From NCBI GenBank assembly GCA_043228905.1, contig JBHGNT010000015.1:18166001-18230000 (forward strand): a stretch of DNA of 64,000 nucleotides. Direction: 5' to 3'. This DNA is from Azolla caroliniana. Lineage: Eukaryota > Plantae > Polypodiophyta. The position numbers and the translations under genes were made by a program. Within the stretch, counting starts at the first letter, position 1. Every line of letters begins with the position of its first letter. Below the pieces are notes generated by a model. It had not been told where the DNA came from. It ran no database searches and was given only the letters and a program-made list of their open reading frames with translations. Positions 1 through 64,000 of this stretch are shown piece after piece.

Positions 1-1062
1 AAGTCCGAACAAAATCTTCGACAAATTGTCGCATATGGGGCTACCAGAAGGATCCTTGTACTAAATCTAGTGTTTTAGTACTACCAAAATTCCCAAGTGT
101 GTATGTGCCATGACAGTTTTGGACTTCTTGAAGGCGACAAGTACCATTGGGAACATACAAGAGTTTCTTAAAGAATAGCAATCCATCATGACATTCGAAT
201 TGTCAATAGTCCATACCTGGTTGTTGTTCTATGAACAAGATGCTCGAGAGGGATCAATTTGTGTTAGAATGGCTTGAGCGAAAACATCTGTCTTCAAGTC
301 CTCACGTATGGTATCGATAACGTGGGAATCCAAGGGCATACCGAAGACCTGCGTTGCTTGCAGTCGTGCCGGTCCTAAGATTACTTGCTTTTGGTTATCG
401 AAAGCTGGCTCGCCGGGACGCGGTGCTAGATACGAACGCCGTGATAATGCATCTGCCTTCCCTTGTTACTTCCCCAGACGATATGTGATTTTGAAGTCGA
501 AACGAGTGAGGAATTGGGCCCACTGATCTTGACGTCGATTTAACACACGAGCATTCTGAAAGTAGGCAAGGTTTTTGTGATCATTGAATACGATGACTTG
601 ATGAGAAGACCCCTCTAGAAAATGCCTCCATTGAGTAAAAGAGTCCACTATTGCTAATAGCTCTTTATCGTGAATTTCATAGTTGATTTCCACGGCATCA
701 AACTTGTGTGAATGGAATGCCACAGGATGTAGCTTTTCATCATCGCCTTGTTGAGATAGAATGCTACCCAAGGTGAAATTCGACGCGTCTGCTTTAATGA
801 TGAATGGTTTTTCTGGATCAACATGAGCTAAAATAGGAGCTGATGTAAATGCCTTTTTAAGAATCTCAAAAGCAATGTCCGCTTCTTCAGATCAAACGAA
901 CGATTTTCCCTTCCTGGTAAGTTGTGTGAGAGGCAGAACAAGCTTTGAGTAATCCTATATGAACTTGCGGTATAAATTGACAAAGCCTAAAAAGCATTGC
1001 ACATCTTGCAATGAACGCGGAGTCTACCACTCTACCATCGTTTTGACCTTAGCTGGATCCAT
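1..1062 (-). mobile_element. Ty3/gypsy (chromovirus, Tcn1-like) pol fragment: RT connection, RNase H and start of integrase; decayed
   Basis: ORF 466..771 reads LHPVAFHSHKF..YEIHDKELLAIV..WRHFLEG..DHKNL (Gypsy RNase H). The reverse complement aligns with 22338..23400. Internal stops are present. Confidence 0.9.
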
Positions 1063-2680
1063 CAATCATGATGTTGTTCATCATCAATCAAAGATCTTCA
1101 TAAGAGAAGTGTTAGTTTTGTTCTGCATCTTGACGACCGTTTCCAACATTTGGTATTAGAGCTTGACGTTTTTTTATTTTGTTGGTTGCCATCTTCTTTT
1201 CCTCATCAACAACTCCTCCTTGTTACCCCGTAAAAGTCTTCTGGCTGATTTTGTTTGATAGAATAGACTCTGAGATTCCAATTGGTTTGAAATCTCCCAT
1301 TCGACAACTTCTACTTCCTGAGAAGCAATACCTGGAAAATCAACACTTCACTGAGCTAAATAACTCCTGAAGTAGGCTAGTCAGTTGTACTTCGCCTTTG
1401 TGATTGTAACTGCTTGAAGTGAGGTATTTCCATCGAGTCAACCATAAATCATGCTTCATCATGCTGGACGGCAATCGGTAAGGCCATCCGGCGATACCCA
1501 CGCTCATCGTAAGCACTCGAAGCTGATTCAGTCCCATCAGGCCCTAGGAACAACCCACATCTGTGCTTCATTAAGCTAGAAGACATTCGGGAGGATCAAT
1601 TGGCTCCATCTCTCTCATCGTTGTAGTCACCCAAACCTAGATCACCTTGGAAAACGACACAAAGGTACATAATCTGTGATCAGTCTATAAAATCGGCAAT
1701 CGAAATTAGACTGACAATTAACTGCACTCAATTTGACTAGATGATATTCGGGAAGACTAATCTGCTCTGTCCCTCCACTTGTCATAGTCACTCTGAGAAA
1801 GATTAGGACCCAAATTCCATCTGAAATCCAATCGACAATTAAATTGGCAAATTTAGGTTTAATTTGGCTAAAGTCAATCAACTACAGCCGATTCGACCCA
1901 TCAACAATCGAAGCCGATTCCGCACACAACCCATCAACAATCGAAGCCGATTCAACCCATGTCCAAATCTGACTAGAATGATATAGGGCGAGCCAGTCGA
2001 CAACACCCCACCACTGTTCGTAGTCCACTCCGGACAGAGCTTAGTCAACCGACACCGAATGGCATCAACATTCGGCTCATCTGAGATGATTCTAAGGAAG
2101 TTCGACGGATCGAACTTCAAGTTCTGGAAGGAGCTGATGCAAGACTATCTGATAGTTAAGGGTCAGATTGACCCAATCGAGATTGAAAACGCTCCAAAAG
2201 GATACAACCCGAATGAGTGGACAAAACTAGATAGAATTGTCCGCGCCAACATTCGGATGCACTGGTGGGAGTCAGTGTAGTTCACAATGCAATCATGTTC
2301 GACTACCTTACAACTATGGAAGATACTATCGGACACTTATGGAAAGAAGGTTGCCGCAACAAAGATATACCTAATCCAACGCCTCTACAACCTTCGGATG
2401 AAAGAACCTGACCCAGTCCAAGCACACCTCAATGAGTATGAAAGCCTAAGCTCCCAAAGTTCGGCTCAGGGGACAACAATTGAAGACGAACTAGAAGCAG
2501 TGTTCCTAATGAGTAGTCTCCCCCATTCATGGGAAACTTTCGTCACAACTCTGTGCAATGCATCGACTACTATAGTAAAATACTCCAAAATCATAAGCTC
2601 AATCTTGACTAAAATAGCTAAGAGGAAATCATTTCCAAACAATTCAGCCAGTGATGCCTACGTAGTGCAAGGTTCAGTCG
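1063..2680 (+). mobile_element. Ty1/copia 5' fragment (LTR end, tRNA-Met PBS, gag), Tnt1/Tork-like
   Basis: ..TTCCAACA ends at 1148 and TGGTATTAGAGC (near-canonical Met PBS) lies at 1151-1162. gag ORFs 2059..2280 and 2287..2703 (RKFDGSNFKFWK..MQDYL, LMSSLPHSWETFV) are homologous to 16675..17649. Confidence 0.85.
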
Positions 2681-2699
2681 AGGGGGAAGTTCTTCCCGA

Positions 2700-2860
2700 T
2701 TGACAACAAATCAACGGTAGAAATCCGGGAGGTTGTACCATGTACACTTGTTCCTCAAGTCGCCTTGCAAGAACGCATTCTTTACACCCATCTGATGTAG
2801 ATGCCACCCCTTTTCCGTGGCTACAACCAATGACGATTGTCATCTTAGCGTCCAATGCAA
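2700..2860 (-). mobile_element. Short deleted copia RT remnant
   Basis: Minus-strand ORF contains LEEQVYMVQPPGF, related to the RT at 5740..6222. Confidence 0.6.
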
Positions 2861-2954
2861 ATGTCTCATCTTAATCAATGTCGTGTTGCTGCACGTAGCC
2901 CTTGGCCACCAGTTGGGCTTTGTATTGGTTTACGGAGCTGTCAGTGTTGCAATT

Positions 2955-3959
2955 TGTTAGGAATATGTCCCTCCTATAGGTGCAGCCGACTGGTCGTGCC
3001 GAGTGCCGACAGTCGAAGACATGGAGAGTCAACTGGGGGAGTTGATAGTGGGAGAGTCCAAGTCGAAGACACGACCGACTAGTCGGGCCGACTGGATAGT
3101 CGACACTAGAGTCAACTAGTCGAATCCCATTGTCGTGAGGTAGGAAAGCTTCACATTAAAAGTCTACCATAAGATAAATACATAACTAAAATAAAAAGAA
3201 TCTTGATAGTGTTTTATACATAAGGATCTTATGAACAAAAACACTATGATAATATTATACATTATATGTAGAGGCAAATAAAGAAAAATATTGTATTACA
3301 TGAGGAAAAGAAGACTTGAACCGATAACCTCCACCTTATGAGCCTCAAACCTTACCATTTAGTCAACATTGATGATGCATATAAAAATATTTGTGTTGTT
3401 TTATTTGAACTAGCATTCTATAGTCTAAACAATGTAATGTACTACATGTGCAGCATATAGCACACATGCAAGGGCCACTCTACATGTGTGCCACATGGCC
3501 CACATGTAGAACCATCCCGTTCCTATAAAGGAGAAGGGAGTATAGTCACAGAGATATCAAGGAATCGAAATCGAAGAACTACATTGTATAAGATATCAAT
3601 CAAATAAAATAGAATTATATGGTAAGAAATATCATAAGAAAGGAGACAAGGAGGAAACTTCTTTATATACAATTTTTAAAGATAAGAGAAGAACTAGCTT
3701 GGCAGTTGTGGTGTTCAACTCACAACGAAAGGGCTCGAGGTTTGAGTATTTTTCTCATCGGAAGATAGATTCAGGGAAGATTGTGATCTACTATCAACAA
3801 AGAGAAGAGTGGTTACCGTGTGAGACAAAGTGCAAAGGTTCAACGACCCTCACAACTATTTTGTAACTCTTTCATCTAATAATTATAAATTTCTTACATT
3901 CCCTCAAATATCATGTTACATCCTATCTTGTCATATCTCATTGATCTTTGTTCACTACA
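2955..3959 (+). mobile_element. Probable LTR (solo or partial); right end uncertain
   Basis: Starts TGTTAGGAATATGTCCCTCC, like 62906 TGTTAGGTATTTTGTCCCTC. GTCGAC-rich U3, tRNA-like module at 3312-3368, TATAAA near 3524. No TSD found. Confidence 0.5.
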
Positions 3960-4362
3960 TATCTACTGTTTTCGTCTCTTCCGTCCAAAATCCCAACGAT
4001 TCCTTCCTCACTTTCACGTTACCTTCTATCAGAGCAACGGTATGCTTCTGGGCGAGCCACGCCCTGACACCATCGGTTAAATAACTATTATTGTTATAGT
4101 AGGAATGACAGTAGTAGTGGCTACATTTATAAATAGCCCATATATTGTACAAGTATAAATACACTTAAGGCAATCATATAGAATAAGAAGGTTGAATAGA
4201 ATAGGTGTGTGAGCCTCTGTTGTAGAGTGCGACAGATAAGAGAGAGTGTGTGAGCGTGAGAGAGCGGCAACAAAGTTCTGTGAACTTGCTAAGAACCCTA
4301 AGCGGGTTATCCTTGTGTGTATTAGAGAAGATTGTAATCCTTTTCTGTATTCTCTTGTGTAT

Positions 4363-4814
4363 TGTAAAGAATCGATGGTGATTCTTGTGTAGTAGAAGAG
4401 ATATGTGTTCTGTGTATGTGTGAAAGGAATTAGAGGAGAGATGAGAGAACACAAAATAGATAGAAAAAGGAATACTAGAGAAGAAGGTGTATATTTCACA
4501 AGTAGAATAAGATTTAAAAAATGTAGCATAATCAGGAGTCACAACCGGCATAGTATGAAGTATGAGGAGGGTGCTTTATATAGAGTCACCCTCTCTCTTC
4601 ATTAACTTTACAACAATCACTCTCTCTCTTGGGGAATGTGAAGAATCATAGTCATGGGGAATATGTAACTCATTAGTTATGTGTCATAGAATATGATTCT
4701 ATGACACATAGTTAATGTGTAAAGCGTAGTGGTGTGACTCTTGACCTTTGAGTAATCATGGATTCTCAAAAGGTGTGTTCATACGTTGCACTATGTTGAG
4801 CTTGATTCTCAACA
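4363..4814 (-). repeat. 3' LTR of the copia element (452 bp)
   Basis: TGTAAAG..CTCAACA ends; repeated at 13749-14014 and, inverted, at 41357-41802. Confidence 0.9.
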
Positions 4815-7800
4815 CGCCCCCTCAAGCTCAACTCGTGTTGGTTCCTTTTGATTCGTGTCCGCTTCGACTGGTATCCAGTTCGGACGATCTCCGTTGACCG
4901 CTTCGGCTTGTACCCGGTTCGGACGATATCTAGTTCTCGCTTGTACTCCCCCTCAAGCTTGGCAAGTCAGGAATCGTCAATCCGAGGTCTGACATGAATT
5001 GCCGAAGCTTGTCGGCTCCTAAGGCTTTGGTAATGATTTGTGTTGATGTATTGAAGGTCGACATCTCTGGCTTGTACGCGCTCTCGAATGAAGTGATAGT
5101 GCACTTCAATATGCTTTGTGCGTGGGTGGAACACTGGGTTTCGAGCCAGATATATACTGCTCATGTTGTCGCAGTAAATGGGAGTCGGATCCTTGATGGG
5201 GATGCCCAGATCCTTCAAAATCCTCTTGGGCCATACGACTTCACATGCAGCTACAACTGCGCCCTTGTATTCGATCGGCCTCCGTACTCGAAAGTGCGAC
5301 AATAGGCTGCTTCTTACTACTCCAAGATATTGCTCCGCTATCGAGCGAGAAGACAAATCCGAAGGTCGATCGTCGATCAGGTTTGTAGCCCTGCCCAGTC
5401 CGAGTTTGTGTACTCTTCGAGTCGTATTGGTGTGGTCGATGCATAGAGAACGTTGTAATCCATTGTGTCGCTCACGTATCGTAATACTCACCTAGTGCAA
5501 TCTAAGTGAATGCCACGTGGTTTTTGCATGAATTGGTTAAGGATTCCGACTGGATAGCTAAGATCGGGTCGAGTGATCGTGAGATAGATGAGGCTCCCGA
5601 TAAGTTGACGATATTGGGTCGGCTCGCAGTCGTCTGTGCCGGAGTCAGCATCTAGTTTGAAGTTTTGATCGAGAGGTGTAGCGACTGATTTGCACTCAAC
5701 CATCGGGAACTTGTATAACAAGTTGAGAATGTAGTGCCGTTAAGAGATCATAATGCCGGTCGGAATCCGAATTACTTCGATGCCAAGGAAGTAATGGAGC
5801 TCCTTCATGTCCTTCATCTCGAATTTTCCGGAGAGGAGGGACTTGACCATGTTGATGTCGACTAGAATTTCACCTCCAATGACCAGATCATCCAGGTATA
5901 GGATGATGACAATTAGGCTTCTAGACTCGTGTCGTACGTAGAGGGAGTTGTTGGATTTCGACATTCGAAATCCGATTTGATGAAGATATTGCGTAATCTT
6001 CGAATGCCAAGCACGCGGTGCTTGCTTAAGGCCGTAGAGAGGCTTCTTGAGTTGGCATACGGCTTTTGGATGAATGTGTGATTTGAAGCTAGGTGGTTGT
6101 AACATGTACACCTCGTCTAATTCACCTTGAAGAAAGGCGTTCCAGACGTCCATTTGGTGGAGGTGCCACCCTTTTGCCATTGCAAGTGCGATCACGGTCC
6201 ACACCGTTGTCATCTTTGCCACCGGGGCAAAGGTTTCTTCATAGTCGAATCCATGTGTTTGTGCGTATCCTTTCGGTACGAGTCAAGCTTTATAGTGGTT
6301 GACGGAGCCGTCGGCATTATATTTCACCTTGTAGATCAATCTACAGCCAATTGCCTTCTAGGGCGGTGAGTGGGGAACGAGATCCCATGTCTCGTTCTTG
6401 CGTAGTGCACGCATCTCCTCGTTCATTGCTTCGATCCATCGTGGGTCCTTCGCGGCTTCGGAAAAGGTTTCCGGCTCCCGTACTGTTGCTACCTTCATCA
6501 TAAAGGCATAATGGTACGCCATGTAATTGTTATAGCCGAATCGGCTTACGGGGTTCTTTTCACGGGTGGATCGGCGGAGCTTCTTGTTTGCGGATACTAT
6601 GGGTTTCTCCGCTCCATTTGTCCGGATCTCAAGGCCTTCGAACTCACTATCGAGGGAGTGAGTCGATTCGTTGCCGTCGAAGTGATCGTCTTCCGACTCC
6701 GGCATTTTCGCCTTCCCTTTGTCTAGCTTCGGACTCGGTCAAGGTGTGCTTTGATCGCTTGAAGGCTCTTGTGGTTCGCTCAGTTGGGTCGTGGTCGGAC
6801 TTTCTTGGAACATGCGCGTAAGGCGATATTCGGCTTCTATCTCTATTTCAGCGTATTCCGGGTCGAGCGGAACCAGGATGTGGACTCGTCGAAAATGACG
6901 TCTCGACTTACTCGAGATTTTCGATTTGAGGTATTGTAGCACTTGTACCCCTTTTGCTCCAGTAAGTATCCTACGAGGATACATTTCTCTTACTTCGGGT
7001 CGAGCTTTTGACACTTCTCGTCGGGGAAGTGCACATACGCAATGGAGTTGAATATCCGGATGTGTGATAGATCCGGCTTCTTTCTGAAAAACTTTTCGTG
7101 CGGCGTGAGGTCATGCACGCCAGATGTTGTACACCGATTCATGAGGTATACGGCCGTGTTAGCCGCTTCTGCACAGTATGACTTCGGCACGTGCTTTTTG
7201 TTCATCATGGCCCGTGCTACTTCGAGGATGTGCCAATTCTTTTGTTCGGCCAATCCGATTTGTTGTGGCGTATGTCGACACGAAAACTCTCGCCAAATTC
7301 CTTCTTTCCGTAGATACGCCGTAAACTCATCCAAGAAATGTTCTTTGCTTCCATCTGACCAAAGAAAGCGTACATGTCAGTCCGTGGGTTTCTCGAATTC
7401 ATTCTTGAATTTTTGGAAGTGTCTGAATCGGGTAGATCCAAGTGTGCCTAGAGAAGTCATCGATAAAGGTCACGTAGTATCGACATCCACCGAATGTCGC
7501 CGTCTGAGCCGGACCCCATACATCGGAATGAATTACGTCCAGCACGGCTTTGCTCACCTTGCGCTCCTTTGAAAATGGGTGCCGATGTTGCTTGCCGAAT
7601 TGGTAAGCGGCGCAGACGCCTTCAATCTCTTTCTCCATGAATGTCAGGAGCCCAATCATGACTCCTTTTGATTGCATTGCCTTGAGTTTTTGGAGGTTGA
7701 TATGGCCAATCCGCTTGTGCCATAACTCTATGTTGGAATTGGCTTTCATGCCCTTTGCGAACATGGCCGATTTCATCTTGTGTGATCGAGAATGAACATT

Positions 7801-8964
7801 TGGCCCTCTCTTCGTCCACGAGCAATGAGTTGGCCCTCTTTTTCGATGAAGCAACCGCCTTGATTAAATTGTACTTGCATTCCTTGCTCTACAATTTGGC
7901 CGAAGCAAACCAAACTCTTCGTGATAGTTGGTACATGCAAGACATTTTTAATATAAGTTTGCTTACCTTCTTCTCCGAACGGAACCTTGCCGATGTTCCG
8001 AATCAGGTGCGTAGCATCGTGTCTGGTTTCGACATAGCCGGGTCGGTCCGGCTGTCGAAGTTCTCGGAACCATTCTTGATGTGACATCATATGGTTCGAC
8101 GCACCGGAATCGACGAACCATACGTCTTCCGGACCGGAGGCACTAGTAGAAGTAGAGGCCGACATAAAATTCGCTCTATGTCTCATCACGAACATTCCGC
8201 CGTGATCGTCATAGTCGGATTTGATGGCGTATTTGATGAGTTGTCGGCTAGTGGAAACCGACTCGCGTATCTTCTTATGGCATTCTTCTTTGTGGTAATT
8301 GATTATTCCGAAATATCCGCATTCGACTGAGCTTTGTCGGTTTGGACCGGAATGGAACCTCCCCCTTCTTCCGAAGGTTCCTCAATGGCTTTCGTCTTGA
8401 TGCCGAAATTGCGAGTTGTTTTCGTAAGTCGGGCCTGGTCCGCCTCATCCTTGGCCGAATCGGCCTCTTCTTGCACTGTTGTGTCCTCTTTCTACGTCTG
8501 AATGCGTGTAGAGCATGTGGCCTTCCGAGGCGTTCCTCCTCGTTCGAACATGGTTTTCTTCGACCAACAACAGAGATTGAAGATTGAAGAAGGATGGTGG
8601 ATTCTCCTGTGCTAGTATGGCGGTCTGCATCATGCCGAATCGTGGTGCAAGGTTGCTGAGGCATATTTGCACCATCTCATCCTCGTCGACATTGACGCTT
8701 ATCGAGAAAAGTGAGTCGCAAAGCTCCTTGACCTTCAAGGTGTAGCTTGTGATGAACATATCCCTTTGTTGGATGTTGTTCAACTCTTGTCGGTGTTGAA
8801 GCTTTCTCGCGGTAGTGTTGGCAGCGAAAATCTTTCGTAGATTTTCCCATGCTTCCTTCGGCGTCTCGGCTTCTCGAATGTACCCGAGCATGTGGTGGTG
8901 AACACATGTCGCAAGCAATACATCACTCGGGTTGCCGCTTGCTCCCACGTTGCATAGTCAACGT

Positions 8965-11900
8965 TGTCGCGTTGTTACGCGTGTGCATATAGAAGGGGCG
9001 GGGCCACGGGGGTCTCGGATGAGAGAGGAAGGGATGGCGAGAAACCGACTCCAGACACGTCCCGAAGGCAATCGAACACGAGAGAGAGAGAGAGAGGAAA
9101 GAAAGCATGTGCGCGCGGCACCGACTCTTATGCATAGGAAACAAGGGGCTGTGCTCCTGACACCACCAAATATACCAATATGCACAAACAGTTACGAGTA
9201 TGTATATTACAAGGGAAAGAATACAACCCCGGCTTCGAGCCGGGTACGCTCAGAAGAAGTGAAGTTAACCCTAACAGCTTTGCCGCCATGGACGCGACGC
9301 CCGACTTCTCAAAAAGGAGGAGAAGAAGAAGAACAGGAAGTAACTAACCTTAGAAAACTCTTAACAAAAGACCCTCGACAAAAACGGTATACCCCTATGT
9401 CTCAAAATGGGCAACCCCCTACAAGAGACCCCTCCCTTCCTTTTATAACCCAAGGAGGGAGGAACGTTACAATGTGGGATCAATACTCCCCCTTTATTCT
9501 ATACACCATTTTCCTACTATACATGTGCACATGTTGCACATCACCGACTTGCCCTATTCCACCCCGATTTCACACTATAGCCGGAAATCTTCACAACATC
9601 CACCGCCACCAAACCGCACATCCACCGGTATGTGCCAAGGAAGAAAAAAGGGTGAGAGATTTCGGCGACGGTGATCAACCGGGTCTTTCGCCTTACCAAC
9701 ACTCGACCGTCTCGCCGGCTCCTTGCCAGCCCCGACCCGTCTCTCCATCCGATCCACCACGTCCTCCGCACGCACCTTCTTCTTCGACCGGCCTTCTCGA
9801 ACACCGTTACCGATTCGGTCTCTCTTCCTTCGCCCATGTTGTGCATGCCGCCCCTTTAGTCCTGCTTTGATTTCGGCCCTTGATGGTTACTCGCACTATC
9901 CTTCTTTAGCTCTGGGTGTGCCTTTCCAGCCCGGCACACTGCTTCATGCTCGCCTTGTTGGCGCTTCGGAAACCGTAACCAACCGGTAAAGGCTTCGCAC
10001 CCCGACTACCCCGTCTTGCCGGCTTTCGTTGTTGCCGGGTCCCGTTTCCCGCCGCCACCATCTTCCTCCTTGGTCTTACGTCACCTCGCTGGCTTGTACT
10101 GCCAGGGTCTCCGGATTCGGACTCCATAGGATAGGCTTCCTTTATCCTCATGATCTTGTCGGAAGGTCTATTTCGGTTTGTGGCCGTCTCACCGGCCCGA
10201 TGCCTCCTTGCCGCTCTGCCTTCATCAACTGATCACGTTCTCCTGCCGCCACCGTGGTTTCCTTTAGGGCTCACGCCGGCACTCGGGCCGACCACCGGAT
10301 CGGTGCGAGGATCTCTGTGGGACCTCCCCCTTTGCCGCCTCGGTTGCCCGCCTTGCCGCTGCCACCGTTATTCCCTCTTGGTCTCACGCCAGCTCTCGGG
10401 CCGACCGCCGGAGTGTCTTAGAACCGGTGTGTGTAAGGTCGCGGCAACATCGCTTACCGTTTTCCTCTCGCCTCTTTTGCTGGTCACGTTCACCTACCGC
10501 CACCGATCTCTCCTATAGGACTCACTGCGGCACTCAGGCCGATTGCCGGATTGGTGTGAGGATCTCCGCAAATCGCCCCTCCTTTCCCTTCGCGTTCCCG
10601 CAAACCGCCCCTCGCCGCCACCATTCATCACTCTAGGTCTCACGCCGGCTCTCGGGCCGACCGCCGGAGTCTCTAGAACCGGTGTGAAGGATCCTCCTCG
10701 GACTCATTGTATATCGAACCCTTATCCCGGGTCATCTTTCTCCGCAAGTTGAGAGGGTGGCTTGTTCCACACCCTCCCTCGTGGTACTGTCGTACCGTGT
10801 TCCCGGTCTCTTTGTAGGCCTGCATCTTCTTCCCTTCCGGATCGGTTTTCCAGAAGTCCGCCGCACCCGGTTCTTGTCCGGGTCCGACCGTTACTCCACA
10901 TTGTCGGGTCCCGTTCTCCTGCCGCCACCGTTAGTATCTTGGTCTTATGTCGGATCCGATGCCGATCGCCGGAGTCTCTAGCCCGGTGTGAGGTGACGCA
11001 TAGGACCGGTCTTCGTTCTCCGCTTCGTCGCTTGTACTTCTCCCTCCATCTCTCTTCTCTTCCGGACTTACGTTGCCACGCCATCCGAACTGCCGAAGTC
11101 TCCGGTCAAGATGTGGGGTAACTGATCGCATAACGACTCCTAATGACTCATCCCAGGCCACCGACCCTTTTAGTGGTGTCGGTGGATAGCATCTGCTCTA
11201 GGCTTGATTCTCCAATGTCCGGCTTTCAATTCCCGACCTTCGCCCGGTCGGTCTTTCTCCCCATGTAAAAGAGGGCGGCTCGTTCCGCACCCTCTCCCGT
11301 ATCGGCGCCTTCATGCTGATTCTATCCCTGATCGAACAATCCACGACCGGATCACGCTCCACCTGAATCGGAGCGCCGCGGGGTTCAGTCCCCGGTCAGG
11401 TCGTTTCTTGGTCTCTTCGTCGACCTTCTCCCATCCATCTTCATTGGCATCGTGCTAGGACTCCTCGATACTATCATCCATCTCCTCGGTCTCACGTGGG
11501 CATAAGGGCCCGAATGCTGAGATCTCTGGAATCGGTTCCGAGGGCTTTTGTCCGTTCTTTCCTCGTATCATCTCGCCGGTGATCCTCGGTCTCACGCCAC
11601 CGCCTTCCTCCTCTTGGGACTCACGTGGGCACTCAGGCCCAACTGCCATCATCTCGGGAGCAAGTGTGGGAAGACGCGAAGAATCGCCTATCCATTTTAT
11701 GCCCATGTATGTAGCCACCTGTTCCTCATGGTCGGTGGACGTTCCCTTACCGATCGCACAAGCCCCACCTGGGCTTGCTTCTCCAATGTCCGGAGCCTCG
11801 GGCCGTCGTGCCTGAAACCGCCGGTCCCAATGTTCCGATTCTACGATCTGTATCTCGTCCTTGTCCTCGGCCGTTCTATCTCTGCTATCCGAGAGGGCGT

Positions 11901-13426
11901 TTTGTTCCACACCCTCTCCCATGGTACCATCGTACCGATCTTCTGCTATCTCGTGGGGCAAGTTCGTCTCCTCGGCGTCGTCTCATGGCCTCGATCTTTC
12001 CTCTTCCTCAAGCATTGCCTCGAGAGCTGCGTACGCCTCCGCAATCCTGGCCCCGAAGCCAAGCCTTGCCGACTCTCTTTGTCGTTCGGCCTCTTCCCGC
12101 TGTGATGGCACGCCGTCGCACGCCTTCCTCTTAGCCTTCTCGGCTCACTCATCATCTAGCCGTTGGCATACCCTTCCAACCTTCGACCAATCCTCCGTAA
12201 GGCCATTCGCTCCGTGCTCGTCTTTGAGCTGAATCCCGATGGCCTCCCGTTCTGCTCGGTCGATTGACCTAACGAACAACAAGACTTTGTCCGCCCCCAC
12301 CAACCTTGCTCACGCTCCGGGAGCCGAGCAAGCCGCCGCTCGAACTCTCGGAACGCTTTCATTGCTCCCTGGTAGGCCTTCACCGATGCCACCCACTGGT
12401 CGAAGCCGCGTCATCCCCGGCTCTTCCATTGTCCTCTATATGCCTGTAGCAGCGCCTCTTCGAAGGCCTCCCACGAACTATGAGCTTCTCGGAGCTCCTT
12501 CACTTCTGCCTGCATACGGACGGAGACGACCCGACAGAAGAACTCTAGCCTCAATGCCTCGTCTACGTTTCGCTCCTCCATTTCTGCATTGTAGGCTTCC
12601 AAGTAGAATGGGACTTTGTCCCCGTTGAAACGGCCGACTCTTTCGACCACTCGCTCAACCGCTTGCTGCACCGTCTCTCTTCTTGTTGTTGCTCGTCCAA
12701 ACTCCCTGACCGCCTCGACGAAAAGTTGCCTGAAGTCGTCTTCTTCCAACTCCATTCTCCCTTGCCGAACTTCACATCAGGTTCACCAAAGATGTCGCGT
12801 TGTTAGGCGCGTGCGTGTAGAAGGGGCAGGGCCACAGGGGTCTTGAACGAGGGAGGAAGGGATGTCGAGAAACTGACTCCGGACACGTCCCGGAGGCAAC
12901 CAAACATTAGAGAGAGAGAGAGAGGAAAGAAAGCATGCGCGCATGACACCGACTCTTATGCACAGGAAACAAGGGGCTGTGCTCCCGACACCACCAAATA
13001 CACCAATATGCACAAACAGTTACGAGTATGTATATTACAAGGGAAAGAATACAACCCCAGCTTCGAGCCGGGTACGCTCAGAAGAAGCGAAGTTAACCCT
13101 AATAGCTTTGCTGCCATGGCCGTGGCGCCCAACTTCTCAAAAAGGAGAAGAAGAAAAAGAACAGGAAGTAGCTAACCCTAGGAAACTCTTAACAAAAGAC
13201 CCTCGACAAAAACGGTATACCCCTATGACTCAAAATGGGCAACCCCATACAAGAGACCCCTCCCTTCCTTTTATAGCCCAAGGAGAGAGGAATGTTACAA
13301 TGTGGGATCAATACTCCCCCTTTATTCTATACATTGTTTTCCTACTATACATGTGCACATGTTGCACACCACTGACTTGCCCTATTGCACCCCGGTTTCA
13401 CACTATAGCCGGAAATCTTCACGACA
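8965..13426 (-). mobile_element. Non-autonomous Gypsy-type LTR element (gag-like ORF only, no pol detected), tRNA-Trp PBS, 4-bp TSD ACGT
   Basis: 634-bp LTRs at 8965-9598 and 12793-13426. TSD ACGT at 8961-64 and 13427-30. Minus-strand PBS TGGTGAACCTGATGTGAA at 12771-12788. gag-like ORF 12411..12755 (VERVGRFNGDKVPFYLEAY..SWEAFEEALL). Degenerate GC-rich internal repeats at about 10240-10700. Confidence 0.9.
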
Positions 13427-14014
13427 ACGTCTTCCGGGTCAGGTTGGTTTTCTTGTGCTCCCTTGATGTAACCCCAATAGCCTTGGCAGACAAGGTATTG
13501 GTGCATCTTGTACTCCCAAGATGCAAAGTTGTTTCACTCCAACTTCTCGCTAGGGAGAGCTCTCACCATTTGAGTATTCATTGTCGATTAAGCTTCCTTT
13601 CTTCTTTTCCTTCTCTCTCGAACATGAGCTATGTAGTGGTAGTACGAAAGCGATGAGCTGGTTCTTCTTGAACGTCGGCGTAGAGCACAACACACGATCA
13701 CGATGAGGTGAGTGGGCTAGATCGAGCTACCAAATTGCTTTGATACCATGTAAAGAATCGATGGTGATTCTTGTGTAGCGGAAGAGATGTGTGTTATGTG
13801 TATGTGTGAAAGGAATTAGAGGAGAGATGAGAGAACACAAGATAGATAGAAAAAGGAATACTCAAGAAGAAGGTGTATATTTCACAAGTAAATAAGAATT
13901 ACAAAATGTAGCATAATAAGGAGTCACAACCAACTTAGTATGAAGTATGAGGAGGATGCTTTATATAGAGTCGCCCTCTCTCTTCATTAACTTTACAACA
14001 ACCACTCTCACTCT

Positions 14015-14190
14015 ATTAGTGCGCGCATCCTTTCTTCCATGGCAGCACGCCAATTCGCATCCTTCGCTGCCTCTATGTAGCTTTCCGGCTCACGCATCTC
14101 CGCCACCTTTGCCATATACAGATAGTGATGGGCCAAATGGTTGTCATATCCGTAAGAACGAAAAGGTTCTTTTGGCGGGCGGATCGGTTG
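14015..14190 (-). mobile_element. Copia integrase/RT linker fragment at a rearrangement junction
   Basis: ORF 14008..14211 (MAKVAEMREPESYIEAAKDANWRAAMEE) is homologous to 6358..6705 and is fused to an LTR remnant on one side and a different copia RNase H on the other. Confidence 0.75.
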
Positions 14191-17100
14191 TTGACTTGCG
14201 ACTGTCCACACAGCCGGCGAAGTCTGAGTCGGTGTAACCGGCTACGCCTGAAGTTGAGTTCGGACCGAAAAGGATGCCGTGGTCTTTTGTGCCAGCTAAA
14301 TATCTGAACACATGCTTGACTGCGTTCCAGTGAGATCGGCCGGGATTGTGCATAAATCTAATGATGACTCCTACGACGTGAGAAATATCAGGCCGTGTCG
14401 TGACCATCGCGTACATCAGAGAGCCTACTGCCGGTGCATACGGTACCGGCAGAAAAAGCTGTCTTTTGGCGCGATTCCAACTAATCTTCATTTCGAGTAT
14501 GTGTCTTGACAGACCGAGGTCCTTCATGGCAAACTTCAATCGCAGTTTCCGAACGAGTTCGGTGAGCTCTCCGGTATGCCGACCGGAGAGTAGCATGTCG
14601 TCCACGTAGATGATGAGGAAGATGGGAGAACCGTCTTGAGTTGTTTTGGTGAAGAGGTAGTGGTCCTCATCGCTCTTGGAGAAGCCGACCGACTGGATGA
14701 AATCGTCGAACTTCTTGTACCACTATCGGGGTCCCTATTTCAGGCCGTAAAGACTCTTCCTGAGTCGGTAGACTAGATGTTCCTGACCGGTGGCCACAAA
14801 GCCTTTCGGCTGCTCCATGTAGATTTCCTCCTTTAGATCACCGTGGAGGAATGCCGTTTTCACATCTAGCTGAATCAGCTCCAAATTGTCGGCGGCCACA
14901 ACACCGAGCATGAAACGAAGGGTTGTCATTTTCACCACTGGTGAAAAGATTTCGTCGAAGTCGACGCCATATCCCTGTCGAAATCCCTTCGCAACTAATC
15001 TAGCCTTGTACTTTGGGGTGGTCAAGTCGGACGTCTCCTTTAGTCTATAGACCCACTTGCAAGGAAGAGCACGTCGATTCTTCGGTAAGTCGACCAGATC
15101 CCAAGTCTTGTTGGCGCGGATGGAGTGCATTTCCGACTCCATTGCCAGATGCCAGGTGGCTGAATCGGCAGCTGCCGATGCTTCTTCATAGGACGTCGGT
15201 TCGCCGGCGTCGGTGAAGAAAATTCCGGGAGAGTACCTCTCCGGAGGTTGCGACAGTCTCTCAGATCTTCGAGGTATGACTGAACTGGTCGCACCGGGTG
15301 TCGATGTCGGATGGTCGGAAGCCGAGCCATTCGGCTGTGCCGAATCTGTGGATTCGGTGCAAGAGAAGTCGGTTACCCGTGAAACCGGTCTCCTGTTGTG
15401 TGATGGGCCGTCATGAAGGGTTGGCACTTCGGAAAATATTACCCTTCGGACTTCAATAGGCCTTTCGGCCGTTTTGTGCATAGTCAACTCGTTGAACACG
15501 ACGTCCGAACTTCGGACGATTTTCCTGTGCTCGGGGTCCCAGAGTCGGTATCCGATCTCGCCGTCGGGTCCGTACCCGAGGAAAACGCATTTCCTTGATC
15601 TCGGTTCCAGCTTTCGGTGGTCGTCTTTTGGTATGAGGGCGTATGCCTCGCAACCGAAAATCCTTAGCTTATCATAATTCGGCTTTCTGCCAGTCCATAT
15701 TTCCTGAGGTATCTTAAGTCCTAGAGGTCTACTTGGCGACATATTGATTATGTGTATTGTCGTGAGTAGAGCCTCTGCCCAGAAGCCATCCGGCAATCCG
15801 GAGTGTTGGAGGATGGATACAACGCATTCTTGAATCGTCCGATTCATGCGTTCTGCGATTCCGTTCTGCTCCGGACTATATGGTGCCGTATATTCACGTC
15901 TAATGCCGCGTTCTCGGCAAAATTTGACGAATTCATCAGATTTGAACTCACCTCCATTGTCGGTTCGGAGACACTTCAGTTTCCGACCGGTCTGGTTTTC
16001 GACCATTGCGAGCCAATCTGAGAAGATCGAGAACACCCGATCTTTGGTTCTGATGGGGTAAGCCCACACCTTCCGAGTCGAGTTGTCAATGAAACTGACG
16101 AAGTACGAGGCACCACCGAGTGACTAATGTGGCATTGGGCCACAGACGTCCGAGTGGACCAAATCGAGCGGGCTCGACTCTCTTGGTGCTGATGTCGGGT
16201 GTGATGCGGCTACCTGTTTGCCGTACTAGCAATGCTCGCAAAACTGATGGTCCGAGAAGGAGAGTTTCGGGATGTATCCGGCTCTGGATAGGTGCGTGAT
16301 GCCGGTCTTGCTGAGGTGTCCAAGTCGTCCATGCCATAAGGATGACACAGGGATATCTACCAGAAATTAGTCACCCTCCCTAAGTGTGACATACAAAGGG
16401 TACAATGAGTGTACCTTTGGTCCTCTAGCAAGCAGGAGGTTCCCTCTGTGGAGTGTCCACCCTCCTGATGAGAAACCAGCACGGATGCCAGCTTCATCAA
16501 GTTGTCCGACTGAGATCAAGGTCGTGAGAGCTCAGGAACGTGTCGGACGTTGTGTAGTACGAGTGTAGAGCCACCCGGAAGGTTGAGCTCTACGGTGCCG
16601 ATTCCGATGATAGCACAGTGCTGCAAATTTCCGACTCGAACTGAGTCGGAGTGCCGGTCCAAATATTGCCGAAACTATGATCGGTGAGGTGTCACGTGAT
16701 ACGACGCACCCGAGTCCAGAAGCCATGTGCTCGATTCCTCAGTCGTAAGCAGAACTTTTGATTCGACTGGATTCTCTATGGACAATATGTTCGGGTCGGT
16801 CGTCAATATCTCGGCTGAAGAGCCGACGTAGTTGACTTCCTCATGTCGGTTACTCCTCTGATCAGCTCTCTGAGCTTTGTCTGTCTTTGACTTGAGTACC
16901 CGACAGTCGGCCTTGATGTGTCCCAGTTTCTTGCAGTAGTTGCAGATTCGGGTTTCCCGGGACTTCCTGCGGCTTCGCTGATTTGTCGGTGGTCGGGAAG
17001 AACTTCTTCCCCGGTTGTTCGATCGGTCAGTCGAACCTTGTACTACATATGCTTCTTCTGCTGAGTCTTTGGTGAAAGACTTTCTCCGAGCTGCTTCAGT

Positions 17101-18674
17101 CAGGATTGCACTGGTGACTTCGGAGTACTTGATGGCAGTCGTAGAAGCGTTGCACACAGTTGTAACGAAGGTTTCCCAAGAGGAGGGGAGACTGCTCATG
17201 AGTATCATTGCTCTGAGTTCATTCTCGATTGTCGTCCCCTGTGACGAGATTTGGGAGCTCAAACTTTCGTACTTGTTAAGGTGTGCCTGAATTGAATCGG
17301 AGTCTTTCATCCATAGGTTGTAGAGGCGCCGGATCAAATACATCTTCGTTGAGGCGACCTTCTTTTCGTAGGTTTCCGACAGCTTCTTCCAAAGTTCGAA
17401 GGCTATCGTGCACGATTGCACTGTGAAGTATACTGACTCCGACAGGTGCATCCGAATCGTGGCGCGGACGATTCTGTCCAGCTTTTGCCACTCATTTGCC
17501 TTGTATATTTCTGGAGCAGTTTCATTCTCAATCGGATCGATTTGACCCTTGACTATAAGATAGTCCTGCATTTGCTCCTTCCAAAAATTGAAGTTCGAAC
17601 CGTCGAACCTCCTTAGACTCATTTCCGATGAGCCGGATGTTGATGCCATCAGATTCGGTTTCGGTTGACGAAGCTCGGTTCGGAGTTGACTACGAACCTT
17701 GTTGGAGTGCAGTCGGTCGGCTCACCCGATATCGTTCTAGTCGGATTTGAACCGGAGTCGGTTCGGTTTCAGATATATGTATTGTTGAACTTGCTCGAAT
17801 TGACTCCGGTAACTCGAGGGACAGAACCGACTGGTCTTCCCGAATGTTACCGAGTCGGAGTGACCCCGGTTCGCTTCCGAATATATATGCCAAATACCGA
17901 TTATTGAAGCCAATTATCTGAACCGATTCTGCTTTGGGTGACTGCAACGACGAGAGAGACGGATCCAATTGATCCTCCCGAATGTCGATCAGCCGGATGA
18001 AGCACGAATTGGGGTTGTTATCTTGAGACCGATCTGCACCGAGTGGTTACAACGGGCGGCGAGCAACATTCGGTGACCTGTTCGGATGTCGTTTAACCGA
18101 GTGGAGCACGATCGTGTCAATGTTGCACAAGGGGATTTCACCTCGAGCGGTTACGATCACGAGGAACAGAGTACAGCGACTGGCTTACTCCAAGAGAAGA
18201 TGATCTAACGCGATGAGATGCAAGCCTCGTTTTTCTTCTTCTTCTCTCTTCTCTGTTTCTTCAAATACAAAACAAAAAAAAACAGAATGTTGTGATCCAA
18301 AGATTCGAATGGCGACCGACAGCAGGATGAAGGACATCCAAGCTCTGATACCAAATGTAGGGAATGAAAAAGGCCGTCAATGCGGAAGAGATCACACAGT
18401 ATGAATCTGTGAGGAAGAAATACATGCGTATGAGAGAGGCAAGAACAAATTACGTACAGAGAGAGAGAGAGAGAGGCACAAAGAATATATCTATATTCAT
18501 AAAGGGGCAACCGTTACAACAATGAACAACCAACCTTTACAAAAGGTTACAAAGTCACTTTATATAGTGACTCATTTAGGGCAACTGCCCTTTATGTTAT
18601 TTACAGAGATAGCCCGAACTTGGGCTCTCTAAGAGGATAGTGTGAATACGTCCATTATACATTTGTATTCGACA
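14190..18674 (-). mobile_element. Ty1/copia (Tnt1/Tork-like) element; 3' end lost
   Basis: 5' LTR 18356-18674 (TGTAG..CGACA) and PBS TGGTATCAGAGC at 18342-18353. gag with zinc knuckle CNYCKKLGHIKADC and PR WLLDSGAS (16675..17649). Integrase and RT (14735..16069; LRTDNGGEF, QLDVKTAFLHG). RT end and RNase H start (14144..14605). Confidence 0.92.
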
Positions 18675-20324
18675 CTTCTGTACGTGGACAACATGTTGAT
18701 CGTCGGACGGGACCAAGCCAAAATACGGATGCTGAAGAAGGCTCTCAACCGAACCTTCTCAATGAAAGACTTGGGTCCGGCAAGACAGATGTTGGGGATG
18801 CATATCATCTGGAACTGGTCAACGAAGCAATTGTGGCTGTCACAGGAGAAGTACGTGACAAAGGTGCTTCATCGGTTCAACATGTCAGATGTGAAACCTG
18901 TCGGATCGACACTTCCGGCAAACTGCTGGTTATCTGGTAAGCAAAGCCCGAAGTCGAAAGCAGAGAAGGCTGATATGATAAAGGTTCCATATGCCTCTGC
19001 CGTCGGGAGCCTAATGTACGCAATGGTGTGTACCCGATCGGATATAGGATACACAGTCGGAGTGGTGAGCCGGTTTATGGGCAATCCCGGCAAGGAGCAC
19101 TGGAACGCGGTCAAATGGATAATCCGGTATTTGAAGGGCACTTCAAATATGTGTCTCCGATTCGGCTCCGGAAAACCTCAACTTGACGGTTTCACCGATT
19201 CGGACATGTCGGCTGATGTGGATACTAGCCGGTCTACAACCAGGTATGTAATGACATATGCAGGGGGAGCTATTTCGTGGCAGTCGAGGCTACAGAAGAC
19301 GGTTGCATTGTCAACCACGGAGGCGGAGTACATGGCGGTTGTGGAAGCCAGCAAGGAAATATTATGGATGAAGGACTTCATCGAAGAGCTCGGTATCCGG
19401 CAAAATGAATACCGGCTCTATTGCGACAGTCAAAGTGCCATCACCGTGCTAAGAATGCGGCCTACCATTCCCGGACGAAGCATATCCAGCGAAGGTATCA
19501 CTGGATTAGAGAAAGAGTAGATGACCAGGAGTTCGCGCTGACGAAGATCCACACGGCCGAGAACGGGTCAGATATGCTGACCAAAGTGTTGATACCCGAC
19601 AAGTTGGATGCATGCCGAAAGCGGATCGGACTAGTAAGACACCCCATGCCAGAGTTAAGGGGGAGTTTTTTGGGAGACAGGTCCCTCCGGATGGGAAGGG
19701 AGAAGAATCTGGATGACGAGTACCCGGCTACGGAGAGCCAGATGGTGCAAACCCGGTGAGAACCAGATGAGGAGTACCCGGAAATGGAAGACCCGATGAG
19801 AACCGGATGGGAAGTACCCGGCAAGCGCCGGATGATGCAGGCCCGGTGAGGAGTGCTCACCGGATGAAGAGACATATTCGTAAATATGTTTCTAAGAGTC
19901 CATCGAGGCTAAATTTGTAAATAGCCGAAAAGTCATATTAGTATAAATATGACTTAGGGCAAACTTATTGTAGTAGTTGTTGTCATTCTTGTTGGTGCAA
20001 GAAGTGAGAGCGCGTAACAGTGTATAGAGTGAGAGAGAGAGAGAAAGAGACGAAGGTTTCGTATCTCTGTTGTAACCGCCAACTATGGCGAAGATAGCAA
20101 GCTCGAGGTCGTTGCCTCAGTGCTCCACCATTGTACATTCTTATATACTGATAGTTTGGAGTCTGTGGACTCCCGTGGTTTTTCCCTCTCACGGTTTTCC
20201 ACGTTAAACATCATGTGTACTCTTCTCGCCTTTGAGTCGTGTGTTTCATTTCCCGTTTTCTATGTATGATTCTAAGCTTGGTTGTGGCCGAGCGTTGCGC
20301 ATAGGGAGCGTGCAGTTCCTGTCA
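18675..20324 (+). mobile_element. 3' half of a Ty1/copia element (RT from LLYVDNM, RNase H, PPT, 3' LTR 19668-20324)
   Basis: ORFs 18642..19520 and 19421..19759 (VPYASAVGSLMYAM, LSTTEAEY, RTKHIQRRYHWIRE). PPT AAGGGGGAG near 19657-19665. The LTR matches the inverted solo LTR at 20798-21518. Confidence 0.9.
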
Positions 20325-20797
20325 AGATCTGTGCAGCCCATTAGTGGTTTCATTTCCTCTATGCAAGTTAGCAATGTGTTCTTAGCTCAAGTAATGGTTG
20401 ATACTAAAAGTACTCCTCCAGTACATGTCTTAGCACTCTTAGATTCCGGAGCCAACTCTTGCTTCATGGATAGGAATTTTGCCCAAGCTCATCAGATATC
20501 CCTAAAGAAACTCCCATGTCCAGCCTCTGTAGTAGTCATTGATTGTCGTCCCATTGCTTCTGGGAATATTATAGAAGAGTCAGAACATGTTAATATTGTC
20601 CTAGATAACTTAGCGTGTGTAGTATCATTTAATATAATTAGTATCCTAGAACATCCCATTGTTTTGGGATTACCATGGTTCGAATTGCATAACCCAGCCA
20701 TAGATTGGAGAACAAGAGAACTACGGTGTCGACAAACCCGAGGATCTACTCATAAGATTGCAACCATTTCGCTACATCAGTTGCGTGAGGAAGGACG

Positions 20798-21518
20798 TGA
20801 CAGAAACTAGTCGTTCCTTATACGCACCGCTCGGCCACAATCGAGCTTAGAATCATACACAGAAAACGGGAAATAAAACACACGACACAAAGGAGAGAAA
20901 AAGGTACACAGGATGTTTACATGGAAAACCCAAACTAGGGAAAAAACCACGGCAGCCCACAGGCTGCAAACTATCACTATGCTAGAATGTACAATAGTGA
21001 GTTCACGGAGGCAACGACCTCGTGCTCACGATCTTCGCCACAGGCGGCGATTACAATAGAGGCATCGACCTCTTCCTCTCGCTCTCTCTGTCTCTGTACA
21101 CAGTTACGCGCTCTAATCTCGCGCAGACAAGAATAACAACAACAATAACTATAAGTTTGCCCTAAGTCATATTTATACTAATATGACTTTTCGGCTATTT
21201 ACAAATATAGCCTTGATGGACTCTCAGAAACATATTTACGAATATGTCTCTTCATCCGGTGAGCATTCCTCACTGGGTCTGCACCATCCGGCTCTCCGTA
21301 GCCGGGTACTCCTCATCCGGTTCTCACCGGGCCTGCACCATCCGGCTCTCCGTAGCCGGGTACTCCTCATCCGGTTCTCACCGGGCCTGCACCATCCGGC
21401 TCTCCGTAGCCGGGTACTCCTCATCCGGTTCTCACCGGGTCTGCACCATCCGGCTCTCCGTAGCCGGGTACTCCTCTTCCAGTTTCTCTTTTCATCCGGA
21501 GGGCCCTGTCTCCCAACA
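20798..21518 (-). mobile_element. Solo copia LTR (721 bp) inserted in the chromovirus pol, TSD GGACG
   Basis: TGACA..CAACA ends with GGACG at 20793-97 and 21519-23. Excision restores LREEGR|KEEMFLF. Same family as 19668-20324. Confidence 0.93.
21275..21480. repeat. 54-bp tandem repeat, about 3.8 near-identical copies, in LTR U3
   Basis: GCACCATCCGGCTCTCCGTAGCC recurs at 21281, 21335, 21389 and 21443. Confidence 0.95.
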
Positions 21519-24500
21519 GGACGCAAGGAAGAAATGTTTCTCTTTGCAATATCAGTAAACCCCTCCAGTATCAATAAAGAGGAGTCCACCATTCAACTTC
21601 CAGAGAAGTATCGTCATTATGCCGATGTGTTCGATAAAGTACGAGCTAATACGCTTCCTCACCATCGACCGTATGATTGCCCCATCGATTTACAACCGGG
21701 AAAAGAGCCACCATGAGGACCGATCTACAATTTGTCACCAACCGAGCTAGAAGTCCTTCAAGCCTATATAGAGGAGAATTTGGCAAATGGTTTCATTCGA
21801 CTTTCGAAATCTCCAACTGGCGCACCCATTTTCTTCGTCAAGAAAAAGGATGGATCACTTCGTCTCGTCGTAGATTACCGTCGTTTGAATAAAGTCACCA
21901 TCAGGAATAGGTATGCACTTCCTCTTACCTCAAGTCTTTTAGAACGGATCAATCGAGCAAGGTTCTTCACAAAGATCGACTTACGAGGAGCATATAACCT
22001 CGTATGGATCCGACCAAGAGATGAATGGAAGACTGCGTTTCGCACCAGATATGGGCACTTCGAGTATATGGTCATGCCATTCGGCCGCACTAATGTGCCA
22101 ACAGTCTTCCAACACATGGCAAATGATATATTCCAAGATCTATTGGATGATTTTTTGATTATCTATTTGGATGATCTACTATTTTATTTGAAGACCCAAG
22201 AAGAGCATGATTCTCATGTACTATTAGTACTAAAACGACTTCGAGAACATGGTCTTTATGCAAAACTGGAAAAATGTAGTTTTGGGTGCAACCAAGTAGA
22301 ATTTTTGGGCTATGTCATTTCCTCAGAAGGCATCTCCATGGATCCATCTAAGGTCAAAACGGTGGTTGAGTGGCAGACTTCTCGTTCGTTGCGAGATGTG
22401 CAATGCTTTTTAGGATTTGCCAATTTTTACCGCAAGTTCATACAGGATTACTCAAAGCTTGTTCTGCCTCTCACACAACTTACCAGGAAGGGAAAATCGT
22501 TCATTTGGTCTGAAGAAGTGGACATTTCTTTCGAAAGTCTGAAGAAGGCATTTGCATCAGCTCCTATTTTAGTTCATGTTGATCCAGAAAAACCATTCAT
22601 CATTGAAGCAGACGCGTCGGATTTCGCCTTGGGTAGCATTCTATCTCAACAAGCCGATGATGAAAAGCTACATCCTGTGGCTTTCTATTCACGCAAGTTT
22701 GACACCGCGAAAATCATTTATGAAATTCATGATAAGGAGCTATTAGCAATAGTGGACTCTTTTATGCAATGGAGGCATTTTCTAGATGGGTCTTCTCATC
22801 AAGTCATTGTATTTAGTGATCACAAAAACCTTGCCTACTTTCAGAATGCTCGTGTGTTAAATCGATGTCAAGCTTGGTGGGCCCAATTCCTCACTCGTTT
22901 CTACTTCAAAATTACATATCGTCTGGGAAAGAAACAAGGGAAGGCAAATGCATTATCACGGCGTTCGTATCTAACACCGCGTCCCAGCGAGCCGGCTTTC
23001 AATAACCAAAAGCAAGTAATCTTGGGACCGGCACGACTGCAAGAAACGCAGGTCTTCGGTATGCCCTTGGATTCCCACGTTATCGATACCATACGTGAGG
23101 ACTTGAAGATAGATGTTTTCACTCAAGCCATTCTAGCACAAATTGATCCCTCTCGAGCATCTTGTTCACAGTCGCAACAACCAGGTACGGAATATCGACA
23201 CTTCGAATGTCATGATGGATTATTAATCTTTAAGAAACTCTTGTATGTTCCTAATGGTACTTGTCACCTTCAAGTAGTCCATAACTGTCATGACACATAT
23301 ACAGTTGAGCATTTTGGTAGTACTAAAACACTAGATTTAGTACAACGATCCTTCTAGTGGCCCCATATGCGACAATTTGTCAATGATTTTGTTCGGACTT
23401 GTGATTCATGTTGCAAAGCAAAAATGCCAAGGCATCATCCATATGGTTTATTAGAACCATTACCAATTCCAAGCAAGCCATGGCAATCCATTGCCCTAGA
23501 TTTAATCACAAATCTTCCTGTCTATAAGGGATTCGATGTGATCTTAAAAGTAGTAGATCGATATACAAAGACGACCTATTTCCTACCATTTACTAAGCAA
23601 ATCTCTAGTGAAGAAACCCCTGAAATTTTCATGCGTGAAGTATGTCGGCATCATGGCCTTCTCGATAGTATCATCAGTGACCGTGGACCCCAGTTCCTCT
23701 CGAAGTTCTGGAAGCACCTCTTTCTAATGCGTAAGGTCACTTGTAACCTTTCCTCCGGATACAACCCGCACACAGACGGCCAAGCAGAACGAACAAATCA
23801 AACGCTGGAGCAGTATCTTTGGTGCTTTTTAAGCTATCATCAAGATGACTCGGCGGATATTCTCCACTTTGCCGAATTTGCGTATAATAACTCTGTCCAC
23901 TCATCGACAAAGGTGACACTATTTTATGCTTACACGGGATGTCATCCCCGGTGGTGTGTATTTGAAACCCCAGAGTTACGTACAAATCCTTGTGCAGAGG
24001 ATCGTTTGGAGCGGCTACGTAAGATACAAGCGGATTTATCTACTCATCTACAAGAAGCTCAACAAACATGCAAGGTTTACGTGGATCGTCATCGGCTTCC
24101 ATCCATTTTTGACATTGGAGATCGGGTGTGGCTACTACGACGACACATCAAGACTAGTCGCCCGTGCGAGAAGTTGGATTACCGGCGATTAGGTCCTTTC
24201 CATATTATCGGAAAAATTAATGATGTCACTTTTCGTCTCGATCTACCTCCACAACTTCGGATACATCCAGTATTTCATAGTTCTCTCCTCGAACCCTATC
24301 AAGACAGCACCATCCCAGGTTGTATTAAACAACCTCCACCCCCGATCGAGCTCGAAGATGGACTTGAGTACGAGGTCGCCGCCATCCTCGATTCCAAGAT
24401 TGTTCACAACAAGCTCTACTATTTAGTCGATTGGCTAGGATATAGTCCCAACGAACATACTTGGGAACCAATAGAGAATGTGACCAATGCTCGTTCTCTT

Positions 24501-25044
24501 CTTGAAGACTTCCATCGTCAATATCCAGACAAACCGGGTCCTCAATCCAAAACGACTCGTGACACTTGTCGTTTGAAAATGGGGATAGTGTCATGATATG
24601 GCAACACTTGAACCCATGACCTTATGTTACATGGGTCGAGCTCTTGACCATTAGACTATATGTTGTAATACAAAAGATATTATTTTCATTTAGGTTTTAC
24701 TATAGAAAATTGATTTATATTCCAGATTTCTCTGGAACATTCTAGAAACTTCAGGAATACTCCTGAGAACACTATAAAAGGAGGCACAAGGCATTATTTC
24801 GAACCAAATCGGTTCAACACTAGTCTTATGCCTCCTTGCTACTATTGTATATTCCCTTAACATAATATATATCATTTGTTATCCTCATTCTCTCTCTCTC
24901 TCTCGATCTCTTTCACTCACTCACTCTCTCCTTCTCTCGAGAGTTCTACACCTTAGTACTAATCCTCATCTTTTAGTACTAATTCCTTCTCTGTTTTAGT
25001 ACTGTTCCTGACAGTACTTCTCTGTTTTAGTATTGCTCTTGACA

Positions 25045-26158
25045 ACTACAACGTGATTTGCGGCGATGTCGTTGACATGATCCAAAAAGTGCCAAAGAAG
25101 GAATATACGCTAATGATTGGACCGTGATATTCCATATGGATTTCCAATGGCAAGGTCATCATACAATGATGAACCTTTTAGGTTCAAACAATTAGAGAAG
25201 ATGGTCAAGGATTTTCCAGAGCTAACGATTGCATCCTTGTGGAGAATAGTTGTCTTTCATAGTATGTACCAAGGGTACTCGATAGCTCAAGCTTTGAGAT
25301 CTCATTGCCATGGCATCGAGAACCTTGCATGGTAAGGATTATTTATAAGTTTCATTCACTATATTGTCGTTCTTAATATTGTTCAGTCTATTCTTAACTC
25401 AATGCAATATTTGTTATAGGATAAAAACCAATGTCAATAAAGGGCCAACCTTTCGGTTCATAAATGCCATTGAATACATTACGGTTGGCTACTTCGATGA
25501 AATAAAGAAACAAAGAATCAAGGAGCATTCAAATGAAGTCGAAGGTTCAAATCTGTTGGTATATCCAGCAATGACACAGAAATTGTGACATGTCACCATG
25601 ACAGAACAGGGACTTGTCAATGCATACCAAAAACCTCAACGACTTATGATGCGCTTGATCGAGATGTTTTCTGTAGAAGGAGATTGGATATTAAACCTCT
25701 TTTCTGGCACAAGTATTCCTCGAACTAGGTTAACGATCTTGAGATAACCAATACTGATTCTTTTTTGTTTGAAAACTAATTCTTCTTGTTGCTTTCTTCA
25801 CAAGGACAACGTCTGCATCTGCATTGAAGCTCTTTAGAAACACAGTTGCATTGGAGAAGGACGAGGAGCACAGTTATATTTATAAACATGAGGATTAAGG
25901 CTTTATGGGAGTGCCCAGACCATGACGAGGAGGTCGATGCAAAGAACCTCACTGATACCGAAAGGTTTCAACCTGCTTCGCGAGAGCCTATTCCTCCATT
26001 AGTTGAGGAACCGGGGGAGCTAATAGAGCTTGATGATGAGCTTATAGAAGATATTGCGTTGGCTCGGCTAACAGGGGAAGACAATGCATGTAGAGCCGAA
26101 GAGACTTCTATAAGAGATGAAGAAGAAAATGACATTGACGATTTGTTTGCTATGTAAT
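25045..26158 (+). pseudogene. Decayed, apparently spliced coding remnant of unknown identity (gene fragment or DNA transposon)
   Basis: Broken ORFs 25117..25335, 25364..25588 and 25846..26157 (acidic tail) with intron-like GT..AG segments at about 25332-25419 and 25729-25804. No recognised domain. Confidence 0.3.
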
Positions 26159-26640
26159 AGACTCTTTTGTTGACGAAATGTATTGTTTGGAATTCACATT
26201 ACTAATACAAATTCTGGGTTCTACTTGGTGTATTCCATTCTTTATATTTTTCTATATGTTTCAATTTTATTTCTATATACTCGGTTTGTTGACTTATGAC
26301 ATTGGTTTCACCGCGTGTATTGCTGACTACCAATATGGAGAAACATGAATTAGTTTACATTAAGGCTGATTTCGGTCAAACTTTACCTTAACATAACATG
26401 CTCGTAGAATTGTTGCCATGACTGTCCATGTTGTTATTTGCGATCAATTGTCGAGATTGTCATTCCGTGTCTAATATATACCAATCCATATATTATGGAT
26501 CTTTGTCTTCTATTGCTAAAACTATTATGTTTCTCTTCCATTGTTGCTTAGATTGTGTAGTGTGTTGATAATAGTTCCACTCTAAGCGTTATCCGCATGG
26601 TTTTATACGCTTCTAGTTCCACTAGCATTATCGTTCGGAG

Positions 26641-26910
26641 TTTGATCCCGTGTGAATCACCTAAGGAATATAGATTAGATCAATTTTAAATACAAGTATT
26701 GAAAGCCTTAATAGGTTTGTTATTTCCATCACATTATCCTAAAGTTCATTGTCTTACATTGTCCACAATTATCTACATATGGTTTGATCCCATGCGAACA
26801 AACTAAGGAATAGATTAGATCAACTTTAAATACAAGTATTAAATACCTTAGTAAGTTTGTTATTCCAATCACATTATCCTAAAGCTCACTATCCTACATT
26901 GTCCACAAGT
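26641..26910. repeat. Tandem duplication of about 140 bp
   Basis: TTTGATCCC..CTAAGGAATA..TAGATTAGATCAA..ACATTATCCTAAAG..ACATTGTCCACAA occurs twice. Confidence 0.8.
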
Positions 26911-26994
26911 ACACTAAATTATAACTCATTTTATTAGCATGGTTACAAGTACACCTCATATTTTTGTAAAACTTACCAAAATAATATAAGTCTT

Positions 26995-28915
26995 TGTCAA
27001 GATTCGAACTCTTGACATGACCATGTTATAATCGACTATTATGTGTTAACCACACACATCTAGCATATAATCATGTATATACTTCCTCATTGTAGGTTTT
27101 AGCTAGCATCATGTGGATAATTTCTCCCTTGTATTATTAACACTTGGCACATGCATGCGTACCTACTACCTACATGCTCTATTGTATCACATGCGTGCAA
27201 CAGGTATGCATGCCACTTAGTATAAATAGTTGAGTTCACCTTGAAGGAATTCAAGGTGAACAACACCAGTCATGGACATATCAATCTAGTATTCTCGTTT
27301 CGCCGATCCTCTCTCCTTGATCTTCATCTCTATCTTTATGCTCTTGTGTCATTCCATCATCGCTCCGTCGTAGTCTCATCATCCGTGCTCCGTCTTAGTC
27401 CACGCTTGGTGTGTCCGTGACAGTTTGTTCACCTTCCAACTAGAAGCATCACCTGTCTCCGTCGTCGCCCTTGCTTCTAGAGTTACCATCGTCACCGTAC
27501 CATCATCAACATCGCTTCATTGTCTCTAGTTTTTAGTTTCTCCTCATCATTGTCTCTATTTTTTAGTTTCTTTCCCATTCGTGTTCATGTTCTAGTTCCC
27601 GGTGAGGGCCGCACAAGGCCGCTCACTCCCGTTGGTGTTGGTGTTCCAGTTCCCGATGAGGGCCGCACAAGGCCACTCACTCCCGTTGGTGTTCGTGTTC
27701 TAGTTCCCGGTGAGGTCCGCACAAGGTTGCTCACTCTCGTTGGTGTTCGTGTTCCAGTTCCCGGTGAGGGCCGCATGGTCACTCACGCCCGTTCGTGTTC
27801 AAGTTCCTAGTGAGGGCCGCATGGTCGCTCACACACGTTCGTGTTCGAGTTCCCGATGAGGGCCGCATGGTCACTCACACCCGTTTGTATTCCTATTCCC
27901 GATGAGGGCCGCACATGGCCGCTCACTCTAGTTCATGTTCATGTTCCCGGTGAGGGACGCATGGTCGCTCACTCCCATTTGTGTTCCAGTCTCCGGTGAG
28001 GACCGACATGGTCGCTCATGCCCGTTGTTCATGTTCTAGTTCCTGGTGAGGACCGCGCATGGTCGATTACTCCCATTCGTGTTCTTGTTCCCAGTGAGGG
28101 CCACATGGTCACACACTCGTTCGTGTTCCATTTCTCAGTCAGGACAACATGGTTGCTCACGCTCGTTGGTGTTCATGTTCCAACTCTCAACGAGGACCGT
28201 TCCAGTTCCCGGCAAGGACCTCACATGGTTACTCATGCCCCTTGGTGTTCATGCTCCCCGTGAGGACCGCACATTGTCGCTCACACCCGTTGATATTTGT
28301 GTTCCAGTTCTAGGTGAGGACCACACATGGTCTCTCATGCCCGTTGGTGTTAAATACCTTGTCTTGTGGAAGGGTTACTCCTTGTCTAGGATTTACAAAA
28401 TACTTTGGAGGTGATCTAAGATTTTCATCAACAATATCCCCTTAAGCCAACAAACGATTTGGGAAGGCATCATTGAAGGGGGGATAATGTCAAGATTCGA
28501 ACTCTTGACATGACCATGTTATAATCGACTATTATGTGTTAACCACACACATCTAGCATATAATAATGTATATACTTCCTCATTGTAGGTTTTAGCTAGC
28601 ATCATGTGCATAATTTCTCCCTTGTATTATTAACACTTGGCACATGCATGCGTACCTACTACCTACATGCTCTATTGTATCACATGCGTGCAACAGGTAT
28701 GCATGCCACTTAGTATAAATAGTTGAGTTCACCTTGAAGGAATTCAAGGTGAACAACGCCAGTCATGGACATATCAATCTAGTATTCTCGTTTCGCCGAT
28801 CCTCTCTCCTTGATCTTCATCTCTATCTTTATGCTCTTGTGTCATTCCGTCATCGCTCCGTCGTAGTCTCATCATCTGTGCTCCGTCTTAGTCCACGCTT
28901 GGTGTGTCCGTGACA
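26995..28915 (+). mobile_element. Intact non-coding TRIM-like LTR element derived from a chromovirus, TSD GTCTT
   Basis: 428-bp LTRs at 26995-27422 and 28488-28915, about 5 differences by eye. TSD at 26990-94 and 28916-20. PPT GAAGGGGGGATAA before the 3' LTR. Internal degenerate 50-60-bp repeats. Chromodomain remnants YLVLWKGY and DFHQQYP at about 28350-28450. Confidence 0.93.
27575..28350. repeat. Degenerate tandem array (about 50-60-bp unit) inside the TRIM
   Basis: GTTCCCGGTGAGGGCCGCA..TGGTCGCTCAC..CCCGTT repeated more than 10 times; related repeats lie inverted at 41960-42245. Confidence 0.9.
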
Positions 28916-29084
28916 GTCTTTAACTGAGTGTTTTACATGTCCCACTTTAGTGAGATATTGAGCCATTTTTGAACGTTATTATGCCTACATTAACTTATCA
29001 ACACATCCAAACTTATTTGAATTTCTAATGTTCTCCACTCGGAGACCTATCATGTATTTTTATATTTGCAAATTCTAATCAAGT

Positions 29085-30984
29085 TGTGGAACATGTGATA
29101 CTAGTGCATCCAATTTTTGTAGAGAGGGTATATTTGGATATTTTCAATAAGATTCTACAAGTGGAATGCGCGATCCTTCCACTTGTGAACGCGAACGTGT
29201 TCATAGTCCAAAGAGCCAGACAACCGGAAGGTTGTAGACATAGCGTAGTACAAGGAAGCCGACAGGATGGAGGACAATCCAAGGACGAACAGAACCGGAA
29301 GCCGATCATTGATCCAGTAGAGAGCACGAGAACCAACGTATGTGAAGAACCGAAGGTCTAGAGCCTAAAATTTGAATCGGACACTAGTCGATTCAAACAA
29401 CTAGCTGATTTGGCTAAAGCGACTATACCTTTGTCAATTCGGCTACCAGCCAATCGGCTTGTATTATAAATATTGTAGATTAAATTTACGTTGTAATTTG
29501 ATCTTACGTGGGAGATAACCCCATATCATTGTATGTAAACACAGTAGTCCTTTTACAGGGGAGTTTGTTGGGTTAAAAGTCCCATTGTACCCATTTTTTT
29601 CCTAGTGTTAACATGTGCTCACAGTTAGGGTTAAGTTACCCTAACTATATATGTGAGAGACTGTGTATAAATCTCTCGGTGGTGAATGTAAAAAGTCTCT
29701 TTGAGTTAAACATCTCTCTCGATCATTGTATGAGTCCGGCTATACTAGCTCATGGTATGGCATGATGGTGAGTTGGCTTCTTGCGAATGGTCTAGACATT
29801 AATAACCTACCTCCCCTTAGGTACAACCACACGAGTGATAACACCTTAATCTCTCATGAGGACCGCAATAAAGTAATACGCCAAGAAATATGGCAAATTT
29901 ACACTCGATGTAAATGGATCACCCCACTAGAGCCACTCCCATCTAAAATGTTGTACTATAAGAAACACTTCATGCACTTCTCTGAGTTAGGTTTTATCAC
30001 GCGGCCAAAATATCTAGATGTATTCTTACCACATGCACTAAGGGTTGCCATTGGACAACTTAGAATATCATCTCACCAACTTGAGATTGAGAATGGCCAT
30101 ACTAGTGGAGTCCCTAGGGAGGAAAGGATATGTAGGTTATGTCACATAGAGATAGAGGATAAGTACCACTTTACATGCAAGTGTCCAACCTATGCCAAGA
30201 TAAGGGCAAAATACCAAGACATACTTGGTCCGTCTCCCACCCTCCCCAAACTATTAGATACTCTAGATATAAAGAAATTAGGCAAATACATTCTAGAGCT
30301 AAAACAACACAGAGAGAATAAGTTACAAAATGTTGACAATAATGTTGCTAATGATCACGAACATGTAACAAATGAAGTTTTTCAGGAACCTGAGGAGACA
30401 ACGAATGCCGACACACCTGCACCACTCAGCCTTTCCATTGATGAGGCAAAAAACCAGAGAAGAACCAGACGTCCTCGGGTGCTGGGTTTCAAAGCAACTC
30501 AACGTGATGTGGAAGCAATATTGAAAATAAGGGAACGTGAGCTATACACCGCCTAGAAGCCATGGCTAGGGCACTCTCTACATTGGAACCCACATCAAGA
30601 CCCTTTGACCCCCCACTTCTTTTCGAGAGGCTTGGGTGGAAATAAAATTAGGCTTAGTGTATAGTCACTTTCGAGTATACTACATATTGTACACTACTAG
30701 AACTCTTTTAGTTTAAGTTCTATTTTTTACTTAATTTTATTTTAGTTATGATGACTGGATAAATACTCTTTTGTTATAAACCAATTGTCTCATGGGCCAA
30801 TTTTGGCCTTAGAAGACGTTAATATATCTTTCTTTCTTTCTTTCTTTCTTTCTCTCTCTCTCTCTCTCTCTCTCTATGTAATTGTCTATTATTCTTGTTC
30901 TCCTTTGTAATACTACTCAAGCATCCTTATTTTTAGCTATGTTTATTGTCTTGCATGACTCAAACACATTACACAGGTCCTCAA
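29085..30984 (+). mobile_element. Probable solo LTR interrupted by a LINE fragment
   Basis: Starts TGTGGAAC and ends near GGTCCTCA(A). CAAGT flanks both sides (29080-84, 30985-89), although the right end is off-register by one base. Confidence 0.45.
29721..30876 (+). mobile_element. 5'-truncated LINE (RTE-like) 3' end with Cys/His C-terminal domain and (TTTC)n(TC)n tail
   Basis: ORF 29726..30556 reads LRISSHQLEIENG..ERICRLC..EDKYHFTCKC. Microsatellite tail at 30827-30876 and CTCTCTC at the 5' flank. Confidence 0.85.
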
Positions 30985-32039
30985 CAAGTTCCAGAAACAT
31001 CAACATTCAACAATTCCTTGGTTTTATGGTCTTTTTTTTAGGCTGATCCTTGTTTAAGACCACCACACTTAGAATGGAAATAATACAAATCATCTTTTAA
31101 GGCCTAAGTACTAAAATTTTGGCCAAAAGTTGGTACATAGTAGCTTGCTTTCACCCATGCCTATGTGCGCATACACCGAAAACCAAGTAAGCATACTTAG
31201 CGCAATGTATGAAGGTGAAAGCAAGATGTTGTTAATAAACAAAGATATTGCTCTTGATTTCTTTAAGGCAACCCATATAATTGCAAAAGTCAATGTCATC
31301 CACGAGTGCTTAATGCCTTCAACAAAGATGAATATGAAGGGGAATATTTGTTTATAAGAAAATTCTTAGAAACATGGATTATGTACATGCATAATATCTT
31401 TATATCAACCTATACAAGTACTTCTACCAAACAACATGCAATTGATACACATTATTAACTTTATTTCACATATGCGTACACATAACCCTAATTTCGGTAA
31501 AATTCAATGACAATAAGTGAATAACAGCTTATTGTGATATATTTTTATGGGGGTGTTTATAGGGAGAACTAAATAAGTACTAATAATAAAGACGTTATTA
31601 TTTTCATATATCTTTTTATTTTTCTTTTCAAAAAAGGAGCTACTTTCCCATTAGTTAGGAGAGATTTTTACAAAAAGACTATATTTTCATTTATTTTTAA
31701 AGACACACATGTAGGTATTTATGTGAAATGTGTATTATTATAGGTTCATTTACTTCATTCAATTATGTTTAACAAGAGGTGAAATAGAAAGAAGTGAAAG
31801 AGCCCTTTTGGATGTATATTTTTATGTTTATGTACTTATATACAATATGTTTTATGGATGAAGAAATTCATTTATACATTAAATTACACATAACCAATTA
31901 TTGGTCATACTAAAAAGAAACATGCCTTAAAATCATTAAGGCAAAATGACTATGATAAAAGATGCGGCAAATATGATGGCAACATGGTGGAGAATGATCG
32001 ATAAGAAGTGCTTTGATACCAATGTTACAACTTAATTAT

Positions 32040-32092
<53 letters not shown>

Positions 32093-33988
32093 TATACAAA
32101 CAAATGTTTTTCGACCAACGGCACATCTTGGAAATGCACCAAGAAACTTAGGAAAAAATGGTTTAATAAAGAATGTTGTGAAGCTTGAATGAATTACCAA
32201 CAGCATTTGCATGAGTATAAAAGTCTTATTCAAAGAAAGAGAAGAATATGGGAAGTTACTCAACAATTTATCCAAACGCAAGAGAAAGCACATGCATGTG
32301 CTAAATTTTGGGGAAATCTAAAGGGGAAACGTATTGAGAATTATGGTGACTTAACTCTTCACGACTTGTCTATGCATTGTAAGAATTTATATGAGTTATC
32401 TCTTGCCGGAAAGATGATGTGTTATGGTTCTCTTTCACATATGTCTCCCTTCTTTACAATTGAAGATATATGCATAGGACTTAAGAAATTAGCCTCTTGA
32501 AAGGCAAGCGATCTTCAATGTATAAAGGCTGAAATGCTCAAATGGACATGAAAGGAAGCACATGTATGGATAAGCTATATGTTTAATAATGCATTGGTAT
32601 GTCATATGATTGGACTACAAATTGGATCAAACCTTTCCATAAAGGTGGCGATGTAAATAATATAAATAACTATCGAACCATCATGGTTGGCTCATTAATG
32701 GCAAAACTATTTAGATGTATCATGGAATCAAAGGTAAGTGTATGGGCTGAAAAAAATGGTAAGAGAGCTTATGGACAAACTGGCTTTCGAAAACACCATA
32801 GCACCATTGATCACCTTGTCACCTTTCCAGTATTAATGGAGGAAACTCGCCTTCGAGGTAAAGATTTATATTGTTGCTTTGTAGACTTCAAGAAAGCTTT
32901 TGATATGGTACCTCGTGAGCATCTTTGGAGGCTAATGGAAGAACTTGAGGTGCCAAGTGAATATATGCTTGCAATTTCCCAAATTTATGATAAGGTTATA
33001 CATTGTGTGTGTATGAGAGATAAACTTTCAGATTTTTTCAAAAGCACTATTGGTGTTAAGCAAGGATGCCCACTCTCACCAACACTATTTGGTCTATGCA
33101 TTGATGAATTGGAAGAAATAGTTACCAAGTTTGCAAAGGAAGAATGTGTTGAAGAAGTTGTCATTGGGAATGTTGTGATTATGCTTTTGCTATATGCAAA
33201 TGATGTAGTGCTTTTTGCAAATACATTAGGAGATGCACAAAAGCTTATGAAGGCATTGGAAAAAATTTGCATGCATACTAAATTAAGTGGCAATAGCTCT
33301 AAAACAAAGATTATGCTTATGAAGAGCCAAAAAAGAGATAAACATGCATTATGTACAACAATGAGCCACTTAAATGTGTGGAAAGCTTCAAATATCTTGG
33401 CCTTGAGGTTCCTTCAAATCATAGATGGAATGAATGTGCTACACGTCACTTAGAGGCAAGTAAGCGAGCATAGTATGCATTTGAGAACACATGCAATCTT
33501 GGAGATATTAAGTGTTGGGTCCTCAAGAAATATCTTTTCGACACTTTGGTAACACCGGTTCTTCTCTATGGGGTGGAAGTATGGAGCGGTAGCATCCCTA
33601 AATCTATGTGGAAAGAGTTTGAAAATGTCCAAAAACATTTTCTTACAAAGTTTCTACAAGTTAAGAAACAAACGCCCTACACCCTCCTCCTCCTTGAGAC
33701 GGGATCACTTCCCATTGAGATCATGACCATGGAAAGGGTTGTTGAATCCATGCTTAAGGTTCAAAAAATTCTCTCACATCGACTTCCTAGAATTACATGG
33801 GAAGCAAGCAAAAAGATCCAAAAGACGCATAAAAGCAAAATTTTATGTTCCGGTTGGATGCAAGATATAGAAAAATGGTTTGGTAGATGGGATGCGAGAC
33901 ATTTGCTTCGTGATGCATCACTAGATTCCTCTGTAAATGAGGCATTCGTAACTACAAAACCATATTCTTTGCGGAACGGGGAAACCGT

Positions 33989-36900
33989 TGTCGTAGTGTA
34001 AATCGCACACTATGCGAAAATTGCATTTTTGGTCCCTCCGGATGGGACATGGAGACCCGGCAAGAACCGGATGAAGAGTACCCGGTGAGAACCGGACGAA
34101 GCAGACTGGCAAGAGCTAGATGAAAAAGGCCGGTGAGAGTCGGTGAGAAATGGACGAAGAGGACCCGATAAGAACCAGATAAAGAAGACCCGGTGAGAAC
34201 TGGATGAAGAGACATATTTACAAATAGGCGAGAATATTAAAAATAGTATTACATGAATAGGGCAAGATTCGAAGCTTGTACCTCCATGCACATAATGTGA
34301 AGCTTTACCATTACACTAACATATCATTTGTGTTAAAAAAGTAGACGTCCCACATAGAAAGGTAAGTGCACACTAGGATAAACTTTAGTTAGAAGAAAAC
34401 GCATGATAAAAGAAAAGGCTACACATGCATATCTAGCGTGCATGAACACTATAGTCGATAAGAACGCATCAAGTTAGAAAAAGCATGTTAGATAAAGCAT
34501 ATAGGTTATTGATAGAAAAGGCATGAAGTTGATAATTACCGAAAAAGCATGGAGTGCTAAGATTCTCTCATCACTATATAAGGATGGGAAGCACAATGTA
34601 ATAGGGGGTGTGAAATATTTGGAAATTAGATATATTTCTAAAAAAACACCAATTAATTATATTCGTGGGATTCACGAAATAAACTATACCCGTGGGATTC
34701 ACGAGGTTTCTATATTCTTCTCTTTCTATCTACATTCATATTATTATCTTTATATTGATTAATCTAAGACAATACACTCGTGGGATTCACGAGGTTTCTA
34801 TATCTCTTTCCTACAACCTATTTATATTCTAATTAGTCTCAAATTCTTCCTCCTCCTAGTCCAAAACCCCGGCAGTTCCCACTTGACTCACGCAACGATC
34901 CGGCGCCGAAAGGCACGACACCAGTGGTGAACCCAACATGAAGATGGGTGGCAAGGAGATGGAGAATCAACAAGAGGCGATGAACATGATGATGATGATG
35001 TTTGAGCGGATGCAACAAGAACAGCGTGCGATGTCGGAGATGAAGGCGGTAGTGGAGCGGCTTGTGCAACAAAATGGGGAATTCAACAGAAAGGATGTGT
35101 CACACTATCTACGTGAATACAAGGAGGAGATGATGTGATGTGGGATACCGGAAGGATTGCAAGTGATATCCTTCAATCAGGTAGTCACAGATGAGTTGCA
35201 AGAGAGCATATATGAGATACGGCAACAGAACCCAACGTGGGTGTCCTTTGAGAAAGCACTACTAGAGAAGTATGACTGCAAAAGAACAACGGCCAAGTAT
35301 AAGGTCAATGACTTGAGAGTGGCGAACACCACTTCAAGAACGGAAGAAGGTTTCGGAATACAAGTATCTGAAACATCGGGTGAAAAAGGGGTAACCATAA
35401 TCGATGCTTGCATGATCGAGGGAGATAAAGAGTGTGAGACGGACTTGATTGAGGAAGTCGCCACGAAAGATGACATTGAATTGGAGGTGGCTATGGACGA
35501 ATCAATGGCGGATGGCCGTATGAAGACTTTCCTAGTTCTAGAGACTTCGGCAGTTGCGATCGAAAGACAACATGAGACCGAAGAGATGGAAGGTGGCGGA
35601 GAGAAAACAAAGTTCGAATCTTATGCATACGATGGAGAGATAGCCGAGAAGGTGGCTATGGGTGAAACAACGAAGAACGATAATACCGAGGATTCCTGCC
35701 CACTAATCCTAGAGACTTTGGCAGTTGTGTCCGAGAAGCAACATGAGACCAGAGAGACGGGAGATGACGGCGAGGAAGGTAAAGTCAGAAGCCGGTGTCG
35801 TGAAGATTTTCGGCAATAGTGTGAAAATCCCATAAAACGTACGAAATCGAGTATGAATCACATAATATAATAATTGTGAAGATAACATTTTAAATAAATT
35901 TAATATCTAAGTACAAAATGATGGAGGTTTCAAATGCACTTTATTACACGAGAAACGGACAACTAAATGTCAAGATATGAGGGTATAAAGTTTGTGAAAG
36001 GAAAAGAGAAAATTGTGAGATATCCCACATAGGCATGACAAATACGGCTCTCATCATATATAAGGTAGAGCAAAAGATATTATCTTTGTGTCTATGTGTG
36101 GAGCATAGAGAGTTCAAGGTAACTTGAACTAAGAGTGGAGGTGGGCTAGCTACTCGTAAAGGGTTTTGGCCAACCAAAACCGGACCGGCGATGGAGCCGG
36201 TGATCCGGCGGCATCCGACGGCAAACCAGTATCCGGCGGTGAGACGACGGCGGCACCGGTATCCGGCGGCAACCAACGACGGCATCTGGCGAGGCACCAG
36301 TAACCAATGGCATCCGGCGAGGCACCGGTAACCGACGGCATCCGGCGACGGCACGGGTAACCGACGGCATCCGGCGACGGCACGGGTATTCGGCAGCAAC
36401 CAACGACGGCATCCGGCGAGGCACCAGTAACCAACGGCATCCGGCGAACCCGCGTCCGGCGACTAGATAAATAAATATATAAATATATATACATATTTAC
36501 ATATACAAGGAGGGCAAGTAAGGATTCGAACCTTGCACCTCCAAGTTAGGAGTCAATTGGCTTACCATTAAGCCATGCTATTTAGTTGAAATTATATTTC
36601 TATCATTGTACTTTTACATGTAAATTCTCATACATGAGAGCTAAAATGAGTGACATGGTTATCATGCACCACATGTAATACATAAGCGCCAAATGGCAAA
36701 CATGCAATTTATGCATGTCTTGTACCCTCACATGCATCATATGCATGAGAGCATCTATAAAAGAAGGGGGAGGAGAAAAAACAACGTTTTTTTTTATGAA
36801 AATTAAGAGGAAGAAATTCGTTATCAAATTGATCGTGTAACTTGTTTCTTAAATCTAAAGTTAAAAGTTCAATCAATCTCTCAATCGTGTAATCTCAACT

Positions 36901-39140
36901 TCTCTCTTTCCCAATCTATCTTAAGTACTTTCTCGCTAAAGCTTGTACCGACTTTGAATCCTTCCGGTTCAGAACCCCGGCGGTTCCGCCTCACGATCTG
37001 CGCGTAGTGACGGATCTTCACGACACCGGTTCAGATGGAAGATGATCTGTCCGAAATTCCGATCTAAACGAAAGCACGACAACGCGGAGGTCGGGACTAC
37101 GTTAGGAGAAGCGCGTAATAAGGAGCACGCGCTACAGCGCAAAATGGAGCATGCACTACGATGGAATACGAAGCATCCACTATGGCATAATACAACGCAA
37201 GCACTACGGCGAAAAATGAAGCGTGCATTACAGCCGCACGTGGACCCAAGAGCAAGCGCATATTCGGAGGTCGACATCGACGTGTGGGCAGACCCTACAG
37301 AAGGCAAGCGCGGAACGGAGAGAGACAACACGGCGAGATGCTCAAGACGAGGGAACGATCGAGCCAAAGGAGGAACGAAGGCGGCACGCGAGGGGCAAAA
37401 TCCGGCGTGTGATCGGAGTGACTGGGGACCCAATCGGAGGACCTACACGACGGACAATGGAAAGAAGTGTCGGAGGTCGAACTGGTCGAGGCCGGTGAAA
37501 ACAAGGAAAAGGAAACAAATCCGGATGGAAACCGATCGGTCGAAACTAACCCAAATGGGGGCTGAATCGGTAAAAACCGATCAATCAAGTCTGAATCGGC
37601 CAAATACGAATCGGAACGGAAGCCGATTCAACCGAAAGACGATCGGACGAGACCGATTTGGAAATAAGCTAATCCGAATCAACCAAAGGTCGAAGAGATC
37701 AAGGTTGATGATTACGAGGAAGAGGTCAAGCAGGTGCACTACAAAGGATGACAATGACCAAGTGGGCCAAGCAAATTTGAAGGGTGTTACCAAGGATGAG
37801 ATCTCGACAAAGGAGGGCTATAACATGAAGATTGTCAACTCTCACGCGAGATTATATGACAAAGGTGGACAAAGTGGGGAGCATGGCACATGCACAAGAC
37901 ATGAAGGGTTATACTCAAGAGGAGCACGAGGAGTCGTGACAACCGGCCATGGGCATGCAAACAATGAACGAAGACTATGGTGGATCGGATGGCAACAATG
38001 GTTGGGGTGGAAAGAATGGATATGCTCAAAATGGAGAGACAAAATCGACATAGCAAGAGAAACGGAGGGTACTACGAGTAAAGGAGAATTACGAGAACCG
38101 GTGACTGGGCGGAGCCGGCAACCGAAAACCTGCAACCGAACAAAATTGGCAACGAAACCAATCGGGCGGAGACTGGACGGAGGAGACTAACAATCACCAA
38201 CAACTTCGGCACATACCGGAGGATGTGCGGGTTTGGAAGGGGCGAGTGTCGTAGTGTAAATTGCACACTATGAGAAAATTGCATTTTTGGTCCCTCCGGA
38301 TGGGACATGGAGACCCGGTAAGAACCGGATGAAGAGTACCCGGTGAGACCCAGACGAAGCAGACTGGCAAGAGCCGGATGAAGAAGGCCGGTGAGAGTCA
38401 ATGAGAAACGGACGAAGAGGACCCAGTAAGAACCGGATAAAGAAGACTCGGTGAGAACCGGATGAAGAGACATATTTCCAAATAGGAGAGAATATTAAAA
38501 ATATTGTTACATGCATAGGGCAATATTCGAACCTTGTACCTCCATGTACATAATGTGAATCTTTACCATTACACTAACATATCATTAGTGTTAAAAACAT
38601 AGACGTCCCACATAGAAAGGTAAGTGCACACTAGGATAAACTTTAGTTAGAAGAAAACGCATGATAAAAGAAAAAGGTACACATGCACATCTAGCGTGCA
38701 TAAACACTATAGTCGATAAAAATGCATCAAGTTAGAAAAAGCATGAAGTTGATAATTACAAAAAAAGCATGGAGTGTTAAGACTCTCTCATCACTATATA
38801 AGGATGGGGAGCACAATGTAATAGGGGGTGTGAAATATTTGGAAATTAGATATATTTCTAAAAAAACACCAATTAATTATATTCGTGGGATTCACGAAAT
38901 AAACTATACCCATGGGATTCACAAGGTTTCTATATTCTTCTCTTTCTATCTACATTCATATTATTATCTTAATATTGATTATTCTAAGACAATACACTCG
39001 TGGGATTCACAAGGTTTCTATATCTCTTTCCTACAACCTATTTATATTCTAATTAGTCTCAAATTCTTCCTCCTCCTAGTCCAAAACCCCGGTGGTTCCC
39101 ACCGGACTCACGCAATGATCCGGCGCCGAAAGGCACAACA
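33989..39140 (+). mobile_element. Non-autonomous Gypsy-type LTR element (gag-like only), tRNA-Trp PBS, 4-bp TSD CCGT
   Basis: LTRs at 33989-34920 and 38247-39140. PBS TGGTGAACCCAACATGAA at 34925-34942 and PPT GGAAGGGGCGAG at 38235-46. gag-like ORFs 34938..35138 and 35157.. are homologous to 12411..12755. Pre-PPT GGCACATACCGG.GGATGTGC is shared with the 8965 element. Confidence 0.9.
35796..37025 (+). mobile_element. Solo LTR (1230 bp) nested in the 33989 element, TSD CCGG
   Basis: 12-bp terminal inverted repeats TGTCGTGAAGAT/ATCTTCACGACA. CCGG at 35792-95 and 37026-29. The 5' terminus resembles that of the 8965-element LTR. GC-rich GGCATCCGGCGA repeats at 36190-36460. Confidence 0.9.
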
Positions 39141-39493
39141 CCGTACACATCGATACATGTTAGAGCCCATACCGATATCTACCATTCGAACCATTGCTTC
39201 CATGCGACTTAACTCACATGCACTGCAATGTGAGATAAGGCGTTGGGGCACAAGTGATGAGAGTGGTCGGCTATACACACTTTGCCCTAAACAAGTTCGC
39301 GAGTCTGAGTATCACACTTTGATACAATGCTTTGCCTTTGATCATATTCGACCATGCTTTCCACATTTTTTCGACCGAGCCCAATCCTTGCATGAATTCC
39401 TCTCACAACCACAATGTGCACTCTCGATTGCAACATTCATTGGTAAAGTTCTTGAACATCAAGAGTCACTACTCACTTTTACACGTATCACAT

Positions 39494-40275
39494 TGTCATG
39501 CCTTTCAGCGCCGGATCGTTTGCGTGAGTCGGGTGGGAACCGCCAGGGTTTTGGACTAGGAGGAGGAAGAATTTGAGACCAGTTTAGTTATAAATATGAA
39601 TCGATTGTAAGAAAAAGAGATTGAAACTTGAGAATCCCACAAGTATATTGTATTAGATTAATCAATATTAAGATAATAATATGAATTTAGATTGAAAGAG
39701 AGATATATAGAAACCTCGTGAATCCCACGAGTATAGTTTATTTCGTGAATCCTACAAATATAATTTATTAATTGGTGTTTTTAAAAATATATCCAATTTC
39801 CAAAGTTTTCACACCCATCTTTATATAGTGATGAGAGAGTCGTAGCAATCCATGCTTTTTCTCTAACTATCAACTCCATGCTTTTTCTATCAATAGATTA
39901 TATGCGTTCTCTAACGTGCTTCTTCTAAAAGTGATCATGTTTTTTCTAACCTCGTGCGTTTTTATTGACTATAGTGTTTATGCACGCTAGATGTGCATGT
40001 GTAGCTTTTATCTATCATGCATTTTTCTTCTAAGTAAAGTTTTTTTCCTAGAAAATATGTGTGAAGTAACCTTTCTATGTGGGATATTTACTTTTTTAAG
40101 ACTCATGATGTGTTAGTGTAATGGTAAGCCTTCAAATTATTAACATGGAGGTACAAGGTTTGAATCTTGCACTATGCATGTAATACATATTTTGATATTT
40201 CTTTCTTTTTCTTCATATTTATTCAATCGGTTATTTTATACGTTTTTCACGTAATGTACGAAATAAACTACAACA
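39494..40275 (-). mobile_element. Solo LTR (782 bp) related to the 33989-element LTR, TSD ACAT
   Basis: The reverse complement aligns to most of 33989-34920. ACAT at 39490-93 and 40276-79. Confidence 0.88.
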
Positions 40276-40975
40276 ACATGAAATGTAATATTTTTGGTCT
40301 CATAGGTCATATTTGACCTTCGAAGACGATAATATAATCTCTCTCTCTCCCTCCCTCTCTCTCTCTCTAGAAGAGATTAGTTGTGAAGAAGAAGATGATG
40401 GTGATGGTGATGATTTACCAAGTCGTGGTGTGGATAATTAACTCGAGATGCCTTGATGTGATGGGACCCTCATATGTATTTGTTAATGTTATTGGACGTC
40501 CATATGAATATGCTAATGTTATTGAACTCCCATGTGAATCTACTGAGCTGATTAGAACCTCATAGGGTTCACCTCTTTTGAAAACTCTATACAATGAACC
40601 CCGTTGTCTTCAATTTTGTATTGTCATGAGAGATCAAAATGTTGATAAAAAAAGATCAAGATTTGATCTTGAAGTAGGAAAGTTCACCTTAGTGTTGACA
40701 ACAACAAGAGTTTAGAGTTGTGTCATGAGGTTTAACACAAATTTTTTTCAAGTATCTTGCATACATAATTGTTGGGTTTTTTGTAACAAAATCGACCAAT
40801 ACGTGTGCTCCGACAACCACTGTTTTGGAACCCTAGGATTAGAAGCAATAACGGTATGATGCTTGGGCAGAAAAAATACTTGCCATGGGGGCAAATGTTA
40901 GGGTACAATGTTAGTTCAATAAGAGACTAAGAGGTTTTCAAAAGGAAGAGAAGGGAGGGTCTGGTTGGTTGTACT

Positions 40976-42557
40976 TGTCACGAACACACCAACCGCGAAC
41001 TACGACAAAGCACGGATGATGGAGCTAAGAGCATGGAACTTAAGAAGCTGGGAATGACACAAGAGCATGAAGACAGAGATGAAGAAGGAGACAAGATGGG
41101 ATGAAACAAGAATACTAGATTGATGTGTCAATGACTGGAGTTGAATCCCTTGAAAGGGATCAAGGAGGTTACAAGTATTTATACTGTGAGTCAAAGTACA
41201 TGCATTAGAATATTCGGGAGAATATTCTAGAACCCTCTAGAACCTTCTAGTTCTAGAACTTTCTAAAAACTCCTAGAACTTGAAATAGATAATCTACTAA
41301 TAATCTACTAAGATATATATAGCATGACTATATATTTGGACATGTTGGTTAGAACATGTTGAGAATCAAGCTCAACATAGTGCAACGTGTGAACACACCT
41401 TTGAGAATCTATGTGCACTCAAAGGTCAAGAGTCATACCACTCTCTACACATTTAACTATGTGTCATAGAATCATATTCTATGACACATAACTAATGAGT
41501 TACATATTCCCCATGACTATGAGTCTTCACATTCCCCAAGAGAGAGAGTGGTTGTTGTAAAGTTAATGAAGAGAGAGGGTGACTCTATATAAAGCACCCT
41601 CATACTTCATACTAAGTCGGTTGTGACTCCTTATTATGCTACATTTTGTAATTCTTATTCTACTTGTGAAATATACACCTTCTTCTTGAGTATTCCTTTT
41701 TCTATCTATCTTGTGTTCTCTCATCTCTCCTCTAATTCCTCTCACACATACACATAACACACATCTCTTCTGCTACACAAGAATCATACCCAATTCTTTA
41801 CAGAACACAACACTTGACTATATATAAGAGGTTAAGAGTTCAAATCTTGACATGACTGTTGTCATGTCTGTGACATTATCCTCCCCTTTATGGCCGCCTT
41901 TTCGAAAGCACAGTGTAGGGGTGAACAGAAAGTGGTGGGCATGAGAAACCATGTGTTGTGCTCACTAGAAACACGAACACCAACAGACATGAGTGACCAT
42001 GTGTGGTCCTCATCAGGAACATGAACGGGCAGTGACTGACCATGCGGTCCTCACCAAGAACTGGAACATGAACAGGAGTGAGCGACCACATAGACATTAT
42101 CCTCCCCTTTACGGATGCCTTTTCGAAAGCACGGTGTAGGGGTGAACAGAAAGTGGTGGGCATGAGAAACCATGTGTTGTGCTCACTAAAAACACGAACA
42201 CCAACGGACATGAGCGACCATGTGCGGTCCTCATCGGGAACATGATCGGGACCATCTGTCAATGACTAGAGTTGAATCCCTTGAAAGGGATCAAGGAGGT
42301 TACAAGTATTTATATACTGTGAGTCAAAGTACATGCATTAGAATATTCAGGAGAATATTCTAGAACCCTCTAGAACCTTCTAGTTCTAGAACTTTCTAAA
42401 AACTCCTAGAACTTGAAATAGATAATCTACTAATAATCTACTAAGATATATATAATATGACTATATATTTGGACGTGTTGGTTAGAACACAACACTTGAC
42501 TATATATAAGAGGTTAAGAGTTCAAACCTTGACATGATTGTTGTCATCTCTGTGACA
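40976..42557 (-). mobile_element. TRIM-like element related to 26995-28915, TSD GTACT; 5' LTR partly deleted; carries a nested solo LTR
   Basis: TSD at 40971-75 and 42558-62. 3' LTR 40976-41875 with PPT at 41876-41888. 5' LTR remnant at about 42257-42557. Internal repeats are related to the 27575 array and the PPT region is duplicated near 42095. Confidence 0.88.
41357..41802 (+). mobile_element. Solo copia LTR (446 bp), TSD GAACA
   Basis: Inverse of 4363-4814. GAACA at 41352-56 and 41803-07. Confidence 0.93.
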
Positions 42558-42562
42558 GTACT

Positions 42563-43750
42563 AAGTTTACTAGCAGCTAGAAAAGGTGACATATTTGATA
42601 GATAAGGTTGTTGATGGTCTAACTAGGATGAATGAAGAAGAGGGGGTCTAGTTTGGGTGGTTTGTAGATGAGGGTGACGCACAAATTATCCGTGGCAAGT
42701 GCCCATCTATTGAGTATCGTTTATGGGGCAACCTAAGTGCTTTGTCAAACAATGGTCAGTGGTTGGCAGTGTTGGAAGGTAAGAAGTGGCAAGTAAACCT
42801 GGACCTAGGGAAGCTGGAAACTGATTGTAAACTTTAGATAGTTGACAACAAGCCCGTATGTGATTTGGATTGGGATCCACTAGAGGTGTGGTGACAAAAA
42901 CCGGGAACGGACAAACTGGAAAGGTTTTTTGAGTACAATACTAAGCTAGGAAGGCAAATCATTGGCTCCAAATCAATGGGTGTTGCTTTAACTCGCAATA
43001 GTTTGAGGGATAAATGCATATCTGATGACTTGTTGAAGCCGTTTTGGAGGAGACTATGGGCGTTCAATATGCTAGAAAAAATAAAGCTTTAGTTGTGGCT
43101 TCTTAGTCATAATGCGGTACCAGTGGGGGAGTGGCTGAGGTGTTGTGGTGGTGAGGCTGGTTGCAAGATATGTGAACACCCTTTGGAATAAATCCCTCAC
43201 TGTTTTTTGGAATTGTGGAGAAGCTATTAGCATTTGGGGTAGAAGTCTCAGGATAGTGGCAGCATGCGGTGTGAATGGGAGAGTTGTATGGGGATCTTTA
43301 CAGGTGTTGAAGTTAACAGGGGAAGGTTGGGTTGAATAGTTAAACCCCCATGGTCATGGATTTATATTGCAAGGTGGCAAGGTGTTTCAACGTGCTGGAG
43401 TTCGACCTGGCGCTAACTCAGAATTTTTTGAAGAGATATGGATGATGGTGGTTTGTTTATCGTTCTGGCACATTTGGACCAAGAGTTGTAAGTTTGTTTT
43501 TCAACAGCAAAACCTCCCTAGCGGTGAGGTGTTGTTAAATATCTGGTTCGAGCTGGTATCTTGGCTGCGGGGACGATACAACTCAATTCAGGGGGAATCT
43601 AATGCAACTGAAAGAGCTCGGTCAAAGTTCCTATTGAAATGGGGTAGTTCTCCTATGGTGGGCAGATCATCATCATGGCCTAAATGGAACTACCAAGCAC
43701 CCCGCTAGTTGTTTCCGCCAATGGCTTCCATTAGTGATCCGGTGCTATAA
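42563..43750 (+). mobile_element. Decayed L1-type LINE 3' fragment (zf-RVT-like)
   Basis: Broken frames read KIKL*LWLLSHNAVPVGEWL, CKICEHP and HCFWNC; ORF 43367..43708 has SFWHIWTKSCKFVF. Confidence 0.65.
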
Positions 43751-46700
43751 ATATGTATAGATATGGTACAAGTTAATTACTAGGTTATAGGAGTTGTTGG
43801 GATACTTTTGTTGAAAATGAGGTGGGGACTATGACCACTTTGGTGAGAAGGCCAAAGTGAGGGTTGCTGAAATTTTGGTGGTCTATGATGTACTTTGTTT
43901 GCTAACTAATGCGAAGTAGTGTTTTTTTTTTGGGGGGGGGGGGGAGGGGGGAATGTGTGCATTTTATAATGTAGGACCCGAGAGGCAATCATTTAATTTG
44001 CATTTTCGTTTTAAACTAAGAAAATATTTTTGATGCACAATTAAAACCACAAAAAAAGCACTTAACGTTGCCTTCACCACATGGAGGCCATTTTGTATAT
44101 GATAATAACATTTTTTTTCTAGTTTAACCATAAGGACCAACGTTAAGGAAGTTTAGAACGCTTATGATGCGTGTGAAATGTGTGGCCCAATCTTCTACTT
44201 GGCAATCTGCCCTTTCAAAACGCATTCTAATTTGGCTACCAACTTCTTTTCTAATTGCTATCGATATACTAGATGAATTTATTAAGGAAATTGCAATATA
44301 TAGCATATAAAGATATGGGTAAACAAGTGTGAAGGCTAGATAAATACCATGGCAATGAGTTGTAGATCCTCCGTCCATCTCCATAGTATGGCTACCACTA
44401 GTGAGAGGCAAGAAAATTAGAATATGTGGCTAATTGTAGGGTTGTCTTTTTTATTCTCTATGTGATGTTTTCCAAAGGAGAACAACATTCACACACCTAT
44501 TCCTAATATCTCTACCCTTAATATCAAGATGCTGAAAAATAATCAAGTTAATCATTTTTTAATACATAAGTTCAAGAATGTCAAGAAACACATAAGTTAA
44601 GTTAGATGTTGGTGACTTCTAGAGAAGGCAAAGTTTATACTATTATTATCCCATATATAGTTAAAGCCAATAAACATTATCATGAGACTCGCTTGAAATC
44701 CTACCAAGAATGACTTGCTAATTTGCATAATAATTTTAATTGATAATAATGTTTCTTTAGAGTTGACAATTATTGTCAAACGTCGAGTATATATAAGATC
44801 GACAACTTTTTCACATTTGAAGTGTCATTTGATGTTTCAACAAAATGCAACTTCAAAGCTTCTATTTTTGGAATTTGGGGATCTTCATCCTCCCAAGAAA
44901 ACTTTTGTGGTCAAGAGTTTATTAAACTGCTAGGTGGCGAGGTTAACCTAGGTTGCACGGGTATATCCTCTTGGAATAATTAGTGGAGGAAAAGAAATGA
45001 TATCTCACTTTTTTAGAGTTTGACACTCGGCAATCAAAAGTCGACAATGTCAAATGAAATAGGAAAAAATCTAGTGCAAACTTTTAAGCATAACGATGAT
45101 GCGTCATGTATTAGTAAGATAGCACAAGGGGCCAACTAGTTAGGAGAGTCTAAGGGTGACTAAAAACAAGCTTGTAGTACAAACTTTCAAGGCAAATTTT
45201 AGGAAAACCAATCACTCTTAGAGTTCGTCTTGATTCATAAAGGATAATACTTTCAATTGAAATATAAAATATGATAAACTTAAGTATGTGTCCTAAAATA
45301 AATGGTGACTTTCATTACAAGCAATATCTAGGAAGTGCCCCTTAAATTTGGATTTGCCAATCCTAGAGAGTAATACAAGGAAACATGTTTAATTGAATAC
45401 GTAAAACTTTCAATTACTCTTCAGAGTGAATGGTGTTTAGTATTGGTTTCCTATTAAATCATGACTGAGGCATAAATAAACATTTCCCCGAGCAGTGAGC
45501 ACTGATTAGGAATCTTGAAGCTTTAACATCGATAATAGAGCCTACTACCAAAGGCTAGACTAAATATATAGATTAAGAAAAGAATTATGTAGATGATGAG
45601 TGTTTTACAAGTCTATTTTGTATTGAATATCTTTATATACATTGAAAATAATTTGAATTGGTAATCTTAGTATAGGATCAAAAGAAATGTACTCGTTATA
45701 AAAAGGAACCAGTGTGTTATTGATATTCACAAAACTTGGATGTTTGAACTAACTATGTCTTGTAAATCCCGACCAAGGTAATGTGTATGGGTTTATTTTC
45801 TCTAGTTCAAACTTTTACATTGAGGCCAATGTGAGGGTTTCATACACTTGACAAGGGTTTAGAGCAAAAAGACTTGAATCTGTAGAGTGGACAGAGTAAA
45901 TTTTCTCCATCTCCCTCTCTTTCTATCTTCGATGATGATAATAGAATCTATCTATCTATCTCTTTATGTATATGTATATATTTATCTTGACTACGTTCAC
46001 GTTTAAAACCAACCAAATGTTGGAAATCCCAAATAAGGCGGCGATGTACAAGGTTTATTATCTCTTGTTCAAAAAAGTGTTTTTTGTGAGTGTGAAGGAA
46101 TCCATAAACTTCATAAGCATATAGTATTGATGGGACCAAGAATGTATGAATGGAGTAAAGTTTCCCCTTTGTGTCTCTCTATCAATATCTCTCGACAAGA
46201 TGCAAATGGTGAGCAATTACTCACTCCCTTTGTGCAAAAAAAACTGCTCACTATAAATGCTTACATATTAGTCATAATATTGGTGAATTAAAAAAATGAT
46301 TCCTTCATAATTTCTCTCTAGAAGCATGTGTTAGGTTGTCCTTTTTTGTTTTCTCAACAATGCTACAAGCCAATACAACAACTTCATACTTTTGCACCCA
46401 TAATGAATGACAATGGAGACATCTCGAACTAGACATTCATGGATTTGCCCTTTTACCTAATGAGTTAATAAGCTTTATGTTCTCTGACACTATGTTTCCA
46501 TCAAATGTGTGAACAACCAATTTTTTGCACAAGCAAAAACTGCTTGACTCTGAAAAAGTGTGTAGGACAAGCACTTCAAAGAGGTAATGCACATTTTGAT
46601 CCAAAGTGGATGGAGAAATTATTCTTCTAAAACCTAGCACTCATGTACTAGTCCATTAATGATTCAATGGCCCTTATGTACTCTTTGAGGTAGGTTTGTC

Positions 46701-48179
46701 TCTAGTTCTCTTCACTCTAATTATTCAAGTGGTCTTACCAAATTGTAAGACTAGGTTCTCATTGAATGTTGAACACAATGAGTTGCTTGTGTGCTAGAAA
46801 ATGATTTTTCAAACCAAAGCAATACAGACTCATATACCCAGTAAAGTGAATGGTTCGAGTATAATAAAATTAGGCCTACACACGAAAGCGTACTTGGGGG
46901 TGAAGGTTGCACAAAAATGCAATCTAACTTGTTTAGATTTGCATGAATGCCCCGACACATCATTATGTCACCTGAAAAGGTTTGATCAAAATAGAGTGTT
47001 GCATTATACAATTGCAACTAAGGAGTGAAGGATCCAAATAAAGTGACATATACCAAGGCAATTATCTTATGACAAGAAATTCAAGAGAGTTGCTCTAAGT
47101 GCATGGTTCAAATTGGAGCACATCCAATGATTTGAGGAGCAACCAAAAAATCCATGAGAACCCATCATAAAGCTAAGGTTTAGAGAGCACGGTGGACACA
47201 ACATCTCAACCTCTAGGAATTTAGGAATTTTAAACTTTGCCACATTTGATGGATGAAAGGAAGTTGCCTACTAACCATATAACACAACACAATACAAACA
47301 CTTCAAAAATCGCCAACATGCAATGCATGGTTCAAACTTTGACCATATCCAATGGATTAGAAAGACGTATGTGCTAATAATACAATGCAAGGCACCACCA
47401 CCAACACTATTCGACGACAGAACACACCACGCAACGCATAATGCTATAGCAACACCACACCACACCATACAAAACACACAGTATCGTGACAACACAAGCA
47501 ATTGCCATCAACAGAGTCAAGTTGTCAATGCAACGTGAGCGATGATGACGACACGTGGAGTGGGGGGGAGAGGGAGGGAGAGTGATGTAATTATAGAATG
47601 ATGCTAAGAATCTATGTCCTTTGGTGCACCCGTATGTGTGTGCGCAGTAAAGAGTGCCCCCAAGTAAAGAAAAGAAAAGAGAAAGGAATCCCAAGTGAAA
47701 GATTCCAAAAGATGCTCCAAATTTCAGGTGATATGCTTATACATTTATTTCTTTTTCCCAAAATAAAAAATAAATATAAATTCATTAATTTATTTAAAAA
47801 CAAATTAACTAAAAATAATCATTTAATCACTTTAAAAATAAAAAATAAAAAATAGGACAATGATAAGCTTCAATTGTACACAAGCAAAAAAAGGAGAAGA
47901 AGGGAAGGGGGGGTAAAAATAAAATAAATCAATAATAAATTGAGTGAGGGATGGGCAAAAAAAGGGGAATATAAAAAAATGCATGAATAATAATAAAGAA
48001 ATGTGTGCATGTTTTCAAAAACATAAGTGAAGATAAGAGAAACAAAAGTTAGTATGAAAAGGAGATGGTGGAACTAGAGAAGAACTATAACTAACTATGA
48101 CTAAACCCATCTAGTTACACCTCTCTCTCTCTCTCTCTCTCTCTCCTCCTACCTTTTTAGGGTGGACATTTCTTTGTCC

Positions 48180-48390
48180 CCTTTCCTCATCCTTTAACAT
48201 TGTCACTTTCACCAAGGGTGCCCCTTAAGCTATGTAGCAACCAATCACTAGTCACTACTAAACTTCTAAGTTCTAACTAGTATGACTCCTTTCCTCATCC
48301 TTTTGCATTGTCACTTTCACCAATTATGCCCTTTAGGGCCTAGCTATGTAGCAACCAATCACTAGTCACTACTAAACTTCTAACTAGTAT
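48180..48390. repeat. Tandem duplication of about 110 bp
   Basis: CTTTCCTCATCCTTT..CATTGTCACTTTCACC..AGCTATGTAGCAACCAATCACTAGTCACTACTAAACTTCTAA occurs twice. Confidence 0.8.
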
Positions 48391-51300
48391 GACCTCGTCA
48401 TAGTCACCATCTATGTCTACATATAGATTGTAGTTATATCTATGCCTAGATAGATGTTGTCGTAGTTATATCTATCTCTAGATATAGGTTGTGATGTAAG
48501 ACCTAGCACATGAAACTCAAGATAAGGGTCAAGCTTTCCTTCCAACTCCCTCACTCTCTCTCTCTCTCAGCTCCTCCTCAAGGTGTTCCCAAAGAAGGAT
48601 TCTATTAGGATTTTGTTTTGACTCATTCTAGTAGCTTTGTCTTCCTATCTTGAATGAAATCCTTGTGAGGATTAGGACCTCAATGACTATCATGATTCAA
48701 CCATTAGATTGTGATTGTCGTTCTTCTTCTTCTTGTCCCTACTAGCTTCTGATTAAACAAACCTTTGTGGATGCAAGGGGGTCAATCTTTATTTACTTAG
48801 GCCATACATACATATGTGTGACCTTCTCACAAAAGGCATTTATCCAAAGGTTTGACAAACATAAGAGGGGGCAAAGCTACACAAGGCATTTGTTTTATAT
48901 GCTCGACATAGAATGGTACCCTCGTTGTTTCGTCCTTATCTACAATTACTAACATATACACATGTTCATATGTATTATGAAGAACCTATAATTGGCTAAT
49001 AGGCACCTTGAGTCATTTATCATATATGTGACTAGTCATGATTGCCCCTATCAGAGATTTGAGCCTAATATAGATGCCAAGCATACATAGGCATGATGAA
49101 TTTGTTTATTCCCTCGTTTGATTCTTTCCATAGATATGTACATACCTCATTCCTACTTTTCTTTTGTCACCACATTTCTCTACAATGTAGGCCATTCTTT
49201 TTACCCTATTAAATAAATTTGAATATTCAATCTTCTCATGAGTTATATTAGGTATTACCATTTCGGTTGTTCACGAGGAGAGATTGTAATATAGTGGAAA
49301 AGAAGAAGTCGCATATCATTCTAATACACATGAAAAATTAACTCAAGGTATTACACTTGTCAAACTCTTTCAACACTAACAATTTTGTACATAAATAATC
49401 GATGATGTCCTTGACTGGAGTGTAAGGAGTGTAAGGATGAATTGAATAGCCTTAGGCCTATTTACTTACTTATCCCTAAGAAATAAGACGTTTTTTAATG
49501 GAGGGTGGGATTATACTCAAAAAGTTCAAGATTAATACTCCTCAAAGGATCCACGGTCCACCATTTACGCTGGGTTCACATTCCACACGGAAAATCTTTA
49601 TGAGTGAATAACCAAACACTCTTTATGGTTGGATGACCCAAAGATACACTTGCTAGGGTAAGGACCCAATGTTGATACTTACAAGATTTCATAGACTTTT
49701 TATAAGCTTCTTCATTTTTTAATTCCACAAAATACAAACCTTCAGCAATTAATTTTTGAAACATTGCCTCTACTTCTCTCCTTCATAGAAAATTTCTAGG
49801 ATAGACAAAACTAGTTGGATATGTGTATCTAACTAAAGTAGATTGTTGAAGTTGGAACAAATGAAACAAGTGGCTTGTCATAATATTCTAACCTAGAAAT
49901 TCAACTATCTTAACATTCCTTCGATTTAAAAAGGATGTCTTTAAAATGGAGAAATTAAGTATGGAAATATTTCATTAATTCATGAATAAGAACATTTATT
50001 GCTAGATTCCACTCGTAACAAGCCTTTTTTGTTTTATAAGATGATGTTATACAAGTCACGAGAGAATGTTGAAAACTTGAATGAGAAAAATATCTTATTA
50101 ACCTCGTTACGTGGGAACAATAAGCCGAAATCATTTTTGTAAATGTGAATAATTGGAAGATTAAACGTGCGAAACATGTTGCACTTATAATGCCTTAAAG
50201 ATATAAGATAGGGTTTCACTCATTATTCTCACTGTAATGCATAATCATTACTAGAGATGAATATGGTTCGAAAGAGGAAATGGATATCACACATATCCTA
50301 TTAAAGTGATGTATCTTTGGATATAAATACATTATACATATTTGTGTGTACATCGTGGATACCTATTACGCGACTTGGAAACATGAAGACAAAAAAAACA
50401 CTAACATTGAGCTACATTGTTAGTATTTTCATTATTAATGCAATGTGGGAAAAGGGAAACAATGAAAAAGAAGATGATGATGAACAACTATGGAGGTAGT
50501 TTTGTATACTTGAAGATGGTATTGAGTAAATTTAGCAAGATGAAGATTCCAAGTTTCCAACTTCCAAATAGACATATGAATGTTATCAAAATTGTTAATG
50601 TCAGAAAAAGTGAAGAGAGCTTCTTTAGCAACTTAAAATTGTGAAGGAAACAAAAAGGAGTTACAAGTCTAGTCTACATACAATGATGTAGCTGAATTTA
50701 GATGTCGACTACTTAGGAAACAAGTAGCAAGATTGCGTAAATAGTAGCATGTAGATATGCCATTGACAAAACTTGGATTTCAATGTGCATTGGTTGTCGT
50801 TTATGTTGCGCAAATGGTAACATTGTTGTTTTGGTAGAATGTTCAATTGTTTCCACTTCTTTACGCTATAAAGTTTTGGACTAACCATAAGCAACCATAT
50901 GAGACAACAAAAAGTCAAGTTATCATCTTCACATGGATCTCACATAGGACGTTTGAAAGACATTCTCACACATGTATATTGTCGCAAAATTATGTACACA
51001 TATGATTATAGAAGCATGCGATTTGCAATGATAAGGGTATATTGAAATGTGCTTTTATGGTATTAGAACTAGTTTTGGTACATATCTAATAATCTACTTA
51101 TGGCATATGAAATGTTGAAAATTTTAAAGCGATTTTAATCGATTTACATGTGTGGTAGGTGGGTAATTTTCAAGTGCCTCAATGTGTGAAGTAAATTTTG
51201 AATGGATATGATTTTAATTCATGAAAGTACAAAATGGCAAATGTACTCTTTGTAAAGGTGAATAGGGCATGATTACTTGAAGATCGTCCATGCTCAAATT

Positions 51301-54300
51301 TGGGTGAATCCAACATGACGGTTAGGTGGCTTGTAGTGTAGAAGCAAACATTCAAATTGTGTTATCGACATGACACCTATGTCTAAAAGTAGATTAAATT
51401 GATGAATGGTCACAAATCGTGTGAATACGGCACACACATGCCAATTAAAGAGAAATACATACCTAAGAATTGTTAGTAGAATTACGTATGCCAAGTTATT
51501 AGAATTGCCTTTAACATGATATTGTTTTCAACCCTTTCAACTTTGAATCGTGAATGCTTTTTTAACTCACGTTCCTACGTTGCACTATGTATCTCAAGCT
51601 AAAAACTATAGGAATTATGAGTATGCTTACACAATCAAACCTTTAGGCCGAGACTTGTATCCATAACCTGAATGTTGCAATACACAACCACATTTTTGTT
51701 TATATTCAAGATTTTTAATAATCTAAGATGATAAAAATTTTAATAAATAACTTCCTAGAGTTGATGAGGAATTTCAAATCTTTTTTATGATGTCAATGCA
51801 AAGTTTTCACTTTTATCACATTCTATCTCATTGGTTTGTCAGTTGAATGACTGATCGAAGTCTCGAAAATGTAGTGGAAAGGACAAAATGTATGATAGAA
51901 GAACCATGTTTACATGAAAAAATGGAGAGTGCAACCCCATGAGTTAGTGGAATGGTGTGACCTATGGGAAAGAAATTGGAATCTACAAAGATGTATATCA
52001 ATAGCAAATATTAAGTTTATGCATTGTGAGGTGTTAACCCAACAAAACACAATGAAAGTGTATGCCCTAAACCGGAAAAGGAAGATGAAACCAACCCAAT
52101 TTCATTTGAGAATATTAGAAAGATCGAAAGATCCATAGTTTTACCTCTATAATGGGAATTCTCCTAGCTTTGAGAAATAGAAATGGTTTACCTAGTTGTT
52201 GAGAGGATACCTTTATGATATAATGTAGGTTGGTGGGCATAGTGTGAAATGATAATATGCATCATTTCTCTAACAAGAGCCATTCCATAACTTGGTTCAT
52301 CACTCGATGTTGGTAATAGGAAAATAGCAAGGAAACAAGAACAATAATGATGTAGTGACAACAAAGAAGAAGAAGCTCACAAATGTTGTAGACAATTCTA
52401 CCATGTTATTGTCAATGAGTAAGTTGCTTGACAAATTAATTTCTTGGGATGAAGCTTGAAATCCTGTTATATGCTAAGAATGAATTTATGAATTCCAACG
52501 TGAACAAGACATTATGTGCTAATTTACAATTTGAAACTGAGGCACAAGGGTTAGTTACAACCCAAAAATGCCATGCCCAAGCACCCAAGGTGAAAATCAT
52601 AGAAATACACAAGTTGGATCTGAATCAAAGAAATAGATACACAACTATTGACTCTTAACAAAAGATTGAAAAGTAAATAAGGTGGTGTCTTTTTTATCCA
52701 CGAGTGGTCAAGAGGAATAGATATTCAAATTCTAAGTTTTTAGTTCAAATGATCTTCTTGATGATATTAACCAATGATTTGATTCAATAAACTCCTCACT
52801 TGTAGATTAATAAAAAGCTTACTTAAATCTAACATGATGGATGGTGCAGATAAAGCTTGTTCTATGCAAAACCTAAGCTTTTTGGTTGAGCTGGTCCTAC
52901 ATTATTGGTTTGCAGTTGTATTCATTATAAAAATGTTAGGGTTTTTTGTTTGAAATGACTTCGTGCTCACATTTATACTATTTTAATGCAAGAGACAACA
53001 CCACATTGCTTAAGGGAGATGTATTTGAATGCTAGATTTATGTCATAGCAATGCTTTAAAAATGCAACTTGGAGAAGTTCGAGACAACTCCCATAAGATC
53101 TTAGGTTCTCTCCCAATATCTCTATTCATTGTCTCCATCTCAATCGTTATCTCTATCAACTTGGCTTTGTCCCACACACATGGGTCTCTTGTGGATGCTA
53201 GCATGTCTATCTATCTATCTATCTATCTTCAAAGTCTCTCTCAGAGCTTCATATAACAAGAGATACTCCATACCGTTGTCTCACACACATAGGTCTCTAG
53301 TGGATGTTAAAAAGATATCTATTTATCTTAGAAGTCTCTCTCAGAGTTTTGTATAACAAGTGGTATGGTGGTGAACAACAAAATATTACGAGAGGAGGAT
53401 TTTGAATAGGGTTCACTTCTAAGTTTATTTTATTTGGATGTGTAATAAATAAAAGTGCAAGCTGTAAGATATATTAACTGCATACACGAGGACTAAATAT
53501 ATTTTCTATATAATGTAGGATCTTAGAAATAATCTTCACTACAATAGCAATGGGCCAAGAAAAATACATCATTATCACATACCATTCTAGATCCATCAGT
53601 TAAAACCTGTCCAAATACTCTAACTAGTTCATAAATCTAGGAAACCATGTGATGACTCCTTAGTAAAACTTACATTTTGTCAGGAATCGAATGGCTACCC
53701 ATATATCTCAAGGTGATATATTTTAGTGGTGAACTATAATAACACACGTGAAGATGGAGTATTCTTGTAGAAATACTATCATTTACAAATCGTAAAATGA
53801 TACTTATATAGTACTGAAAGTTACACTTCCTAAGGTAGAACTCATTAGTCCTAGTCTCATCATGGATGCATGGTTCATGTAGTGTCATGGCATGGTCAAA
53901 GTTTTGAAAAGAGTCAAGATGTCACACCTAATTATATATATCTATAGCATGAAAGATGAGATTTGGATTTTGACATGCTACCTATACTAGATTACATTTA
54001 CACATTACACGCATGGGTGCACTCTAGTTGTTTGCTCAGAAGAACATGCTTTAAGCTTAGATCAAGGAACTAGAAATTTGGATCGAAACCATGCATTTTG
54101 TTTCATATCAATGCATAAGAGACAATGTAAATGTATGAGATCTTAACTCTCAAGTCAAAGGGACGCAATAACTACAACACATTATTATTTTACTATCACC
54201 AATTGCATGATGATTTCCTCACCTTCCTTCTCAAGTCACCTTAGTCCTTTTTACTACCCTAGCTATGTGGATCCTCTCATTTCCTTGATAGGTCCTAAGA

Positions 54301-56365
54301 GGAGGATTAACCCTAGAAATATTTTGTAACTAAGTAATGAATGGTGGAGGATCTAAATCTTGGAATCTCACTTTTTAGATCTTCGTTGATGTTTACTACA
54401 TAAAACCTTCATCGATGAACTTCCGAAAGTTTTTGTACCCAATCATCACTATCAAGTTCCTGAAAGTTGATCGGTTGGAATAGGGTATATCATATTTCAA
54501 GGAAGATAATCTTACTCTTGGATTACATTTGACATTTGTTTGATTTATTCTCAATCTTCATATATGTAACACTTGTTTCCTTCATTTGTTGATCATTGTA
54601 AAATAATATATGCTTATGGCATTGTTTATTTATGGACTTATGGTCGATTCCTTATTCTCTATATTCATTGGAAGACACTTCTTCATCATGGAGTCATTCA
54701 TATAGCTTATTGAGACTTGTGATGTTGTTCGGCATAGGTAGTTTGCTCGGCAATAAAAAAGGTGATGATTCAAGTCACACCAATCTTGGTGATAAAAATT
54801 ACACTACTTTCAATTATATCAATGACAAAACTGAGATGGAAGATCTAAGAGATACCCCTCATTACAAACTTTATGTTGATCACTTAGTAAATGGAAAATG
54901 AACACCCAACGAATGACTTCATTCATTGGTAACACTTGACCTAGATGGAATGAATTCCAAAACATGGATAAAAAAGTTGTGTGTTTTACTTGATTGTAAT
55001 GACCATTCATTCATGAATAAATAAATTATGATTCCATTGACACTATGCAACGAACAAAGAGTTGGGGTAGCCTCATTGACGAACTACATTCAATGCAAAT
55101 ACACAAAAAAAAACACAATTGGTGTGGTGAAAAGTTGGTAAGCATCCCCAACAAGTAATCAACTTTTGACATGATGACAATTGTTTACTACATTATAGAT
55201 AAGTTACAAGTTCTGCAAATCACATCCAAGTTGAACATGTAAATCATGAATAGAGAATAGAGTAATGTGGAGAGCCTACCAATGCTCCTCTTGTAGAGGA
55301 TGCCAATAAGTAATGCTTAGGATAAAAAAAGGGGATGAAATTCGACGACTAGATGAGAATGATTGGGGAATTTATATCCTACGAAAGGCCCTTCAAGGTA
55401 TAGACTTTTTGGGTGAAAATCTAAACTTCCATGACATTTACTTGTAATCTTGGGGGAACACTACTATTGCATTATGTCTCCATGTCGTTAGGTCTAACAA
55501 CACATGCCCCTTCATGTGAAGTTTGAGAGAGAGAGAGATATTTTATTATCATCTTCGAAGGTTAGATATGACCTATGAGACAAACAATATAACATTTCCA
55601 CATAATACATGTGAAAGTGAGTGGCAACTTTCCATGTTCAATAACATTACTAAGGAATGTCATAAGAGAGAGAGAGGCGACACTCATTAGTCCATTTTGA
55701 AGATGCATGACGAGATGGAAAGTAGCGAATACCCTTGGGATGGGCGGACAGACGAATGGACGGGGAAAGCCGAAATGCAACGAAGCTTTAAATATGATAG
55801 AAGCAAAGGTAGTAGTGGGTGATGATTCCTCAGGTTAATGTTTGTCCCCTACAAGTAGGGGCAAAAACCAAGAACAAAAAGGGTAGGGTGTCCAAAAGAA
55901 CTAGAAAGAGGAAGTCTTGTGGTTTAGGGTATAGGTGTCCTAAAGCCAACGTCATCCACATCATCACCATGATATGTAAGTATGTATGTATGTCACATGT
56001 GACATGTGTGTGTGTGTGTGTATGTTTTTCCTTCCTTATAATAAATAATACTTGATACATAATACGAAGAAATTTTAATGGGGATTCGGTAAGGGGTAGG
56101 CGTACGAATTTTCCAAAAACAAGAGAGAGAAACCTCGGACTTGCGGGAAGAGCAGGAGGAGAGAGAGAGAGAGAGAGAGGGGTACGATCCGAATTTGTAG
56201 AAACTAGAGAGATAGAGAGAGTTGGAGTCTAGAGAGAGAAACCTAGGACTCCCCCAGAAGTACCATTACATTTACATTACATAATAATTGCGATGATTCC
56301 TTCCTTTTTCTCAGAAGAGAAGCTGCGCGGGGTGGGGGGAGGGAGAGTTTTAGAGACCATGGCAA

Positions 56366-56684
56366 TGCTTAACTCTGCTCTTAATCTTGATTAGTCACCC
56401 TTAATCGCCCTCATTAATCATGGTTTGATCCTAATACCTCCACCCCGCGGTGCTTAACACTCCTCTCAATCTTGATTAGCCGCCCCTTAGTCGCATTCAT
56501 TAATCATGACTCGGTCCTAATATCTCCATCGCTAGGGCTTAACACTGTTCTTAATCTTGATTAGCGGCGCGCTTAATCGCCCTCACTAATCATGATTCGG
56601 TCCTAATGCCTTGAGACCGCTGGTGTGCTTAGCAATGCTCTTAATCTTGATTAGCGGCCCTTAATCGCCGTCATTAATCTCCAG
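56366..56684. repeat. Four degenerate ~86-bp tandem repeats immediately upstream of the ATG
   Basis: GCTTAAC..CT(T/C)AATCTTGATTAG..CTTA(A/G)TCGC..TCA(T/C)TAATC at about 56366, 56451, 56537 and 56626. Confidence 0.9.
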
Positions 56685-56693
56685 GCTCTGCAC

Positions 56694-57521
56694 ATGATGG
56701 CCGGGCGGCTTCTGCAGTTCCATCCTTCTTCCTCCTCCTCCTCCTCCGCGGAAGCTCACAATTCCGCCGCCGCTTTATCTAGCTACGCCGCCGCCATTCA
56801 ACTCGCCGCCGCCGCCGCCCACCATCGCCAAGCCCCGCCTGATCATCATTACCGGAGCGGCATCTCCTCTGCTTTCTCTGTCATCGGTAATCCCGGCACC
56901 GCCGGAGGCGGCGACGATTTCTCGGCGGCTCAGCTGCTGGCCGGACCTTCCGCCGCCGACGACGCCGCCGCCCGACCGGCGGCGCCGGTAGTATCACGGG
57001 CAGCCGCCAGTCGACGAGGGAAGAAGCGCCAGAACAAGCCGCCGCAGCGAGGCCTCGGCGTGGCGCAGCTCGAGAAGATTCGGATCGAAGAGCAGAGGAG
57101 AGCTTCCGCCGCCGCTCTTCATCACCTCAATGCCCGAAGCAGCGGCGGCGGCGGCGGCGGAGCTTCACCTCTGTTAATCAATCAATCGCCTCCTCCTCTG
57201 CTCCCTCCTCCCATGTACACTAATTATCATCCTAATCCTAATCCTAATCCTAATCCTCATCCTAATTTTAAGCATCAACACAATCCTAGAGATAATGACC
57301 CCGCCCATCGCAGCCCTAATGCTGCTGCAGTGGACATGATTAACGCTAATCCTAATACCAGCATTATTAATCCAGTCTGGCTTTCCGCATCCAAATTATT
57401 TATTGAAGGCGCCAGCGGCAGCAGAGCGCATGCTAATAAGTCCGACGATGGAACTGATATAATTAATCCCGATGGCAGTTATATGAAATTGCTCGGCTTC
57501 CCGCGTCCAGATCTAAGCCTG
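56694..57521 (+). CDS. SPL/NZZ-like: SPEAR gene exon 1 (basic region and SPL motif)
   Basis: PQRGLGVAQLEKIRIEEQ; donor CTG|GTAAGG at 57522. Confidence 0.9.
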
Positions 57522-60352
57522 GTAAGGGCTTAATTACATCAGTTTTAACCTAATCAAATCTCTTCCCTTAATCAATGAATTTCTTCTTGTCTGTTTTTTG
57601 GGATTATGCAGGGGATGCATCTAAGGAGTGGAGCTAAGTATAATGATAATAACGATCATAATCATTATCATATCTCAGCTACCATGCCATGCCCATCATC
57701 GACGGCGGCAGCAGCAGAGCTGCCGCTTCAAGAGCCGATGATGGAGCTCTCTTCTTTCCAAAGATTCTCGCGCCGCGGGGGGGCGGCGCCGAGATTAATC
57801 AGCGAGTATAATCATAACTCAACCGCGAGCAGAGTGTCGGAGATGAAACGGCCATGGCCGGCAACGATGGTAGAGGCGGAGGCGGACATCAGAGCTGCTG
57901 CTACTACTGCCATTACTGCCAGTAACAGCCGCCGGAAGGTCTGCTATGGCGACCCCCCTGCTATATCCAGCGGCGAAGACAGGTAATAATTCTAAGCCTG
58001 ACCCTAACCCTACCCTAATAGTAATTATAAGGTTCGTAAAGCGAAGCTGCGTGATTCCATAACCGCTAAACCCTAATGTGACATACAACGCTAGTAGTCA
58101 CATTATCCACACGGTCCGAATAATGGAGATCTTATATACTAATCATAGCGATCGAAAACCCTAACATAAGCCACAGGTTTAGAAAAGCCATCCTTAATTC
58201 AACTCTTAACCCTATCGGAACCTTAATTCCATTTTTAGTTAATTCTACACTGCTCGAATAATGTCCGAGACCTTATACTAATCACAGGGATTGAAAACCC
58301 TAACATAAGCCACAGGGTTAGAAAAAACCATCCTCAATCCAACTCTAACCCTGTCGGCAAAGCTTAATTCCATTTTTAGTTAATTCTTACCCTAACCCCA
58401 ACCCTAACCCTAACTCTAACCCCAACCCTCACCCTAACCCTAACCCTAAACACCCTAACCCAATCCTAACCTAGACCCTAAACCCTAACCGAAACCGTAA
58501 CCCTAACGCTAACGCTAATGCTAACCGAAAACGAAACCCTAACGCTAGCACTAATGCGAACCGTAACCGTAACCCTAGGCATGATTAATTCGTCTCCCTG
58601 AGCATGAAGATCGAACTAGATTTTATTTAGTAGTCTTAAACCCTAACTTTTGGTTGTGTTAGGAACATCGCTGTGGGGTGCGAGCTCACGCTGAGGCCGC
58701 CGGGGGGAGGCGGCGGAGGAGGAGGAGGAGCAGGGGAAGCTGCCGACGAACCGTTAAGCGTGGAGGAGCCGGTGGCGGAGCCGTGGAGGCTAACGCTCCG
58801 CCACGGTTGTGGGCAACCGGCCGCCGTCACCGGCGCCGCCGGTTTCCCGGAGACGGCCACCGTCTCCCGGTATCCCAGCGGTTTCCTGTCTTTGGCGGTT
58901 GCGGGCGGCGGCGGCGGCGGCGAAAATGCCAGCTGGGCCAAGGCCGTACAGTACCTCTCCACCCCCTCCCCTGTTTCCGCCACCACCACCAAGAGCAGCG
59001 CCACCGGAGGGCCCGATCAAATCTCCACCGTACGTTCTCTCCGATTTTGTTTTGCCTTTTTCTAAAACAAATAATTTTTCGCATAATTCGCACATATCTT
59101 TAAAAAGCGACAGAAACAAAATTTAAAAGCAAAAATATAAGCAAATTTCGATCTTGGATAAATAAACCAACTACCAAATAAATAAATAAATAACGTAAAT
59201 AAACAATCAAATTGTATACAATTAAAATCAGGAAATAAACTAGCAAATATTATTCAAGAAAATAAATAGACAAGCAAACAATATTCAAATAAGTAAGCAA
59301 ATAATACTCAAATAATTAAATATATAACGAACAATATGTACAGTATTCAAATAAATAAATACCTAAAATAAATAAATAAACACCCAGAAAATAAATTGAC
59401 AAATACGCTTTATATGGGAGGCCAGAAATTAGGGTTTTATAATATTTCACAAGTGTTCCCTTGTCTCTTTGAATAATAAATCTCACTCTTTTTTGCTTCG
59501 TTTGTTTTTTTTTGTTCACTAAAAAGAGGCGACTTATCTAATATTTCACACTTTGTAGCCTTGCCTTATCTACTCTTCTCTTTTTGTTCCCACAATTTCC
59601 TAGTGTCCCCACACCTTGTCTCCTACTTACTACCCGCCCTAGTCTAGTATAAACAAACACTTACAAAAGCATTTGCTCTTCGCTCGCTCGAACACTCCTT
59701 GTTGTTGGTACTTGCCCCCCCCCCTCTTCCCTAGGCACTTACATGTACAAAACACTATGCCATCCAATTGCCTGTTCTTCATGTGATATGATCGTCTTCT
59801 CATGATTGGTTCACCATGTTGGGTAGGTTTGTGTCCATACTTACACAACAGCGAAGATGTACGTACCATTGGTTCCAATCTGGTTAGGCTGGTAAATCAT
59901 ATACATAAATACATATATGTATAGCTTTTAGCTCTCACATATGTGTACATTATCGATCATGCCATGGATATAACGTTGTATTGGGTCGATGATACATTGT
60001 ACTTTACAACATATCATGTCATATCACATCCTTGTGATTGACCCTTGGATTATTATGTCGATCAAAAGTATGATGTTGTGCACTTATTCTATGGTCTCTT
60101 TATTTTCTTTTATGTCTTTAGGGTTCGATTTGCTTCTTCTTCTTTTTTGTTGTAAGTTGCGTGACGTCTTTTTGGCGTGCAAATCTCATTGTGCCATCAT
60201 TTTTTTTGGGTCTTTTTTTGTGCCAGGATGATTATGTTTCGACGTCTATGTCGAGCCATACCAACAACTTCGACGGCCCAGAGAGTCAACAGATCTTCCA
60301 TACTAAGATTATGCATTCTAAGACCCCCTTGGATCTCTCCCTCAAACTTTGA
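56694..60352 (+). CDS. SPL/NZZ-like: SPOROCYTELESS/NOZZLE-like (SPEAR family) EAR-motif transcriptional repressor; join(56694..57521,57612..57982,58663..59029,60227..60352), about 563 aa
   Basis: SPL motif KKRQNKPPQRGLGVAQLEKIRIEEQ and C-terminal EAR motif LDLSLKL*. All three GT..AG introns are phase-consistent (0, 2, 0) and the CDS totals 1692 nt. The start codon is less certain. Confidence 0.9.
57612..57982 (+). CDS. SPL/NZZ-like: SPEAR gene exon 2
   Basis: Acceptor TGCAG|GGG and donor AG|GTAATA; ELSSFQ and KRPWP motifs; GC-rich. Confidence 0.82.
58110..58385. repeat. Tandem duplication of about 140 bp in intron 2
   Basis: CGAATAATG..TACTAATCA..GAAAACCCTAACATAAGCCACAGG..CTTAATTCCATTTTTAGTTAATTCT occurs twice. 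Confidence 0.88.
58389..58578. repeat. Interstitial telomere-like (CCCTAA)n array, degenerate
   Basis: About 30 hexamer units of CCCTAA and variants (CCCCAA, CGCTAA, CCGTAA, CCGAAA). Confidence 0.9.
58663..59029 (+). CDS. SPL/NZZ-like: SPEAR gene exon 3
   Basis: Acceptor GTTAG|G keeps frame into GCELTLRPP..GFLSLAV; donor ACC|GTACGT. Confidence 0.78.
60227..60352 (+). CDS. SPL/NZZ-like: SPEAR gene exon 4 (EAR motif)
   Basis: T-rich tract, CCAG|GAT acceptor, ends TPLDLSLKL-TGA. Confidence 0.85.
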   Translation, partial: DDYVSTSMSSHTNNFDGPESQQIFHTKIMHSKTPLDLSLKL

Positions 60353-62905
60353 GATCTAGGCCTATGAATCCACATTTCATTTACTTGGTCATAACTGAAA
60401 TGTCATTACTTTTAAGTTGGCTATGAAAGGATTCTCGCTCAAAGGTCTCGAAGAAACTAAGCCTAACTCGGAAGAAAATAGGACCCCTTTTATTATTATT
60501 ATAGTTGAACAATGTCATTGGTAAGAGCATGAGTGCACACGTATCCTATTGTTAAAATTGTAGGCTTATCCATTGTGAAGCGCAATTTGTTTATTTGGGG
60601 GGGCAATTGTTCTACTTTTTCAAGTTTATACCATTTGAGTTGCTTTCATTCATCTGTCATGTATGGGGAAATCAAGTTCCTCATGGAGACATATATCTAC
60701 GTGTCTCTCTTTTGTAGCCAGGATGTGTGTGTATATCCTTGGATTTGCATAAAATAAGAGAAACCTTAAATCACTATGCTATTGAGATGACTAGAATGAT
60801 TTTTTAAACTTATTAATAAGCATATTTAGGATTTGCTTTTGTATGTAGTGGTCCAACATTTTCGATAGTGATAGCTTGCTTAAGTATGAGATGCTGATAG
60901 ATTGTTTGTAACATCGGATAGTTCAAAGTACAATTCTTGTTGAGTACGATGATGATATATATGTATAAGGCTCATTGTGACGTTGCAAGCAATAAGATAT
61001 GGTTGCAAGATGAAAAGCAACGACATCTTGGCTTTAATGTGATGTTGTGAATAATTAGATATGTTGACTATGGAAAAGTAATGATGTGTAGGTTTCATTG
61101 TGACACCGCCAATAATAACTTATGCTAGCTTAGAATAAAATGTAACGCTATCACTGACTTTCGAGGCTATTTGTAAGTGAAGAAAATTACCGGAAGAAAG
61201 TAGAGAAGATATTTTAACAATGTTGCCGTATATAACAAGGACTTCAACAAGTAAGCATTCACGCAATTAATTTCACTCTATGTAAATATCGCAACGAGGA
61301 ACTAGGACATTTTAAGCTTTTTACATGAAAATGTTGATGTCCCCTATCAAGCTAGTGTGTAGAACCATGTATACACCCTAATGCACATGCATCGAGTGAC
61401 CATCAAATATGGCAAAGGTTGATTGATAAAGGACACTTATCTTACTTCGTGCAAGGGAATCCAAACAATGTAATACTGAGGGCATCTTATGTATTTAATT
61501 GATTATGCATAACCTCACTGTCGTACCATCTTTTGATGTGTTGTGCAATGTCATGTCTTAATAAAAAGTTGTGTTGTTTACTTTAGTACAAAAGGTGTTA
61601 ATTCAAATGTGAAAAACATGAAACAAGGCCAAACGTTCCTTCAAAGCTATAGACTCAATCAGTAGAGCACATTAAGTTTATCTTATAGTAATATATACCG
61701 ATGGTATACTCATATGACAAGTTGCCTAGATGGATCTAATATGAAATCCACATAGTAGATTGTATTCATCTTTATTGTCTGAATATGGTTTAATAGTATT
61801 ACCTTATTTAGAAGTTGTCACCTCCTAATTTTACTACAAACACATGTATTGTTAAGATATTATTTGATTTAAATTCAAATAATTTTATGTAATTTGGCAT
61901 CACATATTCTTGATTTGTTTTTTTGTATGTGTAGATCACTTTTGGATGTTTCTTGATTAGAATTTGTCTTTACTTCTTTAATGCTGAAGTAGATTGTCTA
62001 TTTAGGAAGGTGACAATTGAGTTTAAATTGTCAACAAATTGCTCTTGATAATTGCCAACAAGAAGCATTGTATTGCTCTCAGAATGACCCATGAATGACT
62101 CCTAATGCTCTGAAAATGATTCATGACACAATAATTATTGGGAAATTGATCTATGATGGCTCATTTGCAAAAAATACTTCTTTATGATTCCCATTTCTTT
62201 ACGCCCCGACTCTCTTTGTGGTTTCTTTAGACCCTAGAGTGACACTACATTTTGCTTAGAGATGGCAAGGAAGCTTTTTTACGTATGTGTAGATTTTGTG
62301 TCTATAGTTTCAAGTCGTGGTTGAAGTGAAAGCTTCAAATAATCACTTGGTGGTGATGCTACAACACTTCAGGTAAATATGGTACCAAATAGGCATATGC
62401 ACAAGTTATACCTAGATACGAGGAACTAGAGATATCAAGCAATATTGGGCCACACTATGTGAAGCTACAAAACAAGGTATTCGACATCCTAGTTCAAAAA
62501 GATTATGTGTCGGTGGATGCATCATAATCTTTCTCCACCTTGGATCCTTCATTACATGAGTAATAGACCTTGCCTCCTTAATAATGTCTTCAAGTATCAC
62601 CACCATAAGTTTTAGGTTAGTGATTTGATCCATAACAAGATTCCACCATACTAACTCTATTTTGCTAGAACTTCTTGGATGTATATAGTTTGGTCTTTGA
62701 TCCACAAACTTGGGTCAATGTCAAGGAGTCAATCCACGCATTCAAGAAGTGACATTCTAACTATAACCTAATTGAATTTCTTCGGGTTCACTTCTCATAA
62801 AGTTGATCAACATTAGTAGCAGTAGCTCATGTATTGTATGTTTTAACTTTGGCCAGTCTATGGTATATCTTCCTTTCAATGTCTTAGATATCCCATATAA
62901 GATAT

Positions 62906-63360
62906 TGTTAGGTATTTTGTCCCTCTTATTGGGGGAAGTCGACGATCGAATTCTAGTCGATCGACCGGATCGACCAACAAATTGACTAAACTGAAGGTCG
63001 ACTAAATCGAAGAACTTTGAGAGTCAACCAGTTAGGTCGACTTGGAGGTCGGAGATGGAGTCGACTAGTTGGATGGATCGGGTGGTTGAAGACAAAGCCG
63101 ACTAGGCAGATCGACCGAATAGTCGAAAATAGGAGTTGACTTGTGGGTCGAACAGTCAAGTCGACCGATTAACTATTAGTATTATATTATAATGTTAAGA
63201 ATCGGATGGATTCTTGTGGCGGAAGAACTGTGTGTGTGTGTGGAGAGAGAGAGAGAGAGAGGGAGAGAGAGAGATACAAAAAAATAAAAAATTGTATTAA
63301 CAAGGAAAATGAGAATAACCAACACTTACAAAGAGAAGGAGAAGGTGCTTATGTAGTCAC
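62906..63360 (+). mobile_element. LTR-like fragment related to the 2955 LTR
   Basis: Similar TGTTAGG..TGTCCCTC start and GTCGAC-rich U3, followed by GT/GA microsatellites. Confidence 0.5.
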
Positions 63361-63389
63361 CTCAGTTGGTCGATAATCGAAAGACCCAT

Positions 63390-64000
63390 GTTCGTCATGA
63401 ACTGCCGCAACTTGTTGATTTTGAGGGCCTTGGTAAAGATGTCGACCGTCTGTAGGGTCCTGTTGATGTGTTGCAGTTTGACATCCCCAGCCAGAACATG
63501 CTCTCAGATGAAGTGATTGTGCACTTCGATGTGCTTAATCTAAGCGTGGAAGACTAGGTTCCGAGCGAGGTGAATACTGCTCATGTTGTCACAGTAGAGG
63601 AGAATCGGATCCTTGATGGGAACGCCTAGGTCCTTCAATGTTCTCTTGAGCCAAAAAGCTTCACATGCGGCTATAGCTACGCCCATTTATTTGGCTTTGG
63701 TGCTTGACAGTGCGACTGCCGGTTGTTTCTTACTACTCCACAATATGACGCCGTTGTCGAGGGAGAACACAAATCCGGATGTCGATCATTGGTCGGCTCT
63801 ATAGCCGTCCCAGTTTGCATCGATATACCTTTTGAGTCAAATCGCTGTGTCCGATTTGTAGGGGATGCCGAAATCCATCATTCCACTCACATACCTTAGC
63901 ACTCGCTTGGCACAATCGAGATGGATGTCTCACGGAGTTTGCATGAACTGGTTAAGGAGGCCGACCGAGTAACTCAGGTCGGGTCGGGTGATTGTGAGGT
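63390..64000 (-). mobile_element. Copia RT/RNase H fragment, decayed, running off the window
   Basis: Homologous to about 5000-5585 (TITRPDLSY, SKKQPAVALSST, KHIEVHNHFI). Confidence 0.88.

What the first reader, a model, noticed from the sequence alone, without database searches (positions are those of the whole stretch)
24601..24660. Antisense tRNA-like A-box/B-box module recurs in the U3 of at least six different LTR types
Seen: a ~60-nt segment reads like a tRNA body on the strand opposite to the element, always upstream of the LTR TATA box. Instances: 24601-60 (-) TAGTCTAATGGTCAAGA..AAGGTCATGGGTTCAAGT; 3312-68 (-) TGACTAAATGGTAAGG..CTCATAA..GGAGGTTATCGGTTCAAGTC; 26995-27064 and 28488-28557 (-) TAGATGTGTGTGGTTAA..GAGTTCGAATC; 34260-321 and 38518-79 (-) TAGTGTAATGGTAAAG..GGAGGTACAAG(C/G)TTCGAAT; 36512-78 (-) TGGCTTAATGGTAAG..CTCCTAA..GGAGGTGCAAGGTTCGAATCC; 40111-70 (+, minus-strand LTR); 42470-534 (+, minus-strand LTR). 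Box motifs and their spacing persist while the stems and intervening sequence diverge. Several copies have a T4-5 run just downstream. Established: A/B boxes bind TFIIIC, and Cassandra TRIMs carry Pol III-transcribed 5S domains in their LTRs. Inference: a tRNA-derived Pol III or TFIIIC cassette shared by chromoviral, non-chromoviral and TRIM LTRs, possibly acting as an insulator or anti-silencing element, or making an antisense RNA. I do not know of a description of this, but could not search.
Basis: partly seen in the sequence, partly recalled or inferred. Interest (0 to 1): 0.85.

Follow-up and report, generated by a model that had tools for sequence, protein, structure and literature searches.

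The report
tRNA promoter boxes in moss LTRs
Two distantly related lineages of protein-coding jumping genes in a moss-like genome carry, in their end repeats just upstream of the main promoter and usually backwards, a decayed tRNA piece whose two promoter boxes and spacing are kept while the rest has drifted, likely as a docking site for the cell's tRNA-gene factor TFIIIC that would help keep the element active.

Summary
Observation confirmed: all nine cited segments exist and lie antisense in U3. The six with tRNA-like spacing are the only such hits in the window (shuffles 0-1). One strict pattern matches 3,294 times genome-wide against 3 for the control. The 'six LTR types' collapse into two Ty3/Gypsy lineages, self-priming Tcn1 chromoviruses (plus non-coding derivatives) and a subset of Phygy; 0 of 17 Copia LTRs carry it. 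Across 11 near-saturated Tcn1 LTR types the A-box core (0.76), B box (0.83) and 42-44-nt spacing are kept, the spacer is not (0.51), and tRNA stems are lost, so replicating lineages select it. A true SINE shares its 5' end with the Phygy module. Best reading: a captured tRNA/SINE head kept as a TFIIIC-type DNA site beside the Pol II promoter; function untested. Closest known: Helenus TRIMs (sense, non-coding). This scan noted tRNA relics in LTRs of other genomes, not this module. New variant of a known kind.

The parts
24589..25044 (+). 3' LTR of a Tcn1-clade chromovirus (TG..CA, PPT just before it)
   Evidence: 4709 first-look candidates in the genome
24604..24658 (-). tRNA-like module: A box from 24658, B box 24614-24604, spacing 43; this copy has a decayed B box (family mostly GGTTCGAGTC)
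24773..24779 (+). Pol II TATA box of the LTR (inferred)
   Evidence: sequence; same distance from the module in family copies
24806..24817 (+). Predicted transcript start, complementary to the family's PBS (Tf1-type self-priming, inferred)
   Evidence: Tcn1 self-priming 83% in PMC6317226 supplement
21717..24596 (+). pol of the host chromovirus: RT, RNase H, integrase, SH3, chromodomain; interrupted by stops
3131..4069 (+). Phygy-type solo LTR, 4-bp TSD CCAT
3312..3365 (-). Module, spacing 42, score 22.5
26995..28915 (+). Non-coding Tcn1 derivative, 1921 bp, 428-bp LTRs 98.8% identical, 5-bp TSD, self-priming-type PBS, internal tandem repeats
27000..27062 (-). Degenerate module at the very start of the 5' LTR (spacing 51)
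28493..28555 (-). Same module in the 3' LTR
33989..39140 (+). Phygy-type element (LTRs 33989-34920 and 38247-39140, TSD CCGT, tRNA-Trp-type PBS), inserted in a LINE RT
34265..34318 (-). Module, spacing 42
38523..38576 (-). Module, spacing 42
35796..37025 (+). Nested Phygy-type solo LTR, TSD CCGG
36522..36575 (-). Best-kept module in the window, score 32.9
39494..40260 (-). 5'-truncated Phygy-type LTR, 79% identical to the 33989 LTR
40114..40167 (+). Module, spacing 42; its 5' leader and A box match a free SINE head at 24 of 28 positions
42254..42557 (-). LTR of a second non-coding Tcn1 derivative
42470..42529 (+). Weakest, degenerate module (spacing 48, score 13.8)

Best explanation
The segment is a decayed tRNA-gene head sitting in the U3 of Tcn1 and of some Phygy retrotransposons, whose A box, B box and tRNA-gene spacing are kept across diverged families while the stems are lost; it was likely captured from tRNA-derived SINE heads and is likely kept as a DNA docking site for TFIIIC that would hold the AT-rich stretch beside the element's Pol II TATA box open. 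Shown: presence, lineage distribution, box-over-spacer conservation, loss of stems, tolerance of inversion and duplication, neutral decay of inserted copies. Inferred: capture from a SINE (once or several times); selection acting on the replicating master lineages, not on each inserted copy; TFIIIC binding (type-2 promoter logic, established knowledge); loading of TFIIIB/TBP on the side facing the TATA box; a gain in LTR promoter activity or resistance to silencing. A short Pol III transcript may be a by-product.
For: Eleven non-redundant Tcn1 LTR types (12 of 24 kept, mean identity 0.64 against 0.61 for shuffles; one dropped for its longer spacer): A-core 0.76, variable-loop positions 0.85, B box 0.83, spacer 0.51; anchored-shuffle null 0.46, 0.46, 0.61, maxima 0.55, 0.58, 0.70 in 300 runs. 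The top shared 8-mer is the antisense B box, 12 of 12, 0.9 expected. Spacing is 42-44 in 10 of 12 (41-47 in the 14 tRNAs) while the distance to the LTR end varies from 5 to 62 nt. Watson-Crick pairing in D, anticodon and T stems is 0.43, 0.24, 0.38 in 24 modules against 0.77, 0.61, 0.93 in tRNAs. The module is the best alignable block between otherwise barely alignable Phygy LTRs (E 7.7e-8 to 0.008). Present in intact young elements of both lineages (L327, L320: open ORFs, LTRs 99.8% identical) and in 19 of 22 usable metagenome relatives at 61-92% protein identity. Works either way round by distribution: sense in U3 of one Phygy family; two antisense plus one sense copy flanking the TATA box in another. 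Upstream 30 nt are 77-90% AT in 11 of 12. SINE with 12-20-bp TSDs and A tails in 4 of 6 copies shares leader plus A box with two Phygy modules (24/28 and 22/28).
Against: No binding, transcription or chromatin data were available. Many successful elements lack it: 0 of 17 Copia LTRs, 3 of 8 Phygy LTRs, and 28 of 30 Phygy 5' LTRs picked by PBS pattern have no tRNA-spaced module. B-box CpG is not protected in copies; TTTGA variants number 576, about as many as TTCAA variants (18 of the first 100 listed of 3,294). Two of 12 Tcn1 representatives have the C56T change and 4 of 12 score only at 3-8 of 100 shuffles. Strict spacing and the conserved variable-loop GTC are tighter than TFIIIC is known to need (recalled), which leaves room for an RNA-level role. 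Two of the 11 Tcn1 types and most of the 8 Phygy modules were first found through the motif, so those figures are partly circular. AT-richness upstream is common in these U3 regions anyway.
Confidence: 0.58

Rival explanations
1. The useful product is a Pol III RNA running antisense out of U3 (about 90-140 nt), which regulates the element, for example over the PPT-U3 junction, or feeds small-RNA pathways.
For: Both boxes kept at tRNA spacing; 64 of 65 LTR-assigned loci antisense (the one exception, L374, is a misassignment); T4 within about 50 nt in 6 of 8 Phygy modules.
Against: The transcribed body is not conserved; no terminator inside 8 of 12 Tcn1 LTR types; sense-oriented modules exist; the 64 loci come from roughly a dozen families, not 64 events.
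Confidence: 0.14
2. The U3 end of the genomic RNA is complementary to the D loop and T arm of a host tRNA and anneals to it, as the 3' half of the Ty3 bipartite primer-binding site does.
For: Explains antisense orientation, U3 position, loss of stems and the conserved variable loop plus 5' T-arm strand; precedent in PMC5371799 (passages).
Against: Tcn1 elements are predicted to self-prime. Phygy modules do not match their primer tRNA-Trp: it is the best match for 0 of 8 and the longest identity is 7-9 nt. No isotype is consistently best among 30 tRNA sequences and 2 SINE-like heads (the set lacks several isotypes). Sense modules cannot anneal.
Confidence: 0.1
3. A neutral relic of an old SINE or tRNA insertion, passively inherited with the LTR.
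For: Inserted copies decay neutrally; within one family the boxes are no better kept than the rest of the LTR; the module is absent from many families; SINE donor present.
Against: Between families the spacer lying between two in-register boxes is near saturation (0.51, null 0.46) while the boxes are not; no indels accumulate between the boxes although flanks vary widely.
Confidence: 0.13
4. Two ordinary Pol II transcription-factor sites or an integrase/RT signal that only resemble tRNA boxes.
For: Rfam and ARAGORN see no tRNA; six of nine instances score under 5 bits on the tRNA HMM.
Against: A box, variable loop, B box and spacing all match tRNA genes together; direct likeness to a SINE head; distance to the LTR end is free.
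Confidence: 0.05

Closest known systems
Helenus / TRIMp3 (Kojima 2024, PMC10886601; main text parts 1-4 of 6, keyword passages and supplement passages read)
   Same: tRNA-derived sequence inside LTRs, conserved at boxes A and B, not a working tRNA, proposed to come from a SINE head; function untested there too.
   Different: Helenus are non-coding TRIMs of 311-1263 bp; the LTR sequences I saw in the supplement (Selaginella and two wasp families) carry the tRNA piece in sense, followed by a T run, as the presumed promoter of the element. Here it is in autonomous 5.5-7.5-kb elements that keep a Pol II TATA box, in U3, mostly antisense. The main text has no hit for moss, Physcomit-, antisense or opposite, and argues that autonomous partners are unlikely to share a long LTR stretch with such TRIMs. 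It does say that 'not a few' Repbase LTRs resemble part of a tRNA.
Cassandra and Ajax TRIMs (as described in PMC10886601; Cassandra papers seen only as search listings)
   Same: Pol III internal promoter captured in an LTR and conserved as promoter boxes.
   Different: 5S-derived (A, IE, C boxes), non-coding, and in Cassandra it drives the element's own transcript.
Ty3 bipartite primer-binding site (PMC5371799, passages)
   Same: U3 sequence complementary to tRNA T and D arms.
   Different: Specific to the primer tRNA; here no specific isotype, self-priming hosts, and sense copies.
Yeast ETC sites, tRNA-gene barriers and SINE-borne TFIIIC sites (recalled, no paper read)
   Same: B-box-dependent TFIIIC sites acting on chromatin and neighbouring Pol II promoters.
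   Different: ETC sites lack an A box; none is known to me as a fixed part of an autonomous plant LTR promoter.
Host lineages Tcn1 and Phygy (PMC6317226 passages and supplement rows; PMC2864245 passages)
   Same: Chromodomain, 5-bp TSD and self-priming for Tcn1; 4-bp NCGN TSD and tRNA-Trp PBS for Phygy.
   Different: The passages read do not mention a tRNA-like U3 module.

Membership tests
Helenus / TRIMp3 | tRNA-derived sequence in the LTR with A and B boxes conserved | tested here: met
Helenus / TRIMp3 | Non-autonomous TRIM, about 0.3-1.3 kb | tested here: not met
   Intact coding carriers L327 and L320; the window's complete non-coding carrier is 1921 bp
Helenus / TRIMp3 | Pol III boxes oriented to transcribe the element | tested here: not met
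   64 of 65 LTR-assigned loci antisense; a minority family is sense but has a T run 23 nt after the B box and a TATA box downstream
Helenus / TRIMp3 | Actual Pol III transcription | not testable with these tools
   Only assembled contigs were available
Functional tRNA gene | Cloverleaf, passes ARAGORN or Rfam RF00005 | tested here: not met
SINE insertion | Own TSD, body and A-rich tail at each copy | tested here: not met
   Modules are head-only and travel with the LTR; the free SINE of this genome has TSDs and tails
Type-2 Pol III promoter | A box and B box at tRNA-gene spacing | tested here: met
   6 of 9 window instances at 42-43; 10 of 12 Tcn1 types at 42-44
Type-2 Pol III promoter | TFIIIC binding | not testable with these tools
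   needs ChIP or EMSA
Ty3-type bipartite PBS | Extended complementarity to the primer tRNA in U3 | tested here: not met
   7-9 nt to tRNA-Trp, never best match
Tcn1 chromovirus (host) | Chromodomain, 5-bp TSD, self-priming PBS | tested here: met
Tcn1 chromovirus (host) | Placement in an RT-RH-INT tree | not tested
   No reference sequences in session; assignment rests on structural marks
Phygy (host) | 4-bp NCGN TSD, tRNA-Trp PBS, no chromodomain | tested here: met
   TSDs CCGT, CCGG (CCAT deviates); PBS matches the genome's tRNA-Trp 3' end; no chromodomain in L320 pol
Phygy (host) | Placement in an RT-RH-INT tree | not tested
   as above

The most novel reading that the evidence does not exclude
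Autonomous moss LTR retrotransposons have repeatedly recruited the host's Pol III factor TFIIIC as a built-in part of their Pol II promoter: a portable, orientation-tolerant tRNA-gene mimic that acts as a boundary or anti-silencing device, acquired separately by Tcn1 and Phygy and even doubled or placed on both sides of the TATA box, and so scattering thousands of potential TFIIIC sites through the genome.
Probability: 0.4. Interest if true: 0.8.

Novelty: new variant of a known kind. Interest (0 to 1): 0.6.

Why it matters
Pol III boxes in LTRs were described as the promoter of tiny non-coding TRIMs. Here they are a selected part of full-size coding elements that already have a Pol II promoter, so they must do something else. 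If TFIIIC binds them, this is a simple, testable way for a retrotransposon to resist silencing, open to point mutants in a transformable moss, and it would put thousands of candidate TFIIIC sites (at least 3,294 exact matches to one pattern) in the genome. It also warns that tRNA-box scans in mosses are dominated by LTR modules.

Tried and rejected
ARAGORN and Rfam: no tRNA hit. Within-family conservation in 29 close copies: flat, uninformative. Isotype assignment against 30 tRNA sequences and 2 SINE-like heads: no consistent winner (that script stopped late, after printing these results). Primer-tRNA anchor: not supported. CpG protection: not seen. Common RNA fold: none; z from +1.7 to -3.0 with different structures. 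Public reads: only contigs, the best holder probably DNA, the other three with small shares, so nothing on strand or expression. Viral contigs: no relative. Absence in distant Gypsy relatives (0 of 29 usable own-genome SH3 hits at 25-46% identity; 0 of 25 metagenome loci at 54% or less scoring above 12) is weak evidence, because the LTR was not located in most of them; L220 at 52% has a weak version. Twelve of 59 metagenome loci were dropped as too short downstream. One 'other' Gypsy LTR scored 16.9 at 70-nt spacing with uncertain orientation and was not counted. No covariance model was built because the stems are not conserved. Literature: nine searches found no description of this module in moss LTRs; the library lacks most subscription papers and Repbase notes, and I saw only passages of the supplements of PMC10886601 and PMC6317226.

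Full report
Setting. The window is a nest of retrotransposons in a 523-Mb genome. Its Tcn1- and Phygy-type elements point to a moss (inference from PMC6317226, passages and supplement rows). The finding lies at the start of the 3' LTR (24589-25044) of a chromovirus with RT, RNase H, integrase and chromodomain.

Observation. All nine segments are present. I trained an HMM and an A/B-box matrix only on 14 tRNA genes of this genome; some of these are probably organellar. The HMM gives 20.0, 16.8 and 12.8 bits to three instances, with no shuffled or reversed hit at 9 bits in 864 kb; the other six stay under 5 bits. The matrix finds exactly six hits of 19 or more at tRNA spacing in the window, all cited instances, against 0-1 in five shuffles; the other three have spacings of 51, 51 and 48. 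Genome-wide, one A+B pattern matches 3,294 times against 3 for the reversed control, and a second, more generic one 1,791 against 0, most listed matches being such modules and not tRNAs. ARAGORN and Rfam call no tRNA.

Who carries it. Of 33 LTRs from 800 kb of sampled DNA and the window, the antisense module is in 5 of 5 self-priming Tcn1-type LTRs, 5 of 8 Phygy-type, 0 of 17 Copia and none clearly in 3 others. Tcn1 identity rests on the chromodomain, 5-bp TSD and a PBS complementary to the predicted transcript start. Phygy identity rests on 4-bp TSDs and a PBS matching the genome's tRNA-Trp. No tree was built. The two 'TRIMs' are non-coding Tcn1 derivatives. So six LTR types are two lineages, whose RTs are about 26% identical. 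In Phygy it is a minority trait: 2 of 30 LTRs picked by a PBS pattern with 4,654 matches carry it, though that pattern misses some carrier families. Intact young elements of both lineages carry it. In metagenome contigs 19 of 22 usable relatives at 61-92% protein identity have it near the LTR start; 12 of 59 loci were too short.

Selection. Within one family the boxes are no better kept than the rest, the B-box CpG decays like other CpGs, and the damaging TTTGA variant (576) is about as common as the tolerated TTCAA (18 of the first 100 listed of 3,294). Inserted copies therefore decay neutrally. Between families the picture differs. Twelve of 24 Tcn1 LTRs remain after a 72% identity filter, at 0.64 mean identity against 0.61 for shuffles. 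Their most shared 8-mer is the antisense B box (12 of 12, 0.9 expected); the matrix beats all 100 shuffles in 8 and all but 3-8 in 4. In the 11 with normal spacing, conservation is 0.76 for the A core, 0.85 for the variable-loop positions, 0.83 for the B box and 0.51 for the spacer; the anchored null is 0.46, 0.46 and 0.61. The A core and variable loop were not used for anchoring, but two of the 11 types were first found through the motif. Spacing stays at 42-44 in 10 of 12 while the distance to the LTR end ranges over 5-62 nt. Stem pairing has fallen to 0.24-0.43 against 0.61-0.93 in tRNAs, and no common fold appears. Among Phygy LTRs that otherwise barely align, the module is the best shared block. 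This is the signature of a promoter-type DNA element kept in the replicating lineages.

Orientation and terminators. Of 77 loci, 64 are antisense in Tcn1 or Phygy LTRs, 12 unassigned and one misassigned; they represent roughly a dozen families. Two exceptions matter. A Phygy family of about 211 candidates has a related module in sense in U3, with PPT or PBS on the same strand in 6 of 15 loci read. Another has two antisense modules before the TATA box and one sense module after it. T runs are not conserved in Tcn1.

Origin. No tRNA isotype is consistently closest. A free SINE with TSDs and A tails in 4 of 6 copies shares its leader and A box with the 40114 and 38576 modules (24 and 22 of 28); the direction of transfer is not shown, and the middle parts differ. 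The modules are head-only, without tail or TSD, which suggests capture by template switching (inference). One or several origins cannot be told apart here.

Mechanism. Most likely (0.58) TFIIIC binds the boxes and keeps the AT-rich stretch beside the Pol II TATA box open, helping active copies to be transcribed; binding and effect are inferred. Rivals are a regulatory antisense Pol III RNA (0.14), a neutral relic (0.13), a Ty3-like tRNA anchor on the genomic RNA (0.10; PMC5371799 passages) and convergent motifs (0.05). The tight spacing and the conserved GTC before the T arm are not fully explained by the best model.

Known versus new. Helenus (PMC10886601; parts 1-4 of 6, passages and supplement passages) is the closest: tRNA boxes in LTRs, but in non-coding TRIMs and, in the sequences I saw, in sense. 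This module fails those two membership features. PMC2864245 and PMC13570524 (passages) add nothing on it. Nine searches found no description for moss LTRs; subscription papers and Repbase notes were not covered. Earlier notes of this scan report tRNA relics in LTR elements of other genomes but nothing for this sequence. Verdict: real, selected, a new variant of a known kind, interest 0.6.

Noticed in passing
L340-L359 (e.g. L068:6095-6292): A roughly 210-bp repeat with two convergent tRNA-like heads, nearly always inside (GA)n microsatellites; 2612 first-look candidates. The first head keeps its acceptor-stem complementarity.
   Followed up: partly
L361, L362, L368, L371, L372, L386: A tRNA-derived SINE family of about 330-480 bp with 12-20-bp TSDs and A tails in 4 of 6 copies.
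   Followed up: partly
L320:1006-1873, L334, L328: Young Phygy family whose LTR has two tandem antisense modules before the TATA box and one sense module after it.
   Followed up: partly
window 41357-41810: A Copia solo LTR is inserted between the A and B boxes of the second LTR of the 42254 element; a single case, so no targeting claim.
   Followed up: no
window 26995-27070 (-): The degenerate module has re-formed three hairpins with the D-like and T-like loops exposed (z -3.0), unlike other families.
   Followed up: no
window 39143-39240: Palindromic MITE-like piece holding a B-box-like GGTTCGAAT; a relative lies at L007:2025-2138.
   Followed up: no
window 8965-13426 (-): Phygy-type element without the module, sharing its first 31 LTR bases with the module-bearing solo LTR at 35796.
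   Followed up: partly
window 56655-57530 (+): Open frame with a weak NOZZLE (PF08744) match, E 4.8e-5, just over the cut-off.
   Followed up: no
L131-L133 (G000:C18:9000001-9025000): Tandem array of about 21 units of 1191 bp, each with tRNA-Ala(AGC) and tRNA-Ala(TGC) genes.
   Followed up: no
L336, L373: Further A/B modules in repeats that I could not assign to an LTR.
   Followed up: no

What the first reader, a model, noticed from the sequence alone, without database searches (positions are those of the whole stretch)
27221..27435. TRIM with an exact 11-nt self-priming PBS (Tf1-like mechanism)
Seen: there is no TGG-type tRNA PBS after the 5' LTR. Instead TTGTTCACCTT (27425-35) is the perfect reverse complement of AAGGTGAACAA (27253-63), which begins 32 nt after TATAAATA (27221), where transcription should start. 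Established: fission-yeast Tf1 primes reverse transcription with the first 11 nt of its own mRNA, and self-priming is proposed for related chromoviruses. Inference: this young non-coding element is a self-primed parasite mobilised by a Tcn1-like helper.
Basis: partly seen in the sequence, partly recalled or inferred. Interest (0 to 1): 0.72.

Follow-up and report, generated by a model that had tools for sequence, protein, structure and literature searches.

The report
Self-priming non-coding plant LTR retrotransposon
This is an intact, gene-less 1.9-kb jumping element of a land plant whose primer site matches its own terminal repeat instead of a tRNA end; a sister subfamily has changed four letters on both sides and kept the match, so the element likely starts copying itself with its own RNA, a trick known from yeast Tf1 and predicted for moss relatives.

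Summary
Observation confirmed. The element spans 26995-28915, with 428-bp LTRs (5 differences), a GTCTT target-site duplication, a polypurine tract and no coding domain. The primer site 27425-35 is the exact reverse complement of 27253-63, 32 nt after a TATA box; 0 of 5000 shuffles reached 10 nt.

New here: the family has two main primer alleles and two primer-site alleles that differ at the same four positions and are each other's exact complements. A flanking 16-bp R:U5 helix and a weak 6-bp helix fit the Tf1 'pretzel'. A U3 hairpin would lock the primer copy in the 3' LTR. A Tf1/sushi-type chromovirus in the window has similar U3/R sequence, so it marks the likely helper lineage.

Caveats: no TSS or cDNA data, no host tRNA set, and no helper 5' LTR. 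Copy-by-copy linkage is 9 of 13 concordant (p=0.22); most discordant contigs look like assembly mosaics. At 1.9 kb it is not a classical TRIM.

Self-priming is already predicted for 83% of plant Tcn1 elements, and this scan noted similar mini-elements in other, mostly fungal, genomes. It is a well-supported variant of known biology.

The parts
26990..26994 (+). Target-site duplication, left copy (GTCTT)
26995..27422 (+). 5' LTR, 428 bp, TGTCA...TGACA
   Evidence: 5 differences from the 3' LTR
27221..27228 (+). TATA box; 32 nt before the primer start in 37 of 49 family LTR rows
27234..27261 (+). 12-bp U3/R hairpin whose 3' arm contains primer nt 1-9; predicted to lock the primer when U3 is transcribed
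27253..27263 (+). Predicted self-primer (first 11 nt of R), allele A; starts at a C|A step
   Evidence: TSS inferred
27269..27284 (+). R arm of a 16-bp R:U5 helix
27285..27290 (+). R arm of a weak 6-bp third duplex (would be a pseudoknot)
   Evidence: no compensatory change
27406..27421 (+). U5 arm of the 16-bp helix, just upstream of the primer site
27425..27435 (+). Primer-binding site, allele A, 2 nt after the LTR; no TGG
27439..27444 (+). Downstream arm of the weak third duplex
27573..28351 (+). Internal array of degenerate 46-54-nt tandem repeats; no coding domain
28475..28487 (+). Polypurine tract with short spacer, similar to that of the window's chromovirus
28488..28915 (+). 3' LTR (its U3/R hairpin is at 28727-28754)
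28916..28920 (+). Target-site duplication, right copy (GTCTT)
40976..42557 (-). Second, decayed family copy with primer allele B; its 5' LTR lost U5 and the primer site; another repeat is inserted in its 3' LTR
20324..25044 (+). Broken Tf1/sushi-type chromovirus (PR, RT, RH, IN, chromodomain; 3' LTR 24589-25044; no 5' LTR); candidate helper lineage, not shown to be the helper

Best explanation
This is an intact, recently inserted, non-coding LTR retrotransposon of a high-copy plant family that likely primes its own reverse transcription the way Tf1 does and likely borrows its proteins from a Tcn1 (Tf1/sushi) chromovirus. Shown: LTRs, TSD, PPT, no coding domain, the 11-nt match, two mutually complementary primer/primer-site allele pairs, and the pairing potential of the flanking helices. 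Inferred: Pol II starts about 32 nt after the TATA box, at or near 27253. The first 11 nt then fold back onto 27425-35, held by the adjacent 16-bp R:U5 helix. Helper RNase H would cut after nt 11 and helper RT would extend the fragment. In the 3' LTR, transcribed U3 would close a 12-bp hairpin over the primer copy, so only the 5' copy is free. Tf1 cDNA retains a copy of its primer as the new primer site (PMC11042837, passages), so a changed primer could rewrite the site in one round. That would explain the four-letter swap on both sides.
For: Exact 11-nt match, with 0 of 5000 shuffles reaching 10 nt. The window's second copy has primer allele B. The matching primer-site allele appears as edits at 27428-27431 in 4 of 4 DNA runs, in 3 of 4 further runs and in full in metagenome loci. 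Only these two site alleles, plus one decayed B, were seen among 13 non-redundant junctions. Matched duplexes are -14.1 and -14.4 kcal/mol and crossed ones about -4. In 8 selected concordant rows, 4 of 11 primer pairs change on both sides and 96% of cells pair, against 30-42% when slid. The R:U5 helix pairs in 90% of cells over 31 distinct LTRs, against 24-40% slid. Primer A and site A lie on single contigs with different, shorter U5 regions (records 9 and 18). The window chromovirus has fungal and vertebrate elements as named best hits and an aromatic-cage-type chromodomain (motif recalled). Its U3/R start aligns to B-type LTRs at z 4.5-6.7, against -1.7 to 3.3 for three control repeats.
Against: No TSS, cleavage or cDNA evidence. 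Linkage per contig is not significant: 9 of 13 concordant (Fisher p=0.22), or 11 of 16 (p=0.16). One contig (X19 record 16) seems to join a whole A-type LTR to site B. The four double-sided changes are probably a single event. The R arm of helix 2 was fixed by the search pattern, and the U5 end is also constrained as the integrase end. The third duplex has no compensatory change and is broken in 2 of 8 rows. One control repeat (z 3.3) scored as high as this A-type copy (z 3.1) against the chromovirus LTR. No autonomous element with this primer site was recovered.
Confidence: 0.78

Rival explanations
1. The R:primer-site pairing is a structural (packaging, dimerisation or leader) stem, and reverse transcription is primed by a host tRNA half or another small RNA.
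For: Half-tRNA priming exists in plants (PMC6317226, supplement MOESM5). No host tRNA set was available: no genome is held and ARAGORN found 0 tRNA genes in the window.
Against: No TGG. Both site alleles would each need their own tRNA fragment while also matching their own R start. In that survey half-tRNA priming is confined to Ty1/copia lineages, whereas LTR and PPT here resemble the window's gypsy chromovirus.
Confidence: 0.08
2. The complementarity is a by-product of local template switching that built inverted repeats (the U3 hairpin and a copy at the primer site), and has no priming role.
For: Allele A sits in a perfect 28-nt near-palindrome at 27234-27261. The LTR also begins with an inverted repeat, so the family is prone to such copies.
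Against: Allele B has only a weak U3 hairpin (about -8 against -18.6 kcal/mol) yet the same exact 11-nt match at the same place. The site lies 160-240 nt from the primer, 2 nt behind the LTR, where a primer must bind.
Confidence: 0.05
3. The element uses an R-derived primer, but largely in trans (from a co-packaged RNA), or is mobilised by a helper other than Tcn1, such as a TAR-type copia.
For: Discordant primer/site contigs (4 of 13; record 16). TAR copia elements are also predicted to self-prime (89%). Many non-autonomous plant families lack a recognisable partner (10.64898/2026.03.01.708851, passages).
Against: Discordant contigs show signs of mosaic assembly. L028's own 3' U3 is B-type and its primer lies 40 nt from the contig end. 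L001 has a B-type 5' U3 and an A-type 3' end. High-coverage 'solo' LTRs lack matching TSDs. LTR similarity points to the chromovirus.
Confidence: 0.09

Closest known systems
Tf1/Tf2 of Schizosaccharomyces pombe and the Tf1/sushi group (Tj1, Tosmo1-3, Tcry1)
   Same: 11-nt complement between the R start and a site just behind the 5' LTR (PMC7175516, passages). Pairing potential for the three-duplex 'pretzel' described in 10.1101/2022.12.06.519325 (passages).
   Different: No gag-pol; plant host; cleavage and priming not shown here. A U3 hairpin over the primer was not mentioned in the passages I read; Levin's primary papers were not held.
Plant Tcn1 chromoviruses (mosses, clubmosses)
   Same: Self-priming predicted for 83% of 1500 elements, 5-bp TSD in 100% (PMC6317226, supplement MOESM5). 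A related element with similar LTR ends, PPT and U3/R start lies in this window.
   Different: Tcn1 elements average 6.4 kb and are coding; this one is 1.9 kb and non-coding. The published prediction is a blastn match of 10 nt or more, without covariation in the passages read. Novikova et al. found no self-priming sign in SM-Tcn1 (PMC2864245, passages).
TRIMs, including Cassandra and Helenus
   Same: Non-coding, LTR-site-PPT-LTR layout, 5-bp TSD, high copy number.
   Different: Classical TRIMs are under 1 kb with 100-250-bp repeats and a tRNA-complementary site (PMC6934838, passages). Helenus uses tRNA primers and its tRNA-like LTR part does not match its site (PMC10886601, abstract and parts 2-3 of the text).
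TAR-lineage Ty1/copia (Houba, Osr-1)
   Same: Plant elements predicted to self-prime (89%).
   Different: Copia superfamily and coding; no similarity to them was tested here.

Membership tests
LTR retrotransposon, non-autonomous | Two TG...CA LTRs, 5-bp TSD, PPT | tested here: met
LTR retrotransposon, non-autonomous | No gag/pol coding | tested here: met
   Longest internal stop-to-stop frame is 124 aa, with no Pfam match
LTR retrotransposon, non-autonomous | Multiple dispersed copies | tested here: met
   Second copy in the window; 52 loci with varied flanks; 1195-2465 contigs laid per DNA run
TRIM (classical) | Total length under 1 kb, repeats 100-250 bp | tested here: not met
   1921 bp, 428-bp LTRs; definition
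TRIM (classical) | Primer site complementary to a tRNA 3' end | tested here: not met
   No TGG after the LTR; internal tRNA fragments not tested
Tf1-type self-priming elements | Primer site complementary to about 11 nt in the element's own LTR | tested here: met
Tf1-type self-priming elements | Primer and site change together between relatives | tested here: met
   Two exact complementary allele pairs; per-contig linkage itself not significant
Tf1-type self-priming elements | Duplex between R and the U5 sequence just upstream of the site | tested here: met
   16 bp; one double-sided change; R arm biased by the search pattern
Tf1-type self-priming elements | Third duplex with the sequence just downstream of the site | tested here: inconclusive
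   6 bp, intact in 6 of 8 rows, no compensatory change
Tf1-type self-priming elements | Primer is the 5' end of the transcript | not testable with these tools
   Only contigs were available; TATA spacing and the C|A step fit
Tf1-type self-priming elements | RNase H cleavage after nt 11 and extension by RT | not testable with these tools
   Needs cDNA or particle biochemistry
Tcn1 chromovirus derivative | LTR or primer site shared with an autonomous Tcn1 element | tested here: inconclusive
   U3/R similarity z 4.5-6.7 for B-type and 3.1 for this copy; helper 5' LTR not found; the chromovirus was placed by best hits, not by a tree with Tcn1 references
Helenus (TRIMp3) | tRNA-derived A/B-box promoter in the LTR | tested here: inconclusive
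   Only an antisense tRNA-like remnant: one Rfam tRNA match, 21.4 bits (cut-off 29), in 1 of 22 loci; none in this copy

The most novel reading that the evidence does not exclude
A plant family of non-coding Tcn1 parasites switches primer identity in single steps: the retained primer copy rewrites the primer site, and a U3 hairpin locks every primer copy except the one at a correctly started 5' end. Primer alleles would then act as self-made barcodes that partly isolate subfamilies, with the start site as an on/off switch for mobility.
Probability: 0.2. Interest if true: 0.62.

Novelty: new variant of a known kind. Interest (0 to 1): 0.4.

Why it matters
Self-priming in plants rests, in the papers I could read, on a blastn complementarity rule. 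This family supplies a natural compensatory swap plus conserved Tf1-like helices, which is stronger evidence and gives ready allele pairs for a test. It also shows a blind spot: pipelines that require a tRNA primer site (as in the sugar-beet TRIM survey) would miss such elements. Four searches returned no paper describing a self-priming non-autonomous plant element (listings and selected passages only, open-access library). The mechanism itself is known and expected for a Tcn1 derivative.

Tried and rejected
- No whole genome is held, so intact copies and host tRNAs could not be counted.
- No RNA holder was listed. The runs guessed to be RNA are contigs and cannot show a start, so there is no statement on expression.
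- I first read the B-primer/A-U5 junctions as a footprint of strand transfer at nt 12. I dropped this: a B-primer subfamily natively carries an R start nearly identical to A's for about 90 nt, so assembly mosaics or ordinary recombination in R explain the junctions.
- A shared 5-mer flank between L044 and L035 did not prove to be one target site.
- Helper searches: viral contigs gave no RT relative and no match to one primer-site pattern; 5 matches to a second pattern had no further similarity. Genome contigs gave one distant RT locus, L058, not analysed beyond a self-comparison.
- Rfam gave nothing significant on the element.
- Host group: the NOZZLE-like protein gave one unnamed hit and the Atlas did not hold it, so 'non-seed plant' is inferred only from the chromovirus type.
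- PMC7466625 (passages) and PMC4600332 (passages) added nothing on non-autonomous elements.

Full report
Observation. The coordinates are right. The 5' LTR runs 26995-27422 and the 3' LTR 28488-28915, both TGTCA...TGACA, with 5 differences in 428 bp. That is 1.2%, or roughly 0.45-0.65 Myr with recalled plant rates. GTCTT flanks both ends and a purine tract precedes the 3' LTR. The 1065-bp interior is mostly a degenerate 46-54-nt tandem array; its longest stop-to-stop frame is 124 aa and has no Pfam match. Two bases after the LTR, TTGTTCACCTT is the exact complement of AAGGTGAACAA at 27253-63. None of 5000 LTR shuffles gave more than 9 nt; 10 of 4825 random window positions gave 11 or more.

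Family. A decayed second copy lies at about 40976-42557 on the minus strand. It has AAGGGATTCAA (allele B) where this copy has allele A, and it has lost its primer site. Allele B predicts the site TTGAATCCCTT. Contigs of 4 of 4 DNA runs, from four species labels, show the substitution, insertion and deletion at 27428-27431 that turn site A into this site. Three of 4 further runs show it as edits or loose ends. A metagenome scan with a pattern from R, outside both 11-mers, gave 52 loci. Among 49 LTR rows, 31 carry allele B exactly, 7 carry allele A, and 11 are B-like variants or a false anchor. In 37 of the 49 the TATA box is exactly 32 nt upstream (6 had none, 6 another spacing), and 41 of 50 rows start at a C|A step. 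These rows are homologues, not independent trials. The chance that a second site allele matches the second primer allele is about 1 in 650 if the change is one 4-nt block.

Linkage, told in full. After dropping overlapping windows of the same contigs (L008-L010, L038), 13 junctions link a primer and a site. Concordant: window, L004a, L007a (A/A); L004b, L021, L033a, L037a, L045 (B/B); and L023 (decayed B/B, one mismatch and two G-U). Discordant: L001, L007b, L037b (B/A) and L028 (A/B). One search adds two A/A contigs with different, shorter U5 regions and, by my reading of piece lengths and loose ends, one contig with an A-type LTR and site B. Fisher p is 0.22 and 0.16, so linkage is not established by these short-read contigs.

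Several discordant contigs look mosaic. A B-primer subfamily shares nearly the whole first 90 nt of R with A. L028's primer sits 40 nt from the contig end, its own 3' U3 is B-type, and its R/U5 is joined to a B-type U3 in L016. L001 has unlike U3s at its two ends. High-coverage 'solo' LTRs lack matching TSDs. The same caution applies to concordant high-coverage contigs. Among the window copy and the four contigs under 3x coverage, 4 of 5 are concordant. Real recombinants are also expected.

Structure. RNA starting at 27253 folds into the 11-bp primer duplex stacked on a 16-bp helix between R (27269-84) and the U5 end (27406-21): -44.8 kcal/mol, z -3.3. That helix pairs in 90% of cells over 31 distinct LTRs, against 24-40% when slid over all 47 rows, but its R arm was fixed by my search pattern. 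On 8 concordant rows chosen by me, 4 of 11 primer pairs and 1 of 16 helix-2 pairs change on both sides, and a 6-bp third duplex shows none. This matches the Tf1 'pretzel' as described in 10.1101/2022.12.06.519325 (passages); the third duplex is weak.

The U3 hairpin. A 12-bp hairpin at 27234-61 covers primer nt 1-9. With U3 present it wins: primer:site pairing is 0.01 for a start at 27234, 0.95 for 27253, and 0.7 or more for starts from 27238 to 27256; the hairpin probability in the 3' LTR is at least 0.9. B-type LTRs have a weaker hairpin (about -8 kcal/mol), and one related contig appears to keep the stem with another loop. A locking role is inference.

Helper. The window holds a broken chromovirus at about 20324-25044. 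Its named best hits are mostly amphibian, fish, lizard and fungal elements, and its chromodomain has the aromatic residues typical of Tcn1 (motif recalled). This fits the Tf1/sushi group, whose plant branch is Tcn1 (PMC6317226, passages). It shares TGTCA...TGACA ends and a similar PPT and spacer. Its first 250 LTR bases align to five B-type LTRs at z 4.5-6.7, to this copy at 3.1, and to three control repeats at 3.3, -1.7 and 0.8. Its 5' LTR is missing, so its primer site is unknown, and no autonomous partner was found.

Comparison with what is known. Tf1 uses its first 11 bases, cut by RNase H (PMC7175516, passages). TSS choice controls Tf2 mobility (PMC5341516, passages). About half of Tf1 cDNA keeps a copy of the primer (PMC11042837, passages). 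In plants, self-priming is predicted for 83% of 1500 Tcn1 and 89% of 203 TAR elements (PMC6317226, supplement MOESM5). The element fails the classical TRIM size and tRNA-site criteria and is a TRIM only in the broad usage of 10.64898/2026.03.01.708851 (Introduction). Searches showed no paper on a self-priming non-autonomous plant element; subscription papers and Levin's originals were not available. This scan noted similar elements in other, mostly fungal, genomes (unchecked AI notes) and none sharing this sequence. One note on this genome guesses a moss host, which I did not test.

Verdict. A real, young, non-coding LTR element that works like Tf1 with about 0.78 confidence; a likely Tcn1 derivative; not a classical TRIM. 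New variant of a known kind, interest 0.4.

Noticed in passing
window 26995-27065 and 24589-24665 (minus strand); L033:2017-2087: The U3 start reads antisense like a decayed tRNA (D-loop-like and T-loop-like words) in 23 aligned family segments and more loosely in the chromovirus LTR. Rfam tRNA matched once, 21.4 bits, E 3.2, below the cut-off of 29; no match in 12 further loci or in the window copies.
   Followed up: partly
L004, L007-L010, L033, L037-L038: Contigs show PPT-LTR-primer-site junctions, as in tandem arrays sharing one LTR. These may be assembly loops, or real tandems like those Tf1 forms by recombination (PMC11042837, passages).
   Followed up: partly
X19 record 18 and X20 record 22: Contigs that share primer allele A or its U3 but continue with a different U5 or internal sequence, one of them 2.4 kb long: possible further families or the autonomous partner. 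The sequence was not retrievable.
   Followed up: no
window 56694-57975: SPOROCYTELESS/NOZZLE-like plant gene (weak Pfam NOZZLE match, E 5e-5); marks the host as a land plant.
   Followed up: partly
window 1-1062 (minus) and 22338-23400: A second fragment of the same chromovirus, 92% identical.
   Followed up: no
window 19700-21500: Two inverted copies of a copia-type LTR about 470 nt apart; one interrupts the chromovirus between protease and RT.
   Followed up: no
window 4355-4814, 13749-14014, 41357-41810: Three copies of another LTR-like repeat (92-94% identical); one is inserted in the 3' LTR of the second family copy.
   Followed up: no
L015:1433-1497: A stretch 82% like the chromovirus U5 end lies upstream of a family-type PPT, a possible chimera between helper lineage and parasite.
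   Followed up: partly
window 58380-58580: Degenerate telomere-like CCCTAA repeats next to the NOZZLE-like gene.
   Followed up: no
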